Assembly (NCBI GenBank): GCA_002369255.1
Contig: DFFO01000104.1
Span: 1-61,300 of the forward strand
Direction: 5' to 3'
DNA length: 61,300 nt
From: Lachnospiraceae bacterium UBA3774
GTDB taxonomy: Bacteria > Bacillota > Clostridia > Lachnospirales > Lachnospiraceae
Shown here: positions 1-61,300 of the stretch, in pieces
How the letters are laid out: each line of letters opens with the position of its first letter
Numbering within the stretch: the first letter of the stretch is position 1
Program-made: the position numbers and the translations under genes
Notes under the pieces: generated by a model
Seen by the model: only the letters and a program-made list of their open reading frames with translations
What the model was told of the DNA's origin: nothing
Database searches by the model: none

Positions 1-333
1 GAGCAGGCCGCTTCCTGCCAGAAGGTTCTCGGCGGATGGGCAAACCTCGCAAAAGAATATGCGACAAAGAGATACCGTTCGAACCTCATCAACTGGGGCA
101 TGATGCCTTTCCTTGTAGATGAACCCGACGACGCGCTTCCTTTTGCCCTTGACGATTATGTATTTATCCCCGGTATCCGTAAGGCTATTACCGAGAAGAA
201 TGACAATATCAAAGCCTACGCTGTAAAAGCGGATGGAACGGTCAAGGAGTTCTGCGTACATCTCGGTGATCTTACCGACGCGGAGCGCGACATTATAAAG
301 GCCGGCTGCCTCATCAACTACTACAGAGGCTAA
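1..333 (+). CDS. aconitate hydratase, C-terminal fragment (5' end lies outside the window)
   Basis: Frame 1 is open from nt 1 to the TAA at 331-333. The translation EQAASCQKVLGGWANLAKEYATKRYRSNLINWGMMPFLVDE... resembles the aconitase swivel-domain RSNLINxGxxPx motif as I recall it. A hairpin terminator follows. Confidence 0.6.
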   Translation, partial: EQAASCQKVLGGWANLAKEYATKRYRSNLINWGMMPFLVDEPDDALPFALDDYVFIPGIRKAITEKNDNIKAYAVKADGTVKEFCVHLGDLTDAERDIIKAGCLINYYRG

Positions 334-376
334 GTCTTTTTAGGATCATCACGGAAGATAAGTATCTTCTGGCAAT

Positions 377-411
377 AAAAAGGGCGTCGCTTAAAAAAAG
401 CGGCGCCTTTT
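377..411. terminator. bidirectional rho-independent terminator between convergent genes
   Basis: 10-bp stem GGCGTCGCTT/AAGCGGCGCC (one G-T wobble) with a 5-nt loop. It is flanked by AAAAA on the left and TTTT on the right. Confidence 0.7.
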
Positions 412-425
412 ACTGTCTGTATGTT

Positions 426-1220
426 TTATTCTTTCAATGCGCGCAGAATCTGCGCACCGCTTTCCAAAACAAGATCGGGTTTTATATCGCTTTGCGCAAG
501 CATTTCAGGAGTCGTTTCTCCGGAAAGGACAAGTATGGCCTTTGCGCCTGCATTCAGACCGCATTTGATATCGGTATAAAGCCTGTCGCCGACTACGGCG
601 GTCTGTTCGGCGGGAATGCCGAGAGATTTTCTGGCCAGCTCAACTATCAGAGGCTCGGGTTTTCCTATGATGACGGGTCTTTTTTTTGTTGCATTATAAA
701 GCATATCTATCACGCTGCCGCAGTCAGGAACGCTTCCGAATTCGGTCGGACATACGTAGTCCGGGTGTGTGGCGATATATGGTATATCCGGCTTTTTGGA
801 AAGGATCCGGCAGATATCCTCAAGTTTTTTAAAAGTAAGCTCCGTATCAAAACCGAGCAATATAGCGTCAGCTCCGTCAGGGTCGTCGGTAACCGTAAAA
901 CCTGCGCGTGAAAGCTCGGAGGCAAGTGATCTGGTTCCGCACAAATACAGTCTTGCTGTCGGAAGTTTTTCTTTCAGATAGTATATAGTTGCATGGGCGG
1001 AAGTTACAAAATCCGACTCTGTACAGCTGATACCGAGTCTCGTAAGCTTTTCGACGTAGGCGTCTGCACCCTTCGAAGAATTGTTTGTAAGAAACCGGTA
1101 CTGCCTGCCGCTGCTTCGTATGACAGACAAAAGCTCTTTTGTAAAATCAAAGAGCCGGTTTCCGAGATAAATCGTACCGTCCATATCAAACAAGAATAAG
1201 CGAATGTCCCTGATATCCAT
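426..1220 (-). CDS. HAD superfamily subfamily IIA hydrolase (NagD-like sugar phosphatase)
   Basis: The ORF has the N-terminal FLFDMDGTIY DxDGT motif, then FLTNNS, and GDRLYTDI near the C-terminus. I moved the start to ATG 1218-1220 (MDIRDIR...), which sits 6 nt after GGAGGAAAAG. The ORF-track start at 1253 lacks an RBS. Confidence 0.8.
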   Translation of the reverse strand: MDIRDIRLFLFDMDGTIYLGNRLFDFTKELLSVIRSSGRQYRFLTNNSSKGADAYVEKLTRLGISCTESDFVTSAHATIYYLKEKLPTARLYLCGTRSLASELSRAGFTVTDDPDGADAILLGFDTELTFKKLEDICRILSKKPDIPYIATHPDYVCPTEFGSVPDCGSVIDMLYNATKKRPVIIGKPEPLIVELARKSLGIPAEQTAVVGDRLYTDIKCGLNAGAKAILVLSGETTPEMLAQSDIKPDLVLESGAQILRALKE

Positions 1221-1280
1221 ACTTTTCCTCCAAAAACAATATACATTTTTCACTTATAAAAGTAAATAAAAGAGGACGAA

Positions 1281-1310
1281 CAATTTTAAATTTGACCGTT
1301 CATATTTAAA
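1281..1310 (+). promoter_or_regulatory. conserved 30-bp upstream element, copy 1 (candidate operator)
   Basis: CAATTTTAAATTTGACCGTTCATATTTAAA lies 106 nt upstream of the 1416 start codon. It matches the minus-strand reading of 15441-15470 at 28 of 30 positions, counted by eye. Confidence 0.55.
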
Positions 1311-1415
1311 GTAAAACGGCTAATGGTATTGTTGACGGGAGGTTTGTGTGTTACATTTACAAAGCAATAATGCATTTAATAACTATGTATTTGAAGAATA
1401 GCAAGGAGGTACAGT

Positions 1416-4400
1416 ATGAAGTTATTCAAGAAGTTCTGCGCTCTGTCTCTCGCAGTTGCGATGACGGCGGGTATTCTTACCGTTCCGTCAGTCAATGCTT
1501 TCGCTGCGGCAGAGGGTACCGGTGGAACTTTGGTTCATCAGGGAGGATATACGGGATACAAGGGAACCGTAAAAGCCTATCTGTCAGACCTGCTGGATAC
1601 TGATCGGATGGAGTATGCTCATGGCAATATTGAGACGGATCAGTTTACTGCAGACAAGTCTTTCCAGGGAGACGGTTCAAAAGTATATCCTATTTATCTT
1701 TGGAACAACGCCCATTCAGTAAACGTCGTTAATCCCGGAAATCACCCGAATGGCAGAGAGATCACGACCATGGCCGAAGGCACGCATACCTTTATGGCAA
1801 CGGACATAGTTCTCGGCTATACGGGAAAGTATTTCGACAAGGGCCTCGGCGGACATCTGGTTAATACCGAAAGTGAAAATTATGAGCCCAGCACTGTTGT
1901 CTTCGATATCAGCGGCGTAGGCGCGACGAGATTTTATGCGGTTGCAGGACTTACCGGAGATGCGGCAAACAAGCCTACTACCCTGGTAGAAAACACAAAT
2001 GATTACGGCGTAACTTTTGCTGTTTATGGCAGTAATGCTGAAGAATATGCCGACGACATGGAATTCACCCTGATTGCTTCCGTTGATGAAATCGGCGGAT
2101 ACGGAACTGACACCGCAAGCAGTAAGGTTTACAATACTGCCGAGTTTAACGTATCCGTTTCCGACTACAATTTCATTAAGCTCGTTGCGGAATCTGACGG
2201 AAATGCCGGCGGCGGCTCCTATGCATGGGGCGAAGCGGCTCTGTTCAATCCCATGTCTTCACAAAGCACCATTTCTTCCACAGGAAACTTTAGTGGAAAA
2301 GAAAGCAATGTCATTGGAAGCAGTATCGTATATCTTTCTTCGCTGACCGAGGAATCCAGCTATGTTGTCGGTTACAAGAATGATGTTGCTTCACCTCTTG
2401 AATTTTATAAAGACCGCAGCTATCCTTTGAGAATTAAAGCGGTGGGACACGCTAGTGATCTGGATCTGCTCAGCTTTTATGCCGGCACCGGTACAAGAAG
2501 AGAGATATATAACGGACAGTCCGGAATGTCGACTGACGAGAACGGAATATACCGCGTAGAAAATGGCGTCACTTACAGGCCTACTACTATTGCCCTGTCA
2601 TATAAGGGTGTGGTTTTTGACCATGGTCTTTCTGCGATAGCGGCGCCTCAGGCCAAGAAGCCGACCAGTATCGTATATGATGTCAGCAGTCTCGGAGCGG
2701 ACCGTTTTTATTCTGCGGTTGGCATGACGAGCCGTGCAAATGCAGACAATTCGACTAATTATCCTTACAAGCTTACTTTCAGTGTTTACGGAAGCAAGTC
2801 AGGAACGGCGGATTCTGATTTTGAATTACTTGAGTATGTATCCAATATCAGAGCATATCTTGCCGGAGAGATTGACGTAGATATATCCGGATATAAATAT
2901 CTGAAGCTGGAAACTACAACAGATGCTGCAGACAACAAGATCAACTATGATAACAGTTATCAGTTTAGCAGCGGCTTCGCATGGGCCGACGCCTGTGTTT
3001 ACAAAACAGCGACGAAGCTTTCAAATCTCGGCTCTTCAGTAGTCTATGAAGGCCATGAAGAAGCTCAAAACGTCACATATCTTTCTGATGTTTACAGCAC
3101 CAATATGGTTGATTCCTTTGTTATCGGAGCGAATTCAAGCGAGACCAACCCTCGCGAATACAAGCTCGATACGAACTGGGACAACGTTGTATACGTATGG
3201 ACCGGTACTCAAAGCGGCAGATATCAGGTTCCCGGCGGTACCCCTTCGGTCAGCCCCAGAACCCTTACCGTAACAAATGCTGACGGAACCAAATCGGAAG
3301 TCACCTATGACAGATCCGAAATAGTTCTTGGCTACCGCGGAACAAAATTCGAAAAAGGCCTTGCGGCACTTGTTTCGGCAAGCACCAACAAAGCTTCTTA
3401 TATAGTTTATGACGTTCGTGATCTTGACGCGGATTATTTCTACGCGGTAACAGGTCTGACCGGAAATGCAAACAAAAACAGCACCAGTGAATTCCCGTAC
3501 AAGCTTACCTATACTCTGTACGGAAGCATGGATGATACTTATACGGAAGATACTGAATTTGAACCTATCATGTATGCTTCCGATATCAGAACTTATCTTA
3601 CGGCTGAATTTAAAGCTGATATCAGCGACTACAATTTCATCAAGCTCGAGACCGTGAGCAACGGAGCCAACTCCAGCGGATCGTTTGCATGGGGCGGCGC
3701 GTGCGTTTACAGCGTGGAAGAGCCTACTCCCGAACCCGTTAACACTATGGACAGAATATCCGTTACGGTAGGTTCTGACCTTACGCTTCATGTCCTTGCA
3801 AATATGGCCGATGACGTTACGGCTCCCGCAGTTCGTTTCTCAGGCATCAATGAAGCTGTCACAGTAGAAGGAACTGAAAACGGCGACAGATATCAGTTTG
3901 ATTTTGCCGGCGTTTACTCGCAGTTTATGAGCACTACCATTACCATGGAGCTTCTTGACGATCAGGAAGAAGTCCTTGAGACCAAGACGTTCAGCGTTGC
4001 TGATTACTGCGATACGATCCATGAACTGGGCTCCTCGTCGGAAGGACTGGAATCGCTTGGTCTTACCGCGGCTGAGTTTGCAAAGCTTGATACGCTGCTT
4101 GCCGATATGCTCGAATACGGAGCGGCGGCTCAGAATTATATTGACTTTAATACGGACAATCTTGCAAACCAGGCTGATTGGGTAGCCGTATCAAAGACGC
4201 AGTCCTTTACTGCTCCTGCTACGGACGTTAGTTCTTCGGCTCATACAACTGTCGACAATATCCGCAGTGCGGCGCTTCGTCTGAAAAACGACGTCAGATT
4301 CATCATCAGAGTCAACGCTGCAAACGCAACCAAGCTGACGGTTTCTGCCGGCGGAGCAAGCAAGCAGTACGTTCTTGCGGATATGACAAAGGCAGGCGCG

Positions 4401-4616
4401 AATGCTTATGTTATTGAAGGCGACGGAATGTATGCGACAGATTTCGATACTGTTTACACATTCACTCTTGCTGACGATGCCACGACGTATCACACTGTTA
4501 CGTACAGCGTCAATTCGTACGTTGCTTCCAAGTGTGCAAGTTCTGACGAAAACCTTGCGGCTATGGTTAAGGCCGTATACAACTACGGTGTTTCGGCAGA
4601 CGCATACAACAACTAA
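1416..4616 (+). CDS. secreted protein with three NPCBM-like carbohydrate-binding-type modules plus a shared C-terminal domain
   Basis: AAGGAGG RBS and signal peptide MKLFKKFCALSLAVAMTAGILTVPSVNAFA. There are three ~230-aa repeats (about nt 1527-2249, 2313-3005, 3057-3713). Each carries YLSD..., GY.G..F.KGLG, V.DxSG.GA.RFYA..G.TG, the VYGS core of VTFxVYGS/LTFSVYGS/LTYTLYGS, Y.F(Y)[IL]KLE and [SF]AWG.A/FAWADA. This parallels the NPCBM (GH98-associated) module pattern YLSDL...GLG.H...F.A.VGVDD...V.F.V..DG...HADWA.A as I recall it. Confidence 0.7.
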   Translation: MKLFKKFCALSLAVAMTAGILTVPSVNAFAAAEGTGGTLVHQGGYTGYKGTVKAYLSDLLDTDRMEYAHGNIETDQFTADKSFQGDGSKVYPIYLWNNAHSVNVVNPGNHPNGREITTMAEGTHTFMATDIVLGYTGKYFDKGLGGHLVNTESENYEPSTVVFDISGVGATRFYAVAGLTGDAANKPTTLVENTNDYGVTFAVYGSNAEEYADDMEFTLIASVDEIGGYGTDTASSKVYNTAEFNVSVSDYNFIKLVAESDGNAGGGSYAWGEAALFNPMSSQSTISSTGNFSGKESNVIGSSIVYLSSLTEESSYVVGYKNDVASPLEFYKDRSYPLRIKAVGHASDLDLLSFYAGTGTRREIYNGQSGMSTDENGIYRVENGVTYRPTTIALSYKGVVFDHGLSAIAAPQAKKPTSIVYDVSSLGADRFYSAVGMTSRANADNSTNYPYKLTFSVYGSKSGTADSDFELLEYVSNIRAYLAGEIDVDISGYKYLKLETTTDAADNKINYDNSYQFSSGFAWADACVYKTATKLSNLGSSVVYEGHEEAQNVTYLSDVYSTNMVDSFVIGANSSETNPREYKLDTNWDNVVYVWTGTQSGRYQVPGGTPSVSPRTLTVTNADGTKSEVTYDRSEIVLGYRGTKFEKGLAALVSASTNKASYIVYDVRDLDADYFYAVTGLTGNANKNSTSEFPYKLTYTLYGSMDDTYTEDTEFEPIMYASDIRTYLTAEFKADISDYNFIKLETVSNGANSSGSFAWGGACVYSVEEPTPEPVNTMDRISVTVGSDLTLHVLANMADDVTAPAVRFSGINEAVTVEGTENGDRYQFDFAGVYSQFMSTTITMELLDDQEEVLETKTFSVADYCDTIHELGSSSEGLESLGLTAAEFAKLDTLLADMLEYGAAAQNYIDFNTDNLANQADWVAVSKTQSFTAPATDVSSSAHTTVDNIRSAALRLKNDVRFIIRVNAANATKLTVSAGGASKQYVLADMTKAGANAYVIEGDGMYATDFDTVYTFTLADDATTYHTVTYSVNSYVASKCASSDENLAAMVKAVYNYGVSADAYNN
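3747..4613 (+). other. shared ~290-aa C-terminal domain, copy 1
   Basis: MDRISVTVGSDLTLHV...LLADMLEYGAAAQNY...TVTYSVNSYVASK...VKAVYNYGVSADAYNN. It is collinear with 8361-9227 and, more distantly, with 55506-56378. Confidence 0.6.
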
Positions 4617-4651
4617 AAACAAAAAAGGTTAATCCTCATTTTCCCACTTTT

Positions 4652-4686
4652 CCTCCGGCATGCCTTCACGGGTGTCGGAGGTTTTT
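4652..4686 (+). terminator. rho-independent terminator
   Basis: Stem CCTCCGGCA/TGTCGGAGG (one G-T wobble) followed by TTTTT, 36 nt after the stop codon. Confidence 0.7.
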
Positions 4687-4817
4687 CTTAAAGCTCTTTG
4701 AATGTGTGTGATGTTGTTTGATTTTGTTTCTATCACATTTTTGGTATTTAAAATATAATTCAGATAAGAGGATTAAATTTGATAAAAGCGTTCAATTGTT
4801 TTTTTAGGAGAAAATGC

Positions 4818-7800
4818 ATGAAAAAATTGCTATCCCTGCTGCTGGCCGCTGTCATGGTCACAAGCACAATATCATTTGTCGGTACCGATGGTGCGGTGTA
4901 TGCGGACGACGAAATAACCCTGACATACGGTACGGATGTCCCGGCGTTTACCACGACTGCCATTCAGTATTCGGCAGACCCGTATGACTGCGGACAAGGT
5001 CACGGACAGATACTTTTTGATACGTCCGCAGACAGCTATATAAACGCGGAAATCGATTCATATAGGAATACCCTTGCCGGAAACGGCTTTTCAATACGCG
5101 GCTCCGAGAGCAATATCGGTCTGGACGCGGACGGCGATCCCGCAGGAAACAGATTTTTTACGTATTACAAGGAAAATGCGGGCGGCGGATATACTGTGGT
5201 TCACTGCAATTACTTTGCGGCTCTGGATCAGTTCCGTATTATTTACGGCGTTGAGAGCTACCTTGGAGCGTCGGCTCCCGTAACGGGCTATACCGCAGTC
5301 AAGGAGCCTTCGATGTCTATCATCGGAATGAGCGACAGTCTGGAATGTCTTGTTGTTCAGCTTGCAGACGGCAGCTTTATCATTATTGACGGCGGAAAAG
5401 CCTGGAATGAAGAAAGAACTGTCAGCTATACCGACGACAACGGAAACACCCGCACAATGGATTATTATCTTGATTACCGCGCTGACATGGAAGCGCTTTA
5501 TGACTTTCTTGACACAAACAAACCTCAAGGCGAGTCAAAACCGCAGATCACGTGGATGATCACTCACGTTGACGGAGACCATATCTGCCTTCCGTACAAG
5601 TTTATGGAATCCTCGTTCGGAAGGCTTGTAGACGTAAATACTGTCATTTACAACTTCCCGGGCAGCAGCGTTTTGAATTCTCTTGCGGATGCAAATTCCG
5701 GTATGTATGTAAGCAGCTTCATGAATGCTTTTTCGGCAGCTGATCATTTTATTTATCATACCGGAGAAAAATTATATTTGCCCGGCTGTGAAATAGAGTT
5801 TCTTATGACTCATGAGGATTATTGGCCGAATCCTGTGCCGACCGGAAACCATGCCAGCGGCGCATGGAGATTTAACTTTACGGACAGCGGAAAGACGGCA
5901 TATATGCTCGGAGACTGTGAAACAGGCTTAAATGACCAGATGGCGGAGGTTTTCGGATCGTACCTTGACAGCGATATCCTTCAGCCCGCGCATCACGGGT
6001 CAAACGGAGGTACCGTCAAGCTGTACAGCCTTCTGCACCCTTCCGTTATTTTCTGGACATGCGGAGATTTCCCTTTTTACTATGACAACCGTCACACGGG
6101 AACGAATCCGAAATATGCATTTAACGCCATCCTGAGAAACATGGAAGGAGTGACGCACTTTACCAATTCCGCTACTCATACGCTGGATATTGCTACTCTT
6201 ACCGAGGTGCAGAGCGGAGGATCGCTTGTGCACCAGGGAGCATATTCGGGAAGAAAAGGCAACGCGAGAACCTATCTTTCTGATCTGTATGGTACGGAGC
6301 AGATGAAATTTGCCTTCGGAAGCGATGAAACCGCGCCTTTTTCCGCTGACAGCTCATTCCTTGGAGACGGCTCGCAGATATATCCGATATATCTGTGGAA
6401 CAGAACGCATACCGTAAACGTTGTACATCCGACTACTCATCCAAACGGTCGAAGCATTGCCACGTTGGCTGAGGGAAGCACGACTTTTTATGCAGATGAT
6501 ATAGTCCTCGGTTATCAGGGAAAACGCTTTGAAAAAGGGCTCGGAGGTCATTTGACGGACGATAAGGTCTTTACAAACAGAGTTGTTTTCGACATAAGAG
6601 GGGCTGCCGGCGAGAGATTTTACGCGATAGCGGGTCTGACCGGGGATGCGGCCAACCGTCCTTCTACGCAGACAAGCGCGCAAAGCTATGGCGTTACGTT
6701 CAAGGTTTACGGAAGCAAAGCGGACAATTACAGTGATTCCATCAGCTATACGCTGCTTTCAAGCGTTGACGGCGTAGGCGGATACGGCAGCGATTTAAAC
6801 AGCAGTAAAACCTACAACACCGCAGAGTTTGATATTGACGTAAGCGGCTGGAACTTCATAAAGCTCGAAGCAGTCAGCGACGGTTCCGGAGCCGGAGGCT
6901 CCTATGCATGGGGCGACGCTTGCCTTTACAGTAAAAAAACTTCTCAAAGCACGATTTCAAGGCCCGAAAATCTTGAAGGCAAAAATGAGTATGCAGAAGA
7001 TATAGTTTATCTTTCGGATCTTTATTCCACGGAGGCGAAAAAAGACAGCTTCGTTATCGGAGCAAGCAACAATACCGCTGCTCCCAGAGCATATGCCGCA
7101 GATACGAATTTTGAAAGAAAAGTCTACGTATATAAGGGCACGGGAACCGCTACCGGAAACAGAACGGAGGTTTCTGCAAATACTACTCTTAACATTACGG
7201 GCGCGGATGGCAGTATATCTGCCGTGCCGTATTCTCCTTCGGATATAGCTATAGGCTATCGGGGCACGAAGTTTGAAAAGGGGCTCGGAGGTATTGCCTC
7301 GCCGGGCCACTGCAAACCCGCTTCCGTTATATATGATCTGTCCGGACTGGGCGCGGAGCGTTTTTATGCGGTCGGAGGCATTACCGGTAGTGGAAATGCT
7401 AATGATGCAACCAATAACAACAGAAAATTGAGTTTTAACGTTTACGGCAGCAAAACAGGCATGAATGCGTCCGATTTTGAGCTTGTTTCTTACACGTCGA
7501 ACGTATATGCGTATCTTCTGGCGGAATTTGATCTCGATATATCTCAGTACAGATATCTTAAACTCGAGGTCGAATGCGACAATACCACAAACAGCGGAAA
7601 AAGCTTTGCATGGGCTGACGCCTGCGTATACAGGGTCGGAACGCCGCAGGAACCCGAGCATCTCACAAATATCGGCACCTCGGGCGGCTTTGGCGGTCAT
7701 CCTGACGCGGTAAACGTTACGTATCTTTCGGACGTTTACGATACAAATATGGTCGATTCGTTTGTTATCGGAGTAGGAGGAAACGAAGCCGCTCCCCGTG

Positions 7801-9230
7801 AGTTCAAGAAAGATACCAACTGGGACAATATGCTCCTCGTATGGTCGGGAACTGCGAACGGACGATGGCAGATAACGGCCGCAAACAGCCCCAGAACGAT
7901 TTCCGTAAGAAACGAAAACGGCACGACTTCTTCTGTCGTTTATACCAATGATGAGATTGCTTTGGGTTATCGCGGCACAGAATTTGAAAAAGGTCTTGGA
8001 GGACTTGTTTCGCCAAGCACAAATAAGTCCGCATATATCGTATATGACGTAAGGGATCTTGATGCAAAGTATTTTTATTCCGCAGTCGGTCTGACCGGAA
8101 ATGCAAATGCAAACAATACGGGAACTTATCCTTACAAGGTCACGTTTACGCTCTACGGGAGCAAAAACCGGGATTATAACGAAAACAGCGTCTTTATTCC
8201 TCTCGCATATGCGTCGGATATAAGAGCATATTTCGGCGCGGAATTCAATGTTGATATCAGCGGCTACAATTATCTCAAACTCGAAGCGGTAAGCGACGGC
8301 GGGAACAGCGGCGGATCGTTTGCCTGGGGCGGAGCCTGTGTATATGATACAAATGCTGTTATGGACAGAGTTTCGATGACTGCAGGTTCGGATCTTACGC
8401 TGCATATCCATGCGAAGATGTCTGAGGGTACAACCGCCCCCGGCGCGCGTTTTTCCGGAATCGGAGATTCTGTGACGATATCCGGCGTAAAAGACGGAGA
8501 GAGGTGGCGTTTTGATTATCCGGGTGTATATTCTCAATATATGAATGAGGATATCACGGTTGAGCTTCTTGACGATGATTCATCGGTCATTGAAACAAAA
8601 ACATTTTGTACAGCGGCTTATTGCGACAGCATACACGAATTGGGGCAGACCGCAGAGGGTCTTGCCGCATTGGGGCTGTCGGCTGCAAAATTTGCAAAAC
8701 TTGAAACGCTGCTTGCCGATATGCTTGAGTATGGCGCCGCTGCACAAAATTATGCGGCCTACAAGACGGATTCTCTTCCGAACGGAGCCGCATGGGTAGC
8801 CTCTGCAAAAACAAAGAGCTTTACGGCTCCTCAGAGCGCGGCGAGTTCTTCCGTGCGAGGCCGCAAAGATTATATTCGCAGCGCGGCGCTTTATCTTTCA
8901 AAAGATATCAGCTTCATAATAAACGTTTCGGCGTCTCAGGCCACCAAACTTGTAGTCACTGCTTATGGCGGCACCGCCAAAGAGTATCCGCTTTCTTCTG
9001 CTAAAAGAAACGGCAGTGTTTACGTTGTTCTGGGAGAAGGTTTGCCCGCCACGGATTTTGACACGGTTTATACTTTTGCGCTTACAGACGGTAAGACCGT
9101 TTATCACACTGTCACATACAGCGTTAATTCCTATGTAGCGTCAAAACACGGAAGTGACGATGCGCTGCTTGCGGCGGTGGTAAAGGCGCTCTACAATTAC
9201 GGAGTATCCGCTGACAATTACAATGACTGA
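4818..9230 (+). CDS. secreted ComEC-type MBL-fold module fused to three NPCBM-like modules and the shared C-terminal domain
   Basis: Start moved to ATG 4818, which lies 7 nt after AGGAG. Signal peptide is MKKLLSLLLAAVMVTSTISFVG. The N-terminal ~420 aa are collinear with lipoprotein 19268-21016 (QLADGSFIIIDGG, ITWMITHVDGDHI, QPAHHGSNGG, FWTCGDFPFY). Three NPCBM-like repeats follow, then the C-terminal domain. Confidence 0.75.
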   Translation: MKKLLSLLLAAVMVTSTISFVGTDGAVYADDEITLTYGTDVPAFTTTAIQYSADPYDCGQGHGQILFDTSADSYINAEIDSYRNTLAGNGFSIRGSESNIGLDADGDPAGNRFFTYYKENAGGGYTVVHCNYFAALDQFRIIYGVESYLGASAPVTGYTAVKEPSMSIIGMSDSLECLVVQLADGSFIIIDGGKAWNEERTVSYTDDNGNTRTMDYYLDYRADMEALYDFLDTNKPQGESKPQITWMITHVDGDHICLPYKFMESSFGRLVDVNTVIYNFPGSSVLNSLADANSGMYVSSFMNAFSAADHFIYHTGEKLYLPGCEIEFLMTHEDYWPNPVPTGNHASGAWRFNFTDSGKTAYMLGDCETGLNDQMAEVFGSYLDSDILQPAHHGSNGGTVKLYSLLHPSVIFWTCGDFPFYYDNRHTGTNPKYAFNAILRNMEGVTHFTNSATHTLDIATLTEVQSGGSLVHQGAYSGRKGNARTYLSDLYGTEQMKFAFGSDETAPFSADSSFLGDGSQIYPIYLWNRTHTVNVVHPTTHPNGRSIATLAEGSTTFYADDIVLGYQGKRFEKGLGGHLTDDKVFTNRVVFDIRGAAGERFYAIAGLTGDAANRPSTQTSAQSYGVTFKVYGSKADNYSDSISYTLLSSVDGVGGYGSDLNSSKTYNTAEFDIDVSGWNFIKLEAVSDGSGAGGSYAWGDACLYSKKTSQSTISRPENLEGKNEYAEDIVYLSDLYSTEAKKDSFVIGASNNTAAPRAYAADTNFERKVYVYKGTGTATGNRTEVSANTTLNITGADGSISAVPYSPSDIAIGYRGTKFEKGLGGIASPGHCKPASVIYDLSGLGAERFYAVGGITGSGNANDATNNNRKLSFNVYGSKTGMNASDFELVSYTSNVYAYLLAEFDLDISQYRYLKLEVECDNTTNSGKSFAWADACVYRVGTPQEPEHLTNIGTSGGFGGHPDAVNVTYLSDVYDTNMVDSFVIGVGGNEAAPREFKKDTNWDNMLLVWSGTANGRWQITAANSPRTISVRNENGTTSSVVYTNDEIALGYRGTEFEKGLGGLVSPSTNKSAYIVYDVRDLDAKYFYSAVGLTGNANANNTGTYPYKVTFTLYGSKNRDYNENSVFIPLAYASDIRAYFGAEFNVDISGYNYLKLEAVSDGGNSGGSFAWGGACVYDTNAVMDRVSMTAGSDLTLHIHAKMSEGTTAPGARFSGIGDSVTISGVKDGERWRFDYPGVYSQYMNEDITVELLDDDSSVIETKTFCTAAYCDSIHELGQTAEGLAALGLSAAKFAKLETLLADMLEYGAAAQNYAAYKTDSLPNGAAWVASAKTKSFTAPQSAASSSVRGRKDYIRSAALYLSKDISFIINVSASQATKLVVTAYGGTAKEYPLSSAKRNGSVYVVLGEGLPATDFDTVYTFALTDGKTVYHTVTYSVNSYVASKHGSDDALLAAVVKALYNYGVSADNYND
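5082..6200 (+). other. ComEC/COG2333-type metallo-beta-lactamase-fold module (domain within CDS 4818-9230)
   Basis: Motifs IIDGG, H-V-D-G-D-H (HxDxDH rather than the canonical HxHxDH) and AHHGS. This is the pattern I associate with the ComEC C-terminal MBL family. Confidence 0.55.
8361..9227 (+). other. shared ~290-aa C-terminal domain, copy 2
   Basis: MDRVSMTAGSDLTLHI...LLADMLEYGAAAQNY...TVTYSVNSYVASK...VKALYNYGVSADNYND. Confidence 0.6.
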
Positions 9231-9293
9231 TTTATCATCCTCCTGAATTAAACAGTCATATTATAGTATGCATTAGGTGTTTCTCCTGCACCG

Positions 9294-9325
9294 CCCCGGC
9301 ATTCCGAAAGGGATGCCGGGTTTTT
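9294..9325 (+). terminator. strong rho-independent terminator
   Basis: 11-bp stem CCCGGCATTCC/GGGATGCCGGG (one G-T wobble), GAAA tetraloop, then TTTTTT. Confidence 0.85.
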
Positions 9326-9373
9326 TGCATCCTTATTTGCTTGCTAAGAAAGCGGAGGGACAGCCCGGAAACA

Positions 9374-9837
9374 CCGGGTGCAGAGAAAGGGGGTATGTGT
9401 CTCCACTGCACCCAAAGCAGAGGCAAAACAGCGAACTCCGGGTGCAGAGAAAGGGGGTATGTGTCTCCTCTGCACCCAAATCAGAGGTAAAGCAGTGAAC
9501 TCCGAGTGCAGAAAAAGGGGGTACGTGCTTCCTCTGCACCCAAATCAGAGGTAAAGCAGTAAAATCCGGGTGCAGAGAAAGGGGGTATGTGCTTCCTCTG
9601 CACCCAAATCAGAGGCAAAACAGCGAAATCCGGGTGCAGAGAAAGGGGGTATGTGTTTCCTCTGCACCCAAAGCAGAGGTAAACCAGTGAAATCCGGGTG
9701 CAGAGAAAGGGGGTATGTGTCTCCTCTGCACCCAAAGTAGAGAAAAAACAGCGAACTCCGGGTGCAGAGAAAGGGGGTATGTGTCTCCTCTGCACCCTAA
9801 GCAGAGGCAAACCAGTGAACTCCGGGTGCAGAGAAAG
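9374..9837. repeat. tandem array of a 64-bp hairpin-containing unit (7 full copies plus a 16-nt partial copy)
   Basis: CCGGGTG unit starts fall at 9374, 9438, 9502, 9566, 9630, 9694, 9758 and 9822, a constant 64-bp period. Consensus unit is CCGGGTGCAGAGAAAGGGGGTATGTGTCTCCTCTGCACCCAAAGCAGAGGCAAAACAGCGAACT. It contains a perfect 10-bp inverted repeat GGGTGCAGAG/CTCTGCACCC. Confidence 0.95.
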
Positions 9838-9854
9838 CGGCACGGATTTATTGT

Positions 9855-9889
9855 ATAAAAATACGCCGCAGGCCTTTTGGTCTGCGGCG
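9855..9889 (-). terminator. rho-independent terminator of the minus-strand giant gene
   Basis: 11-bp stem CGCCGCAGGCC/GGTCTGCGGCG (one wobble). On the minus strand it is followed by TATTTTTAT. Confidence 0.75.
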
Positions 9890-9919
9890 CGAGAGATGAT
9901 TATTATAGAGGAAGAACGA

Positions 9920-12900
9920 TTAGCTTTGTTCTTCTTCGTCTTTCTTACTGCGTTTCTTTCCGGCGATTATAAAAGCTGTAACGCCACCGCCGATAAGTGC
10001 GATACTGCCGGCTGCAATGGCAATAATCGTTCCCGTTCCGAGAGAAGAACCGCTTTCCTGAGCAGCTGCTGTATCATCCACAGTTGTTACTTCCGCATCC
10101 TTGGTTTTGTCCGGTCTTTCGGGCTTGGGAAGATTAAGCGGACCCTCGGTAGAGTAGAAGCTGGCTCCGGCCCAGGCGCAGGCACTTGAATCATGAGCTG
10201 TGCCGCCGCAAACGACCGCAAGCTTGAGGATCTTTACGCCGGTGATATCAACATCGATAAATTCGCCGGACATCTTCTTTGTAAGGTTTTCGGACTCGCC
10301 GATCTTTACAAAGACTCCGTCGCCGTAATCAGCATAAATGCGGTAAATAACGCCCTGAGATTTGCCGGCTTTGCCGTTTGAGTTCGTGATACCAAGCGCT
10401 GAATAGAAGCGGTTTGCTCCAAGCTCGCTGATATCGTAAAGAGTCCAGGACTCAATGCTGTAATCTACGGGAAGAGCCGGGTTCTTCGGGTGCATGCCGA
10501 GTCCTTCGAAGAAGAGCGCTTCCTGCTCGCCGATACAGATAACGTCCTCGGGTTTTCCGTAAGGGTGATCTATAGTACTGGGCTGTCCGTAAGGATAAGT
10601 AGCGTTTGTGGTGTTGGACGAATCCAGATATGCAAGCTGAGTGATAAATACGCTGTTCTTGTCATATTCAAACGGCAGACCCTGGTAGAAACCGTCTTTT
10701 GAAGGATAATAGTTGTCGGTCGGCTGAGCCTTCGGAGGGATCTGCGGGCCGATGTGATTTGTATGAATATTTACCGAGCCTTTTTCGTCGTATTTGTAGA
10801 CGCAGGCATTTGCCCAGAAGACCGCGCTCGAAGCATGAGTGGAAGTCGCGCTTACAACAGCGAGCTTCAAGTATTTCGCATCGGAAATATCCAGGTCGAA
10901 TTCACCCGACATATAGCCCAGAATAATATCTGACTGTCCGATGAGCTTATAGCTGCCGTTTCCTTTGTAATCAGCGTAAACGCGGAAGATGGTACCCTTT
11001 GAATTGCCGTTTTTACCCTTTGTGTTGGTAAGTCCGAGGGCGGAGTAGAAACGGTTAACATCCAGATTTCTAAGGTCGTAAATCGTATAAGACTCTATTG
11101 AACCGTTTATCGGCTGCTTGGGATTCTTCGGATGCATACCAAGTCCTGTGTAGAAGAACTGGTTGTTTTTGCCTATTCTTGCGATCGCTGCCAGCGAACC
11201 GTAAGGATGGTTATAGTTTGTGGGCTGTCCTTTGGGATACTTGTCATTGGTAGTATTGGAAGAGCCCTTGTTGTCCATCTTTGAGAGGAACTGTACGGAG
11301 TTTTCAGCAGCCTTTAAGTTCTCGGTATAATCTCCCTTGCTTGCCTTGTAATTGAGCAGATAGTTCAAAGTGGAGTTGTTGGTGTGTATCTTGACAGAAC
11401 CGCTCTTTTGATATTTGTAAACGCAGGCGTTGCCCCATACAGAGCCGCAGGAGATATTGCTTCCGGTGGCGAATACCATGAGCTTGAGCTTTTTAACGCC
11501 TGTGATATCAACGTCAAATTCACCGGTTTTTGTCTTTGATATATTATCGGACTCGGCAAGTGGAATAAAATTGCCGTCGCCGTAATCCGCATAAACACGG
11601 AAGTAGATCGGCTCGCTCTTGCCCTTCTTGGCGTTTTCGTTGGTAAGACCTACTACTGCATAGAAACGGTCTACCTTCATCTTTGAAAGATCATAGGTGG
11701 TCCAGGATCCTTTTGTATTGGCTGCGGGCTTCGGATGAACACCGAGACCCTTCTTGATCTTCTGGGCCTTTTTGCCGATGATGATATTGCCGATTTCGCC
11801 GTACGGATGATCAAGGGTTGTGGCCTTGCCCTTCGGGAAGTCTTTATTTGTGGTATTTGAAGCATCGGTGTACTTCATATCCGAGAGGAATTTTACCGAT
11901 CCCTTCGCCGCGTTGACGTGGGTAGTATAATTGCCGCTCTTGTTGGGAGTATAGGTTCCCGGAAGAATGATTTTGTTTCCGGAGAAGGACTCGCCGTTTT
12001 TGTCATACTTGAATACACAGGCGTTCGCCCAGGCGGAACCTGAAGAATAATGGTTCTCTCCGGGAGCAATGATCTCGAGTCGGAGCTGTTTTGCTCCGGT
12101 AATGTCTACGAGGAATTCGCCGCTCTTTTTCATGGTGATGACATTAGACTGTGCAAGCAGCTTTGAAGAACCGTCTGCATAATCGCCGTAAACGCGGAAG
12201 ACAACTCCCCTGGAGGCGCCTTCCTTGCCCTTGCTGCTTGTAAGACCTACTGCTGCATAGAAGCGGTCCACGTTCATTTTGGAAAGGTCATACGTGGTAG
12301 ACGCAACATACTGCGCGCTCAGAGCTTCGGGATGAACGCCGAGGCCGACTGAAAACGCGGTATCTTTTTCACCGATCTTAAAGACTCCGCTGGTAGTGCC
12401 GTAAGGATAGTTCTTGGTAGTGGGCTTTCCGCCGTTGTTGATGGAATCTGTGTAATCGATATTTGAAAGGTACTTGATCGATCCCTTCTTGACGCCCTTG
12501 GCTCCGCTGTAATTGCCGTTTGATGAGGCGGTATATTTTCCGGGAAGGTTCGGTGCGTATTTGTTTGTTATAACTCCTCCGGAAACGGATTCCGAATAAT
12601 ACTGAGGAACCGGATCCTGTTTGAAGGTGTAGGTTACGTTATTTGTCGTTCCCTTAGCATATATGGGAAGCTTTACGGTATCTTTCCAGCCGTTGCTTTC
12701 ACTGAGACGGAATACGTAATCATCAGCCTTGTTTCCGATGTAAGCGCGGACGTTTACGTAATCGGGACGGTGCTTCATAAGATCGTTGTTATCGTTCCAG
12801 ACTACGGAGATATCATAATCTTTTTTGGGAAGATACGTAAGAGTTGCAATGCCGCCCTCTATCGAAACTTCGTATTCTTCGGGAAGTCCTTCGAATTCGA

Positions 12901-15310
12901 CGGTATAATCGGCTTCGGGTCCGCAGACTCCGGTGGATTTGTAAACACACGCATTTGCCCAAACGCTCGCGCTTGACCAGTTGTTTGTGCCTGCGGGATA
13001 AACAGCGAGTTTGAGTTTCTTGACGCCGCTGATGCCCACGTCAAATTCGCCGCTGTCTTTTTTCACGATCTTGTCAGACTCGGCAAGGAGCACATAGCTT
13101 CCGTCGCCGTAATCTCCGAATACGCGGAAGATAACGCCCTGCGAATTGCCGGCTTTACCGTTCGCGTTTGTAATACCTACTGCGGCATAGAAGCGGTCCG
13201 CGCCAAGAGAACTGATATCATAGGTGGTCCAGGATTCGCCTCCGGAAATGGAGGGGGCTTCCGGATGGACGCCGATTCCTCTGGTGAATTTTGTATTGTT
13301 TTCACCGATGATAAAGGAATCCGACGAGCTGCCGCCGTAGGGATAATTTACCGTGGAAGCGGCTCCCTTGATATTTGAGGATTCTATATAGGTAAGAGAA
13401 GAAAGCTGGGTAAGATTGGCATTTCCTGCGACGTCAGCCGCTCCGTTAAACGAACCGTCGCCCGCACGATACGCGCCGGTCGAAGTGGAATAAAGATCGG
13501 TCCACGTATAAGACCAGTCGTTGCCGGCACTTATTTCTTCGGCGGCTCCGAGGTTCTTACCGTCTTTTTTGAGCTGAACTTTAAGGCTGTCGGGGCGAAT
13601 GCCGGGCTCGTTGTCCGAATCGTCCCAGACTGCTTTGAGAGAATAGTCAATAAGCTGGCGGTAGGTACAGATGATGATGCGCCTGCCGCTGTAAACTGCC
13701 GCATAGTCGCTGGGAAGATCGGAGACCTTGGCAGTATAATTAACAATTGAGAGATCTGTTTCGCTTTTGTGCTTTGGAAGATCGGTCCAGGTGTAAGACC
13801 AGTTGTTTTCCGAACTGAGTACTGCAGAAAGACCGGTATCGGTATCGTCCGCAAAAAGCTGAACGTTCAGCGATGAAGGGCGGGAGGAAACGGTCTCGTC
13901 TACCCAGAGAACGTCAGTAGTGTATGAAACCTTCTGCTCGGCAGGATTGTAGGTACAGGTCGCCTTTATGACCTCACCGTCTGCAGAAACAGAATAGTAT
14001 TCGGGTTCCTCGGTCACAGCTACGCTGTAATTGATAGGAGTAGTCTGCCCGGTCTTGCGCGCGGGAAGAGACGTCCAGGTATATACCCAGCCGTCAGAAG
14101 CGTAAACTGAAACAGGGCTGCCGTAGGCTTCGCCGTCAGCATAAAGCTGCAGCTCGAGAGAAGAAGGGCGAACGCCGTAAACGTCATTTTTGTCGCTCCA
14201 GTTTACGGAAACCGTAAAGTCTGTGTCATAAACGAACTTATTTGTCAGGATTCCGTCTGAATAAGCGGCTTTGTAGTTCGGAACCGAAGCGGTTACGCCG
14301 TATGTTACTTCCTCACCTGCCGCATTGTACTTGGGAACGGAACTCCAGGTGTATGAAAAGTTGTTTTCCGCATTTAAGGTAACGGGGGCGCCTGTTTTAT
14401 TTCCGTCTGCTGTCAGATAAGCCAAAAACGAACTTGGACGGTAGCTTTCATTTCCCGCGTCGTCCCACACGGTCTGTACGGAAAAAGTCGAGCGCTCCGT
14501 TTTGTACAGACAGGCGTCTGCCCAGACAAAGGTTCCGCTGCTGTTTCCGCCGTCGCTGACCGTTTCAAGCTTCAAATATTTGTAATCGCGGATATCTACG
14601 TTGAACTCGGCCGTCAGGTAAGCTCTGATGCCCGTAGCATATGAAAGAAGCTCGAAATCGCTGTCGTCCGTGCCGTCCTTGCTGCCGTATACGTTGAAGG
14701 TAAGCTTGTAAGTATATGGCGAAACAGCCGGATTGACGTTTGACTGTCCGGTAATACCTACAACGGAATAGAAATATTCCATATCGAGTCCCTGCAGATC
14801 ATACACGACGGACGCGGGCTTCTTGTTGCTTGCAGAAACAAGCGCAGCCAGGCCCTTTGCATATTTGGTGCCGCGGTATCCTATGGCTATGTCGCCACGG
14901 TTGTAAACCACGTTGCTCGTAGTACCGTCGGCAGCTTTGATCTGAAGAGTTCTCGGACTGTTGGATGCGTTTACGGCTTTTCTGGAAGCGCCGCCGTCCT
15001 GGCTGACGCCCGTCCACACGAAAACGGTGTTGTCCCAGTTTGTGTCGAGCTTGAAATCACGGGGCTTTGTTTCACTCGAACCCGTACCGATGACAAAGCT
15101 TGATACTTTCTTTTCGGTGCCGTACAGGTCGGAAAGATAGGTGACGCTTTCCGAAAGCACATGAGCGTCCTTGCCTTTCGGAGCTCCGGAAGCTCCGATG
15201 TTTGAAACGGGAGCCGCCTGCGCAAAGACTGTGTCCGCAGCCGGTACGAACAGCGTGACTGTCATAACGACCGAAAGCACAAGACACAACGTTCTTTTCA
15301 TTATATTCAT
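9920..15310 (-). CDS. giant membrane-anchored surface protein (1796 aa) with six NPCBM-like modules and five CnaB-like repeats
   Basis: AGGAGG RBS and signal peptide MNIMKRTLCLVLSVVMTVTLFVPAADTVFA. Six modules are marked by [DEN][RY]F[Y][AS].[VL]G[IL]T and [VI][FY]RV[FY][GA]DY. Five repeats match V.W.D..N....RP....V.L..DG......L....W.Y.W..LP, the Cna B-type pattern. The C-terminus is a hydrophobic helix IIAIAAGSIALIGGGVTAFIIAG followed by KKRSKKDEEEQS. Confidence 0.8.
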   Translation of the reverse strand: MNIMKRTLCLVLSVVMTVTLFVPAADTVFAQAAPVSNIGASGAPKGKDAHVLSESVTYLSDLYGTEKKVSSFVIGTGSSETKPRDFKLDTNWDNTVFVWTGVSQDGGASRKAVNASNSPRTLQIKAADGTTSNVVYNRGDIAIGYRGTKYAKGLAALVSASNKKPASVVYDLQGLDMEYFYSVVGITGQSNVNPAVSPYTYKLTFNVYGSKDGTDDSDFELLSYATGIRAYLTAEFNVDIRDYKYLKLETVSDGGNSSGTFVWADACLYKTERSTFSVQTVWDDAGNESYRPSSFLAYLTADGNKTGAPVTLNAENNFSYTWSSVPKYNAAGEEVTYGVTASVPNYKAAYSDGILTNKFVYDTDFTVSVNWSDKNDVYGVRPSSLELQLYADGEAYGSPVSVYASDGWVYTWTSLPARKTGQTTPINYSVAVTEEPEYYSVSADGEVIKATCTYNPAEQKVSYTTDVLWVDETVSSRPSSLNVQLFADDTDTGLSAVLSSENNWSYTWTDLPKHKSETDLSIVNYTAKVSDLPSDYAAVYSGRRIIICTYRQLIDYSLKAVWDDSDNEPGIRPDSLKVQLKKDGKNLGAAEEISAGNDWSYTWTDLYSTSTGAYRAGDGSFNGAADVAGNANLTQLSSLTYIESSNIKGAASTVNYPYGGSSSDSFIIGENNTKFTRGIGVHPEAPSISGGESWTTYDISSLGADRFYAAVGITNANGKAGNSQGVIFRVFGDYGDGSYVLLAESDKIVKKDSGEFDVGISGVKKLKLAVYPAGTNNWSSASVWANACVYKSTGVCGPEADYTVEFEGLPEEYEVSIEGGIATLTYLPKKDYDISVVWNDNNDLMKHRPDYVNVRAYIGNKADDYVFRLSESNGWKDTVKLPIYAKGTTNNVTYTFKQDPVPQYYSESVSGGVITNKYAPNLPGKYTASSNGNYSGAKGVKKGSIKYLSNIDYTDSINNGGKPTTKNYPYGTTSGVFKIGEKDTAFSVGLGVHPEALSAQYVASTTYDLSKMNVDRFYAAVGLTSSKGKEGASRGVVFRVYGDYADGSSKLLAQSNVITMKKSGEFLVDITGAKQLRLEIIAPGENHYSSGSAWANACVFKYDKNGESFSGNKIILPGTYTPNKSGNYTTHVNAAKGSVKFLSDMKYTDASNTTNKDFPKGKATTLDHPYGEIGNIIIGKKAQKIKKGLGVHPKPAANTKGSWTTYDLSKMKVDRFYAVVGLTNENAKKGKSEPIYFRVYADYGDGNFIPLAESDNISKTKTGEFDVDITGVKKLKLMVFATGSNISCGSVWGNACVYKYQKSGSVKIHTNNSTLNYLLNYKASKGDYTENLKAAENSVQFLSKMDNKGSSNTTNDKYPKGQPTNYNHPYGSLAAIARIGKNNQFFYTGLGMHPKNPKQPINGSIESYTIYDLRNLDVNRFYSALGLTNTKGKNGNSKGTIFRVYADYKGNGSYKLIGQSDIILGYMSGEFDLDISDAKYLKLAVVSATSTHASSAVFWANACVYKYDEKGSVNIHTNHIGPQIPPKAQPTDNYYPSKDGFYQGLPFEYDKNSVFITQLAYLDSSNTTNATYPYGQPSTIDHPYGKPEDVICIGEQEALFFEGLGMHPKNPALPVDYSIESWTLYDISELGANRFYSALGITNSNGKAGKSQGVIYRIYADYGDGVFVKIGESENLTKKMSGEFIDVDITGVKILKLAVVCGGTAHDSSACAWAGASFYSTEGPLNLPKPERPDKTKDAEVTTVDDTAAAQESGSSLGTGTIIAIAAGSIALIGGGVTAFIIAGKKRSKKDEEEQS
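13477..14488 (-). other. block of four tandem CnaB-like repeats inside CDS 9920-15310
   Basis: Roughly aa 275-612, for example TVWDDAGNESYRPSSFLAYLTADG...FSYTWSSVPKY and AVWDDSDNEPGIRPDSLKVQLKKDG...WSYTWTDL. Confidence 0.55.
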
Positions 15311-15440
15311 AATTGCCTCCTGTAAGGAAATGTGAATTATATAATATTTTTCTTATAATAAAGAAGAAACTTATCTACAAATAATCTATCACATGCATAA
15401 ATGAATATGCAAACAGTTTCAGCCACGAGAGCCTATATTC

Positions 15441-15470
15441 TTTAAAAATGAACGGTCAAATTTGAAATTG
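15441..15470 (-). promoter_or_regulatory. conserved 30-bp upstream element, copy 2 (candidate operator)
   Basis: The minus-strand reading is CAATTTCAAATTTGACCGTTCATTTTTAAA. It lies 130 nt upstream of the 15310 start codon, in the same orientation relative to its gene as copy 1. It is also 72 nt upstream of the divergent ABC operon. Confidence 0.55.
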
Positions 15471-15542
15471 TATCTATATCAAAAAACCCCTATAGTTTAT
15501 AATTTTTACTAAAGTAAAAAGGAAAGGACCCGGAGGATGTTC

Positions 15543-16505
15543 ATGCGAAATGACAAAACAACAAAGGGAAAAACCGCAAGCGCGCCCATAGTTCCCGGAT
15601 CAAGGGGATATGTGCGCAAGCGGCTGCGTGAGAGCTGGCAGTGGTATCTGCTCCTTCTGCCCGCGCTCATATACATCCTTATTTTTAATTACGGACCTAT
15701 GTATGGTATTCTGATGGCATTTCAGAATTACAGACCCAGTAAGGGCATTGCGGGAAGTCCGTGGGTAGGATTCGACAACTTTATCAGGTTCTTTAAGTAT
15801 CCGTATTTCTGGAAGATGATAAGAAACACGCTTTCCATCACGCTGCTGTCGCTTGCCACCTTCCCGTGCGCCATCATATTCGCGCTTTTCTTAAACGAGC
15901 TTACGCACGTCAAGTTCAAAAAAGTCGCGCAGATGGTCAGCTATATGCCTCACTTTTTATCGGAAGTTGTCGTTGTATCGCTGGTAATGCTGATGCTGGA
16001 TCTGAGCAACGGTCCGGTCAACAACCTGATTGCGGCGCTCGGCGGAGAAAGAACCTATTTTATGGGTGAGCCATCGGCCTTTGCGCCAATATATGTTTTC
16101 TCGGGCTTATGGCAAAACCTTGGATGGGGGACTATTCTATATATATCCGCCCTCTCGTCCGTGCCGTCCGAGCAGATCGAAGCGGCCAAGATTGACGGAG
16201 CGAGCAGGTTCCAGGTAATGTGGCATATCAATATACCTGCCATTCTTCCCACCATCATGATCACGCTTCTTATGCGTATGGGACGTATCATGAGCCTCGG
16301 ATACACAAAGATCCTCCTCATGGACAACGATCTTGTAGCCGACGTATCAAACGTTATTTCCACGTATACGTACAAGGTAGGTATTCTTGGAGGCCAATAC
16401 AGCTACTCGACCGCGATAGGACTGTTCAACAATATTATCAACATTATTTTGCTGCTTTCGTTTAACCGGCTGTCAAAGAAGCTGACAGACATCAGTCTGT
16501 TTTAG
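15543..16505 (+). CDS. carbohydrate ABC transporter permease (LplB/MsmF-like)
   Basis: Multi-pass membrane protein with the EAA-loop-like segment EAAKIDGASRFQVMWHINIPAI. I prefer ATG 15543, which lies 6 nt after GGAGG, over 15537, which abuts the RBS. Confidence 0.85.
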   Translation: MRNDKTTKGKTASAPIVPGSRGYVRKRLRESWQWYLLLLPALIYILIFNYGPMYGILMAFQNYRPSKGIAGSPWVGFDNFIRFFKYPYFWKMIRNTLSITLLSLATFPCAIIFALFLNELTHVKFKKVAQMVSYMPHFLSEVVVVSLVMLMLDLSNGPVNNLIAALGGERTYFMGEPSAFAPIYVFSGLWQNLGWGTILYISALSSVPSEQIEAAKIDGASRFQVMWHINIPAILPTIMITLLMRMGRIMSLGYTKILLMDNDLVADVSNVISTYTYKVGILGGQYSYSTAIGLFNNIINIILLLSFNRLSKKLTDISLF

Positions 16506-16525
16506 TCGGGGCAGGAGGAGCGTTT

Positions 16526-17455
16526 ATGAGTAAAGTATCACTTAACAAATCTACAATAAAAAACACAAAAGGCGATAAGGTATTCCTGTTTATCGTTTAT
16601 TCGATGGTTATCCTTGTTGTTCTTTTGTGCGCTTATCCTCTTTATCTGACTGTCATTGCTTCGATCTCGGATCCCTATGCCGTTTACAGCGGCAAGGTAA
16701 ACCTGATCCCGCACGGTTTTTCGGTGAACTCATACAAGCTTGTATTTACGAACAGCGCCATCTGGAGAGGATACAGAAATTCGATTATATATACCGTGGC
16801 AGGAACTGCATTCAACCTGTTTTTGACTATTCCCAGCGCCTACGCGCTTAGCAAAAAGAGGATGTACGGCAGAAACTTCCTGATGACTGTATTTCTTATC
16901 ACGATGTATTTCGGCGGCGGAATGATACCGCACTACCTGCTGTACAAAAATATGGGTCTTATCGATACGCCCTGGATTCTCATTATCAATGGCGGCGTAA
17001 GCGTGTATAATGTAATCGTAACGAGGACTTATTTTCAGAACAACATTCCGGAAGCCCTGTTTGAAGCGGCAAGGATCGACGGTGCGAGCGAGCTCAGATG
17101 CTTTTTTAAACTGGTGCTGCCCCTCAGTGCGCCCATTATTGCCGTTATTACGCTTTATTATGCGGTCGGGCACTGGAGCGGATATTTTTCAGCCCTCATC
17201 TATACGCACAACCAGGAACTGCAGCCATTGCAGCTTGTGCTTAGAAATATATTGATCCTGAATGAGTCGGCATATACCGACGCGCTCCAGTCAGGAGACG
17301 CGGAACTGATAGCTGACGCGTCGCGGCAGGCTTATCAGGCATTAACTATGAAATATGCCCTGGTGTTCATATCCAGCGCACCTATGCTGGCAATTTATCC
17401 TTTCGTACAAAAACATTTTGTCAAAGGTATAATGGTCGGTTCACTTAAGGGCTGA
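16526..17455 (+). CDS. carbohydrate ABC transporter permease (LplC-like)
   Basis: AGGAGG RBS, hydrophobic multi-pass protein, EAA loop EAARIDGASELRCFFKLVLPLSAP. Confidence 0.85.
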   Translation: MSKVSLNKSTIKNTKGDKVFLFIVYSMVILVVLLCAYPLYLTVIASISDPYAVYSGKVNLIPHGFSVNSYKLVFTNSAIWRGYRNSIIYTVAGTAFNLFLTIPSAYALSKKRMYGRNFLMTVFLITMYFGGGMIPHYLLYKNMGLIDTPWILIINGGVSVYNVIVTRTYFQNNIPEALFEAARIDGASELRCFFKLVLPLSAPIIAVITLYYAVGHWSGYFSALIYTHNQELQPLQLVLRNILILNESAYTDALQSGDAELIADASRQAYQALTMKYALVFISSAPMLAIYPFVQKHFVKGIMVGSLKG

Positions 17456-17482
17456 TCCTGAAAAGATTTAAGGAGGAATAAA

Positions 17483-19249
17483 ATGAAAAAGAAAAGAAAC
17501 AAAGTCATTGCACTGCTGCTTGCGGCGATCATGCTGATCGGCTGTCTTGCCGGCTGCGGAGATGACGGCGAAAAGGGATCCGACGGTTCTGATGCCGGCG
17601 AAAACGGAGGCTCAGCCGCCGTACAACAAATTACGGACAAACCCGAAATAAATGAGCCGGTTACTTTAAAGATCCTGACACAGCGTCATGCCGGATCTAC
17701 GACCGACGCAGACGATCTTTGGTTTTTCAAGTACCTTGAGTACTGGTTTGCTCAGCAGGGTTATGACGTTACTATCGACGTTCAGCAGACGAACGAAGCG
17801 TCTACCGAAAAGTCGCTTCTTCTCGGAACCGATACTCTTTCGGACGTAGTCTGGGGTATCGGTCTCGGAAAGACAAACGCCGCCCTTTACGGAATGGAAG
17901 AAGGAATGCTTCTTAACTGGGCTCCCTATGTAAACGAAAGCCTTATGCCAAATCTTTGCCATTGGCTCAAAGAGTATCCGGACGTAACCCCGGACATCAC
18001 CGCTCCTGACGGCGGCATCTACGCGCTGCCTTATTTCGCTCCGTCACAGTATGCTTCCGGATGTTACGGAACTTCCGAAAGACTTTACTACAGACAGAGC
18101 TGGCTGGACGCCTGCGGAGTAAAGAATCCGACTACTCAGGAAGAATTTATCAATACGCTTCGTGCATTCAAAAATATGAAGCTTGCAAACGGCGCTACCC
18201 CTATTCCTGTAGTCAGTGCCGGATCATTCCTTGAAAAATATCTCTGGACCGGACTTGGCTTTTACGGAACCGAACCCAACAAATACGGTTCAAACCTTAT
18301 GATAAAGGACGGAGAGCTGGTCATCCCCGCATATACCGAATCTTATCGTGATTTTATTAAGATCATGAATACGCTGTATTCCGAAGGACTTTTGGCCAGA
18401 GACTACTTCAGCATGAGCGACACAACGGCCGGCGGACTCATGAGAGACGGCAGCTGTGGTGCGCTTGCATGGTGGACGCTTGAATACGTAGGCGAGGATC
18501 CGAAGGCCTTCGGAGATATCGTTTGCGCGAACCCCATACTGTTTGGAGACAACAAAGAAATACACGTAAGCAGACTCAACTATTTTACTGCCGACACTCT
18601 TTGGGCTTCTTCAAAAACAAAATATCCCGAGCTTGTAGCTATGATGCTTGATTTTATCTATAGCGAAGAGGGAGCTATGCTTTACCGTTACGGACCGAAG
18701 CAGGGAGAAGATCCGCTGGGTCTTGTTGACGGATGGTACTATGATGAAGATGGCAATATCACTACCAAGATGGTAGAAGACGGAACGTATGCTTCAATGG
18801 CAGCCTATGGCCGCGACCGCATCTTCCCCTTCGATAATGCCGGCCTTCGCCCCGCTGTCGTTTCTTCGGGAACAGGTGAAATGAAAGAGTTTACCGACTC
18901 CGTAACAGGCGAAAAGTACTACTGCATCGACAATATCAAGCTTGACGACAATACAAATGACGGACACTGGCGTCTGATTACTATTGAAAAATGGAGCGAT
19001 TATGCAACTTCCGTAAGACTCAACGGAGTTTATCTCGATTCTGATGACGCCACCTACGTATCCGATATCATTACCACCATCCAGAACTATATCACCAAAG
19101 AGTCCGCGAAATTCATTACCGGCCAGCGTGATATATCCACTATAGATCAGTTCTGGGAAGAGCTTGAGAACCTCGGTATTCAGGATTATCTTGATCTTAT
19201 GAAAGAATCCTATTCCGATTACATGAAATCGGTTTTCGGTGAGAAATAA
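17483..19249 (+). CDS. extracellular solute-binding lipoprotein (large LplA-type sugar-binding protein)
   Basis: AAGGAGG RBS and lipobox LIGCLAGCG. The ~590-aa size and its position after two permeases are typical of LplABC-type oligosaccharide importers. No ATPase gene is present in the locus. Confidence 0.8.
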   Translation: MKKKRNKVIALLLAAIMLIGCLAGCGDDGEKGSDGSDAGENGGSAAVQQITDKPEINEPVTLKILTQRHAGSTTDADDLWFFKYLEYWFAQQGYDVTIDVQQTNEASTEKSLLLGTDTLSDVVWGIGLGKTNAALYGMEEGMLLNWAPYVNESLMPNLCHWLKEYPDVTPDITAPDGGIYALPYFAPSQYASGCYGTSERLYYRQSWLDACGVKNPTTQEEFINTLRAFKNMKLANGATPIPVVSAGSFLEKYLWTGLGFYGTEPNKYGSNLMIKDGELVIPAYTESYRDFIKIMNTLYSEGLLARDYFSMSDTTAGGLMRDGSCGALAWWTLEYVGEDPKAFGDIVCANPILFGDNKEIHVSRLNYFTADTLWASSKTKYPELVAMMLDFIYSEEGAMLYRYGPKQGEDPLGLVDGWYYDEDGNITTKMVEDGTYASMAAYGRDRIFPFDNAGLRPAVVSSGTGEMKEFTDSVTGEKYYCIDNIKLDDNTNDGHWRLITIEKWSDYATSVRLNGVYLDSDDATYVSDIITTIQNYITKESAKFITGQRDISTIDQFWEELENLGIQDYLDLMKESYSDYMKSVFGEK

Positions 19250-19267
19250 AAAGTGCGAGGCTCTAAA

Positions 19268-21016
19268 ATGAAAAAACTAATAATTCTGTTTGCCGCAGCT
19301 GTTATCGGAATGGTTTTCGCTGCGGGCTGCGGAGGCTCCGGGAACGGCGGAGGAAGCGAGGACGCCGTATCGCTTGTGCTTGCCAAGGACAATGCGACTG
19401 ATTATTCGATCGTCAGCTATTTTTCCGACGACTCGATCGCGGACGAATACAAGACAACGCTTACCATCAAGACGGGCGCGCAGTTTACAGTTGCAAAGGA
19501 AGCTTCCGGAAAGGCCATATATATAGGTACGGCCAAGGAGCTTGCAGGAAAGGGCGGCACGGACCCGGGCATTACCTACAGCCAGTATGAGATCCGCGCA
19601 AACGGCGACGATCTGATAATATCCGTCGGAACGGAAGTCATGGCAAAGGATGTATGCGGACTTCTGCGCGCCATGATAGTAAAGCTCGATGACGGTTCCT
19701 TTGCGATCAGCTCGGAAAGCTTCGGAATAAAAAATGTTTGCGAAATCAGTGAGGTTGTTCCTATGTTTGAAACGGAAAGCGGAGAAATGCAGGAGTTGCA
19801 TGATTGTGGATTTGATCATTATGAAGTAATATATTCGGGAATGGACAAATCCGGCGCTGACGCTGAAATAGCCGCTTATGAAAAACAGCTTTCGGACGCG
19901 GGATACACGCTTTTCCAGGAAAATGAAATAGCAAACAACAGGTTCATGACCTATACCAAGGGCGATACGGAAATACACTGCAACTATTTTTATCTCATGC
20001 ATGAATTCCGCATCATTTACGGAAAACTGAATTATCTCGGCCCGCAGACGCCTGTGACAGACTATGAAAAGGTAACCGAGCCGACGATCTCGGAGATCGG
20101 AATGTCGGAGAGCGTTCAGTGCAACGTTATTCAGCTCGCTGACGGAAGCTTTGTCATAATAGACGGAGGCTGGGGCAGCGACGCGGACAAGACGTACAGC
20201 TACAAAAACGATGCCGGAGAGACTGTCGAAAAGACATATCACCGCGACTACAAGGCTGATATGAAGGCCCTTTGGGACTTCCTTGAAAGCAAGGCTCCAC
20301 AAGGAACAAAGCCCCAGGTAACTTGGATGATCACACATGCCGACCCGGATCATATCTGTCTTTTCCCTCCGTTTTTAAAGGAGTACTCGTCGAAATTTGA
20401 CTTAAAGACAATTATCTACAATTTCCCCAACCTGTATAACATAGGTTTGGGAACCGGCAGCTCCACGAATGACCCTGTGACGTTTACAGGCTATATCACG
20501 GCGTTTATAGATTCGGCAAATACGTATTATCCGGACGTAAACCACTATATTTACCATACTGGCCAAAAGCTGTATCTGCCGGGCTGCGAGCTTGAATTCC
20601 TCATGTCTCATGAAGATTTCTGGCCTCACGAGATGTCGTGGATGAACGATACCAGCGGAGCGTGGAGATTTACCTTCGACGACAGTAAAAAGACCGCGTT
20701 TTTCCTCGGAGACTGTTCCGAAGGAATGAACAACATGATGGCGCAGATATTCGGCGATTATCTGAAGAGCGACATCTTCCAGCCGGCACATCACGGTTCA
20801 AACGGCGGCACGCTTGCGCTTTACCGTCTGGTAGATCCGGAAGTATGCTTCTGGACGTGCGCCGACTTCCCGTTCTATAATGATGCCAGACATACGGGAA
20901 CCAAAGAGGGTTGGGACTTTAATGCTTTCCTGCGCAACTCGCAGAAAGTAAAGTATCATTTCACCAATTCCGAAACGCATACGCTTATCGTTTCCACCCT
21001 TGAGGAAGAAAAGTAA
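19268..21016 (+). CDS. lipoprotein with ComEC-type MBL-fold domain (paralog of the N-terminal part of 4818-9230)
   Basis: Start at ATG 19268, giving MKKLIILFAAAVIGMVFAAGCGG (lipobox AAGC). Motifs QLADGSFVIIDGG, VTWMITHADPDHI, QPAHHGSNGG and FWTCADFPFY are collinear with 5082-6200. Confidence 0.75.
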   Translation: MKKLIILFAAAVIGMVFAAGCGGSGNGGGSEDAVSLVLAKDNATDYSIVSYFSDDSIADEYKTTLTIKTGAQFTVAKEASGKAIYIGTAKELAGKGGTDPGITYSQYEIRANGDDLIISVGTEVMAKDVCGLLRAMIVKLDDGSFAISSESFGIKNVCEISEVVPMFETESGEMQELHDCGFDHYEVIYSGMDKSGADAEIAAYEKQLSDAGYTLFQENEIANNRFMTYTKGDTEIHCNYFYLMHEFRIIYGKLNYLGPQTPVTDYEKVTEPTISEIGMSESVQCNVIQLADGSFVIIDGGWGSDADKTYSYKNDAGETVEKTYHRDYKADMKALWDFLESKAPQGTKPQVTWMITHADPDHICLFPPFLKEYSSKFDLKTIIYNFPNLYNIGLGTGSSTNDPVTFTGYITAFIDSANTYYPDVNHYIYHTGQKLYLPGCELEFLMSHEDFWPHEMSWMNDTSGAWRFTFDDSKKTAFFLGDCSEGMNNMMAQIFGDYLKSDIFQPAHHGSNGGTLALYRLVDPEVCFWTCADFPFYNDARHTGTKEGWDFNAFLRNSQKVKYHFTNSETHTLIVSTLEEEK

Positions 21017-21034
21017 TTTTTTCACGGAGTTTTT

Positions 21035-23290
21035 ATGAAATCTAAGATCAAGTCGGTTTTTCACCTTGCGTGGCCGTACATTGCCATAGCCCTGCTGCCT
21101 GTGATGGCTGTAATACTGCTCAGCAATTATATTGCGAACAAAGCGTCACAGGAAACGCTTCTGGCATGGCAGGAATCCGTAAAGGTCGCGTCTGACAGGG
21201 TGAACAGTAAGATCGAAACTGTCGAAGAACTTGCATACTTCATTGCTCGAAGCGACGTTGTCAGCAGCTACGTTTTTGAGAAAAAGACAGGCGAATCTGA
21301 CCGGCAGAGCAGCGCGCAGGTGAAAAACCTTCTTGACGGGATATCAAGAAACGAAAACATTACGGAAATATTCTTTTATGACGGATATGCCGACAGGATA
21401 ATCGCGTCGGATACCATTCTCGACAATGCGGAAATGTTTTTCCGTTATCAGTACATCTATGATGATTGCACGTCAAAGGAAGCCGCACAGGCTATAAAAA
21501 ACTATGCCAAGAACTACGGCTTTTCCAAGACCAGACACGTTATCAGCGACGGAAGACCTTCAGATGTAATCGAATACATTATTCTTGCGCCCATCGAAAA
21601 GCCCGGTGAAAATACGTCAAGACTGGTGCTTGCCATTGACACCGAAAATCTCTTTCGTGATATTAAAGATCTTATGACGGCGGATACGTCATTTTGCGTC
21701 GTCGGAGACAAGGGCGTTATGTATTCATTCGGAACGGTCACCGACGAGCAGTCGGGCGCGGATCTTTCAAGCGAACTGCTGCAGATGACGGGACGGGCAG
21801 ACAGTTATTACGGTATGCAAAGGACCATAAACGGCGGCCTTTGGCAGATCAGATTTTTTGTTCCCTCCGAAGAACTTGAACAGACTGCCGGCTATATCGC
21901 TCTCAGACTTTTGCCCGCCCTCGCGATCATCCTGCTGTGTCTTATTCTTTGCATCTACTTCACGCATAAAAACCATATGCAGATAAGACAGATTCTCGAC
22001 ACCCTGAAAAGCGGGGATGCCGAACCGGAAAATGACCGGCAGGAATTTGTCGATTACAAGCTGGTACACAGTTATGCGGAGGTGGCGGCAAGCCGGAACG
22101 TGGACGCACGCGAAAAGATCAAAAAGCTTCAGCTTTCTCAGAGAAACACTACGTTCAAGCATCTCCTCAAGGGCACCTATGCAAGTGACGACGACAAGAG
22201 GACTGCGCTTGAAAATCTGGAACTCGGAGAGGTTGCGGATAAGTACGCCGTTATTTGTATCCGTTACAACGATCTTACAAACGTGTTCGATACGGAAGAT
22301 TCCGGAGTGCGCGAATTGATCCTGGAACTGCTTGAAAACGAGATCGGTACGGGAATGGAGATAGTTGATACCTCTCCGTTTGAGCTGTCGTGTATCATGG
22401 AAGCGGGCGAGGATTTCGCTCAGACCGTTAATGAAATAGTTTCACTGCTCAACGTACAGATCAATTACAAATACAACGCCGATCTGCGGATCGGAGCCGG
22501 TGAGGCGGTGGACAGCCTTGCCGATATATCCGTCTCATACAAACAGGCCTGCGAAACGATCCGTTACAGCGAAAATACCGGTAAAAAGATTTATTTCTAT
22601 TCGCAGGCGGATCTTTCCGGAGACGTTATCTATTATCCGGAGCAGACCGATGATAAGATCAGCAATTACATAATTGCCGGATATGCCGATGAGGCGATTT
22701 CAGAGATTGACGAAATCTACAAAAAAAACATTACGGAAAACACACGGATCCTTTCCGCAGAGGCAATAAGCCTTCTTCGGTTCCGCGTCACCAATGCGGT
22801 ATTATCCGTTGCGGAAAAGATGGACGTGCAGTTGTCACAGGAGTATATAGGGTTTATTAACGAAAAAGATATCAACAGATATTTTCAGGAAGTGAAGGGT
22901 ACTGTTATAATTATGACTGAGAAATTGACAGATAAAAAGAGCAACGTGCAGAATTCTCTCGCAGTTCAGATAAACGATTATATCGGAGAGCATTTTTCGG
23001 ACAGCGGGTTGAATATCAAACAGGTTGCATGGCATTTTCATTTTCATGAAAACTATATTTCAAATATTTATCGCAGGGAGTACAATACAAATCTATCCAC
23101 TGCGATCGAAAAACTGCGTATAGAAAAAGCCTGCGATCTGCTTGAAAACTCAAACATAAAGATCGGGGCCGTTTCTGAATCCGTAGGTTATGCGCTGGAT
23201 TCGAGCTTCAGAAGAGCTTTTAAAAAGCTTACGGGCCTGTCTCCGGTCGAATACCGCAATCTGCATCGCGGCGAGAAAAAAGAAGACTGA
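21035..23290 (+). CDS. membrane-spanning one-component AraC-family transcriptional regulator
   Basis: Two hydrophobic helices (WPYIAIALLPVMAVILLSNYI and LRLLPALAIILLCLILCIYF) bracket a ~260-aa presumably extracytoplasmic segment. The C-terminus carries the AraC HTH (...SVGYALDSSFRRAFKKLTGLSPVEYR). Confidence 0.75.
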   Translation: MKSKIKSVFHLAWPYIAIALLPVMAVILLSNYIANKASQETLLAWQESVKVASDRVNSKIETVEELAYFIARSDVVSSYVFEKKTGESDRQSSAQVKNLLDGISRNENITEIFFYDGYADRIIASDTILDNAEMFFRYQYIYDDCTSKEAAQAIKNYAKNYGFSKTRHVISDGRPSDVIEYIILAPIEKPGENTSRLVLAIDTENLFRDIKDLMTADTSFCVVGDKGVMYSFGTVTDEQSGADLSSELLQMTGRADSYYGMQRTINGGLWQIRFFVPSEELEQTAGYIALRLLPALAIILLCLILCIYFTHKNHMQIRQILDTLKSGDAEPENDRQEFVDYKLVHSYAEVAASRNVDAREKIKKLQLSQRNTTFKHLLKGTYASDDDKRTALENLELGEVADKYAVICIRYNDLTNVFDTEDSGVRELILELLENEIGTGMEIVDTSPFELSCIMEAGEDFAQTVNEIVSLLNVQINYKYNADLRIGAGEAVDSLADISVSYKQACETIRYSENTGKKIYFYSQADLSGDVIYYPEQTDDKISNYIIAGYADEAISEIDEIYKKNITENTRILSAEAISLLRFRVTNAVLSVAEKMDVQLSQEYIGFINEKDINRYFQEVKGTVIIMTEKLTDKKSNVQNSLAVQINDYIGEHFSDSGLNIKQVAWHFHFHENYISNIYRREYNTNLSTAIEKLRIEKACDLLENSNIKIGAVSESVGYALDSSFRRAFKKLTGLSPVEYRNLHRGEKKED

Positions 23291-23319
23291 AAAACTGTCA
23301 TAAACAGGGGTGAACATTC

Positions 23320-24174
23320 ATGAACAATGTTTTTTTACGTTTTCCGGGAGGAAAAGTAAAGGCTGTAACACTCAGCTATGACGATAATGTGACTGATGAC
23401 GTAAGGCTTTCGCAGATCATGCAAAAGTACGGTCTGCGCGGCACTTTTAATGTAAACAGCGGTCAGTTTTCGCCTGAAGGAAGTACGGGAGACGTGGGAA
23501 AACACGGCCACAGAAGGCTTACGCTAAACGAAAGCCTTGAACTTCATGCAAAAGACAAAATGGAGATAGCCTGTCACGGAGTGACGCATCCTTTTTTGGA
23601 ACAGCTTCCCGCCCCTGCGTGCCTTGGCGAGATCGCAAACGACAGACAGAATCTGGAAGACGCCTATGGCTGTATGGTGCGCGGAATAGCATATCCCTTC
23701 GGCACATTCAATGAAAATGTTATAGCCGCGGCAAAAAGCAGCGGCATTGTTTACGGCAGGACTACTGTAAGCTCCAGATCTTTTCTGCTTCCGGAAGACT
23801 GGATGAAATGGGACCCCACCTGCCATCATACCGTTCCGGATCTTATGGAACTGGTAGAGAGATTCCTGGGAGAAAAGCGCAGATGGAGGCCCATGCTTTT
23901 TTATCTGTGGGGTCACAGCTATGAATTTGGCGACAATGACAGCTGGCAGATACTGGAAGAATTCGGAAAGCTCATTGGCGGACGAGATGATATCTGGTAT
24001 GCCACCAATATTGAAATATACGATTATGTAGAGGCTTACGGGAGACTTGTTTTCTCTGCGGACTGCAAAAAGGTTTACAATCCTACCGCGACCCGGCTTT
24101 GGCTTGAAACAGCCGCCGGAGTATATGAAATTGCTCCCGGGCAGACCTGCAGCATTATGATTGAAAAACAATAA
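23320..24174 (+). CDS. polysaccharide deacetylase (CE4/NodB-like)
   Basis: TLSYDDN (Asp-Asp motif), CHGVTHP (His-x3-His) and AYPFG. Confidence 0.7.
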   Translation: MNNVFLRFPGGKVKAVTLSYDDNVTDDVRLSQIMQKYGLRGTFNVNSGQFSPEGSTGDVGKHGHRRLTLNESLELHAKDKMEIACHGVTHPFLEQLPAPACLGEIANDRQNLEDAYGCMVRGIAYPFGTFNENVIAAAKSSGIVYGRTTVSSRSFLLPEDWMKWDPTCHHTVPDLMELVERFLGEKRRWRPMLFYLWGHSYEFGDNDSWQILEEFGKLIGGRDDIWYATNIEIYDYVEAYGRLVFSADCKKVYNPTATRLWLETAAGVYEIAPGQTCSIMIEKQ

Positions 24175-24210
24175 GCGCATTTTTGCGCCTTACAAAAAGG
24201 AGATATACGG

Positions 24211-24975
24211 ATGGATAAGTATTACGGCTTTGCGCAAAAGCTGAAAAACAGAGAAAAAACCGTCGGAACGACGATGTCTCTTTTAAATGCGCCCCTGCTT
24301 CTTCCGCAGATGAACAGGGATGATCTGGATTTTATAGTGTTTGATCTTGAGCACGGCGTATTTGACGCGCAAAACGCTCAGCAGTCGCTTAACGTATGCA
24401 GGCTGATGGGCGTTCCTACGATCATGAGAGTTCAGGACGCGCTTTATCATCTTATGGCAAAAGCCGTCGATATGGGCGGAGACGGAATCATGGTTCCGCG
24501 GACGGAGTCTTTGGAACAGCTTCGCACTGCGCTTGACGCACTGTTTTTCGCACCGATCGGCAGAAAAGGCTGCGGCGGTCACGGACAGTTTCGTCCCGGC
24601 GAAAAGCCTGAGGACTTCAACAAGACCCGTTTTCTTATGCCGCAGATAGAGTCAAGAAAAGGTATCGACCTGCTTCCGCAGATGCTCGAGGAATACGGAG
24701 AGTATATAAATGCCGTTATGATAGGCCCTTATGATATGTCCGTAATGCTCGGAACACCGTTCAATGTACGATCTGACGTCATGAGAAGCGCAATCGCTGA
24801 GGTATTTGAGATAAGCGCAAAATACGGAAAATCGTGCGGAATCTTCTGCGACGACGAAGAACTTGCTGCGCAGTACCGCGCCATGGGAGCAAATGTTTTA
24901 TGGCTTGCAACGGACAAAGACTTCTTCCTTCGCGGCTACCGTCAGGAAATGGACGCCGTAAAGAAACTGGACTAA
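24211..24975 (+). CDS. HpcH/HpaI family 2-keto-3-deoxy-acid aldolase
   Basis: Strings FIVFDLEHG, IMRV, GIMVPRTES, PQIESRKG and IGPYDMS match the HpcH/HpaI aldolase pattern. Confidence 0.75.
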   Translation: MDKYYGFAQKLKNREKTVGTTMSLLNAPLLLPQMNRDDLDFIVFDLEHGVFDAQNAQQSLNVCRLMGVPTIMRVQDALYHLMAKAVDMGGDGIMVPRTESLEQLRTALDALFFAPIGRKGCGGHGQFRPGEKPEDFNKTRFLMPQIESRKGIDLLPQMLEEYGEYINAVMIGPYDMSVMLGTPFNVRSDVMRSAIAEVFEISAKYGKSCGIFCDDEELAAQYRAMGANVLWLATDKDFFLRGYRQEMDAVKKLD

Positions 24976-24991
24976 AATAAAGGAAAAGCAC

Positions 24992-25948
24992 ATGAAGATA
25001 GTTATTCTTGATCATCCGAGAGAAAATCCGGGTGAAATTGACTGGAGTGAATTTGACAAATACGGAGAGGTGACGCGGTATGAACGCACACTTCCCGGGC
25101 AGGTGGCGGAGAGAATAGGAGACGCCGACGTAGTTTTTTTGAACAAGACCGACGTAACAAAAGAAGATCTTTCCCGCTGCCCGAATCTCAAATTTATCAG
25201 CGTGATCGCGACGGGTTACAATACGGTGGACGTAAAAGCAGCCAGGGAGCTCGGCATTCCCGTTTCAAACGTTCCTTCCTACGGTACTGAGGCCATAGGA
25301 CAGCATGCAATAGCTCTTTTGCTCGAGATCACCGACCACGTGGCTCACCACGACGCAGAGGTAAGAAAGGGGCGCAAAGGCGGAGAAAACGACTGGTGCT
25401 TCTGGGATTATCCGAGTATCGAGCTTGAGAACAAGACAATGGGCATTATCGGTCTCGGACGGATCGGACAGGTAACTTCCCGCGTTGCGCAGGCCTTTGG
25501 AATGAAGGTTCTGGCCTATGACATGTATCAGAACAAAGCTCTTGAAAACGAACAGTGCCGTTATACCGATCTTGACACGCTGCTGCGCGAATCAGATGTG
25601 ATCGCGCTGCATTGTCCGCTTTTCCCGGAAACGGAAAATATCATAAACAAAGACAACATTGCCAAAATGAAGGACGGTGTGATCATAATAAACAATAGCC
25701 GAGGAGCTCTTGTTGTGGAGGAAGATCTTGCTGCGGCACTGAAAAGCGGAAAGGTATATGCCGCGGGAATCGACGCAGTAAGAAACGAACCGATTACTCC
25801 CGACAATCCTTTGCTTCATGCTCCGAACGTATTTTTTACGCCCCATATCAGCTGGGCGGCCATTGAATGCAGGCAGCGTCTGATAGACTATTCGCTTGAC
25901 AATCTGAAAGCTTTTTTGAATAAAGAGCCGATAAATATAGTTAACTGA
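24992..25948 (+). CDS. D-isomer-specific 2-hydroxyacid dehydrogenase (glycerate/hydroxypyruvate reductase-like)
   Basis: NAD fold GIIGLGRIGQ, NNSRGALV, and the catalytic-His region FFTPHISWA. Confidence 0.8.
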   Translation: MKIVILDHPRENPGEIDWSEFDKYGEVTRYERTLPGQVAERIGDADVVFLNKTDVTKEDLSRCPNLKFISVIATGYNTVDVKAARELGIPVSNVPSYGTEAIGQHAIALLLEITDHVAHHDAEVRKGRKGGENDWCFWDYPSIELENKTMGIIGLGRIGQVTSRVAQAFGMKVLAYDMYQNKALENEQCRYTDLDTLLRESDVIALHCPLFPETENIINKDNIAKMKDGVIIINNSRGALVVEEDLAAALKSGKVYAAGIDAVRNEPITPDNPLLHAPNVFFTPHISWAAIECRQRLIDYSLDNLKAFLNKEPINIVN

Positions 25949-25978
25949 TCCGACAGGATTTTTCGACGGAGGAAAAAA

Positions 25979-26974
25979 ATGAAGTATTCAAACATTAAAG
26001 GACTTGAAAAGCCTGTTTCAAAGCTTGTTTTCGGAACGGCCACGCCAAAGCTTTTCGCGGCGGTGGCTCCGGATGCCGGCGAGAAGGAAAAAGAAGAAGC
26101 GTTTGCGCTTCTCGATATGGTATATGAGGCCGGAATAAATACTTTCGACTGCGCCGCTCACTACGGCGAGGAAATCACCGGCGAGTGGATGGAAAAAAGA
26201 GGCATAAGAGATAAGTGCTCCGTCATTACCAAATGCGCGCATCCGAACAAGTGGCGCACCCGCGTAAACGACTTTGATATTCTTGCGGACGCACACGACT
26301 CGCTTGTCAAGCTGCGTACGGACTGCATTGATATTTATATGCTTCACCGCGACGATCATACGGTGCCGGTAGATACGATCGTGGAAACGCTGAACAGGCT
26401 TTACGATGAAGGAAAGATAAAAGTCTTCGGAGGCTCAAACTGGACTCATACAAGAATAGAAGAAGCCAACGAATATGCATACAAGCACTCTCTGAAGCCT
26501 TTTAGCGTATCAAGTCCGAATTTCGGGCTTGCAAGACAGGTAAACGATCCATGGCGCTGCGACGCTCCTCTCGGAGACGGCTGCGTAACGATTTCCGGTC
26601 CTGAAAACAGCGACGCCAGAGAGTGGTATGCAAAATCGGGCATGGCGGTTTTTGCTTATTCAAGCCTTGCAAGAGGCCTGCTTTCAGGTCTGTTTAAGAG
26701 CAGCGATCCGGAAGGCGCGAAAAAAATAATGGACGGCCCCGGTATCACGGGATATTACAGTCCGGATAACATAGAAAGGCTGCGCCGCTGCGAAGTGCTT
26801 GCCGAGGAAAAAGGCGTGGGCGTAGCCCAGATAGCCCTTGCATGGATATTTAATCAAAAGTTTGACGTTTTCGCGCTCTCAAGCCCTGTTACCGGAGAGC
26901 AGATCGCGCAAAATTCGCGTGCTCTTGATATCAGACTCAGTGAAAAAGAAATCGACATGCTCGATCTGAAATAG
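25979..26974 (+). CDS. aldo/keto reductase
   Basis: GTAT..., INTFDCAAHYGEE, IDIYMLHRDD and GGSNW match the AKR signature pattern. Confidence 0.75.
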   Translation: MKYSNIKGLEKPVSKLVFGTATPKLFAAVAPDAGEKEKEEAFALLDMVYEAGINTFDCAAHYGEEITGEWMEKRGIRDKCSVITKCAHPNKWRTRVNDFDILADAHDSLVKLRTDCIDIYMLHRDDHTVPVDTIVETLNRLYDEGKIKVFGGSNWTHTRIEEANEYAYKHSLKPFSVSSPNFGLARQVNDPWRCDAPLGDGCVTISGPENSDAREWYAKSGMAVFAYSSLARGLLSGLFKSSDPEGAKKIMDGPGITGYYSPDNIERLRRCEVLAEEKGVGVAQIALAWIFNQKFDVFALSSPVTGEQIAQNSRALDIRLSEKEIDMLDLK

Positions 26975-26982
26975 GAGTAAAT

Positions 26983-27786
26983 ATGAAAAAACTGCCATGG
27001 GAGGGTGCTTTCCCTCCTTTCCGCATATTCGGGAATCTGTATTTTGTCGGTACTGTGCCGGCTTCTACTCACGTGGTAGATACCGGAGAGGGCCTTCTTG
27101 TCTTTGATCCGGGCTACCACCAGAGCCTGCATCTTGTAATAGACGGAATGCACAGACTCGGACTTGATCCGAAAGACACCAGATATATTTTCAATACGCA
27201 CGGACATATCGATCATCTGGGAGCCGCAAGGGCGCTGTCTCTTATGACCGGAGCAAAAACCGTGTTGGGACGAGCCGACAGACAGTATGCAAACGGGGAA
27301 CTGGATCTTACTTATGCCAAAGAGCTCGGAATGGTCTACAAAGAAGTTTTTGAACCGGACATCCTGTGGGATGGCGGCGAAAGCCTGACCGTGGGAAATA
27401 CCACGGTGACCTGTATGGCTACTCCCGGACATACTCCCGGCGCGCTTTCGTATTTCTTTAACGTTACGAACGGCAAAAAAACTTATCGCGCCTGTCTTCA
27501 CGGCGGTATGGGGATCAATACGATGAGCAGGGAATATCTTGAAAAATACGGGCTTTCCTTTTCCTGTCGTGACGAATTCAAAAAGGCAATGGAAAGGCTT
27601 TCCAGGGAAGACGTCGATATTTTTCTCGGAAATCATATGCAGCACAATCATACGCCGGAGCGTTATGAGCTTGTTATGGCGGGCGATGAGGAGGCTTTTG
27701 TTCATCCCGGCGAATCGGGTGAGTATGCGCTTTGGGCGATAGAGAACATGCAAAACATGATAAAAGAGGAAAGCGAAAATGAGTGA
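26983..27786 (+). CDS. MBL-fold metallo-hydrolase (canonical HxHxDH type; possible lactonase)
   Basis: NTHGHIDHLGA and TPGHTPGA. It is not related to the ComEC-type modules at 5082-6200 and 19268-21016. Confidence 0.7.
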   Translation: MKKLPWEGAFPPFRIFGNLYFVGTVPASTHVVDTGEGLLVFDPGYHQSLHLVIDGMHRLGLDPKDTRYIFNTHGHIDHLGAARALSLMTGAKTVLGRADRQYANGELDLTYAKELGMVYKEVFEPDILWDGGESLTVGNTTVTCMATPGHTPGALSYFFNVTNGKKTYRACLHGGMGINTMSREYLEKYGLSFSCRDEFKKAMERLSREDVDIFLGNHMQHNHTPERYELVMAGDEEAFVHPGESGEYALWAIENMQNMIKEESENE

Positions 27787-28426
27787 TGAGGGAGGCAGAG
27801 GATTTTTCCTGGGCCGCGGATCAAAATTTTTTGAATTTGCAAAAAAACTGAGCGAGCTTATGTGGCTCAATATTTTGACGGTTATTTGCTGCATCCCCGT
27901 TTTTACTATAGGCTGCGCCTTTTGCGCCATGCATAGAGTGCTTGTTTTGATCTATCGTGATGAGGAAACCACGATAACAAAAGCATATTTTGATTCGTTT
28001 AAGGAAAACTTCAAGCAGGCTCTTATCATCTGGCTGATCTATCTTTTGTACTTCGGTGTGCTGCTTGTAGATGATTTTGCCCTGCGCGCGCTTAACAATC
28101 CCACAATAGGATACCTGCGCATTCTTGTGCCGCTGCTTTCCATAATAGGGATACTTAGTATGCAGTGGTTCTTTGTTATGCAGTCCAGATACAAGCTGAC
28201 CGTAAAGGAAACTATAGTTTTCTCGTTCACGAGGATAATCGCGTTTCCGTTTCGGAGCATAATGATGGGTATATCGCTGATAGTTCCGGCGGTCATAGCG
28301 GCGCTTTTTCCCATCACGCTGATAGTAATGCTGCTGCTCGGCTTTAGCGCAAGCGGTATCATCAGCGTATGTTTTTACAACGGAGCTCTTAAAATAATGG
28401 AGGACGACGGAAGTGGAAATAACTGA
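27779..28426 (+). CDS. YesL-family (DUF624) membrane protein
   Basis: The N-terminus ...SKFFEFAKKLSELMWLNILTVICCIPVFTIGCAFCAMHRVL plus four or more hydrophobic segments is typical of YesL proteins found in sugar-utilisation operons. Confidence 0.65.
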   Translation: MSDEGGRGFFLGRGSKFFEFAKKLSELMWLNILTVICCIPVFTIGCAFCAMHRVLVLIYRDEETTITKAYFDSFKENFKQALIIWLIYLLYFGVLLVDDFALRALNNPTIGYLRILVPLLSIIGILSMQWFFVMQSRYKLTVKETIVFSFTRIIAFPFRSIMMGISLIVPAVIAALFPITLIVMLLLGFSASGIISVCFYNGALKIMEDDGSGNN

Positions 28427-30566
28427 ACTTTTGAAAAAAATGACCCTTCGTCAAAAAATAGGACAGCTTACGCAATACAATGCGAGGCTGTTTTTGAATG
28501 ACGATTCATATATCACAGGCCCCGACAAAAAGCTGAACCTTTCCGAAGAAGATATCATGCTGACCGGAAGCGTTCTCAATTTTTTCAGCGCGGGCGACAT
28601 GAAAAAAATACAAAAAAAACACCTTGAAAACGACCCTCTCGGCATTCCCGTCATATTTATGCTCGACGTGATACACGGCTACAGAACGATCTATCCGATC
28701 CCGCTGGGGCTGTCGTGCTCGTTTGATCCGGAGCTTGCAAAAAGCTGTGCGTCGATGGCGGCAAAGGAAGCCGCGGCCTCGGGAGTTCAGGTGACTTTTG
28801 CTCCTATGGCTGACTATGTAAGAGACGCGCGCTGGGGACGGATCATGGAAAGCGGCGGCGAAGAACCGCTTTTGAGCGGTATGATGGCGGCCGCGCAAGT
28901 AAGAGGCTTCCAGGGTGAAGACCTGAAAGATAACGAAAAGCTTGCCGCGTGCGTAAAGCATTTTGCGGCATACGGGGCTTCTGAAAGCGGCAGGGATTAT
29001 AATCAGGCTGAATGCTCTGTGCGCGAGCTTTATGATTATTATCTTCCGGCTTATAAAGCCGCGATAGACGCGGGGGCAAAGCTTGTAATGCCGGCTTTTC
29101 AGTCGCTCAACGGAGTCCCCGCCACGATAAATCCGTTCCTGTATAAAGTCCTTCGGGGGGAATGGGGCTTTGACGGCGTTGTGATCAGCGATTATAACGC
29201 AATAGGAGAATTGATAAAACACGGCGTTGCCGAAAATGAAAAAGAAGCTGCTGCAAAGGCTTTTAGCTGCGAGTGCGATATGGAAATGTGCTCGGCAACG
29301 TATATTCATTATCTAGAGGAGCTGATAAACGAAGGAGTTGTTTCCGAAAAACAGCTTGACAAGGCGGTTTATCGGGTTCTTGAATTAAAAAAGGAACTGG
29401 GACTTTTTGAAGATCCCTATCACGGCGCGGATGAAGAAAAAGCAGAAAAGCTGTATCTGTGTGAAGAACATAGAAAGCTTAGCCGCGCGGCGGCGGAAAA
29501 CAGCGCCGTACTGCTGAAAAATGACGGAGTTCTTCCGTTTGATAAAAACATCGGAAGCGTGGCAATCATAGGGCCTTTCGCCGACGAACACGGCATAAAC
29601 GGCTTTTGGAGCTGCGCCGGCAAAAACGAAGATACAGTCACCGTAAGAGAAGGAATAGAAGCGCTCCTCGGCAGAGGAAGAGTGCTATGCGCGAAGGGCT
29701 GCGGCTGTGAGTGGGACGATAAAGACAAAAGCGGTTTTGACGAGGCGGTTGCGCTCGCAAGGCGCGCAGATGCAGTGGTTCCGTGCCTCGGCGAGCCGCA
29801 AAACTACAGCGGAGAGGGAAACTGCCGCACGGATCTAAGACTTCCCGGCGTGCAGGAAGAGCTTGCCGCTCTTATCGCGTCCGCAAATCCCAATACCGCT
29901 GCGGTAATATTTAACGGGCGGCCGCTTGTGCTTTCGGCCATAGACGAATGCATACCGGCCATTCTTGATATGTGGTTTCCCGGTACGGAAGGCGGAAATG
30001 CCGCCGCAAGGCTCCTCTTCGGTCAGGCCAACCCTTGCGCAAAGCTGGCCGTAAGCTTTCCCCGCAGCACGGGTCAGGTACCCGTTTATTACAATCACAC
30101 CATGACTGCAAGGCCGCATTTTACGGAAAAACCGGAGCATAAGGGTTATACTTCGGATTATATTGATTGCGGAAACCTCCCGCTTTACAGTTTCGGGCAC
30201 GGCCTTTCCTATTCCCGTTTCGAATATATTCAAATGACGCTGTCCGGTACGGAATTAAAAGAAGACGGCGCGATTACGGTGAGCGTGAATATAAGAAACG
30301 CGTCGGACATTGACGGAAGCGAGGTCGTATGTCTTTATATGCGTGATCCCGTTGCAAGCGTAGTACGGCCGGTACAGCAGCTTGTTGCGTTTGAAAAAAT
30401 ATCCGTAAAGGCCGGAGAGACTGCCAAAGCGGTACTTGAGGTTACGGGAGAGGCTGTTAAATTTACGGACGGGGAAGGAAACCGTATATTTGAAAAGGGA
30501 GAGATAGTTTTAATGGTTGGCTGCCCCGGGGCGTATCTCCTTAAAGAAAGTATAAAAGCGGTTTAA
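28413..30566 (+). CDS. glycoside hydrolase family 3 beta-glucosidase-like enzyme
   Basis: GTG start 9 nt after GGAGG. N-terminal MTLRQKIGQL, nucleophile region GFDGVVISDY, and a C-terminal fibronectin-like domain. Confidence 0.8.
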   Translation: MEITELLKKMTLRQKIGQLTQYNARLFLNDDSYITGPDKKLNLSEEDIMLTGSVLNFFSAGDMKKIQKKHLENDPLGIPVIFMLDVIHGYRTIYPIPLGLSCSFDPELAKSCASMAAKEAAASGVQVTFAPMADYVRDARWGRIMESGGEEPLLSGMMAAAQVRGFQGEDLKDNEKLAACVKHFAAYGASESGRDYNQAECSVRELYDYYLPAYKAAIDAGAKLVMPAFQSLNGVPATINPFLYKVLRGEWGFDGVVISDYNAIGELIKHGVAENEKEAAAKAFSCECDMEMCSATYIHYLEELINEGVVSEKQLDKAVYRVLELKKELGLFEDPYHGADEEKAEKLYLCEEHRKLSRAAAENSAVLLKNDGVLPFDKNIGSVAIIGPFADEHGINGFWSCAGKNEDTVTVREGIEALLGRGRVLCAKGCGCEWDDKDKSGFDEAVALARRADAVVPCLGEPQNYSGEGNCRTDLRLPGVQEELAALIASANPNTAAVIFNGRPLVLSAIDECIPAILDMWFPGTEGGNAAARLLFGQANPCAKLAVSFPRSTGQVPVYYNHTMTARPHFTEKPEHKGYTSDYIDCGNLPLYSFGHGLSYSRFEYIQMTLSGTELKEDGAITVSVNIRNASDIDGSEVVCLYMRDPVASVVRPVQQLVAFEKISVKAGETAKAVLEVTGEAVKFTDGEGNRIFEKGEIVLMVGCPGAYLLKESIKAV

Positions 30567-30577
30567 ACGGAGGCATT

Positions 30578-31942
30578 ATGGATAAAAAAGTAATATCTGT
30601 TCTTGATACGGGAGCGGCCCCTGGCAGCGATATGGATCAGACAAAGGCCTTTCAGGCTGCTCTTGACAAAATATGGCAGCTCGGAGGAGGCGTTGTAGAG
30701 GTTCCTGCAGGCGCTTACCGGATATCGAGCATAAGACTGCGTTCAAACACGACGCTTTTTCTAAGATCCGGAGCGCTGCTTTCAGGCTCCCGCGATCCGG
30801 AAGACTACAATATTACAGAGACGGAAACGCTCGAGCCGCTTGATGAACAATGGCGCACTAAAAAGCTGTGGGAACCCTTTGTAAAGGGTCAAAAACGCTG
30901 CTATGATTTTATGAAGCCGGGCAGCAGGTGGAACAATGCCATGATCCGCGCCATTGGCGCAAAGAATATATCGGTGCGCGCGGAAGAGGGCGCCGTCATC
31001 GACGGACGCGACTGTTATGACGAGCTTGGAGAAGAGCGTTACCGCGGGCCTCACGGGATCAGCGTTCATCATTGCGAAAACGTGTCGTTTTCGGGATATA
31101 CCATAAAAAACACCGGAAACTGGGCGCATTGTATTTTCGACACAAAAGGCATAATGATGGAGCACGTAACCGTTCTTGCCGGTCACGACGGCATACATAT
31201 GACTACCTGCAGCGATATTCATATCAAGGACAGTGAATTTTATACAGGAGATGACTGCATTGCGGGCTTTTCCAACGTAAATACCCTTGTAGAAAACTGC
31301 ATATGCAATACGGCGTGTTCCGGAATGCGTTTCGGAGGAACAAACGCACTGATAAGAAGCTGCCGGTTTTTCGGCCCCGCAAGATACTTTTTCCGTGGAA
31401 GTCTGAGCTTGGAAGAGAAGAAAAACGGCGCGCAGGCGCACATGCCGCACCGCACAAACATGCTTTCGGTATTTACTTATTATGCGGATTTTTCAGTTGA
31501 TATTCCGCTTGAGCCGGGAAACATTCTTTTAAAAGACTGCAGCGTAACGAATGTGGACAGGCTGCTGCATTTTAATTTCTCCGGAAATGAAAGATGGCAG
31601 TCGCACAGGCCGCTCAGATCCATCGCCTTTGAAAATATAGACGCAAAAGGGATAGGAATGCCGCTTACCGCCTATGGAAGCGCGGACGAGCCGCTTTCTT
31701 TGGAAATCAGGGACTGCAGGGTCGGCTTTCGCGAGGAAGTCGGGGAAACAGCGTTTCTTCATACGGCAAATTTTGAAAAGATAGTGCTTGAAAATCTTGC
31801 GATAGATAAAAAATGGGACGCTCCGCTCATCAAAACGTGGACAAAAGGAGGCGAGCTTGTTTTGAAAAACGTAAGCTGCCCCCTTCCCAAAGACGATCAA
31901 ATACTTTTTACGCAGGAACCTTTTGTCTGCAGAGCGTTTTAA
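30578..31942 (+). CDS. right-handed beta-helix glycoside hydrolase, GH28-like
   Basis: N-terminal pectate-lyase-3-like segment DQTKAFQAALDK...GGGVVEVPAGAYRISSIRL, followed by GHDGIHMTTCSDIHIKDSEFYTGDDCIAGF (GH28 G.DG / GDDCIA pattern). Confidence 0.55.
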   Translation: MDKKVISVLDTGAAPGSDMDQTKAFQAALDKIWQLGGGVVEVPAGAYRISSIRLRSNTTLFLRSGALLSGSRDPEDYNITETETLEPLDEQWRTKKLWEPFVKGQKRCYDFMKPGSRWNNAMIRAIGAKNISVRAEEGAVIDGRDCYDELGEERYRGPHGISVHHCENVSFSGYTIKNTGNWAHCIFDTKGIMMEHVTVLAGHDGIHMTTCSDIHIKDSEFYTGDDCIAGFSNVNTLVENCICNTACSGMRFGGTNALIRSCRFFGPARYFFRGSLSLEEKKNGAQAHMPHRTNMLSVFTYYADFSVDIPLEPGNILLKDCSVTNVDRLLHFNFSGNERWQSHRPLRSIAFENIDAKGIGMPLTAYGSADEPLSLEIRDCRVGFREEVGETAFLHTANFEKIVLENLAIDKKWDAPLIKTWTKGGELVLKNVSCPLPKDDQILFTQEPFVCRAF

Positions 31943-33924
31943 TTTCGCTTTTTAACCGAATTATTTATCTCTTTAAGACCTCCGTCGAAAAACGCGGTAT
32001 CCGCGTATCTGCGGAGGTTTTCCAAACGGAAAGCGCACGGCCACGCCGGAAGCCACTGTGAAGGATATTGAGGCTTTACGCCGTAACGCCCCCAACGGGT
32101 ATGAAAATATGCCTCATCCTGAGAACCTGCGGGGCGAAGACGCCCGTTTACGTACATAGTCCCGTCGGAAATTCCCTGACAGGCGGCGCACCACATAGCT
32201 GCGGCCCGTTCTTTCCACTGAATATTCCCCGTCAATTCGTGAAGCTTTAAGAATGAAATGACATCTCGAAGCGCGTACTGGTCAAGCGCCTGATGGGGCG
32301 TGGATACGGAAGTGGATCCGAAAGTATCAAGTCCCATTTGTCCGAGAAGACTGTCCTTGGAAAAATCGACCGTACAATACATTATCCACGTACACAGATA
32401 ATATGCGGTTTTTACTGCGGCGTCCAGATAACGCTTGTTTTTTGTCAGCTCATACAGCGCGAGCGCGGATCTGAGCAGAGGACTTGAAGATTCCTTGTCT
32501 ATGCTGTGTGAATCCAGCGCGCCTGCAGTAGTATATCCGTCGCGCTCCAAAGCTCCGTAATAAAAATCAAACGCCTTTACCGCGCTTTCGAGGTATTTTT
32601 CATCCCCTGTCATTTCATAAGCCTTTGTCATCGGCAGAACAAGAAAACAGCCTACCGTGCCGGCTTTTACAAGTTCGTTTCCTTCATCATCCCACGACTT
32701 TGCATAACAGCCGTCCTCATATTGTCTTTGAACGGCAAAATCACACACGTCAAGGGCGGCTTTCAGATATTCGGGCTTTTTGATCCCTGCTTTTAACAGC
32801 AGATCATAAGCTTCAAAATACATCTCCGCGCCTGTCCCTTCGTTGCAGGCGTCGCAGGCAAGTCTTATCTGTCCGTCCGCAAAACGGCGGAATTTTTTCC
32901 CGGCGCGGTTACGGAATGATTCGTAGGATACTTCTCCGACTTCCCACATATCAGGGACGAAACCTTCCGGAAATTCCATATATCTCCAGTCGTCATAGTC
33001 CACCTGCGCCGATAAGTGTCCTGCGGGAAGCTTGCCAAATTTCAGCCAGGCATCAAGCGTTTCTATACCGATATCCAGCATCTCTTTGTTGCCGGTCTTC
33101 AGATAATCATATATAAATGCGTTTGCCATGGAACCGTTTTGCCCTACCCAGCCCATTTCGTAACGGTGCTCCGTTTTTTTGTACGAAGTGGTGCCAAGGT
33201 GCCATTGCGCGCCTTTTGTAAAGCCCGCAAATCCGTTTTTTTCTCTTTCAAAAAGGTATCTGCAAAACGCGATCGAGAGGCGATAGAGCTCGTCAGCCCG
33301 ATAAGGCGCTTTTAAAGGATGCCCGTAGTAGCGCCACGCGAAATCCAAAAGCCCTGCGTAGCGGTGCTTTGTGCCGTCCGAGGGTATGATCATAAGTATG
33401 GCTTCAAAGTCGCGCCTCGGGGCCATAACGCCCTCAAAAGCGTCCCCCCAGAAATGACGCTGCAGCGTGCGGGGTTTTTCTTCTTCCGGGAAAATGACCG
33501 CATGATGCAGCCCGTCCGGCTCCCTGTAGAGAGAGCAGGCTGTATTTGAATTGGCGTCGGCCATAAGCGCCACGCTTACCAAGGCATTTTCGCTGTAAGT
33601 ACAGGACGGGATCGTAGTGCGGTGCCAGGCAAAGGTCCAGGGCGTTCCGTCGGTATCGCGGTCTCCCAGATATTCCGGATAATTTCCCCAGCCATTGCCG
33701 TTGTAGCTGATGGCCGGTATCATGGTAAAATCCGCTTCGTCCGTAAGGATCGCTTCCATACGCATATGGTCTCTCTCTTCCTTTGCAATGCGGCTCCAGC
33801 GCCAGAAGCCGGGCTCTATTTCTTCAAAGCTGTCGGTGCAGCCCTCGTCGCAGACGATCTTTACTGCGGGCTTTTCGCCGGATAAAAATACTGTTTCGGT
33901 TGCAGTTTGTTTGAAAGATATCAT
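31939..33924 (-). CDS. hypothetical 661-aa cytoplasmic protein, possibly an alpha/alpha-barrel glycan-active enzyme
   Basis: Long ORF with no signal peptide, rich in W, Y and D (WHRTTIPSCTYSE, DYLKTGNKEMLDIG, YELTKNKRYLDAAVK). I do not recognise the family. The functional guess comes from composition and context only. Confidence 0.3.
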   Translation of the reverse strand: MISFKQTATETVFLSGEKPAVKIVCDEGCTDSFEEIEPGFWRWSRIAKEERDHMRMEAILTDEADFTMIPAISYNGNGWGNYPEYLGDRDTDGTPWTFAWHRTTIPSCTYSENALVSVALMADANSNTACSLYREPDGLHHAVIFPEEEKPRTLQRHFWGDAFEGVMAPRRDFEAILMIIPSDGTKHRYAGLLDFAWRYYGHPLKAPYRADELYRLSIAFCRYLFEREKNGFAGFTKGAQWHLGTTSYKKTEHRYEMGWVGQNGSMANAFIYDYLKTGNKEMLDIGIETLDAWLKFGKLPAGHLSAQVDYDDWRYMEFPEGFVPDMWEVGEVSYESFRNRAGKKFRRFADGQIRLACDACNEGTGAEMYFEAYDLLLKAGIKKPEYLKAALDVCDFAVQRQYEDGCYAKSWDDEGNELVKAGTVGCFLVLPMTKAYEMTGDEKYLESAVKAFDFYYGALERDGYTTAGALDSHSIDKESSSPLLRSALALYELTKNKRYLDAAVKTAYYLCTWIMYCTVDFSKDSLLGQMGLDTFGSTSVSTPHQALDQYALRDVISFLKLHELTGNIQWKERAAAMWCAACQGISDGTMYVNGRLRPAGSQDEAYFHTRWGRYGVKPQYPSQWLPAWPCAFRLENLRRYADTAFFDGGLKEINNSVKKRN

Positions 33925-33984
33925 TATTTCCTCCGAAATTGCTTTATTTAAGCCAATTTTGCCAAAGGTATTGTAACACGGTGA

Positions 33985-34012
33985 CTTTGATTTTTATCGT
34001 GCAAAATCAAAG
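33985..34012. promoter_or_regulatory. perfect 10-bp inverted repeat (candidate operator) in a divergent intergenic region
   Basis: CTTTGATTTT-tatcgtgc-AAAATCAAAG. The half-site AAAATCAAAG recurs at 36298-36307. Confidence 0.45.
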
Positions 34013-34113
34013 AACATTGAGGCAAAATTCATGAAAATCTTCAGGAATTGTTGCTGAAAAAGGTTAATAAAATTATTATATAGCAAAGAAACAATCATTG
34101 CAGGAGAAAAAAT

Positions 34114-35394
34114 TTGGAAATCGAAAGACTCTTAAAAGGCGTAAGCTGCAGCTGCGGTAAAAATCATACCTGCGACATCAGGTTTGTCTTCATCGAAGAG
34201 GATGCGGAAAAGCATCTTGAGATGATATGCTCGGATTTTGACAGGCTTTTGCTTGTCGCTGACGAAAATACTTATGCTGCCGCAGGCAGGCAGACTGAAG
34301 ACGCGCTTGCAAAGAAAATCACAAAAAAAGTCATCTTCCCCGGCTGCAAAGTGTTGATTCCGGACGAGAAGGCAGTAAGCAGGGTTGACGGTGAAGCAGA
34401 CGGATGCGGAATGATCGTTGCCATTGGCTCCGGAGTTATCCAGGACCTTTGCAAATATGTTTCTTTCAACCGGAATATTCCATATCTTATCGTTGCTACC
34501 GCGCCTTCAATGGACGGTTACGCTTCCGAAAATGCCGCGATGATCATGAAGGGAATGAAGGTTTCATATACCTGTCATATGCCTTATGCCATTGTAGCGG
34601 ATACTGCCGTTCTTGCAAAAGCTCCGATGGAAATGATACGGGCCGGAGCAGGCGATATTATCGGCAAATACTCCGCCTTAAACGACTGGGAACTCAGCAG
34701 ATGTGTAAACGACGAATACCTTTGCGAATTTGTATACGACGAGACTTATGAGCAGGTAGGAAGAGTGATAGGTCTTATCGACAAAATACTGGTCAGGGAC
34801 AAGGCTGCCGTCGGGGCGCTTATGCAGGCGCTTGTGATCGCAGGTATTATGATCAGCTTTGCCGGAACGTCGCGCCCGGCTTCAGGCAGCGAGCATCATC
34901 TTTCACACTTTTTTGAAATTACCGGACTTGTAAACGGAACAAAGTATTTCCCCCACGGAATAGATGTAGCTTATTCGACCGTAGTTACTGCGGCTATCAG
35001 AAAAAACATCCTGGCAAAGGCTTTTCCCGGGGAAGCGCACTTAGTAGGCAAAGACGAACGCAATAAGCAGATAAAGCGCATTTACGGCACTTCTGCAAAG
35101 GGCTGCATAGAACTTCAGGAAAAAACCGGCAATTATGATCGTGACCGGATGAAAAAATATACCGAAAAAGAAAAAGAGATCAGGGAGATACTTTCTAAAT
35201 GCCCGGATCCCGAAGAGATAAAAACGCTTCTTTCGCGTCTCGGACTTCCGATGGAAGATTTTTATAGTATGTACCCGGCAGGGCATATACGCGACGCGGT
35301 CAGATATGCGAAAGATTTAAAAGACCGGTACACTGTGCTTTGGATGAACTTTGACTTCAACGGCGGACAAGAACCGGAGATCGACAGCCTTTAA
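34114..35394 (+). CDS. sn-glycerol-1-phosphate dehydrogenase-like (AraM/EgsA family) iron-type dehydrogenase
   Basis: TTG start 7 nt after AGGAG. Motifs IGSGVIQDLCKYVS, ATAPSMDGYAS and GSEHHLSH are the patterns I associate with AraM/G1PDH in the DHQS-like fold. Confidence 0.65.
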   Translation: MEIERLLKGVSCSCGKNHTCDIRFVFIEEDAEKHLEMICSDFDRLLLVADENTYAAAGRQTEDALAKKITKKVIFPGCKVLIPDEKAVSRVDGEADGCGMIVAIGSGVIQDLCKYVSFNRNIPYLIVATAPSMDGYASENAAMIMKGMKVSYTCHMPYAIVADTAVLAKAPMEMIRAGAGDIIGKYSALNDWELSRCVNDEYLCEFVYDETYEQVGRVIGLIDKILVRDKAAVGALMQALVIAGIMISFAGTSRPASGSEHHLSHFFEITGLVNGTKYFPHGIDVAYSTVVTAAIRKNILAKAFPGEAHLVGKDERNKQIKRIYGTSAKGCIELQEKTGNYDRDRMKKYTEKEKEIREILSKCPDPEEIKTLLSRLGLPMEDFYSMYPAGHIRDAVRYAKDLKDRYTVLWMNFDFNGGQEPEIDSL

Positions 35395-36227
35395 AACCGC
35401 TTTCTGAATTCTCCGGGCGTAACTCCGGTCTCTCTGGTGAATGCGGTTATAAAGTAGTTGTAATCGGAAAATCCGCACAAGGCGGCGACTTTAGCGGTTG
35501 TGAGCGCCGGTGATTCCGCAAAAAGACGTTTTGCTTTTTCTATTCTGATAAAGCGGATATGCTTTGCGATTCCGCTGCCATAGAGACTTTCGGATATTTT
35601 GTACAGCTGGGATTTGCCGATGCCGAGACTCTGACAGATAGAACGGGCGGTCAGCGGCTCGCTGATATGTGTTTCGATATAATCGTCCAGCGTTGCGGCA
35701 AGGTCTTCGTTGGGAAGAGACACGAGCCGATCATACAAAACGTAGTACGAAACCGCCTGAAATATGCGTGAGGCGGACAGGACGTAATCTCTTGTAAAAA
35801 GAGGCCTTTCTCTGCAGGCCGCATCCAGCTCGCTATCGGGGAGCGAAAGCTTTTTGCAGCATTTTGCAACCGCGCGGCAGGCAGCGTCCGAGTCGGGATA
35901 TTCCATGATATTTCCGATGAGCAGATATCCGATATGGATGCTGTGGGAAAACAACGGGGCAACGACTTCGGTAAGACCGGCGTGGCAGCGGTAAACACGC
36001 ATTTCCTGCTGCTTTTTTGCGGCTTCACAGGCCCGGCGGTCGCAGCGCATGCAGGCCTCAAAACCTTCTTTTTTGGTGCGGATGAGCTGACATATCGGCG
36101 GAAGCCTGCGGGGATAAGCGACGAGCTCGTTCATCTCGGTATCGAAAACGGTGATACGGATTTTTGTGATTTTATGGAAATCCTTTAAAAGCAGGGACAG
36201 TTTTTCAATATCAAATGAGGGAACCAT
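35391..36227 (-). CDS. AraC-family regulator with N-terminal PocR-type sensory domain
   Basis: Start moved to ATG 36225-36227 (MVPSFDIEKL), preceded by GGAGA. PocR-like region ...ICQLIRTKKEGFEACMRCDRRACEAAKKQQEMRVYRCHAGLTEVVAPL. C-terminal HTH ...AALCGFSDYNYFITAFTRETGVTPGEFR. Confidence 0.75.
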   Translation of the reverse strand: MVPSFDIEKLSLLLKDFHKITKIRITVFDTEMNELVAYPRRLPPICQLIRTKKEGFEACMRCDRRACEAAKKQQEMRVYRCHAGLTEVVAPLFSHSIHIGYLLIGNIMEYPDSDAACRAVAKCCKKLSLPDSELDAACRERPLFTRDYVLSASRIFQAVSYYVLYDRLVSLPNEDLAATLDDYIETHISEPLTARSICQSLGIGKSQLYKISESLYGSGIAKHIRFIRIEKAKRLFAESPALTTAKVAALCGFSDYNYFITAFTRETGVTPGEFRKRF

Positions 36228-36260
36228 TTTTTCTCCATTCAGACATAAACAAAGTGATTG

Positions 36261-36307
36261 AAACAAAATCAGAGTAAATATTAACATAAGGCAAAACAAA
36301 ATCAAAG
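36261..36307 (+). promoter_or_regulatory. direct repeat AAACAAAATCA(G/A)AG x2, 33-bp period (candidate AraC operator)
   Basis: Copies lie at 36261-36274 and 36294-36307, between the divergent regulator (start 36227) and the isomerase operon (start 36396). Confidence 0.45.
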
Positions 36308-36395
36308 CGATTTTTTATACAAAAACAGACAAAAAAACTAACCGTCAAGACAGAAAAACGGTTGAATCAAATAATTATTGTTCGGAGGAATAAAA

Positions 36396-37799
36396 ATGAA
36401 TAAAAAAATGACTTTTGCGCTTGCTTTCTGCAACCGCGGCTTTATGCCGGGCGAGCTCATCTACGGGGCCAGAGACGATATGGTCAAGGCGGTCACAGCG
36501 GCCGGCTATGATTATATAATGATGGACGCGGACGCCACGAGGTACGGAGGCATCGAGACCCGCGATGAGGGACTCTTATATGCAAAGTGGCTCAAATCCC
36601 ATGAAGGCGAGTATGACGGAGTGATCTTTTCAATGCCTATCTTTGCGGACGAAAACGGTGCGATAACAGCCCTTCAGGACGCGGGCGTACCCATCCTGAT
36701 GCAGGCTTATCCTGACGAGATAGGAAAAATGGACTTTGCCCACAGGCGCGACGCCTACTGCGGAAAATTCTCCGTTACGGACGTCTTTACGCAATACGGA
36801 GTTCCTTTTACCGTAATGAAGCCGCACGTGGTTCATCCGCTCAGCGACGCGTTCCGGGAAAACCTGAGAGATTTTGCGGCTATCTGCCGCGTGGTCGGAG
36901 GAATGAAACGCTTCAACCTCGGCTGCATAGGCGCTCGCACGACGGCGTTTAAAACAGTGCGTTTTGATGAGATCGCTCTTCAGAAATACGGGATCAACGT
37001 AGAAAGCTTCGATCTTTCTGAAGTCTTTGACAAGATCGCGGCAAAGAAGGACGACGACGAGAAGGTCATAGCGAAGATCGACAGGCTGAAGGATTATACC
37101 GATTTTTCGGGAGTTCCCGAGAAAAATATGCTCAATCTCGGAAAACTTGCCGTAGTAATTGACGAATATATTGACGAATATCATCTTGACGCGCTTGCGC
37201 TTCGCTGCTGGAACGAAATGGAAAGCCATCTTCGCATCTGCCCCTGCGTAATCCTGAGTGAGCTGAATGACCGTGGCATCGTTGCGTCATGCGAGATCGA
37301 CATTTGTTCAGCCGTGAGCATGAGAGCGATGAGCCTTGCCACCTGTGGGGCTACGGCTGTTCTGGACTGGAACAACAACTATGGAGATGACGAGGACAAG
37401 GTCATCCTGTTCCATTGCGGCCCTGTGGCTCAGTCACTGATGACCTGCAAAGGCACCGTCACAAATCACAAGATGTTTGACAAGACGGATCCCGGCTCGG
37501 GCTGGGGCTGCAACGAGGGTCGTATAAAGCCCATGGATATTACCATTTCCAACTGCCAGACAAAGGACGGAAAGATCATTATTTATTCGTCTGAAGCACG
37601 TTTCACCGATGACGTTATAGAGGACGGCTTCTTCGGATGCGGCGGCGTAGCACAGGTTCCGGATCTGCAAAACAAGCTGATAAAGCTTGCCCGCGGCGGA
37701 TTTAAACACCATACTGCCGTTGCACAGGGGCATATTAAAGAGATATTAAAAGAAGCGTTTACTACTTATCTGCATTATGACTGGGTGGAAATAGACTGA
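36396..37799 (+). CDS. L-fucose isomerase-family sugar isomerase (short form)
   Basis: ATG 36396 after GGAGG. The ~467-aa protein has the FucI/AraA-like C-terminal pattern (GARTTAF, LRCWNE, CEIDI, FHCGP). Substrate is unknown. Confidence 0.6.
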   Translation: MNKKMTFALAFCNRGFMPGELIYGARDDMVKAVTAAGYDYIMMDADATRYGGIETRDEGLLYAKWLKSHEGEYDGVIFSMPIFADENGAITALQDAGVPILMQAYPDEIGKMDFAHRRDAYCGKFSVTDVFTQYGVPFTVMKPHVVHPLSDAFRENLRDFAAICRVVGGMKRFNLGCIGARTTAFKTVRFDEIALQKYGINVESFDLSEVFDKIAAKKDDDEKVIAKIDRLKDYTDFSGVPEKNMLNLGKLAVVIDEYIDEYHLDALALRCWNEMESHLRICPCVILSELNDRGIVASCEIDICSAVSMRAMSLATCGATAVLDWNNNYGDDEDKVILFHCGPVAQSLMTCKGTVTNHKMFDKTDPGSGWGCNEGRIKPMDITISNCQTKDGKIIIYSSEARFTDDVIEDGFFGCGGVAQVPDLQNKLIKLARGGFKHHTAVAQGHIKEILKEAFTTYLHYDWVEID

Positions 37800-39289
37800 T
37801 GAAGATCGGAGGACTGGACGTCGGCACTACGGGCTGCAAGCTGACGGTCTTTGACGAAAAAGGCGGCAATCTGGGAAAAGCGTACCGGTCTTATCCGGTC
37901 AAAAGAAACCTCAGCGGTCATGAAATTGACGCAAAGGTACTTCTCGAATGCGTTTTTGAAGTCGTCTCCGAAGCCGCAAAGACCCATCCGGATCTTTCGG
38001 GTATTGGGGTGACGAGCTTCGGGGAAACCTTTGTGCTGACGGACGAAAGCGGCGAGCCGCTCTTTCCCGCTATGCTTTATTCTGATCCGAGAGGCGCGGA
38101 AGAATGTAATGAGCTGACAAAAAAACTCGGGGAAGAGAAGATCATAAAGATAACCGGTCTTCGTCCTCATGAAATGTACAGTATTTCAAAGCTTGTCTGG
38201 ATAAAGAACAACAAGCCTGAAATATATTCAAAGGCGAAACATATTTTCCTGATGGAAGATTACGTGGTATGGGCTCTTTCGGGAAAGGCGCAGATAGATT
38301 ATTCTCTCGCCTCAAGAACAATGGCGTTTGATATAAGCGCGCTTGACTGGAGCGGCGAGATACTTCAGGCTGCCGGCATAGAAAGAGCCATGTTCTCTCG
38401 GCCGGTCCGTACCGGGAGTGTCGCAGGAACAGTTACAAAAGAGGCTGCGGCGCGCACGGGTCTTTCTGATAAATGCCGTATAGTCTCGATAAGCCACGAC
38501 CAGATATCCGCCGCTGTCGGAGCCGGAGTCTTTGACGGAAAAGAGGCGGTGGACGGAGCAGGTACGGTGGAATGTCTTACTCCGATATATGACAGTCTTC
38601 CGGATACCGAGGTTATGTCAAACGGCTATTTTTCCGCGGTGCCTTATGTCGAAGAGGGAAAATACGCCGCATATGCGTTTTCATATACCGGAGGTGCGCT
38701 TTTGCAGTGGTGTGTGGAGAAATTCGCGGGCGGCGAAAAAGAAAAAGCCGACGCTGCAGGTCTGTCAATAAATGAATACCTGGAGCGCGCCTACGGACGG
38801 GATGAACCGAGCGGCCTTTTGGTACTGCCGCATTTTGCGGGAGCTGCGACCCCCTATATGGACAACGGCTCAAGAGGAGCGATCATTGGACTTGATACCG
38901 AAACGGATCTTCCGACGCTGTACCGTGCCTGCATGGAGGGCGTCGTATATGAAATGCGTCTGAATTTTGATGCGCTTAACAAAACTGGAGCCGTTATAAA
39001 AAAGATAAACGCTACCGGAGGCGGCGCGGGAAGCAAGGTCTGGATGCAGATGAAGGCGGACGTTCTGGGCGTCCCCGTTACCTCGCTTGAAACAAAGGAT
39101 GCCGGCACTGTGGGAAGCGCAATGCTGACCGGCTGCGCCATCGGTCTTTTCAAAGATCTGAAGGAAGCTGCCCGCGTAATGGTCCGTGAGGTAAAAACAT
39201 ACTATCCGCGCCCTGAAATGCATGAAAAATACGAAAAAATCTACAGCAGATACCGTAAAGTCTATGATGCGGTAAGACCGCTGGTATAA
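37799..39289 (+). CDS. FGGY-family carbohydrate kinase
   Basis: TGATG overlap with the upstream stop codon. N-terminal GLDVGTTGCKLTVFD, C-terminal ATGGGAGSKVWMQMKADVLGVPV. Confidence 0.8.
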   Translation: MKIGGLDVGTTGCKLTVFDEKGGNLGKAYRSYPVKRNLSGHEIDAKVLLECVFEVVSEAAKTHPDLSGIGVTSFGETFVLTDESGEPLFPAMLYSDPRGAEECNELTKKLGEEKIIKITGLRPHEMYSISKLVWIKNNKPEIYSKAKHIFLMEDYVVWALSGKAQIDYSLASRTMAFDISALDWSGEILQAAGIERAMFSRPVRTGSVAGTVTKEAAARTGLSDKCRIVSISHDQISAAVGAGVFDGKEAVDGAGTVECLTPIYDSLPDTEVMSNGYFSAVPYVEEGKYAAYAFSYTGGALLQWCVEKFAGGEKEKADAAGLSINEYLERAYGRDEPSGLLVLPHFAGAATPYMDNGSRGAIIGLDTETDLPTLYRACMEGVVYEMRLNFDALNKTGAVIKKINATGGGAGSKVWMQMKADVLGVPVTSLETKDAGTVGSAMLTGCAIGLFKDLKEAARVMVREVKTYYPRPEMHEKYEKIYSRYRKVYDAVRPLV

Positions 39290-39298
39290 GGAGAGAAA

Positions 39299-40135
39299 AT
39301 GCTTGTCAATCTTGTTGAGATACTGAAAAAAGCAGATGAAAACGGCTGCGCCGTGGGGGCTTTCAACACGCCGAATCTTGAATGTGTAAACGCGGTGATA
39401 TCAGCCGCAGAGGAATTAAACGTTCCCGTGATCATCAGTCATGCGCAGCTTCACGAAGAAGTTTCGCCGATCGCTGTTATAGGCCCGGTAATGATACAGG
39501 CTGCAAAATCCGCAAAAGTGCCTGTGTGCGTGCACCTTGACCATTGCGAGGACCTTGATTATATGCAGAGGGCACTAAAACTCGGTTTTACCGGAGTTAT
39601 GTTTGACGGCAGCACGCTTGCTTATGACGAGAACGTCAGACTGACAAAGCTTGCCGTAGAAATGGCCAAAAAATACGGCGCCGGTGTGGAAGCTGAACTC
39701 GGAGCGCTTGCTTCCCGCGAGGGAGGCGCAGAAAATGCGTCGGGGCCTGTTTATACGGACCCGGATCAGGCTGTGCTTTTTTGCCGTGAAACCGGAATAG
39801 ACGCGCTTGCGCCGAGCTTCGGGACCGCTCACGGGATATACAAGAGCAAGCCCGTGCTTGATTTGGAGCGTGTAAAAACGATCCGCGATCTGACAGGACT
39901 TCCTCTTGTTATGCACGGCGGCAGCGGCGTAAGCCCCGACGATTATCGCAGAGGCATTTCAAACGGTCTTCGCAAGATCAATTACTACAGCTACATGTCA
40001 AAGGCCGGAACCGCGGCCGTAAAAGAAATGCTCGAGAGCGAAGACGTGACGTTTTTCCACGATCTTGCGCTTGCCGCCGAAAAGGCGATGAAAGACGACG
40101 CAATAAAAGCCATGCGCATATTTGCGGGACTTTAA
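39299..40135 (+). CDS. class II ketose-(bis)phosphate aldolase (FbaA/GatY/KbaY family)
   Basis: GAFN, VHLDHC, MFDGS, ELG, GTAHGIYK and VMHGGSG. Confidence 0.8.
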   Translation: MLVNLVEILKKADENGCAVGAFNTPNLECVNAVISAAEELNVPVIISHAQLHEEVSPIAVIGPVMIQAAKSAKVPVCVHLDHCEDLDYMQRALKLGFTGVMFDGSTLAYDENVRLTKLAVEMAKKYGAGVEAELGALASREGGAENASGPVYTDPDQAVLFCRETGIDALAPSFGTAHGIYKSKPVLDLERVKTIRDLTGLPLVMHGGSGVSPDDYRRGISNGLRKINYYSYMSKAGTAAVKEMLESEDVTFFHDLALAAEKAMKDDAIKAMRIFAGL

Positions 40136-40231
40136 AAAGACTTTATGATCCTCTTGCTCCCTTCCGCCGCAGGTGTTATAGTATAAACGTACGGCATCCG
40201 CGTTAAGGCGGAGCTATAACGGAGGAAAAAA

Positions 40232-40807
40232 ATGAATAAAGAAAGATTTGATGTCAGGCGCATTGTCGGACTTGGCGTGCTTACGGCCATCGTTATCGTA
40301 CTTCAGATGGTTGGCGCGTTTGTCCGCTTTGGGCCTTTTTCTATCAGCCTGACGCTTGCGCCGATCGTGATAGGCGCGGCGCTCTACGGACCTGTGGCCG
40401 GCGCGTGGCTGGGACTTGTTTTCGGCGTAGTCGTGCTTTTTAACGACTCGGCCCCGTTCCTTGCGGTAAGCGCGCTTGGCACCGCCATAACGGTATTGCT
40501 CAAAGGTATTTTGTGCGGCTTTGTCAGCGGCCTTGTTTACAGGGCGTTGTGCAAAAAAAACGTTTGGCTTGCGGCCATAGCTGCTGCGATAGTCTGCCCG
40601 GTGGTAAATACGGGGATTTTCGTAATAGGCTGTTTTATCTGGTTCATGCCGACGATCGCCGGATGGGGAGCCGGGCTTGGCTTTGAAGACGGGATCAGCT
40701 ACCTGTTTTTGGGAATGATAGGCATCAATTTCCTTATTGAACTCGGGATAAATATCGTGCTTAGCTCGGTTATTGTCAAAATACTTGCCGCTATCCGTGA
40801 AAATTGA
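40232..40807 (+). CDS. ECF transporter S component, FolT-like
   Basis: 191-aa, six-helix hydrophobic protein with a GGAGG RBS. ISLTLAPIVIGAALYGPVAGAWLG resembles the folate-family S components as I remember them. Substrate assignment is tentative. Confidence 0.55.
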   Translation: MNKERFDVRRIVGLGVLTAIVIVLQMVGAFVRFGPFSISLTLAPIVIGAALYGPVAGAWLGLVFGVVVLFNDSAPFLAVSALGTAITVLLKGILCGFVSGLVYRALCKKNVWLAAIAAAIVCPVVNTGIFVIGCFIWFMPTIAGWGAGLGFEDGISYLFLGMIGINFLIELGINIVLSSVIVKILAAIREN

Positions 40808-40884
40808 GCATTTTGTTATCATCGTAAAAACGGAAAAATTCAAAAAAATCGAAAATGATTGTTCTTCGTTTCTTTATTTTTAAA

Positions 40885-40913
40885 GTGACAAAAAAATGCC
40901 GTTGTGCTATATT
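40885..40913 (+). promoter_or_regulatory. putative sigma-A promoter of gdhA
   Basis: GTGACA, 17-nt spacer, TATATT, about 55 nt upstream of the start codon. Confidence 0.4.
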
Positions 40914-40966
40914 CAAAGCGATGGAACGGTGTCTTGTTCCGCTAAAATAATAGGAGGAAAGATAAT

Positions 40967-42313
40967 ATGTCGTATGTAGAAGATGTATTGGCAAAAGTAA
41001 AAGCCCGCGATGCTCACGAACCCGAGTTTATTCAGACTGTCGAGGAAGTCCTCACTTCCTTAAAGCCTATGATAGACAAACATCCGGAATATGAAAAAGC
41101 CGGACTTTTAGAGCGCCTTGTAGAGCCTGAGCGCGTTATTGAGTTTCGCGTTCCCTGGGTTGACGATGAAGGAAAGGTTCAGGTCAACCGCGGCTACCGT
41201 GTACAGTTCAACAGCGCTATCGGACCATACAAGGGAGGACTTCGTTTTGCTTCTCACGTAAATCTTTCGGTTGTCAAATTCCTTGGTTTTGAACAGACCT
41301 TCAAAAACAGCCTTACCACACTTCCTATGGGCGGCGGCAAAGGCGGATCGGACTTTGATCCTAACGGAAAGAGCGACGGAGAGATCATGCGTTTTTGTCA
41401 GTCGTTTATGACAGAGCTTCAGCGCCACATCGGTCCCAACATCGACGTTCCCGCCGGCGATATCGGCGTAGGCGGTCGTGAGATCGGTTTCCTTTGGGGA
41501 CAGTACAAGAAGGTACGCGGCGCGTTTGAAAACGGCGTTATCACAGGTAAGGGAATCAGCTACGGCGGTTCGCTTATCCGTCCCGAAGCTACCGGATACG
41601 GTGCGGTATATTATCTTTGCGAAGTTCTTAAACATGAGAACGATACCATAGAAGGCAAGACCATCGGCATTTCAGGTTTTGGAAACGTTTCCTGGGGTGT
41701 TGCGAAAAAGGCCGCTCAGCTCGGCGCAAAAGTAGTTACGCTTGCAGGCCCTGACGGATATATCTATGATCCTGAAGGAGTCGTAACCGAAGAAAAACTC
41801 AATTACATGCTTGAGATGCGCAGCAGCGGACGCAACAGGGTTCAGGATTATGCTGACAAGTTTGGAGTACAGTTCTTTGCCGGCCAGAAGCCTTGGGGCC
41901 AGAAGGTTGATATCGCTATGCCTTGCGCTTTCCAGAATGAGCTTGGCATGAAGGAGATTCAGCAGGTTATCGACAACGGTACGAAGTACTACATCGAGGT
42001 TGCAAATATGCCTACCACAAACGAAGCGCTTGCTCACGTTATGGCTCAGCCCGGTATGATCGTAGCTCCTTCAAAGGCTGTAAATGCCGGCGGCGTTGCA
42101 GTTTCCGGTCTTGAAATGAGCCAGAACTCGGAGCGCCTGCTCTGGTCTGAAGAGGAAGTTGACAAGAAGCTTCACGACATCATGATCAATATCCATGAAG
42201 CGTCTGTAGCGGCGGCTGAAGAAGCAGGCCTCGGATACAATCTCGTAGCCGGTGCAAACCTTGCAGGATTCAAGAAAGTAGCCGACGCCATGATGGCTCA
42301 GGGTATCGTCTGA
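40967..42313 (+). CDS. gdhA: NADP-specific glutamate dehydrogenase
   Basis: LPMGGGKGGSDFDPNGKSDGEIMRFCQSFMTEL and GISGFGNVSW. 448 aa with an AGGAGG RBS. Confidence 0.92.
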   Translation: MSYVEDVLAKVKARDAHEPEFIQTVEEVLTSLKPMIDKHPEYEKAGLLERLVEPERVIEFRVPWVDDEGKVQVNRGYRVQFNSAIGPYKGGLRFASHVNLSVVKFLGFEQTFKNSLTTLPMGGGKGGSDFDPNGKSDGEIMRFCQSFMTELQRHIGPNIDVPAGDIGVGGREIGFLWGQYKKVRGAFENGVITGKGISYGGSLIRPEATGYGAVYYLCEVLKHENDTIEGKTIGISGFGNVSWGVAKKAAQLGAKVVTLAGPDGYIYDPEGVVTEEKLNYMLEMRSSGRNRVQDYADKFGVQFFAGQKPWGQKVDIAMPCAFQNELGMKEIQQVIDNGTKYYIEVANMPTTNEALAHVMAQPGMIVAPSKAVNAGGVAVSGLEMSQNSERLLWSEEEVDKKLHDIMINIHEASVAAAEEAGLGYNLVAGANLAGFKKVADAMMAQGIV

Positions 42314-42331
42314 TTTACACAGACATTTTAG

Positions 42332-42354
42332 GGGGACCTGCGGGTCCCCTTTTT
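42332..42354 (+). terminator. rho-independent terminator
   Basis: GGGGACC-tgcg-GGTCCCC followed by TTTTT. Confidence 0.8.
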
Positions 42355-42450
42355 CTTTACCACAAAGGCCGCGCATTGATATTTCATTGCCTTTGTGGTA
42401 TAAATAACGGGTTATACTGTGTTTTTGTTTTTACTGATAAGAGGTATATT

Positions 42451-42822
42451 ATGACGTTACTTGAATCAGGAGAAATGTATCTCGAGACGATTCTGATCCT
42501 GTCGCGCGAGAACGGCTTTGTCAGAGCGGTTGATATCGGCGATTATATGGGTTACTCAAAACCCAGCGTCAGCCGCGCCATGGGCTTGCTTAAAGGCGAC
42601 GGTTATATAACCGTATCAAAGGACGGCGGCATAGAGCTTACCGAAAAAGGCCGTCTGATTGCCGAAAAAATATATTCACGGCATACAAAGCTTACCGAAT
42701 TTTTTAAAATTATCGGCGTTGACAGCGAAACGGCGACGGACGATGCCTGCCGCATTGAGCACGTAATCAGCGACAAAACGTTCAATGCGCTTTGCAAACA
42801 TCTTGATGAAATGAGGAGGTGA
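42451..42822 (+). CDS. DtxR/MntR-family metal-dependent transcriptional repressor (short form)
   Basis: Start at ATG 42451 after GAGG. SGEMYLETILIL...VRAVDIGDYMGYSKPSVSRAMGLLKGDGYI... is the DtxR-type winged helix. Confidence 0.7.
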   Translation: MTLLESGEMYLETILILSRENGFVRAVDIGDYMGYSKPSVSRAMGLLKGDGYITVSKDGGIELTEKGRLIAEKIYSRHTKLTEFFKIIGVDSETATDDACRIEHVISDKTFNALCKHLDEMRR

Positions 42823-42827
42823 CCGCT

Positions 42828-43640
42828 ATGGCGGACAACAGACCGATAGGAGTATTTGACAGCGGAGTGGGCGGACTTACGGTTTTTCGTGAGATCATGA
42901 AAAAAATGCCGGATGAAAAGGTAGTTTATTTCGGAGATACGGCGCGAGTACCTTATGGAGACCGCGACCCCGCTCAGGTAGTGGATTTTTCACGGCAGAT
43001 AGTAAGATTTTTGCGTACGCATAACGTCAAGGCCGTGGTAATAGCCTGCAATACGGCTACTGCGCCTTCGCTGCCATATCTTCGCGCGGAAAACGATATA
43101 CCGATCATCGGAGTCATACAGCCCGGCGCCAGAGGCGCCTGCGCGGCCTCGGCGAGCGGAAAGATCGGGGTAATAGCTACCGCAGGTACCATTAAGAGCG
43201 GTCAGTATCCCAAACACATAAAAGAAATCAGACCGGAGGCGGAAGTATTCGGAAAAGCGTGCCCCAAGTTCGTTCCTTTGATCGAAGCGGGAAAAACTCA
43301 CGCAGAGGAAACCGCAGCGGTGGTTCACGAATATCTCGGGGAACTGAAAGATAAAGGCATAGACGCCTTGGTAATGGGATGTACGCATTATCCGCTTCTT
43401 CGCGATCTTTTGCAAAAGGAGTGCGGCGAAGGCATAACGCTCGTTAATCCTGCCGAAGAGACAGTAAAGGAACTGCATGAAACCCTTGCCGCCTCGGATG
43501 GACTCGCCTCTTGCGGCGACGCTCTGCCCGCACACGAGTATTACTGCAGCGGAGATCCGGAGTCTTTCAGGGCTTTCGCGGCAAAAGTCCTTCCTCAGGA
43601 AGTATCGCAGGTAGGAGTAATAGATATCGACAAATATTAA
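42828..43640 (+). CDS. murI: glutamate racemase
   Basis: ATG 42828 lies 8 nt after GAGGAGG. Motifs GVFDSGVGGLTV, IACNTAT and GCTHYP. Confidence 0.9.
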   Translation: MADNRPIGVFDSGVGGLTVFREIMKKMPDEKVVYFGDTARVPYGDRDPAQVVDFSRQIVRFLRTHNVKAVVIACNTATAPSLPYLRAENDIPIIGVIQPGARGACAASASGKIGVIATAGTIKSGQYPKHIKEIRPEAEVFGKACPKFVPLIEAGKTHAEETAAVVHEYLGELKDKGIDALVMGCTHYPLLRDLLQKECGEGITLVNPAEETVKELHETLAASDGLASCGDALPAHEYYCSGDPESFRAFAAKVLPQEVSQVGVIDIDKY

Positions 43641-43656
43641 CAGCTTGGAGATTTAG

Positions 43657-44088
43657 ATGCAGAGAAACGTTGTTGTCAGCGTGAAAGGCTCGTTTGCCGT
43701 TACAGGATCCGGGATACCGGAGTCTCCTGAAGTGGAAGTCATCACGGAGGGCGAGTACTTTGAACAGGGAAACTTAAAATGCATAACGTATGAGGAGATA
43801 GACCCTCAGTTTCCCGAGCCGATACGCAATATTATCAGCATAAACGGTCAGCAGGTCACAATGAAAAAACGCGGACTGATAAACACGGATATGACTTTCC
43901 GGAAAAACGCTGAGCAGATCACGCATTATTCCACCCCATACGGAAATCTCATCCTCGGGATAAAGGCGACGAATATGTATATTTGGGACACCGAAGATGA
44001 GCTTTTCGTGAACATAGATTATTCGCTTTCTTTAAACTATAACTATTCGCATAACTGCAAAGTATCTATACAGGTACAAAGCAGGTAA
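43657..44088 (+). CDS. DUF1934-like small beta-barrel protein
   Basis: 143 aa, with a pattern typical of YwiB/DUF1934 proteins (I recall this only loosely). Confidence 0.45.
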   Translation: MQRNVVVSVKGSFAVTGSGIPESPEVEVITEGEYFEQGNLKCITYEEIDPQFPEPIRNIISINGQQVTMKKRGLINTDMTFRKNAEQITHYSTPYGNLILGIKATNMYIWDTEDELFVNIDYSLSLNYNYSHNCKVSIQVQSR

Positions 44089-44104
44089 TGCGCAGGGAGA
44101 GATT

Positions 44105-45529
44105 TTGTCTAAGATTCGCAACGCACTGTTTTTTTTACTGTTAACAGTATTTTTAGCCGGTTCCGCGGTCAGCGTAAGAGCTGCCGGCGGATCCCGGTTT
44201 GAACTTACGGACGCCCGGAACATGGCGGGTATGCCGTCTGCGCCTTCAATAAGCTCGCGCAGCGCTTTTGTAATAGAGCTAAACTCAGGCGAGGTTATTT
44301 TTGCAAAAAATGAAAATGAGGACAGGTATCCCGCAAGCATTACAAAAGTAATGACTGCGCTTGTCGTAATAGAAAATTGCGATCTTGAAGAGGAAGTTAC
44401 TTTTTCAAAAGCTTCTGTCACGGATATTGAAGACGGCGGACACAACTGGAGCTTTAAAGAGGGCGAAGTCCTTACTGTTGAACAGTGTCTTTACGGCCTT
44501 ATGCTCAATTCCGTAAACGAATGCGCCTATGCGCTTGCGGAGCACGTCGGAGGGTCGATAGAAGGTTTTGCGGCGATGATGAATGAAAAAGCCGCCGAGC
44601 TTGGCTGCACGAATACGCATTTTGTCAATCCGCACGGACTCAATGACCCTGAGCATATCACGACGGCGCACGATATGGGGCTGATCTTCTGGGCTGCGCT
44701 TGAAAATGAAACCTTTTATACCATAGATTCAACGGTATCGTACAAAATTCCTCCCACGCAAAAAAATCCCGACGGTTATTCGTTCACGATGCATCACAAG
44801 ATGATGCTGAAAGACAGCGGATATTATAATGAAACCGTAAAGGCCGGAAAAACGGGTTATACGTCTCTGGCAAAACATACGCTGGTCACATATGCGCAGT
44901 CGGGCGATGCAAGACTCGCCGTCATATGCATGAAAGAGGGTACGGACGGAGCCACTATCTACGAGGATACAAAAAAGCTGATAAATTACGGGTTTGACAA
45001 TTTTTCTCTGAAGGATCTGAATGCGCAGATGAATGCGGTGGCCTTCGGGATAAACGGCGCGTCGCCTCTCCCGGTGAAAACGGGAGACAGCCTTTTTGTT
45101 TACGTCCCGTCAAAATACGAAAACGTTTCCGCCTCCTTTGAACCCGGCGCCGACGGCAGTCTCGGAACTGTGTCGGTGAAATCGGACACGGCAACGATCC
45201 TTGAAAAAACGCTGTCAGAAGATTCCGAAATACTCGCCGGGACGTTGAATACACAAGAAAAGACCGATACAAAAGAGTCTGAAGAGAGAACGAGCGGAAG
45301 CGAAGAAACACAAAAAGGCACGAGCTTTTTCAGTGTTTTGCTTAAGATTATCATAATTATAGTTTTTACTGTTATTGGACTTGTTTTTATTTATTGGGTT
45401 GTGATACAATTCATAAAACGGCGTCGTATGCGACTCAGACGTGAACAAGCTATAAGAAAAGCACGAATTCAGCGGATCCGAAGACTGCGCGAGCAGGAGC
45501 GAAGGGCTGCTGAAGATTTTGACGTTTAA
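44105..45529 (+). CDS. serine-type D-Ala-D-Ala carboxypeptidase (PBP5/S11-like) with a TM helix and Arg-rich tail
   Basis: TTG start and a signal peptide. SITKVMT (SxxK), SVNE (SxN) and KTGYT (KTG). C-terminus is IIIIIVFTVIGLVFIYWVVIQFI followed by KRRRMRLRREQAIRKARIQRIRRLREQERR. Confidence 0.85.
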   Translation: MSKIRNALFFLLLTVFLAGSAVSVRAAGGSRFELTDARNMAGMPSAPSISSRSAFVIELNSGEVIFAKNENEDRYPASITKVMTALVVIENCDLEEEVTFSKASVTDIEDGGHNWSFKEGEVLTVEQCLYGLMLNSVNECAYALAEHVGGSIEGFAAMMNEKAAELGCTNTHFVNPHGLNDPEHITTAHDMGLIFWAALENETFYTIDSTVSYKIPPTQKNPDGYSFTMHHKMMLKDSGYYNETVKAGKTGYTSLAKHTLVTYAQSGDARLAVICMKEGTDGATIYEDTKKLINYGFDNFSLKDLNAQMNAVAFGINGASPLPVKTGDSLFVYVPSKYENVSASFEPGADGSLGTVSVKSDTATILEKTLSEDSEILAGTLNTQEKTDTKESEERTSGSEETQKGTSFFSVLLKIIIIIVFTVIGLVFIYWVVIQFIKRRRMRLRREQAIRKARIQRIRRLREQERRAAEDFDV

Positions 45530-45554
45530 TAAATATTTTTTAAGGAGAAAGAAT

Positions 45555-46370
45555 ATGCTGAAAAAGAATGCGGACAATTCATATGAAATTGACCTGATAG
45601 CTTTGTTTAAGGCTCTCTGGAAAAGAATATGGATTATCATCGTTTCCGCGATTGTTGTTGGAGCTGCGTTTTTCGCTTATTCAAAAGCCAGGATTACACC
45701 CAAATACAGTGCCAGCACTATGCTATATGTAAACAACGGAGGCACTATCGACGTAAAATCATACAAGATTTCCGCATCCGACCTTAGCACCGCACAGAGC
45801 CTGGTAAGCACCTACCTTGTAATTCTTACTTCAAGGACCTGTCTGAATGAGGTTATTGCGGAGGCCGGACTTAATTATTCCTATGAGGCGCTTGTCAGTA
45901 TGATCAGCGCGTCCGCAGTGGACGAAACGGAAATATTCAGGGTCACGGTCACAAGTACGAGCGCGGAAGAGGCAAAACTCATTGCAAATACGATTGCGGA
46001 CGTTCTTCCCGAGAAGATCAGCGATATCGTGGACGGCAGCTCGGTCCGCGTCGTTGACTATGCCGTTACAAACAACACCCGCATCTCTCCCAACTACTCG
46101 AGATATGCCATTATCGGCGCGGTAGTCGGCGCAGTAGTTTCAGTCATCCTCATTATCATTGTTCAGCTTGCTGACGATATCATCCACAACGACGAATACA
46201 TTACCGAAACGTATCCGGATCTTCCGCTTCTTGCGACTATTCCGGACTTGACCACGCATAACAAAAACGCATACAGCTACGGCCCAAAAAACAAAATAGC
46301 CAGAGGCTATGAGGATTCGTACCGCAGCGCAGTGTCCGACGAAAAGTTTTCCGCTAAGAAGGAGGCGTAA
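45555..46370 (+). CDS. Wzz/CpsC-type polysaccharide chain-length determinant (BY-kinase modulator)
   Basis: ATG 45555 after AAGGAG. N-terminal IDLIALFKALWKRIWIIIVSAIVVG and a second TM helix near the C-terminus. Confidence 0.8.
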   Translation: MLKKNADNSYEIDLIALFKALWKRIWIIIVSAIVVGAAFFAYSKARITPKYSASTMLYVNNGGTIDVKSYKISASDLSTAQSLVSTYLVILTSRTCLNEVIAEAGLNYSYEALVSMISASAVDETEIFRVTVTSTSAEEAKLIANTIADVLPEKISDIVDGSSVRVVDYAVTNNTRISPNYSRYAIIGAVVGAVVSVILIIIVQLADDIIHNDEYITETYPDLPLLATIPDLTTHNKNAYSYGPKNKIARGYEDSYRSAVSDEKFSAKKEA

Positions 46371-46372
46371 AG

Positions 46373-47194
46373 ATGGCAAGGAGAGATAAGAATATAGTAT
46401 CAAGCGCGGATCAGCGTATGCTCGTCTGCGAAAATCTGAGCTTTGCCGCCTCCGAAGCATACAAGCTCCTTCGCGCAAACCTCACTTTCGCATTGGCCGA
46501 CGTAGAAAAATCACCCATAGTCGGTATTACCAGTTCGACTCGCGGCGAGGCAAAGACCACTACCGCAATCAACCTCGCTTATACTATTGCGGAAACAGGA
46601 AAAAAAGTTCTTCTGGTTGACGGCGACATGCGTTTGCCTAATATCGCGAGAGTTTTACAGACAAAGAAGGCTCCCGGACTTTCAAATATCATCGCAGGTC
46701 TTAATACGATTGATGAGTGCGTACAGAATATCGGACTTCTGGAAAACTGGGACGTGCTTCCTTCGGGAGACATCCCTCCAAACCCTTCGGAGCTGCTAAA
46801 CTCTGAGTCAATGGTTGCTTTAATCGATAAGCTTCGTGAAGAATACGAGTTCGTCGTATTTGACCTTCCGCCCGTCGGTATCGTTTCCGACGCGCTTGTT
46901 GCAGCACAGAACATTGACGGTCTTGTTGTTGTCGCAAGACAGGATTATACCAGCAGAAAGGGCCTCGGACAGTGTATTTCACAGCTGAGTCCCTTAAAAG
47001 AAAAGGTTCTCGGCATCGTATTTACCGACGCCAGCAAGAACAACAAGAGCCGCTATTACAGAGCTGCCAAGTATAGGTACTCAAAGCATTACGGGTACAA
47101 TTACGGATACAGCTACGGTTATGCGAAGAGCCGCGCAAAAGCAAAGAAGTCGGCAAGCGACGAAAAAGAAGCCGCAGCGGAAAAAAGCGAGTAA
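46373..47194 (+). CDS. CpsD/CapB-type bacterial tyrosine kinase
   Basis: Walker A-like SSTRGEAKTT, LLVDGDMRLP and VVFDLPPVG. The C-terminal Tyr cluster is YRYSKHYGYNYGYSYGY. Confidence 0.85.
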   Translation: MARRDKNIVSSADQRMLVCENLSFAASEAYKLLRANLTFALADVEKSPIVGITSSTRGEAKTTTAINLAYTIAETGKKVLLVDGDMRLPNIARVLQTKKAPGLSNIIAGLNTIDECVQNIGLLENWDVLPSGDIPPNPSELLNSESMVALIDKLREEYEFVVFDLPPVGIVSDALVAAQNIDGLVVVARQDYTSRKGLGQCISQLSPLKEKVLGIVFTDASKNNKSRYYRAAKYRYSKHYGYNYGYSYGYAKSRAKAKKSASDEKEAAAEKSE

Positions 47195-47227
47195 ATATTT
47201 TACTTAAGAATAACAGGAACATAGAAA

Positions 47228-47923
47228 GTGCTGGATTTTCATACTCATATACTTCCGGAAATTGATGACGGAAGCGCGTCCGTTAAGCAGAGTGAGGAAA
47301 TGCTCACTATGCTCAGCGGGCAACATGTTGATAAGATTGTTTTTACGCCGCACTTCTATGCGGAAGATGAAACTCCGGAATCATTTTTCCGCAGGCGTGA
47401 CGAGTCCTACCAAAAGATTCTTCCTTTGCTGAAGGAAAAGTTTGGGGATATTGATTTCAGACTGTCGGCGGAGGTCTGTTATTATATTGGAGTTTCCGCT
47501 CTTGAAAACATCGAACGTTTTTGCGTCGAGAAGACGCCCCTTTTTCTGCTGGAAATGCCAAGATGCAGATGGGACGCGGGAATGCTCTCTGAAATCACGT
47601 CTCTTGCCAGGCAGGAAAAAGTCATTGTAGTTCTGGTACATATTGACAGATACTTTGACTTCAATCCGTTAAAGACCTTTGAGGATCTTTCGCAAGAAGG
47701 CGTGCTCATGCAGGTTAATTGCGATTATCTTGCAAACAAAAAAAATAAGCGCCGTATCCGAAAGCTTTTTCGCAGAGGAATAATGAATTTTATCGGGACC
47801 GACTGTCATAACACTGACGATAGAAAACCAAACTACAAAGAAGCAGTGTTAAATCTTCAGAAATTGTTTGATGACGAGGCTTTCGGTATCCTTGGCTTTT
47901 ATGAAGAAGAGTTTTTTGATTAA
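47228..47923 (+). CDS. CpsB/CapC-type PHP-domain protein-tyrosine phosphatase
   Basis: GTG start. The N-terminal MLDFHTHILPEIDDG is the CpsB hallmark. Also contains GTDCHN. Confidence 0.8.
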   Translation: MLDFHTHILPEIDDGSASVKQSEEMLTMLSGQHVDKIVFTPHFYAEDETPESFFRRRDESYQKILPLLKEKFGDIDFRLSAEVCYYIGVSALENIERFCVEKTPLFLLEMPRCRWDAGMLSEITSLARQEKVIVVLVHIDRYFDFNPLKTFEDLSQEGVLMQVNCDYLANKKNKRRIRKLFRRGIMNFIGTDCHNTDDRKPNYKEAVLNLQKLFDDEAFGILGFYEEEFFD

Positions 47924-48674
47924 AATAATAACCGCCGTTAGTCTTGCAATATTTGCTGTTTGTATTATAATATTATTTTTACAAAGCAAAGGATGCGGCG
48001 AAAGTGAGGGATACGAGGAAACTGTAGTTTATCCTTCGCTGCAGGAGTCTTCTTCCGAAACGGAGACGACGGATGAAGATATACCGTATGCAAGTCCCAT
48101 TGACTGGGAAGAACTTTGGCAAAAGAATACAGATATATATTCGTGGCTGTATATTCCCGGCACCGAGATCAGCTATCCGGTCGTGCAGAGCGATACGGAT
48201 GATACGTTTTATCTGACTCATGACGCCTACAAAAAAGAATACAAGGGCGGCTCCATTATGTCGGAGCACAGATATACCTCGAAAACCTTTGAAGATCCGG
48301 TCACGATATTATACGGTCATAAGATGAGATCCGGAGCTATGCTCGGAACTCTTCAGCCGACATATTCGGATGAAAAAAGCTTCAAGGAGCATCAGGAGAT
48401 AATTATTTATCTTCCGGACAAAGAGCTTCATTATCGTATATGGGCGACGACTCCATATGACAATTCTCATATTATGGCAAAATATGATTTTACAAACGGC
48501 CGGCATGTTCAGCTGTTTATAAATGAAATAAAAAGTATTCGCTCCATTGAGGGGCAACTTGACGAGACGATGGACGTTAATCTTAACGACAGATTTTTGG
48601 TGCTGAGCACCTGTCTTATGGGAAAGGTTAAGAACCGTTATCTCGTTATAGCGCGGCTTGAAGCCGTAGATTGA
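47901..48674 (+). CDS. srtB: class B sortase
   Basis: N-terminal TM anchor. TDIYSWLYIPGTEISYPVVQSDTDDTFYLTHD, YGH, catalytic-Cys region LVLSTC, and Arg in NRYLVIARL. Overlaps the upstream gene by 23 nt. Confidence 0.8.
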   Translation: MKKSFLIKIITAVSLAIFAVCIIILFLQSKGCGESEGYEETVVYPSLQESSSETETTDEDIPYASPIDWEELWQKNTDIYSWLYIPGTEISYPVVQSDTDDTFYLTHDAYKKEYKGGSIMSEHRYTSKTFEDPVTILYGHKMRSGAMLGTLQPTYSDEKSFKEHQEIIIYLPDKELHYRIWATTPYDNSHIMAKYDFTNGRHVQLFINEIKSIRSIEGQLDETMDVNLNDRFLVLSTCLMGKVKNRYLVIARLEAVD

Positions 48675-48685
48675 GAGGTAAGGAT

Positions 48686-49450
48686 ATGAAAAAGAAATTT
48701 GCAGCAGTAATTGCAGCAGTGCTTGTACTTGCAATGGCGCTTCCTGCATATGCGGCGAAGTTTGCTCCGAGCGTAGAGCAAAAAGAAGCTCCTTCTGTTG
48801 TTAAGCAGGAGAACGGCTCGGGAGTCATGGTTGACTTCATCGCTTATGACGCGCAGGGAAATGAAATTGACCTGTCCGATCTTGAGCTTGTCATCACTCC
48901 CTACAGCAAAAAGAACAGCGCTTCTTTCCAGGAGATCAAGGATGCGCTTAACAAAGCAAAGGGTGATATCGACGGCGCTTCCGACCTGACAGCTCTTGTT
49001 TCGACCCTTCAGCAGAAGGTTGACGAGCTTATCGCTGCCGATTCCAGCCTCAAAGGACTCAAGGCTGAGGATCTGGTTGTCTGCGATCTGTTCAACGTAT
49101 CGTTCTTAAGAAACGGAAGCGAGTATGTTTCACTTGCTGATGCCGGAGTAAGTTCATTAAAGCTGGTTCTTTCCTGTGACGGACTTAATATCGCTCTTGC
49201 GTCAGATGGAAGCGGAGCATGGAAGATCGTTGACGGAACAGAACTTTCCGGCGGCAATCTGACTCTGACGATTGACGGCTCCTGCCCTATCATAGCATTT
49301 GTAAGAGAAGGAACGCCTGAAGGCGGCGGACAGACTTCTCCTCAGACCGGCTACGAATCAAATACTGGTATCATCGTTTCAATTGCTCTTTGCGCTGCAG
49401 TTGCAGGTATTATCGGAGCATGCATGATCGTTGATAAGAAGAGAGCATAA
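48686..49450 (+). CDS. sortase-substrate surface protein with an SPQTG sorting signal
   Basis: Signal peptide MKKKFAAVIAAVLVLAMALPAYA. C-terminus is SPQTG, then a hydrophobic helix IIVSIALCAAVAGIIGACMIV, then DKKRA. Confidence 0.75.
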   Translation: MKKKFAAVIAAVLVLAMALPAYAAKFAPSVEQKEAPSVVKQENGSGVMVDFIAYDAQGNEIDLSDLELVITPYSKKNSASFQEIKDALNKAKGDIDGASDLTALVSTLQQKVDELIAADSSLKGLKAEDLVVCDLFNVSFLRNGSEYVSLADAGVSSLKLVLSCDGLNIALASDGSGAWKIVDGTELSGGNLTLTIDGSCPIIAFVREGTPEGGGQTSPQTGYESNTGIIVSIALCAAVAGIIGACMIVDKKRA

Positions 49451-49452
49451 GC

Positions 49453-50502
49453 TTGCATTCGCATTCACACAGACACAGAAAACATAATAGAAAACGTAAA
49501 ACAAAACGCAACATAAATAATATCCTTAAAATATGCGCAGTAGTCGCCGTTGTCGTCGCAGTGGTTTTCCTCTTGAAATTTATAGGAGATTACAACTATG
49601 ACAGCGACGGCGCGGCTGCGTCGGAAGAAGAGGATGATGACGATGATGGGCAGATTTCGTTTTTTAACGGTCGTGCCTATCGTTTGCGTGATGATGTCGA
49701 AACAGTTCTGCTGATCGGTATTGATAAGTATATGGACGAGATAAACGTTCCGGACGATTCCTATATCAATTCACTGCAGGCTGATTTTGACGTACTTTTA
49801 ATTATTGATAAAACCAACAGAAAATACGATCTGTTGCAGATAAGCCGCGACACCATGGTCCCTGTCAGAGAACTTGGACTCAACGGCGTGGTCGTCGAGA
49901 CTAAAATTGAGCAGCTTGCCCTTTCGCATACTTACGGAAACGGAGGGAAGGAAAGCTGCCGAAACACCGTAAAATCAGTCGAGCAGCTTCTTTTCGGAGT
50001 CGGTATCGACCATTATATCGCATTTACCATGGACGTTATCCCGGAGGTAAATGACGCGGCCGGCGGAGTAAAAGTTTTGATAGAAGATGACTTCTCGTCG
50101 GTCGATCCGTCGCTTGTTATCGGCGAGGAGGTAGTGTTGAACGGAGAACAGGCTCTTGAATTTGTCAGAGCAAGAGGTTCAATGAGCGACCCTACGAATA
50201 CTGCGCGAATGAAGAGACATCGCGTATATATGGACGGCCTGATGGATGCGGCCGCAAAAAAAATGGAAGCAAATTCGTCCTGGGCGGCGAAAACCGTTCT
50301 GAACGTTTGGGATTATATAACTTCAGATCTCCTTTCCGGAGGTCTGAGCGATCTGGCCGAATTACTGGTCAAGTATGAAAGAGGAGATATCCTTACAATA
50401 AAGGGAGAAACTCAGACGCGTGAGTTTGTCGAGTTTTATCCGGATGAAGATGCGCTCAAAGCGCAGGTGATAGATCTCTTTTACAAGCCTGTTGCGGAAT
50501 AA
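49453..50502 (+). CDS. LytR-CpsA-Psr (LCP) family glycopolymer transferase
   Basis: Basic His/Arg/Lys-rich N-terminus, a TM helix, then LLIGIDKY and LLQISRDTMV. Probable TTG start with no strong RBS, so the start is uncertain. Confidence 0.7.
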   Translation: MHSHSHRHRKHNRKRKTKRNINNILKICAVVAVVVAVVFLLKFIGDYNYDSDGAAASEEEDDDDDGQISFFNGRAYRLRDDVETVLLIGIDKYMDEINVPDDSYINSLQADFDVLLIIDKTNRKYDLLQISRDTMVPVRELGLNGVVVETKIEQLALSHTYGNGGKESCRNTVKSVEQLLFGVGIDHYIAFTMDVIPEVNDAAGGVKVLIEDDFSSVDPSLVIGEEVVLNGEQALEFVRARGSMSDPTNTARMKRHRVYMDGLMDAAAKKMEANSSWAAKTVLNVWDYITSDLLSGGLSDLAELLVKYERGDILTIKGETQTREFVEFYPDEDALKAQVIDLFYKPVAE

Positions 50503-50561
50503 GTGGTTTCTGACAGGTTGCACCGATTTTTACCGATCAGCCGCAAAAAAGGACAGGGGTT

Positions 50562-52508
50562 ATGAACAAAAATAACTTTACAATATCACACACTCGTTGG
50601 CTGCTCGTCATATATGATCTGATTATATGGGTAGTTATTTCCGGACTGCTCTTTTATTTCCACCCTTCGGGCTCTGAAGATCTGACGCCTGGTCTTACCG
50701 CCTTTTGGATGACGCTCGGAGCTGTAGATATCTTATTGTTCAGAATTTTATTTTCAGTTTACAAGCAAGTATGGCGATATGGCGGTATCGGCGCCTATTT
50801 CCGTCTCATATCCGCGGATATTGTCAGCGGAATCATTTTTATTTTCATAGGAAAGTTCCTGTCGTTGGTTTTTGAGAACATCTGCTTTATCCGTATGCTC
50901 CTTGCGGCATGTATGATCGGAATGAATCTGCTCCTTGCTGTAATAATGAGAATGTGCTATTACCTGGTTTACCGCAGATCGGGAAACAGCGGAACGTTCG
51001 GCAATATCATGAGAGGTACGCTCAGAATCTTCGGGCATCTTTCCGTTCAGGCCGATACTCTCGAAGCTCAGGAAAGAGAGAGAAACAAAAAGCGTCTTGC
51101 GATAGTCGGTGCCGGAAGGGTCGGGACGGCTCTTGCCGAGGAGCTTATATCAAATTCCATGTCGGGATACAATCCCATCTGTTTCATTGAAAACGATTAT
51201 TCAAAAATCGGCAGACGTCTTTTGGGCATACCGATCATATATGAAAAAACGCTTACCAAAGAGGATTTTGCAAATATGCAGGTAGAGGAGATAATCCTTG
51301 CGGTTCCGGACGCCTCATTTGAAGCAAAACAGGCTCTTTACGGTTATTACAAGGATTTCGGCGTTCCCGTAAAAATATATGACTACCCCTTTGGAGAGGG
51401 CGATGGTTCAGGCAACAGGGCGATCCGCGATTTTACGATTGAAGAATTGCTTGCAAGAAAACCGGTAAAGCTTGAAGACGAACGGCTCATCAATTATTAC
51501 AAAGACAAGGTAGTATTGGTGACAGGCGGAGGCGGCTCTATCGGAAGCGAGCTTTCAAGGCAGATCGCTTCTATGGGAGTGAAAAAGCTTATTATCCTTG
51601 ATATTGCCGAAAATACCACCTATGAGCTGCAGCAGGATTTGAGGATGGAATACGGAGATTCACTGGATCTTTCTGTTGAAATAGTATCTGTTTGTGACAA
51701 GGAACAGCTTGAGGTGGTCTTCAGGAAATACCGCCCGCAGATAATACTGCACGCTGCGGCGCACAAGCATGTCCCGCTTATGGAACACAACTGCGTCGAG
51801 TGCGTCAAGAACAACGTCTTCGGAACCTTAAACGTTATCAGGCTTGCAATGGAATATAAATGCGAGCATTTCATACTTGTCTCGACCGACAAGGCGGTAA
51901 ATCCCACCAATATTATGGGAGCGACTAAGAGAATATGCGAGCTTATGCTCCACGTTGCGGCAAAAAGCGAAGGAAACGAAACCGTTTTTTCCGCGACGCG
52001 CTTCGGAAACGTGCTCGGATCAGCCGGATCGGTTGTCCCTCTCTTTAAAAAGCAGATTGCAAAGGGCGGACCGGTGACCATTACCGACAAAAACATCACG
52101 AGATACTTTATGACGATCCCTGAGGCGAGTCAGCTCGTTCTGACGTCGGGAGCAATGGCGAAAAACGGGGAACTCTTTGTTCTTGATATGGGAAAACCCG
52201 TCAGGATATATGATTTGGCTGAAAACATGATCAAGCTTTCGGGGCTGAAGCCCGGAGTTGACATCGAGATAGTGGAAACCGGACTCAGACCCGGTGAAAA
52301 GCTTTACGAGGAGCTCCTTATCACGGGAGTAAAACAGGGAAAGACAGAAAACGAGCTGATCTTTGTCGAGGAAGATGATCCGCTTCCCGAGGATGAGTTA
52401 AACAGAAGACTTACGCTGTTGGAAGAAACGGTTGACGCTCTCGACGACGAGGGAATAAAAAATATAATGCCGAAGATCGTGCCTACATATTCGAGGCGAC
52501 AGGCGTGA
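50562..52508 (+). CDS. membrane-bound CapD/PglF-type NDP-sugar 4,6-dehydratase
   Basis: Four N-terminal TM helices, VLVTGGGGSIGSEL, AAHKHVP and STDKAVNPTNIMGATKR. Confidence 0.85.
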   Translation: MNKNNFTISHTRWLLVIYDLIIWVVISGLLFYFHPSGSEDLTPGLTAFWMTLGAVDILLFRILFSVYKQVWRYGGIGAYFRLISADIVSGIIFIFIGKFLSLVFENICFIRMLLAACMIGMNLLLAVIMRMCYYLVYRRSGNSGTFGNIMRGTLRIFGHLSVQADTLEAQERERNKKRLAIVGAGRVGTALAEELISNSMSGYNPICFIENDYSKIGRRLLGIPIIYEKTLTKEDFANMQVEEIILAVPDASFEAKQALYGYYKDFGVPVKIYDYPFGEGDGSGNRAIRDFTIEELLARKPVKLEDERLINYYKDKVVLVTGGGGSIGSELSRQIASMGVKKLIILDIAENTTYELQQDLRMEYGDSLDLSVEIVSVCDKEQLEVVFRKYRPQIILHAAAHKHVPLMEHNCVECVKNNVFGTLNVIRLAMEYKCEHFILVSTDKAVNPTNIMGATKRICELMLHVAAKSEGNETVFSATRFGNVLGSAGSVVPLFKKQIAKGGPVTITDKNITRYFMTIPEASQLVLTSGAMAKNGELFVLDMGKPVRIYDLAENMIKLSGLKPGVDIEIVETGLRPGEKLYEELLITGVKQGKTENELIFVEEDDPLPEDELNRRLTLLEETVDALDDEGIKNIMPKIVPTYSRRQA

Positions 52509-52530
52509 TCGGGTTTTATGACGGCGGGCA

Positions 52531-53022
52531 GTGATTGCCCGCTTTTTAAGCTGTATGGACGAGATATTAAAGGAACAGTCAAATATCGATCGCGGTGTGG
52601 ACGAGTGGGTGGCCCGGATAAAACAGGGGGTTGCCGCGGAGCTGATCGTACATCCGAAGGGAACAAGCATGCTGCCTCTTATTCGCGGCGGAAAAGACAG
52701 CGTTATAGTATTGCCTCTCGACAGACCGCTTAAAAAAGGGGATGTTATTCTTTTTCGCAGACATGACGGCAAAAACGTAATGCACCGGGTCTTAAAGCTT
52801 GACGGTGAGATGGTCACTACGTTCGGAGACGGAAGCGTACGCCCGGACGATCCGATCAAAAAAGAGGCTGTCCTCGGTCTTGCGGTAATGCTTCTTAAAG
52901 ACGGCAAGACAAAGAAACTTGATACCGCGCTTTCGCGCCTGTACGGAAGGATCCACCAAAGACTGTTCCCGGTCAGAAGGATTGCCGGCAGTTTTAAAAG
53001 AAAAATCAAGTCATTTCTTTAA
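52531..53022 (+). CDS. S24/S26-like serine peptidase-fold protein
   Basis: GTSMLPLI (GxSMxP catalytic-Ser motif) and GDVILFRR...MHRVLKLDG. The start (GTG 52531 or ATG 52555) is uncertain. Confidence 0.5.
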   Translation: MIARFLSCMDEILKEQSNIDRGVDEWVARIKQGVAAELIVHPKGTSMLPLIRGGKDSVIVLPLDRPLKKGDVILFRRHDGKNVMHRVLKLDGEMVTTFGDGSVRPDDPIKKEAVLGLAVMLLKDGKTKKLDTALSRLYGRIHQRLFPVRRIAGSFKRKIKSFL

Positions 53023-53237
53023 TAATCTAATCAGTTTCATGAAAAAAATTTCATTTCAGAAAATGTTATGTTTTTTATGAAGGAATATTATATTTTTTTG
53101 CATAAAATATTGAATTATTTCATTACAGTGATAAAATCATTAAATAGAGACAGTATCATTTTTTGGATAAAAAGCCGTGTTGCGGAAAGTCATTCCGTTT
53201 CCCGGCGCGAGAATTACATAGGGAGAATACAGCCATT

Positions 53238-56200
53238 ATGAAAAAATTAAGAAAACTTTTCGCTATGCTGGTTTCATTTGCGATGGTTATCGGCACGCTG
53301 ACGGTGACGGCAGTGGCACAGGAATATCCGGTTTATATCGGTGATACCGGATATGACACCATCCAGGACGCTGTTGCTGCGCTCAGCAGCGACGGTCAGA
53401 CCATCAGAGTGAGCGAGGCATTTACCGACACGGGCTCTTCTCAGGCGCTCACCGGAACGAATTATTCCTTTACCGTTGACCTTGGCGGAAAGACCTTTAC
53501 GGGAGCCAGAGCATTTGCTCCTACCGGAGTAACGGTCACGCTTAAAAACGGAACCATAACTTCTACCAATAATACTGCCGGATGCGCAGTTCGTGCTACA
53601 AGCGGAGCTGTAGTAACCCTCGGGGAAGGGCTTCTTATTACAGGCTGCTCAAGCTCAAACAGCTACGGCTGCATACAGGGTTCGGCATCCACTATTACTG
53701 TTGACGGAGCGGTTCTTGAGAACTCGCTGAACACTTCAAACAATGCGAGAACTATCTATCTCGGAAGCAACAGTACGCTCAATATTGTATCAGGTACCGT
53801 TAAGATCACCGCATATGCATATCAGGGCACGATAAACGTCAGCGGAGGCTTTGTCGGAGCGAACATGCTCACTAAAGCCTCAGGCGGAAACATCGTTGTT
53901 ACCGGCGGCTATTTCGGTGCAAATCCTTCCGGACATTATTCATCTGCTTACGAGTGGGTTGAAGATAATACCTACGAGGGATATGCCGGTTATATCAGAG
54001 AAAAATCGGTAGTAACGAACGTTGCGGAAATAACAGATACCGGAGTGCAGTATGCAGCGATCGAAAATGCCATCGCGGCTCTTTCTGCAGACGGCCAGAC
54101 TATAAAACTGCTTAATACTTTTGATACGGCGACTGATATCACTATTGCTTCCGCTCCTTACGCGTTCACGCTTGACCTTGGAGGCTTTGTGCTTACAGGA
54201 GAGGCAAACGGCAGCAGCTCGGCGATTTCCGTAACAGGATCCACCGTAACAATAGTAAACGGAACAATAAATGTTAACAAAGGCAATGCAAACCGTGCAG
54301 GCGTAAGCCCCGGAGCAAATGCAAAAGTCACTCTCGGAAGCGGGCTTACGATAAACGGCACAAGCACCAAGAGCAACGGCTACGGAATCACGGGTACCGG
54401 AGCTGCTACGGCAGAGCTTACGGTAGACGGCGCGGTGATTAACGGAGTTGATTCTCAGTCTCGCAGCGTTTATGTTGCCAACGGAGGAAAACTCAATATC
54501 AATTCCGGATATATAAACGGAGATATATACACTTACAACGGAACTACTATTATCACGGACGGCTATTTCCTGGGCTCCGTTACCAGAGGAGGCTCCGGCA
54601 ACGTGACCGCATCCGGCGGATACTATGGCAACAACAGCGTAGCTGCGATGGTTGCTGCAGGATATGAGCTTGCGGATAACGATACCGATTCTGCTGAGGA
54701 TTATCCTTACTGCATAAAAGTTGAAGTTATCGAAGGTACGCCTACGGCTACGGTTTGTGTAAACGGCGGTGAGGCAGTTGACTACAAGTCCATCGACGCG
54801 GCTCTCGCAGACGCGGTAAGCGCCGGAGCGGCTACAGTAGTTATTACGTTAAATGAAGACGCCACTGCAAGCGGCGGAACCTCATCGAGCCAGTATATAT
54901 TCGGAAGCGGAGCTGATATCACGCTTAATCTCGGCGGAAATACTCTGACAAGAGACAACGCGACCGGAGTAAGACTGTTCAGACTCAACGACGGCGCAAA
55001 GATGACCATTACCGGCGGAACCGTTCAAGGAAACGGAACCGCATATATTGCCGCAAACGGAGCATTTGCTTACGTAAACGAGGGAAGTACCCTTACTCTG
55101 AACGGCACCACGATCTCCGGCTTTAAGGCGGGAACCAATGCTTCCGGCACGCAGAGAAGCTCGGGAGCGATTCACGTTGTTAATAACGGCAGTGTTCTTA
55201 ATATGATAAGTTCCGTTATCACCGGATGCAGCGCAGACGACAAGGGCGGAGCAGTTACGGTTGCTTCGACCTGTACTTTGAATATGGACGCGAGCAGCCG
55301 CATTACGGATTGTACCGCCAAATACGGCGGAGCCGTTTATATTGATTCCAATGCAGACACCCACGCAAGCGGAACTGCAAATATCAATGGAACGATCGAG
55401 AACTGCGCTTCGACCGACGAAAGCAGCGCAGCGCCTGTTTACAGCAACGGATTTGCGTTTATAAATGAAGTGCTGACCACGAGCGGAATCGTATATCAGT
55501 CTCGCAGCGCGGCTAAGATCTTCAGCGCAGGACTTGTTCTTGAAAGCGATTTCACATTTAATATTACAGCGCTTGCAGCTCTTGCTGAGGAAGATGCTTC
55601 TGCCGCTCCAAAGCTTGCTGCTGTTTTTGAAGGAACAAAATCCCTGATTGAGGGAACTGCTTCAGGCGGCGGATATTACAATTATACGTATCCCGGAATT
55701 ACCGCAAACAAGCTTGCGGATCAGATCAGTTTTTCAGTTACTCTTTCGGGAGATACCGATATTTCCGCAACGAAAGATTATTCGGTAGTTGAGTACTGCA
55801 ACGATCTTTATGCCGCAGATCCTGACAATTCAGTCCAGAATACGCTTCTTGCAAATACGCTCAAATACGGCAGCGAAGTTCAGAAGTACTGGGGCGAGGG
55901 GACGGCATTTGAAGTACCGGAAAACATTGCCGCATATATTCTGAACGACAAGCCTACTGCCGCGCAGAATGCCAAAAAGACATCTCTGGCGCCGGTTGAT
56001 TTGAGTAATTACAAGATCAAGGCCGCGTCTTTGAATATCAACGACAAAGCGAGAATATTCTTCAATATATTCTCGACGGATCAGAATGCTACAGTATCCG
56101 TCACAAAGAACGGCAGCCAGGTAGGTACGTTCGTTGTTTCCGAACTGATCACTACAAGTGAAAGTTCGGTTTACAGATTGGAACTTGACAGAATCACAGC

Positions 56201-56381
56201 TTTAGAGTATGATAATGTCTTCAGTGTAACATTGTATAATGGTGACGGACAAGCCATGCATGCTGTTGAGTACAGCGTAAACTCTTACTGCTACGCAAAA
56301 CAAAACAGTATTTCGGTAGGTGACGTTGCGCTTGCCATTTACAGATACGGGGTTGCGGCAGAGGCATATGCCGCCGCATAA
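53238..56381 (+). CDS. secreted beta-helix-like repeat protein carrying the shared C-terminal domain
   Basis: Start at ATG 53238 (MKKLRKLFAMLVSFAMVIGTLTVTAVA). There are three ~230-aa repeats, each opening with ...DAVAALSSDGQTI... / ...NAIAALSADGQTI... / ...AALADAVSAGAATVV... and containing the [LF]T[VL][DN]LGG... pattern (FTVDLGG / FTLDLGG / ITLNLGG). The repeats are Gly/Thr/Asn-rich, as in parallel beta-helix adhesins. Confidence 0.7.
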   Translation: MKKLRKLFAMLVSFAMVIGTLTVTAVAQEYPVYIGDTGYDTIQDAVAALSSDGQTIRVSEAFTDTGSSQALTGTNYSFTVDLGGKTFTGARAFAPTGVTVTLKNGTITSTNNTAGCAVRATSGAVVTLGEGLLITGCSSSNSYGCIQGSASTITVDGAVLENSLNTSNNARTIYLGSNSTLNIVSGTVKITAYAYQGTINVSGGFVGANMLTKASGGNIVVTGGYFGANPSGHYSSAYEWVEDNTYEGYAGYIREKSVVTNVAEITDTGVQYAAIENAIAALSADGQTIKLLNTFDTATDITIASAPYAFTLDLGGFVLTGEANGSSSAISVTGSTVTIVNGTINVNKGNANRAGVSPGANAKVTLGSGLTINGTSTKSNGYGITGTGAATAELTVDGAVINGVDSQSRSVYVANGGKLNINSGYINGDIYTYNGTTIITDGYFLGSVTRGGSGNVTASGGYYGNNSVAAMVAAGYELADNDTDSAEDYPYCIKVEVIEGTPTATVCVNGGEAVDYKSIDAALADAVSAGAATVVITLNEDATASGGTSSSQYIFGSGADITLNLGGNTLTRDNATGVRLFRLNDGAKMTITGGTVQGNGTAYIAANGAFAYVNEGSTLTLNGTTISGFKAGTNASGTQRSSGAIHVVNNGSVLNMISSVITGCSADDKGGAVTVASTCTLNMDASSRITDCTAKYGGAVYIDSNADTHASGTANINGTIENCASTDESSAAPVYSNGFAFINEVLTTSGIVYQSRSAAKIFSAGLVLESDFTFNITALAALAEEDASAAPKLAAVFEGTKSLIEGTASGGGYYNYTYPGITANKLADQISFSVTLSGDTDISATKDYSVVEYCNDLYAADPDNSVQNTLLANTLKYGSEVQKYWGEGTAFEVPENIAAYILNDKPTAAQNAKKTSLAPVDLSNYKIKAASLNINDKARIFFNIFSTDQNATVSVTKNGSQVGTFVVSELITTSESSVYRLELDRITALEYDNVFSVTLYNGDGQAMHAVEYSVNSYCYAKQNSISVGDVALAIYRYGVAAEAYAAA
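55506..56378 (+). other. shared ~290-aa C-terminal domain, copy 3 (divergent)
   Basis: ...DYSVVEYCNDLY...LLANTLKYGSEVQKY...AVEYSVNSYCYAKQ...ALAIYRYGVAAEAYAAA. The landmark order is the same as in 3747-4613 and 8361-9227. Confidence 0.5.
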
Positions 56382-56406
56382 ATGAGGGTGAAGAAAGGAT
56401 TTACAA

Positions 56407-56517
56407 ATGAAACACATGTACGAAACCCCCTCCTGCGATGTTGAAATGATTGAAACGGGAAATGTTGTGCTTGACAGCAACACCATTGATCTCCCGGAAG
56501 ATGATTTCAACGACTGA
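56407..56517 (+). CDS. unannotated micro-ORF A (36 aa, acidic)
   Basis: MKHMYETPSCDVEMIETGNVVLDSNTIDLPEDDFND. AAAGGA lies 9 nt upstream of the ATG, 26 nt after the stop of 53238-56381. It is a paralog of micro-ORF B. It falls below the 60-aa ORF-track cutoff. Confidence 0.5.
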   Translation: MKHMYETPSCDVEMIETGNVVLDSNTIDLPEDDFND

Positions 56518-56550
56518 GCATTTTAGGAACTGAGAATTTTTAAATAACTA

Positions 56551-56584
56551 CGGATATTGCGGCCGATCATTGCCGCAATATCCG
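56551..56584 (+). other. perfect 13-bp stem-loop (possible terminator or RNA-stability element)
   Basis: CGGATATTGCGGC-cgatcatt-GCCGCAATATCCG. There is no clear U-tract after it (CAGAGTTTG). Confidence 0.4.
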
Positions 56585-56688
56585 CAGAGTTTGCGGTGAT
56601 TACAGATCAACGTTGTTTTTCTTTGTGCAAAAAACATACGCTGGCGTCTAAGGCTGCATATTTGCCTTTCTAAATATATTCTTTAAGC

Positions 56689-56717
56689 TTGACATAATTC
56701 ATGCCTTGGATTATTAT
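56689..56717 (+). promoter_or_regulatory. near-consensus sigma-A promoter upstream of micro-ORF B
   Basis: TTGACA (56689-56694), 17-nt spacer, TATTAT (56712-56717), 80 nt upstream of ATG 56797. Confidence 0.6.
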
Positions 56718-56796
56718 GATAAATACCATAACGATTTTTTCGCGCGGGTCGGATTTTTGCCGGGCCGTGCCGGTCTGTTGATATAGGGGGAATAAA

Positions 56797-56928
56797 ATGA
56801 GAAAGCTATACACATCTCCTGTAGGAACATTTGAGGTTATCGAGTCAGAAGACGTACTGCTTGAGAGTATCGATCTTCCGCCGGATGAATTTGACGCTAC
56901 GGCTCCTTCAAATTCTACTGAACCGTAA
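56797..56928 (+). CDS. unannotated micro-ORF B (43 aa, acidic)
   Basis: MRKLYTSPVGTFEVIESEDVLLESIDLPPDEFDATAPSNSTEP. AGGGGGA RBS 6 nt upstream. It has its own promoter and its own terminator. Confidence 0.6.
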   Translation: MRKLYTSPVGTFEVIESEDVLLESIDLPPDEFDATAPSNSTEP

Positions 56929-56948
56929 ATGTTCGGGTATTAAAAGAG

Positions 56949-56972
56949 GGCGGCGTTTTACGCCGCCTTTTT
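56949..56972 (+). terminator. rho-independent terminator
   Basis: GGCGGCG-tttta-CGCCGCC followed by TTTTT, 21 nt after the micro-ORF B stop. Confidence 0.8.
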
Positions 56973-57097
56973 ATCATACGGATTTTCGAACTTTAAAACC
57001 GTGCACTTGTATTTTTCGGTGAATTATTTTATCATATAGAAACACTTGTTTTTGTGAGAAGATACTTTTACAAAGCTTCTCAGCCTTAGGAGGAAAT

Positions 57098-57643
57098 ATG
57101 AGCAGACACAGCAGAAAGAAAACGGTTTTCACCGCGCTTGCATTATCCGTGATCTTTTCTCTCGGATTTGTTTTTGCCGGCTGCGGCGACGAGGAAGAAA
57201 CTACAGCGGCGGCTGAAGAATCATCTACTACGTCGCAATCCGTTGAGGATCAGTCAGCGGAGCTTACGCTTCCGGAGGATGTTTTTGACGATTTCTCCGT
57301 AATAGATGCGGCAAAGCAGAACATAGACAGACTTGAGGAGCTCCAAAAAGACGGAATTACAGACGACGAAAGAGAAGAATACGAAAAAACCGCAGACAAT
57401 CTTGCAAAGCAGATACCTGCGCTTAAAGAAGTGATAGACTCCGGAAAAGACAAAGGCAGCATTGACACTGATAAATTAAAAGAAATAGTGGATAACACAC
57501 CTGAAACGCCGGCCAGCGGTCAGGGAGAAACCCCTGCTGAAAGCGCGGGCGGCTCTTCAGAATCCGAATCGCAGGATATGCAGGAGCCCACGCTGCCTTA
57601 CAAAGGGGAGCCGATCGAACTTCCTACTATTGTATTCGACTAA
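57098..57643 (+). CDS. acidic lipoprotein, function unknown
   Basis: AGGAGG RBS and lipobox VFAGCG. The mature part is rich in Asp, Glu, Thr and Ser. Confidence 0.6.
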   Translation: MSRHSRKKTVFTALALSVIFSLGFVFAGCGDEEETTAAAEESSTTSQSVEDQSAELTLPEDVFDDFSVIDAAKQNIDRLEELQKDGITDDEREEYEKTADNLAKQIPALKEVIDSGKDKGSIDTDKLKEIVDNTPETPASGQGETPAESAGGSSESESQDMQEPTLPYKGEPIELPTIVFD

Positions 57644-57670
57644 AACTCTAACTATCAAGGAGATAAATAT

Positions 57671-58174
57671 ATGACCTTTTGGGGAATACTTGGAATTGTA
57701 CTCGGCGTGATAGCTGTAATCCTGGTGGTTCTTTTGATCGTCGGAAGAAGACTTCAGCGCAGACAGGGCGAGCAGGCGCAGGTTATAGAGCAGATGAAGC
57801 AGGTTACTTCAATGCTTATTATAGATAAGAAAAAGCTCAAGATCACAGAGTCGGGTCTCCCGAAACAGGCGATCGAGTCCGTTCCGAGGTACGCAAAACT
57901 CAGTAAGCTTCCTATTGTTAAAGCGAGAGTCGGAGGAAGAGTGATGAACCTCGTTGCCGACAGAGAAGTCTTTGACGTTCTTCCTGTCGGAAAGGAAGTA
58001 AAGGTCGAGATCAGCGGAATGTACATTACCGGCATCAAATCCGTCCGCGGCGGAAGCATTACTCCGACCAAGAAGCAGCAAAAAGAAAAAGAAAAGGCCG
58101 AGAGAGAAAAAGAAAAAAAGGCCGAAGAAAAAGCAAAAGCCAGAGAAAAGGCGATGAACATCAAGAAAAAATAA
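57671..58174 (+). CDS. single-pass membrane protein with a Lys/Glu-rich tail, function unknown
   Basis: AAGGAG RBS, N-terminal TM helix FWGILGIVLGVIAVILVVLLIV, C-terminal KKQQKEKEKAEREKEKKAEEKAKAREK. Confidence 0.6.
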   Translation: MTFWGILGIVLGVIAVILVVLLIVGRRLQRRQGEQAQVIEQMKQVTSMLIIDKKKLKITESGLPKQAIESVPRYAKLSKLPIVKARVGGRVMNLVADREVFDVLPVGKEVKVEISGMYITGIKSVRGGSITPTKKQQKEKEKAEREKEKKAEEKAKAREKAMNIKKK

Positions 58175-58191
58175 TATTATCATAAAATATC

Positions 58192-58221
58192 AAACGGGCG
58201 GAAAGTCAAACCGCCCGTTTT
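58192..58221 (+). terminator. rho-independent terminator
   Basis: AAACGGGCGG-aaagtcaaa-CCGCCCGTTT followed by T. Confidence 0.7.
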
Positions 58222-58293
58222 GGTCTTCCTTATACGTTTACAGAAATTATGGAAAAACGTCCGTAAAAATACAAAAATTCGAAAAATCTTTAC

Positions 58294-58322
58294 TTGACAA
58301 TATTGACACAGCTTGCTATTAT
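58294..58322 (+). promoter_or_regulatory. near-consensus sigma-A promoter upstream of rpoB
   Basis: TTGACA (58294-58299), 17-nt spacer, TATTAT (58317-58322). Confidence 0.6.
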
Positions 58323-58341
58323 GAAGATTGCTATTTTGGAA

Positions 58342-58369
58342 GCATATGCCCCTCGGTAGGGGTATATGC
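58342..58369 (+). other. 12-bp hairpin in the rpoB 5' leader
   Basis: GCATATGCCCCT-cggt-AGGGGTATATGC (one G-U wobble) followed by TTTG. Possibly an attenuator or a stability element. Confidence 0.4.
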
Positions 58370-58439
58370 TTTGCAAAGTGGCTTAAACAGTAGTTTTTAC
58401 ACATTTCGTCAATAAATTATATTCAGGAGAGAAGCGTCT

Positions 58440-61300
58440 ATGGAAAAGAACAGATTACGTCCGGTGAAAATCGGGAACAGCGTACGCATGAGTTTTTCAA
58501 AGCAAGAAGAAGTTTTAGAGATGCCGAATCTGATTGAGATTCAGAAGAGCTCATATCAGTGGTTCCTGGATGAAGGACTAAAGGAAGTTTTTGACGACAT
58601 TTCCCCTATCACTGATTATGCGGGACACCTCAGTCTCGAACTCATTGATTACAAATTATGCCGCGACGACGTAAAATACTCGATCGAGGAGTGCAAAGAG
58701 AGAGACGCTACTTATGCGGCTCCCATTAAAGCGCGCGTTCGCCTTGTAAACGAAGAAACCAGCGAGATCAAGGAGCATGAGATCTTTCTCGGCGACCTTC
58801 CGCTCATGACAGAGAGCGGTTCTTTCGTTATCAACGGAGCGGAAAGGGTTATTGTCAGCCAGTTGGTTCGTTCACCCGGTATTTACTACAGCAAGTCTCA
58901 CGACAAGCTCGGAAAAAGCCTTTACAGCAACCAGGTAATTCCAAACCGCGGTGCATGGCTTGAATATGAGACCGATTCCAACGACGTACTCTATGTTCGT
59001 GTTGACCGCACGAGAAAGCTTCCGGTTACGGCTCTTATCCGTGCTCTCGGAGTCGGAACGAACGCGGAGATAATTGAAATGTTCGGCGAAGACCCCATCA
59101 TTTCAGCCTCTCTCGAAAAAGACACTTCAAAGAGTGTTGACGAGGGCCTTTTGGCTCTTTATGCGAAGATCCGTCCCGGCGAGCCGCTTTATGCGGACAA
59201 CGCCAGGTCTCTGCTTGAGGCCATGCTCTTTGATCCGAAGAGATATGACCTTGCGAAGGTCGGACGTTATAAATTCAACAAAAAGCTCCAGCTTCGCCGC
59301 CGCATAGCCGGCCACGTTTTGGCGCAGGACGTTATAGATACCGACACAGGTGAAATCATCGCCGAAGCCGGTACGCTCGTTACGAGAGAAATGGCCGACG
59401 ATATCCAAAACGCCGGTATCGCTTTCGTTACTCTTGAAGCGGAAGAAAACAGGGAAGTCAAGGTTCTTTCAAACCGCATGGTGGATATGAAATGCTATGT
59501 CGGTTTTGACCCTGCGCAGATCGGCATAAAAGAGCTTGTCAGCTATCCTGTGCTTATGGAACTGAAGGAACAGTTCCCCGATGAGAATGAGCTTATGGAA
59601 GCGGCCCGCCGCAACATAAACCGTCTTATCCCCAAGCATATTACAAAGGACGATATTTTTGCGTCCATCAACTATATGATCCATTTGAGTCACGGTATCG
59701 GAACGTCGGATGATATCGACCATCTCGGAAACCGCCGTATCCGCGCCGTGGGAGAGCTCCTTCAGAATCAGTACCGTATCGGTATCTCGCGTCTTGAAAG
59801 AGTAGTCCGCGAGAGAATGACTACGCAGGACATCGACGAGATCACTCCTCAGTCGCTCATAAACATCAAGCCTGTTACCGCTGCCGTAAAAGAATTCTTC
59901 GGAAGCTCGCAGCTTTCACAGTTTATGGATCAGAACAACCCGCTTTCGGAGCTCACCCACAAGCGCCGTCTTTCAGCGCTCGGCCCCGGAGGTCTTTCCA
60001 GAGACCGCGCCGGATTTGAGGTTCGTGACGTACATTATACTCATTACGGACGCATGTGCCCCATCGAGACTCCCGAAGGTCCCAATATCGGACTTATCAA
60101 CTCTTTGGCTACTTATGCTCGCATAAACGAATACGGATTTATCGAGGCCCCTTATCGCAAGGTTGACAAGGTCACCGATCCGGAAAACCCCGTAGTTACC
60201 AAGGACGTAATATATCTTACTGCGGATGAGGAAGACGAGTATATCGTAGCGCAGGCAAACTCGCAGCTCGATGAAGAGGGACATTTTGTAAGGAAAAACG
60301 TTTCAGGACGTTTCCGCGACGAGACTTCGCAGTTTGAAAAGACAAAGATCGATCTTATGGACGTATCGCCCAAGATGGTATTTTCAGTTGCTACGTCTAT
60401 GATCCCCTTCCTTGAGAACGACGACGCAAACCGTGCCCTGATGGGTTCGAACATGCAGCGTCAGGCGGTTCCGCTTATGCTTACCGACACTCCCATTATC
60501 GGTACGGGAATGGAGGCAAAGGCTGCCGTTGACTCGGGTGTATGCGTTGTTTCAAAACACAGCGGCACCGTGGAAAAAGTTTCTGCAGACAGCATTACCA
60601 TAAAGCTTTCAAACGGTACCCGTGAAGAATACAAGCTTTCAAAATTCAAGCGTTCGAACCAGTCGAACTGCTACAACCAGACTCCCATAGTCAACAAGGG
60701 CGACAAAGTCAAAGCCGGCGACGTAATTGCCGACGGCCCCGCCACATGCGGAGGCGAGATCGGCCTTGGAAAGAATCCGCTTATCGGATTTATGACCTGG
60801 GAAGGATACAACTACGAGGACGCTGTACTGATCAGCGAAAGACTTGTTAAAGACGATGTTTATACATCTATTCATATTGAGGAATACGAAACGGATTCCC
60901 GCGATACAAAGCTCGGACCTGAAGAGATCACGAGAGACGTTCCCGGAGTTGGCGAAGAGTCTCTGAAGGATCTTGACGAGCGCGGCATCATCCGTATCGG
61001 AGCCGAGGTGCGCGCCGGCGATTATCTTGTCGGTAAGATCACTCCCAAGGGAGAGCCCGAGCTTACCCCTGAAGAGAGACTGCTGCACGCTATTTTCGGT
61101 GACAAAGCCAGAGACGTCAGAGATACGTCGCTCAAGCTTCCTCACGGCGCATACGGCATAGTTGTCGATACGAAGGTCTTCAGCCGCAAAAACGGCGATG
61201 AGCTTCCGCCCGGAGTCAATCAGAGCGTTCGTATCTATATCGCCCAGAAGCGCAAGATCTCCGTAGGAGATAAGATGGCCGGACGTCACGGAAACAAGGG
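58440..61300 (+). CDS. rpoB: DNA-directed RNA polymerase subunit beta (5' part; continues beyond the window)
   Basis: ATG 58440 follows AGGAGAG. The translation is [57 protein letters not shown]...[18 protein letters not shown]...[44 protein letters not shown]. The frame is open to the window end, so it is absent from the ORF track. Confidence 0.95.

Follow-up and report, generated by a model that had tools for sequence, protein, structure and literature searches.

Organization of the locus

The window, a stretch of 61,300 nucleotides from Lachnospiraceae bacterium UBA3774, contains an open reading frame at 4818..9230 on the forward strand, whose translation predicts a secreted multidomain protein of 1470 amino acids. 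The gene starts at the ATG at 4818, with an AGGAG ribosome-binding site 7 nt ahead of it, and not at the TTG at 4779. The promoter and ribosome-binding region (4732..4810, forward strand) includes a promoter-like site, ATCACA-16-TATAAT at 4732-4759, recognized by consensus matches only. An intrinsic-terminator-like hairpin (9295..9320, forward strand) of 11 pairs, eight of them G-C, and a following T-run lie behind the gene. With this promoter-like site and strong terminator, the gene stands apart from the import operon described below. A stem-loop and T-run were also identified by eye 3' of the stop codon of the upstream gene, which suggests that 4818-9230 may have its own, separate transcript.

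The first 29 residues (MKKLLSLLLAAVMVTSTISFVGTDGAVYA/DDE; 4818..4904, forward strand) were judged by eye to be a Sec-type signal peptide with cleavage after VYA, and they constitute the only strongly hydrophobic segment of the entire protein. They are followed by a conserved N-terminal module of 436 aa (aa 30-465) and by three NPCBM-like units of about 220 aa each, encoded on the forward strand at 6267..6932 (aa 484-705), 7002..7634 (aa 729-939, with the best Pfam stretch at 810-936) and 7716..8348 (aa 967-1177). An earlier note on this DNA had described a signal peptide ahead of a metallo-beta-lactamase (MBL) module and three NPCBM units behind it, and both were found in the translated reading frame. 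The Pfam scan that the note proposed recognized NPCBM (PF08305) above the gathering score in three stretches, with 60.4 bits against a cut-off of 23.9. The units are longer than the 137-position Pfam NPCBM model. The C-terminal domain (8355..9227, forward strand; aa 1180-1470), to which no function was assigned, is common to two further secreted proteins of the window; the third carrier is a secreted protein encoded downstream of a capsule locus of the window. A Pfam search with the C-terminal 296 aa gave nothing useful, and an AlphaFold model that was computed for the domain from three aligned sequences was too poor for use (pLDDT 56).

The upstream gene (1416..4616, forward strand) encodes a paralogue with three NPCBM units and the C-terminal domain, lacking the MBL module; it is 55% identical to the 4818-9230 protein over about 1045 aa. 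Downstream, a divergent gene (9920..15310, reverse strand) encodes a surface protein with five Cna_B domains, six NPCBM units and a C-terminal membrane anchor. Then follows an ABC importer (15537..19249, forward strand) consisting of two permeases (15537-16505 and 16526-17455) and a lipoprotein oligosaccharide-binding protein (17483-19249), which matches FusA (5g62, E 1e-21), AlgQ1/2 and Smon0123. This 588-aa protein had been considered as an MBL paralogue, and was rejected as such; it is an AlgQ/FusA-type binding protein. Directly behind the permease and binding-protein genes lies a gene for a paralogous MBL-family lipoprotein (19253..21016, forward strand; likely start ATG 19268, lipobox FAAGC), 49% identical to the module of 4818-9230. 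An AraC-family, membrane-spanning regulator (21035..23290, forward strand) with two hydrophobic segments around an extracytoplasmic domain comes next. The gene was previously placed inside a sugar-import locus. This applies to the paralogue within the ABC operon, but 4818-9230 itself only adjoins the operon, with the Cna_B/NPCBM gene in between.

The locus also encodes GH3, GH28-like and CE4 enzymes, none of which has a signal peptide, so an extracellular location is predicted for no enzymes of the locus other than the MBL proteins. A GarL/HpaI-like aldolase, a 2-hydroxyacid dehydrogenase, an aldo-keto reductase and a cytoplasmic B3-like MBL protein are further members, and the GH28 protein shows rhamnogalacturonidase-like matches. 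Judged from these gene assignments, the locus looks like a uronate or sugar-acid locus; NCBIfam matches of the cytoplasmic enzymes remained below equivalog cut-offs and did not reveal which sugar is involved. Neither a GDPD nor an alkaline phosphatase was found in the locus, and its ABC operon contains no phosphoester-processing gene. The sole phosphatase-like gene of the locus is a HAD-IIA gene (426-1253), located far to the left on the opposite strand.

Fold and predicted active site of the N-terminal module

The AlphaFold model of the N-terminal module had a pLDDT of 91, and we compared it with known structures by Foldseek, as the earlier note had proposed. The result was the alpha-beta/beta-alpha sandwich of an MBL fold, with ComEC's C-terminal beta-lactamase-like domain ranked first (Moorella glycerini BLACT, 9ic4; E 4.5e-12, target-normalised TM 0.71). 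Every one of the 18 fold matches at E <= 0.001 has the MBL fold. A family profile searched against the PDB matched the ComEC chains 9vc6, 9vc9, 9vcb and 9vcf, determined by cryo-EM, and 9ic4, with E-values of about 4e-6 to 2e-3, and these were the only significant matches. TIGR00361 and PRK11539 were matched weakly. The fold and profile matches define a ComEC-type core (5298..6212, forward strand; aa 161-465), preceded by an alpha/beta subdomain (4905..5297, forward strand; aa 30-160). The latter, with a pLDDT mostly of 80-95, is part of the family alignment and absent from ComEC; on its own, it gave no confident fold match in Foldseek.

The Pfam scan had also been proposed for Lactamase_B. 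PF00753 did not match the 4818-9230 protein even at E <= 10, although it matched 34 of 49 homologues at E <= 0.01. Pfam returned nothing useful for the N-terminal 492 aa, and a single-sequence phmmer search of the PDB gave one chance match, to a reductase. It is by profile and structure comparisons that the module was assigned to the MBL fold.

The three sequence motifs initially noticed were all located in the translation. Motif I, IIDGG (5382..5396, aa 189-193), contains the invariant D191. Motif II, THVDGDH (5562..5582, aa 249-255), has H250, D254 and H255 invariant and either D or H at 252, and it pairs with STHPDADHI of 9ic4. The motif III position is occupied, in place of a His, by the invariant N344 (5847..5849), which pairs with an Asn in the NNNS stretch of 9ic4; an Asn at motif III has been described for ComEC (PMC8579336). 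For motif IV, the invariant bridging Asp D366 in a G-D pair (5913..5915) is aligned with the Asp of A/G-D in ComEC, which is taken to be D700 of PMC12455585. Motif V, AHHGSNGG (5988..6011, aa 391-398), pairs with HHGS of ComEC and has an invariant HHG, including H392 and H393, followed by a variable Ser. All five features are encoded on the forward strand. In the profile alignment to ComEC, motifs III-V are within the significant stretch, and motifs I and II, including the pairing of THVDGDH, are covered only by a stretch that does not reach significance by itself.

The metal ligands could have turned out to be missing in such an alignment. Instead, all of them are present, and the ligand columns are invariant in the 49 homologues, save 252 with D or H. 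These homologues share only 33-51% overall identity with the target, and the invariance of the ligands despite this divergence indicates a conserved active site. It also bears on a non-catalytic role. The Cna_B/NPCBM proteins of the neighborhood are adhesin-like, and the upstream paralogue consists of the same repeats without the enzyme module, so one might picture the module as part of an adhesin or as a binding module that merely retained the MBL fold. Given the invariant ligand positions, we regard this as highly improbable.

The ComEC flavor of the MBL fold proposed earlier is borne out by the top fold match to 9ic4, the profile matches to ComEC structures and the invariant ligands. The sequence comparisons and the structural model support an MBL fold of ComEC type, and the module is a predicted two-metal hydrolase of the ComEC branch with an intact ligand set. 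The identity between the module and ComEC is about 17%. Compared with ComEC, the module adds the 130-aa N-terminal subdomain and its own invariant residues H314, E333, D334, Q389, W246 and W413; N436 is likewise a family-specific invariant. Owing to this low identity and the invariant residues of its own, the chemistry of the family may differ from that of ComEC.

MBL-fold sulfatases and the class II cAMP phosphodiesterase (8gyg, 4ojv), which are small-substrate ester hydrolases, share the fold with E-values of 1e-6 to 1e-7. They are far weaker matches than ComEC, with query-normalised TM scores of 0.31-0.37 and no profile-level match. For 8gyg, we obtained E 9e-7 and TM scores of 0.37 (query-normalised) and 0.52 (target-normalised), again with no profile match.

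Distribution and variation of the family

The search for homologues retrieved 112 sequences with E-values between 4e-126 and 2e-43, and clustering at 50% identity divides the family into at least 1593 clusters. All of the best genome loci (78/78) belong to uncultured MAGs from ruminant, other animal and human guts. An N-terminal hydrophobic segment was present in 189 of 235 full-length members, 117 of which (117/189) also have a lipobox-like motif. By these predictions, this is a family of exported, mostly lipoprotein MBL enzymes of uncultured gut Clostridia. The variant HxDxDH form of motif II, pointed out in the earlier note, is genuine in the target protein but not a family-wide trait: among the 193 members with readable motif II, the third position is H in 102 and D in 91. 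NPCBM is fused to the MBL module in both domain orders. Large secreted proteins found beside a distant subfamily (about 498, 678, 884 and 893 aa) had no Pfam matches, and a sequence search of the PDB with the 893-aa protein was empty. Literature searches on CBM51/NPCBM together with MBL, and on COG2333, found nothing relevant.

Genomic contexts in relatives

A syntenic locus with one to three MBL copies was found in eight loci of Lachnospiraceae and Oscillospiraceae MAGs. In two loci (L012 and L010), an MBL-NPCBM fusion gene lies immediately 3' of the binding-protein gene, inside the import operon, and in L012 it is followed by a second MBL lipoprotein gene and an AraC regulator gene. In three other loci (L018, L022, L026), NPCBM is encoded beside the gene for the MBL module. 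The link to sugar import that had been noticed is thereby strengthened, as a paralogue is located in the ABC operon of the window, the fusion gene is within the operon in relatives and NPCBM fusions recur.

Other relatives have neighbors linked to phosphoesters. In L088, genes for GDPD, MBL, PGM/PMM, NAGPA and HAD proteins share a single ABC operon. In L052, L053 and L057, two to seven MBL lipoprotein genes stand in tandem immediately downstream of a GDPD gene with the same orientation, and in L056 a divergently oriented GDPD gene adjoins three MBL copies. L092 has genes for a binding protein, an MBL lipoprotein and an alkaline-phosphatase lipoprotein, followed by Fe-ADH_2, FGGY, GH29, GH3 and GH28. 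The GDPD, NAGPA, phosphomutase and alkaline phosphatase neighbors in three separate contexts hint at phosphoester chemistry, as far as gene neighborhoods can indicate; these contexts represent three lineages, out of roughly 90 loci, and the relatives concerned are only about 25-35% identical. Family members are also repeatedly accompanied by a cytoplasmic B3-like MBL, which adjoins an Ldh_2 dehydrogenase in one locus (L094). In L004, a family member is found in a housekeeping context. Many contexts gave no functional signal, among them those of P0076 (housekeeping), P0053 (a mobile element and Flg_new), P0146, P0096 and P0178.

Discussion

The ComEC domain is an Mn2+-dependent phosphodiesterase and nuclease without monoesterase activity (PMC8579336, PMC12455585). 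The module of 4818-9230 has DGG, HxDxDH, the Asn at motif III, (G/A)-D and HHG(S) in common with it, and both are extracytoplasmic, as predicted in the case of the module. Unlike ComEC, the target protein contains neither the polytopic competence membrane domain nor the OB fold DUF4131, as judged by Pfam and NCBIfam. Since these domains are missing and the signal peptide is the only hydrophobic segment, the product is not a ComEC. Its partners are NPCBM repeats and sugar importers and not a DNA-uptake machinery.

The kinship with ComEC nevertheless brings to mind an extracellular DNA or RNA nuclease, parked on a glycan matrix via the NPCBM units, which could serve nucleic-acid scavenging or the remodeling of eDNA biofilms. 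The closest solved structure is a nuclease domain that degrades DNA in vitro (PMC12455585, PMC8579336), motifs II-V of the module follow its pattern and RNase J proteins occur among the fold matches. We still consider such a nuclease unlikely. In contrast to ComEC, the module has an acidic surface and is strongly acidic as a whole (net charge -33, pI 4.5; family median net charge -22), and the Ser of HHGS, which contributes to the nuclease activity of ComEC (PMC12455585), is not conserved across the family, being kept in 52 of 236 members only. Pfam detected no OB fold or other DNA-binding domain. Furthermore, family members are found in oligosaccharide import operons of CUT1 type, alongside genes for AraC sensors and glycoside hydrolases and not alongside genes for the uptake of nucleosides or nucleotides, and the recurrent joining of the module with NPCBM speaks for a glycan as the substrate. 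The genomic context favors a glycan-directed role over a DNA nuclease. Haloferax Hvo_1477 was considered separately as an exported ComEC-like nuclease and rejected, as the paper describes it as a lipoprotein of thermonuclease type that is no homologue of ComEC.

A different comparison is offered by Pce/CbpE (2BIB, 1WRA), in which an exported N-terminal MBL phosphodiesterase is combined with C-terminal repeats that bind a cell-surface polymer, and which acts on a glycan-attached phosphodiester (PMC4929436). Among the structural homologues then known for the ComEC domain, Silale et al. placed Pce closest (PMC8579336). The statement in the earlier note that no characterized enzyme has this architecture was overstated in view of Pce, an MBL phosphodiesterase with polymer-binding repeats. 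The design has a precedent in Pce; the 4818-9230 family itself is without precedent. The likeness is of architecture only, as no Pce chain appeared in our sequence, profile or fold searches of the PDB. Pce bears choline-binding repeats, whereas the target has NPCBM and, by Pfam, no choline-binding repeats. Moreover, Pce holds two Zn2+ ions and has a His in motif II where ComEC has an Asp (PMC8579336). Pce remodels its own wall, whereas the 4818-9230 family is tied to nutrient import loci.

The analogy with the wall-binding repeats of Pce (PMC4929436) raises the prospect of a housekeeping enzyme of the envelope, which would trim phosphodiester-linked groups from the teichoic acid or capsule of its own cell. 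It could also draw on the C-terminal domain shared with the protein encoded downstream of the capsule locus and on the members in housekeeping contexts such as L004. We find this role distinctly unlikely, considering the lack of a Pce sequence match in the PDB searches, the synteny with an inducible-looking import and catabolic operon, and the fusion gene inside that operon in relatives. Tandem arrays of up to seven copies also fit diversified substrate capture better.

The combination of a catalytic module with NPCBM repeats follows the same logic as in glycoside hydrolases with NPCBM/CBM51 modules, except that the catalytic partner here is a predicted MBL-fold hydrolase. Our best explanation, which we hold tentatively and at somewhat less than an even chance, is that the 4818-9230 product is a hydrolase that forages for glycans at the cell surface, acting most likely as a phosphodiesterase, in partnership with the oligosaccharide ABC importer. 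We infer its chemistry, its substrate and the route of its products as follows. The NPCBM repeats would hold the enzyme on its target glycan, and two metals bound by H250, D252, D254, H255, N344, D366 and H392/H393 would activate a bridging hydroxide. The hydroxide would attack an ester bond, either within the glycan or attached to it; a phosphodiester is the most probable target, of the sort present in teichoic-acid-like, capsular or other cell-envelope phosphoglycans. The freed or unblocked oligosaccharides could be passed to the neighboring binding protein for import, and the cytoplasmic GH3, GH28-like, CE4, aldolase and reductase enzymes might complete their breakdown.

The apparent sugar specificity of the locus directs attention to another type of ester. 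Phosphodiesters are not known from pectic glycans, and the locus of the window as well as its syntenic copies look directed at uronates or sugar acids. A carboxyl or methyl esterase, a lactonase or a sulfatase could unblock uronate oligosaccharides at the surface before ABC uptake. The resemblance of the binding protein to AlgQ1/2 and to the unsaturated-GAG binder Smon0123, the rhamnogalacturonidase-like GH28 and GarL/HpaI-like aldolase, and the B3-like MBL recurring with the family, in L094 beside Ldh_2, would all suit such an enzyme. So would the MBL-fold arylsulfatase 8gyg among the fold matches (E 9e-7) and the canonical HxHxDH motif in half of the family. However, both the structural and the profile comparisons rank a phosphodiesterase first, its E-value being better by five orders of magnitude, and the Asp of motif II and the Asn of motif III form a hard-ligand site, which in ComEC serves Mn2+-dependent phosphoryl transfer (PMC8579336). 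Beyond the CE4 enzyme without a signal peptide, the locus also has no CE-family gene and no sulfatase-maturation gene, and elsewhere in the family genes for GDPD, alkaline phosphatase and NAGPA occur as neighbors. We consider an ester hydrolase of such a different type possible, if rather doubtful.

Returning to the surface phosphodiesterase, we also considered a wider reading, in which the whole family would form an as yet unrecognized, non-CAZy class of surface metallo-phosphodiesterases derived from a ComEC-type fold, cutting phosphodiester-linked envelope polymers of other microbes for import. For the family at large, this is a speculative proposal that is more probably wrong than right. 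Candidate polymers would be teichoic acids, capsular phosphoglycans and phosphorylated core oligosaccharides, broken into importable pieces, with the NPCBM repeats as targeting modules and the arrays of up to seven copies as a sign of substrate diversification.

Glycan foraging in the gut is usually annotated via glycoside hydrolases, lyases and carbohydrate esterases. The locus described here encodes an oligosaccharide importer as well as glycosidases of the cytoplasm, yet the extracellular enzymes predicted for it are all MBL-fold hydrolases currently annotated as hypothetical proteins, which belong to a large and previously uncharacterized family. If members of the family do cleave phosphodiesters or other esters of glycans, they would supply a step that is missing where carbon and phosphorus turnover is modeled for the rumen and gut, and would provide new enzymes with which teichoic-acid-like or capsular polymers could be dismantled. 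The family also shows the nuclease fold of ComEC put to use outside DNA uptake. If the wider reading is true, the glycans of microbial necromass would be opened as a nutrient niche for uncultured rumen and gut Clostridia.

An exported protein with an MBL module and three NPCBM units

The gene at 4818-9230 (+) translates into a protein of 1470 aa, referred to here as the target. Because an AGGAG site lies 7 nt 5' of the ATG at 4818, this codon is a likelier start than the TTG at 4779, which is the mechanical ORF start. The protein begins with a typical Sec signal peptide, its sole strongly hydrophobic segment, and the Pfam search recognized NPCBM (PF08305) in three stretches at 60.4 bits (cut-off 23.9). 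The three units of ~220 aa (aa 484-705, 729-939 and 967-1177) bear out the earlier description of an exported protein with three NPCBM repeats, and the motifs that had suggested a metallo-beta-lactamase (MBL) fold were all located in the translation on the plus strand: IIDGG (aa 189-193, nt 5382-5396), THVDGDH (aa 249-255, nt 5562-5582) and AHHGSNGG (aa 391-398, nt 5988-6011). The last 290 aa had no Pfam match. A promoter-like site (4732-4759) precedes the gene and a strong terminator-like hairpin (9295-9320) follows it; the gene therefore looks like a separate transcription unit.

A ComEC-type fold with conserved metal ligands

The target's sequence alone revealed little. Of the two Pfam domains named in the earlier note, NPCBM was found, whereas Lactamase_B did not match the target even at E <= 10. 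A PDB search with the single sequence was empty, and the sole weak signal was to TIGR00361 ComEC_Rec2 (E 0.018). A search of 5.8 billion proteins retrieved 112 relatives (E 4e-126 to 2e-43). We aligned 49 of them, only 33-51% identical to the target, and 34 of these 49 homologues reached PF00753 at E <= 0.01 in Pfam. The family profile matched ComEC structures only in the PDB (9vc6, 9vc9, 9vcb, 9vcf and 9ic4, E 4e-6 to 2e-3). In the significant stretch, N344 aligned with an Asn of NNNS, GD with AD and HHG with HHGS, while DGG paired with VDGG and TH.D.DH with STHPDADHI in a second stretch that was not significant alone. The AlphaFold model built from the alignment (mean pLDDT 91, pTM 0.91) likewise found the Moorella glycerini ComEC beta-lactamase-like domain, 9ic4, as its top PDB fold match (E 4.5e-12, TM 0.71 on the target), followed by CmlA, FrsH, an MBL arylsulfatase, yeast PDE1 and RNase J (E 1e-7 to 1e-4). 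The profile and fold matches thus uphold the ComEC-type classification first proposed from motifs.

The module also agrees with the published motif peculiarities of ComEC, namely H598-x-D600-x-D602-H603, D700, H725 and S728 (PMC12455585) and an Asn in place of His in motif III (PMC8579336), and by fold and motifs it belongs with the ComEC-type MBL domain. However, the target is not a ComEC, as it has neither the channel domain nor the OB fold, and its confidently modelled extra N-terminal subdomain of 130 aa (aa 30-160) is absent from ComEC. D191, H250, D254, H255, H314, E333, D334, N344, D366, H392 and H393 are invariant among the 49 homologues, so that the metal ligands are kept at every position except 252 in motif II, where 33 sequences have D and 16 have H. 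Among 193 family members with a readable motif, H occurs in 102 and D in 91; the ComEC-like motif set noted earlier thus holds for the target, but its HxDxDH is not a family trait. The invariance of the ligands across such divergent sequences argues for a working two-metal hydrolase.

The nearest characterised relative, the ComEC domain, is a Mn2+-dependent phosphodiesterase that lacks monoesterase activity (PMC8579336), and the Ser of its HHGS contributes to nuclease activity (PMC12455585). A nuclease, which the earlier note had also considered, is nevertheless argued against by several features: the module has a net charge of -33 and a pI of 4.5 (family median charge -22), just 52 of 236 family members have this Ser, there is no DNA-binding domain, and all informative gene contexts are those of sugar import.

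Size and distribution of the family

Relatives of the module form 1593 clusters at an E cut-off of 1e-30 and 2885 at one of 1e-10 (full HMMER scan, 1.84 billion cluster representatives). Among 250 retrieved members, the module stands alone in 51 (350-500 aa), has an additional N-terminal domain in 137 (500-680 aa) and forms part of a larger multidomain protein in 52. An N-terminal hydrophobic segment is present in 189 of 235 full-length sequences, 117 of which have a lipobox-like motif. Scanning one genome per GTDB species yielded at least 349 relatives, and the best 78 loci all belong to MAGs from the guts of ruminants, other animals and humans, assigned to Lachnospiraceae, Oscillospiraceae or unclassified Clostridia. 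As no cultured isolate is among these 78 loci, an evident laboratory strain for genetic work is lacking.

A distant subfamily of ~620-650 aa often lies beside large secreted proteins of ~498, 678, 884 and 893 aa (L009, 11919-18815; L089, 4788-6824; about 17 other loci), forming a second conserved, opaque gene neighbourhood. These companions had no Pfam match, and the 893-aa protein had no PDB sequence match either.

We found no paper describing this MBL family or an MBL-NPCBM enzyme, and in a similarity-network survey of the MBL superfamily many clusters, including the large ComEC cluster, were still uncharacterised (PMC7785958). The characterised protein that comes closest in architecture is pneumococcal Pce/CbpE, an exported MBL phosphorylcholine esterase that carries choline-binding repeats, unlike the NPCBM repeats of the target, and acts on teichoic acid (PMC4929436). 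The PDB searches gave no sequence or fold match of the target to Pce.

The importer operon and a likely coupling to NPCBM

An MBL lipoprotein paralogue (19253-21016, +), with a lipobox and 49% identity to the target over 437 aa, is encoded directly after two ABC permease genes and a binding-lipoprotein gene, whose product matches the oligosaccharide-binding proteins FusA (1e-21), AlgQ1/2 and Smon0123. Directly after it comes an AraC-family regulator (21035-23290, +; 751 aa) with a GGDEF_2-like domain and a ~250-aa extracytoplasmic domain between two hydrophobic segments (~aa 8-30 and 284-310). The regulator is kept in syntenic loci and resembles a one-component membrane sensor that would respond to the substrate of the locus. 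Further along, the operon encodes CE4, an HpcH-family aldolase, a 2-hydroxyacid dehydrogenase, an aldo-keto reductase, a cytoplasmic subclass-B3-like MBL, DUF624, GH3 and a GH28-like protein. The B3-like MBL (26983-27786, +; 267 aa; 163 bits, below the 240-bit cut-off) is kept in the operon of L001 and L014-L017 and also lies close to family members in two further loci, L044 and L094, adjoining an Ldh_2 dehydrogenase in the latter; it might serve this pathway as a lactonase or esterase.

None of the enzymes from CE4 to the GH28-like protein has a signal peptide, and no enzyme is predicted among the region's other secreted proteins (the binding protein, an upstream NPCBM protein and a divergent Cna_B/NPCBM protein), which leaves the two MBL proteins as the only predicted extracellular enzymes of the locus. 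The upstream protein (1416-4616, +; 1066 aa), a paralogue of the last ~1000 aa of the target (55% identity), has three NPCBM-like units and the same C-terminal domain. As it has no MBL or other enzyme module, the MBL module behaves as a plug-in on a common binding scaffold. The divergent protein (9920-15310, -; 1796 aa; five Cna_B, six NPCBM) ends in a transmembrane anchor and the basic tail KKRSKK, and L010 and L012 also have it beside the ABC operon. A third secreted protein (53163-56381, +; 1072 aa, no Pfam match), encoded downstream of a capsule-type locus (45519-52508: Wzz, tyrosine kinase, CpsB, Polysacc_synt_2), shares the C-terminal domain of the target (~250 aa; 27% identity, E 4e-13), including the terminal Y-x-YGV-x-A-x-xY tail; this domain may be a surface-retention module.

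Eight loci in MAGs of the Lachnospiraceae and Oscillospiraceae repeat the importer locus, each with one to three MBL genes; L015 has three in tandem. L010 and L012 carry the MBL-NPCBM fusion gene within the operon, immediately 3' of the gene for the binding protein, and in L012 the lipoprotein paralogue and regulator genes come next. L011 repeats the left side of the window (HAD, NPCBM protein, fusion gene). The proposed sugar-import setting is thus supported by the paralogue and by these fusions, although the target itself appears to be a unit of its own. NPCBM follows the module in P0120 and P0124, precedes it in P0127, P0142 and P0146, and is encoded in an adjoining gene in L018, L022 and L026. 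Fusions in both orders and conserved adjacency argue for a real functional coupling of the family with NPCBM-bound glycans.

A neighbouring operon under a PocR/AraC-type protein (34114-40135) encodes a glycerol-1-phosphate-dehydrogenase-like Fe-ADH_2, an FGGY kinase, a class II aldolase and a sugar isomerase with a weak sulfoquinovose-isomerase-like match. Its Fe-ADH_2 and FGGY recur after an MBL/alkaline-phosphatase pair in L092.

Phosphoester contexts and possible substrates

Three separate contexts appear to connect family members to phosphoester metabolism. One ABC operon of an Acetatifactor MAG (L088) combines a cytoplasmic GDPD, an MBL lipoprotein, PGM/PMM, NAGPA, of the phosphodiester glycosidase family, and HAD. 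The arrays of two to seven tandem MBL lipoprotein genes in L052, L053 and L057 come immediately downstream of a co-oriented gene for a cytoplasmic GDPD, and the three copies in L056 adjoin a divergent GDPD gene. L092 encodes, in order, a binding protein, an MBL lipoprotein, an alkaline-phosphatase lipoprotein, Fe-ADH_2, FGGY, GH29, GH3 and GH28. The classic means of removing a phosphodiester-linked group is a diesterase and a monoesterase side by side at the surface.

The GDPD-associated arrays also represent a marked local gene-family expansion, with seven tandem paralogues of ~580 aa in L057 (4635-18697), six having a clear lipobox, and two to four copies in L052, L053 and L056.

Judged from sequence and gene context, the best reading of the target is a glycan-directed phosphodiesterase, which the NPCBM repeats would hold on its glycan substrate and which would feed the adjacent importer. 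Other ester chemistry on acidic oligosaccharides stays a serious rival, because the window locus looks directed at a uronate or sugar acid, its ABC operon contains no phosphoester-processing gene (a HAD-IIA gene near the left end of the window is the single phosphatase-like one), and the phospho-linked contexts come from relatives of only 25-35% identity. The activities first suggested for the target may thus be narrowed towards a glycan-foraging role, with no one chemistry among them singled out.

The predicted structure and the gene neighbourhoods support reuse of the ComEC-type MBL fold in what would be an exported, CBM-tethered enzyme family of sugar-import loci. The family is large and unannotated, is found in uncultured gut Clostridia among the best 78 loci, and is predicted to take the position of the extracellular enzyme in loci without a secreted glycosidase.

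Follow-up and report, generated by a model that had tools for sequence, protein, structure and literature searches.

Two small genes, A and B, in the 61,300-nt stretch of Lachnospiraceae DNA analysed here (the window) encode members of a hitherto undescribed micro-protein family of ruminant-gut Lachnospiraceae-type bacteria. Both are genuine, transcribed, protein-coding genes under strong selection at the protein level. As to what they do, we tentatively suggest a cytoplasmic partner or motif mimic for large surface proteins, a reading that we place ahead of a RiPP precursor, a signalling peptide or an immunity protein, all of which are weaker alternatives.

Two transcribed micro-protein genes

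The first-pass annotation had read A and B as paralogous open reading frames, and the ORFs and translations agree with it letter for letter. The ATG of A, and likewise that of B, is the earliest possible start downstream of an in-frame stop. Paralogy holds as well (15/35 identities, BLASTP E 7e-9), and a six-frame HMM scan revealed no third copy in the window. B was also called by gene callers on 13 metagenome contigs. The exoprotein gene upstream and the features of the two small genes are as follows:

53238 to 56381, + strand: gene for a large secreted repeat protein (the 'beta-helix' exoprotein) with a signal peptide; probable start ATG at 53238, longest ORF from a TTG at 53163
56393 to 56398, + strand: ribosome-binding site of A, AAAGGA, read from the sequence, 8 nt before the ATG
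56407 to 56517 including the stop codon, + strand: micro-protein A, 36 aa (MKHMYETPSCDVEMIETGNVVLDSNTIDLPEDDFND); ORF, translation, family HMM match (E 1.9e-26) and RNA contigs
56548 to 56587, + strand: perfect 13-16 bp hairpin 3' of A, with no U-tract after it on the + strand
56689 to 56717, + strand: promoter of B, TTGACA-17 nt-TATTAT, 11/12 matches; RNA contig X28 starts at 56730
56785 to 56791, + strand: ribosome-binding site of B, AGGGGGA, read from the sequence, 5 nt before the ATG
56797 to 56928 including the stop codon, + strand: micro-protein B, 43 aa (MRKLYTSPVGTFEVIESEDVLLESIDLPPDEFDATAPSNSTEP); ORF, translation and RNA contigs
56949 to 56967, + strand: intrinsic terminator of B, GGCGGCG-TTTTA-CGCCGCC followed by TTTTTAT, terminator-like on both strands

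The ribosome-binding site previously ascribed to A is present, while the gap of 26 nt to the gene before it was off by one; the upstream stop codon occupies 56379-56381, leaving 25 nt. For B, the near-consensus promoter, the strong ribosome-binding site and a terminator of its own were all located. Transcription of both genes is seen in RNA contigs from independent rumen metatranscriptomes. Three contigs (56128-56611, 56231-56595 and 56276-56533) join the 3' end of the exoprotein gene to A, which supports expression of A together with that gene. RNA contigs stop in or just past the hairpin after A (56595 and 56611), which makes this hairpin a likely terminator or stabiliser of the 3' end. B is found alone on contigs 56752-56931 and 56730-56885, as expected from its earlier description as a self-contained transcription unit. 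The hairpin and a 280-nt spacer follow A, and the terminator of B lies 170 nt ahead of the next gene.

A family of acidic peptides from the ruminant gut

An exhaustive HMMER search over 1.84 billion representatives returned small peptides of the same pattern, and extra copies came from a profile search and from six-frame scans. With contig look-ups, the exhaustive profile search gave about 19 relatives of 36-52 aa, every one of them from ruminant-gut metagenomes or from one goat-rumen Lachnospiraceae MAG. One further hit, the 1836-aa repeat protein P0004, was rejected as spurious, as only positions 8-29 were matched, through its repeats. A scan of GTDB species genomes identified two loci, both in the goat-rumen MAG; of the JGI metagenome scans, one gave no match and the other a single near-identical match. 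With 16 sequences, the alignment proved too divergent to serve for locus finding. The IMG/VR, plasmid and phage collections contained no relatives, so there is no sign of a mobile element.

No family member is named in any source, and none has an NCBI/UniRef accession in the protein collection. Word-indexed homolog searches, whether started from B or from A plus B, found the two peptides themselves and no others, and when A, B and the genes around them were scanned with Pfam, NCBIfam and PADLOC, the peptides drew no significant match. The family was absent from the literature retrieved with its motif strings, which yielded the PbtA leader alone. If the family is as it appears, it adds a conserved, selected and expressed class of micro-proteins that standard annotation leaves unnamed and that is covered in no family database.

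The peptides are built from two conserved modules. The N-terminal module spans about 24 residues (M[KR]K.Y..P..E..I..[ED][DN]V[LI]L.S), within which Y5 and P8 are invariant across the family alignments, as is Ser24; if Ser24 is taken as -1, L, I or T occupies -3. The second module contains the short linear motif [IV]DLP.D[ED]F and is separated from the first by a variable linker of 0-15 residues; the tail often finishes in EP. The peptides contain 0-1 Cys each. Their description as very acidic and without a signal peptide stands: A carries a net charge of about -9.4 and B one of about -8.5, the pI is about 4, and the N-terminus of neither is hydrophobic. AlphaFold2 modelled B (15-sequence alignment) with no secondary structure at pLDDT 71, and the very acidic members are thus predicted to be intrinsically disordered.

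Selection on the protein sequence

The first-pass annotation had proposed a homolog search and a dN/dS comparison, and both point to coding sequence. In-frame homologs occur outside the window's species, with reading frame, start and stop kept between species. Two copies from one genome (L018a and L018b) are identical at 45 of 47 amino acids and have 24 nucleotide differences, of which 19 fall in the third position of a codon (dS 1.34, dN 0.05, dN/dS 0.04). The ratio was 0.14-0.37 for pairs of B and a relative with unsaturated dS, and 0.04-0.55 over all family pairs with defined dS. Between L010 and L015 the ORF has diverged by 9.3% and the flanking spacers by 27%. Strain-level variation is slight (97.6% identity).

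This substitution pattern already contradicts the idea, extremely improbable in our view, that A and B are chance ORFs or non-coding (a small RNA, or 3' or 5' untranslated parts of their neighbours) and yield no peptide: the coding case is built from sequence and RNA contigs, the transcript of B is short and structured (z -3.6), and Rfam returned sub-threshold matches only, one of them at 56341-56401, but third-position differences predominate overwhelmingly, frame, start and stop are conserved, the flanks are far less so, the ribosome-binding sites are strong and the upstream regions lack a conserved RNA or DNA motif, six free-standing copies having none in common over 160 nt of upstream sequence.

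Recurrent pairing with a C-terminal domain of secreted proteins

The exoprotein encoded before A ends in a domain of about 300 aa (55389-56378, residues ~743-1072 of the 53163-56381 product). A relative of the exoprotein in L010 carries Pfam Beta_helix and Big_2, and the exoprotein itself had no match among PDB sequences. At 7 of 12 loci, a peptide gene is located 1-25 nt after a gene for a secreted protein with this domain at its end (the window, L018, L020 twice, L022, L025 and L030). The first-pass annotation had listed a partner, inhibitor or chaperone of the exoprotein among the possible roles, and the recurrence of this order in seven loci lends the idea real support. At L019/L010 the peptide gene is instead 223 nt before a protein with the domain, and at L021, L013 and L027 peptide genes are not adjacent to such a protein. 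Two window proteins bear the domain without an adjacent peptide gene.

The domain is a conserved tandem-repeat module rather than a polymorphic tip. Divergence of the peptides correlates weakly (Mantel r 0.42, p 0.03) with that of their cognate domains, and the signal comes from one orthologous pair. An AlphaFold2 model of the domain from three sequences reached a mean pLDDT of 45, and its Foldseek matches (MHC class II chains; TM ~0.2, rmsd ~19 Å) were discarded as meaningless.

A lipoprotein carries the same motif

Downstream of B are two genes that recur together:

57098 to 57643, + strand: lipoprotein with lipobox FAGC, acidic and for the most part of low complexity; synteny in L018 and L020
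57671 to 58174, + strand: single-pass membrane protein with a Lys-rich tail, always after the lipoprotein (window, L018 and L020)

The lipoprotein contains the sequence LTLPEDVFDD (57263-57292) and has a conserved C-terminus, TLPYKGEPIELPTIVFD (57590-57640); its LPxDxF motif had escaped the earlier reading. When the six-frame translations of the window and the other loci were searched with the motif pattern, the matches were the peptides and the lipoprotein orthologs only. The extent of the likeness varies. B and the window lipoprotein have the bare motif alone in common, the L018 peptide matches the L018 lipoprotein with an E of 7e-6, and in L020 the second peptide has GFDLPIDQF and the lipoprotein GFDLPEDVF. 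Synonymous differences rule out recent gene conversion. In L020 the genes beyond the membrane protein are on the opposite strand; the L018 contig ends at that point.

Possible roles as cytoplasmic partners

If A and B are partners of surface proteins, they would remain in the cytoplasm and act in trans on Sec-secreted proteins with the ~300-aa C-terminal domain. A copy placed 1-25 nt behind such a gene, as A is, would share its mRNA and would be made as the domain exits the ribosome. Binding may occur by strand addition, with the N-terminal module and the LPxDxF motif both contributing. The syntenic lipid-anchored protein would show the same motif outside the cell, and it is on this ground that we propose the peptide as a cytoplasmic mimic of, or placeholder for, a site that the lipoprotein may later take, holding the surface protein at the membrane. 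Free-standing B would serve paralogous surface proteins that have no coupled copy, such as those encoded at 1416-4616 and 4779-9230. Sec substrates traverse the membrane unfolded, so it is not evident why they would need a partner in the cytoplasm.

Small acidic partners encoded beside a secreted client are known among class I type III secretion chaperones and colicin/CDI immunity proteins. Like these, A is small and acidic, has no signal peptide and is encoded beside a large secreted protein, with which it shares a transcript; the gene-pair arrangement recurs for the micro-proteins. Unlike these, the micro-proteins are three- to four-fold smaller, predicted to be disordered and without sequence or fold relationship to them; the client, which belongs to a Gram-positive-type organism, has an ordinary Sec signal peptide and no specialised secretion system nearby; and a linear motif is in common with an extracellular lipoprotein. 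Class I type III chaperones fold as alpha/beta dimers of ~130 aa, bind the client at its N-terminal region and go with a specialised secretion system. Here we found peptides of 36-47 aa with no predicted secondary structure, a Sec client and no secretion-system genes. Any resemblance to dedicated secretion chaperones is functional only.

A bolder and more doubtful form of the partner reading is a new, non-covalent kind of surface display, in which the C-terminal domain, sitting on large adhesin- or glycan-binding proteins, would read LPxDxF. The micro-protein, made from the same mRNA, would cap the domain until export, and the lipid-anchored, disordered lipoprotein would then anchor it as a 'tether', with a hand-over from cytoplasmic placeholder to extracellular anchor. 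The motif that the peptide inside the cell has in common with the lipoprotein outside it hints at how surface proteins without LPXTG, SLH or other known anchors might be retained on the cell, a lead that involves three small components (peptide, C-terminal domain and lipoprotein motif). The family, if it is as it appears, also ties the micro-proteins to the large surface proteins by which fibre- and glycan-associated bacteria of the rumen meet their environment. Should the mechanism differ, the family would still be a clean case of a functional gene of ~40 codons that is recognisable from sequence alone.

Possible processing and export of the peptides

Alternatively, the peptides may be processed and exported, as a signal, a competitor or a RiPP-like product, with the N-terminal 24 residues as leader; we consider this unlikely. 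Cleavage would follow Ser24 and would possibly be carried out by a peptidase-like protein encoded upstream of the exoprotein, a candidate processing enzyme under this reading only:

52531 to 53022, + strand: soluble protein resembling signal peptidases of the SipW/ER type, encoded before the exoprotein; synteny in L020

The acidic LPxDxF fragment would be the active part and could compete outside the cell with the motif of the lipoprotein. A leader of this kind would agree with the pattern of conservation, in that no part of the peptide is as widely conserved as the N-terminal module, which is kept in the distant paralogs P0018 and L022 2098-2226, where the C-terminal half is changed. Type I signal peptidases cleave by a -3/-1 rule, and the invariant Ser24 with L, I or T at -3 fits it. 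The presumed 'core', however, is highly conserved rather than variable and is common to the lipoprotein too, and the A and L018 copies have none, terminating at the DLPxDEF motif or two residues beyond. The peptidase-like gene is syntenic between the window and L020, yet the peptidase match of its product is below the NCBIfam and Pfam cut-offs and its translation, read by eye, shows no N-terminal hydrophobic segment and no signal peptide. In Bacillus subtilis, tapA-sipW-tasA places a SipW-type peptidase beside secreted matrix proteins. The window is similar in that the SipW-type-like gene is straight upstream of a gene for a large surface or matrix protein in a cell-envelope locus; it differs in that the peptidase-like protein has no membrane segment and falls below family cut-offs, TasA and TapA homologs are absent from the window, and the micro-proteins and the motif lipoprotein have no counterpart in the B. 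subtilis locus.

Resemblances to RiPP leaders were also weighed. YxxP is the leader recognition motif of lasso peptides, and the micro-proteins, which begin M-K-K-x-Y-x-x-P with invariant Tyr and Pro, have it. Unlike in lasso precursors, the putative leader is usually followed by Ile and not by Gly, Ala, Ser or Cys: most members run Ile-Asp-Leu-Pro after Ser24, with Gly only in the SG-type members (L018, P0007 and P0018). Asp or Glu at positions 7-9, which forms the macrolactam ring of lasso peptides, is inconsistent in the micro-proteins, P0018 having no acidic residue, and the neighbourhoods examined contained no lasso cyclase, leader peptidase or RRE genes. Like the leaders of thiopeptides (PbtA/TbtA type; NF033400, TIGR03892), the micro-proteins carry an acidic DLPxDxF(E/D) motif. 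A motif of this type can be a docking site, since the complex of the PbtF RRE was crystallised with the 13-mer leader fragment NLNDLPMDVFEMA of PbtA (PMC12710340). Matches to the thiopeptide precursor models were weak and far from significant (NF033400 by 3/15 members, best E 0.0087; TIGR03892 by one, E 0.065), and A and B gave no match at E<=1. Unlike thiopeptide precursors, the micro-proteins have no Cys/Ser/Thr-rich core, Cys numbering 0-1 per peptide, and their motif is C-terminal rather than in an N-terminal leader. YcaO/cyclodehydratase, dehydratase, pyridine-forming/cycloaddition enzyme and RRE genes were found neither in the window nor in 8 other contexts.

The wider gene neighbourhoods tell against processing as well. 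Neighbourhood annotation agreed with the first-pass statement that no maturase or exporter is adjacent, and its suggestion of a RiPP or signalling precursor fared poorly, with no lanthipeptide/lasso or other such enzyme, RRE (RiPP recognition element) domain, exporter, protease-transporter or receptor in the neighbourhoods examined. The peptides have no GG/GA cleavage motif and no hydrophobic N-terminus of the kind sought for double-glycine bacteriocins and AgrD/Phr/SHP signals, and no C39 peptidase-transporter, AgrB or cognate receptor was present in those neighbourhoods. The sole nearby radical SAM gene, in L019, is HemZ-like and was rejected as a RiPP enzyme. So were the ATP-grasp (ATPgrasp_ST), PIG-L and GT2 genes flanked by two L018 copies, which suit the surrounding polysaccharide locus equally well. 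The peptides are also unlike arrest peptides (SecM, MifM, VemP), having no hydrophobic segment and a terminator or hairpin between them and the next genes.

Immunity to a C-terminal toxin as an improbable alternative

It is improbable that A is an immunity or antidote protein to a toxin domain at the C-terminus of the exoprotein, which it would neutralise inside the producing cell on the pattern of colicins or polymorphic toxins, with B as an orphan immunity gene. Gene order is as such systems would have it, with the peptide gene straight after the C-terminal domain (1-25 nt) in seven loci; the peptide is small, acidic and without a signal peptide, and an extra free-standing copy exists. A variable toxin domain was not found, however. 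The C-terminal domain had no toxin match in Pfam, NCBIfam or PDB sequences, and, being a conserved module, it is present in the same form in paralogs that lack a peptide gene, the NPCBM proteins of the window among them. In addition, a disordered chain of 36-47 residues would make for a very small immunity protein, and immunity leaves the motif sharing with the lipoprotein unexplained. A regulator mimic, also raised in the first-pass annotation, is without support, adjacency to rpoB having been seen only in the window's own species (L002).

Coding potential and expression of A and B

The first-pass annotation had read two acidic micro-proteins, A and B, downstream of the gene for a large secreted repeat protein (the exoprotein), and we recovered both ORFs letter for letter, each starting at the first possible ATG past an in-frame stop. 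The features of this region are:

53163-56381, + strand: exoprotein gene, 1072-aa product counted from the TTG at 53163; probable start the ATG at 53238
56407-56517 (stop included), + strand: A, 36 aa; ribosome-binding site AAAGGA, 8 nt 5' of the ATG
56548-56587: hairpin of 13-16 bp, 3' of A
56689-56717: promoter of B, TTGACA-17-TATTAT
56797-56928 (stop included), + strand: B, 43 aa; ribosome-binding site AGGGGGA, 5 nt 5' of the ATG
56949-56967: terminator of B, GC-rich stem with a T-run

The promoter, ribosome-binding site and terminator assigned to B were each located, as was the ribosome-binding site of A, whose distance from the exoprotein stop codon is 25 nt and not the 26 nt reported. 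Both peptides are, as described, very acidic (net charge at pH 7 about -9.4 for A and about -8.5 for B) and lack a signal peptide, a hydrophobic N-terminus being absent from each. Their paralogy held up (15 of 35 aligned residues identical, BLASTP E 7e-9); no third copy was detected when an A+B profile was run against the six-frame translation of the window.

The dN/dS comparison suggested in the annotation gave a purifying pattern. The two copies at L018, one of the loci fetched for comparison, are identical at 45 of 47 residues; third codon positions account for 19 of the 24 nucleotide differences (dS 1.34, dN 0.05, dN/dS 0.04). The ratio was 0.14-0.37 for B against distant relatives in pairs with unsaturated dS, and 0.04-0.55 across all family pairs with defined dS. 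Divergence between L010 and L015, which are syntenic, is 9.3% over the ORF and 27% over the flanking intergenic DNA. A non-coding explanation is contradicted by this substitution pattern and is extremely improbable. Matches to a regular expression of the N-terminal pattern were essentially confined to family members when the window and loci were searched in six frames.

Transcripts were found among assemblies from independent ruminant-gut metatranscriptomes, which carry no strand information. Three RNA contigs (56128-56611, 56231-56595 and 56276-56533) extend from the exoprotein 3' end through A to the hairpin, where the contigs stop. Consistent with the description of B as a complete transcription unit, two separate contigs (56752-56931 and 56730-56885) cover B alone, the latter beginning 13 nt past the -10 box. 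Overall, A and B are very probably real protein-coding micro-genes that are expressed at the RNA level.

In runs X25 and X26, RNA contigs (56424-56790) cross the A-B spacer from end to end before departing from the window sequence at 56790; read-through of the terminator, strain variation or carried-over DNA could account for this. Between the window and the fetched contig L001 (two strain groups, 97.6% identical DNA), A differs only at 56437 and 56504, with an amino-acid change each time (D11N and D33A); B has three differences, all synonymous, and since these contigs were chosen for identical B they are not an independent test. A sub-threshold Rfam match to Clostridiales-2 RNA (56341-56401; 22 bits, gathering score 58.6) lies across the 3' end of the exoprotein gene and the ribosome-binding site of A and is probably due to chance.

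A family of small acidic peptides from the rumen

Curated family libraries did not recognise A or B, and a word-indexed homolog search returned no sequence beyond the two themselves. An exhaustive HMMER search of 1.84 billion representatives with the A+B profile identified five further small peptides (39-54 aa) of the same pattern, a seven-sequence profile raised the total to 17, and four more copies came from scanning the fetched loci in six frames. In-frame relatives, for which the first-pass annotation had proposed a search, exist, and about 19 distinct sequences form the evidence base. Every member traces to a ruminant-gut sample assembled in Logan or ENA, and neither a name nor an NCBI or UniRef accession is attached to any of them. 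One of 185,579 species-representative genomes has copies (RGIG3649, a goat-rumen Lachnospiraceae MAG, with three); JGI metagenomes, IMG/VR, plasmids and phages added nothing. The family is cleanly defined and limited to a narrow, uncultured rumen lineage.

Alignment divides the peptides into four parts. The first, a module at the N-terminus, is about 24 residues long and reads M-[KR]-K-x-Y-x-x-P-x-x-E-x-x-[IL]-x-x-[ED]-[DN]-V-[LI]-[LIT]-x-S, with little or no variation at Tyr5, Pro8, Val20 and Ser24. It is followed by a linker of 0-15 residues, the motif [IV]-D-L-P-x-D-[ED]-F and, in most members, a tail of 2-11 residues that usually ends in Glu-Pro or Trp-Pro. Cysteine is practically absent, and the pI is near 4 in every member except P0018. 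This sequence and L022 2098-2226, both distant members, keep the N-terminal module with the remainder changed, and the module may define a wider superfamily. Upstream of the divergent L022 paralog (MKYEKPQMELVVLEAVEIITISGENEAKDDAGTPKVTVPDTW), at a distance of 39 nt, is a GDPD phosphodiesterase gene, itself behind a standard family member. AlphaFold2, given a 15-sequence alignment, predicted no secondary structure (pLDDT 71); such predicted disorder would fit a peptide that folds only upon a partner.

Genomic context and the C-terminal domain

Genes around the exoprotein, A and B occur in the following order, the first six forming a cps-like module:

45519: Wzz
46373: tyrosine-kinase-like ATPase
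47228: CpsB
47868-48674, + strand: sortase-like protein
49453: LCP
50562: CapD-like protein
52531-53022, + strand: soluble SipW/ER-type signal-peptidase-like protein
then the exoprotein, A and B
57098-57643, + strand: acidic lipoprotein
57671-58174: single-pass membrane protein with a Lys-rich tail, always next after the lipoprotein
then rpoB

The goat-rumen MAG locus (L020) is syntenic, with the peptidase-like gene, exoprotein 1, a peptide (1 nt gap), an LRR protein, exoprotein 2, a peptide (15 nt gap), the lipoprotein and the membrane protein. At L018 the order is exoprotein, peptide (19 nt gap), ATP-grasp/PIG-L/GT2 insert, peptide, lipoprotein and membrane protein. The peptidase-like protein, encoded immediately ahead of the exoprotein in two genomes, that of the window and L020 (6018-6464), has a GTSMLP serine motif and GDVILF...MHRV, is without membrane segment or signal peptide, and scores under NCBIfam and Pfam cut-offs.

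The exoproteins share a C-terminal domain of ~300 aa ending '...YSVNSYCYAKQ...YRYGVAAEAY', which is also present on two NPCBM proteins in the window. Its copies there, all on the + strand, belong to three large secreted proteins (55389-56378, 3693-4613 and 8316-9227). The domain has no Pfam or PDB match and its AlphaFold2 model is poor (pLDDT 45); the region resembles a pair of tandem units, in each of which a beta-sandwich precedes a 'YSV..YC...L..L.YG.aa..Y' helix. Elsewhere in the window, the product of 9920-15310 (- strand), 1796 aa long, combines five Cna_B with six NPCBM stretches and has a C-terminal membrane anchor and no obvious LPXTG.

In a tally covering 12 distinct peptide loci, seven peptide genes (window A, L018a, L020-1, L020-2, L022, L025 and L030) lie 1-25 nt behind a gene ending in the C-terminal domain, and that of L019/L010 is 223 nt ahead of a gene for a protein with this domain. 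Because such proteins number few per genome, the linkage is beyond chance. Window B and L018b precede the lipoprotein gene, and the peptide genes of L021, L013 and L027 are located next to neither.

A motif common to the peptides and the lipoprotein

When the window and loci were translated in six frames, the motif pattern matched only the peptides and the lipoprotein orthologs:

Lipoprotein orthologs and their motifs
Window 57098-57643, + strand: LTLPEDVFDD
L020 15368-15940: GFDLPEDVFDD
L018 7787-8302: TLPEDEFDDD and VDLPEDEFDDD

These lipoproteins are acidic and mostly of low complexity; conservation is limited to the LPEDxFDD motif, present once or twice, and to the C-terminus TLPYxGEPIELPTxxF[DN]. 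The likeness to the peptides is greater inside one genome than across genomes: peptide 2 of L020 and its own lipoprotein have GFDLP in common, and the L018 peptides align with theirs over 24 residues, the peptide's lineage-specific insert included (E 7e-6), a similarity ahead of the motif that is only suggestive, lying in low-complexity sequence. B and the window lipoprotein have the bare motif alone in common. Recent gene conversion is ruled out as the source of the likeness, because the L018 segments are 54-59% identical in nucleotides and codons for identical residues often differ in L018 and L020.

Possible roles of the peptides

Thiopeptide or lasso precursors, double-glycine or quorum-sensing propeptides, arrest peptides, immunity proteins and type III-style chaperones each fail at least one testable defining feature. 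Dedicated partner proteins beside a secreted client are closest in mode of working, but the peptides themselves belong to none of those families. As a combination, the peptide family, its coupling to the C-terminal domain and the motif common with the lipoprotein appear undescribed; the newness lies in family and arrangement, and the mechanism is one that we infer.

We tentatively favor a directly testable hypothesis in which the peptides act as cytoplasmic partners of surface proteins. The coupled copy would be made next to the emerging C-terminal domain and bind it via both modules, its LPxDxF mimicking a site that the lipid-anchored protein displays on the cell exterior; that protein may tether the exported surface protein. 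Paralogs that have no coupled peptide gene would be the clients of the free-standing copy. An independent precedent is the leader of PbtA, whose fragment NLNDLPMDVFEMA was crystallised as the ligand of the PbtF RRE (RiPP recognition element; PMC12710340); this probably explains the weak matches of three members to thiopeptide precursor models. Sec exports unfolded chains, making a cytoplasmic cap less obviously useful, which counts against such partners; the linkage exceptions and weak peptide/domain co-divergence are further weaknesses.

It is unlikely, though worth weighing, that the conserved N-terminus is a leader and the remainder an active peptide. That N-terminus is leader-like, Ser24 is invariant with an aliphatic residue at -3, a SipW-like gene is syntenic and the C-terminal halves differ among distant paralogs. 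The supposed core is, however, conserved and at times missing, and exporter, maturase, RRE and receptor are all absent from about 200 kb of neighborhoods, extending the earlier remark that no maturase or exporter is adjacent. Gene order agrees with a role as immunity proteins, but the C-terminal domain is conserved, non-toxin-like and also present without a peptide gene, leaving this role very doubtful. Functions outside these readings hold about a third of the probability.

At L018 (1486-7531), two nearly identical peptide genes flank an insert of two ATPgrasp_ST genes, a PIG-L deacetylase, a GT2 and a GT-like gene. A 15-residue Thr/Ser/Glu-rich insert is confined to the L018 peptides, so modification of the peptide is conceivable in that lineage.
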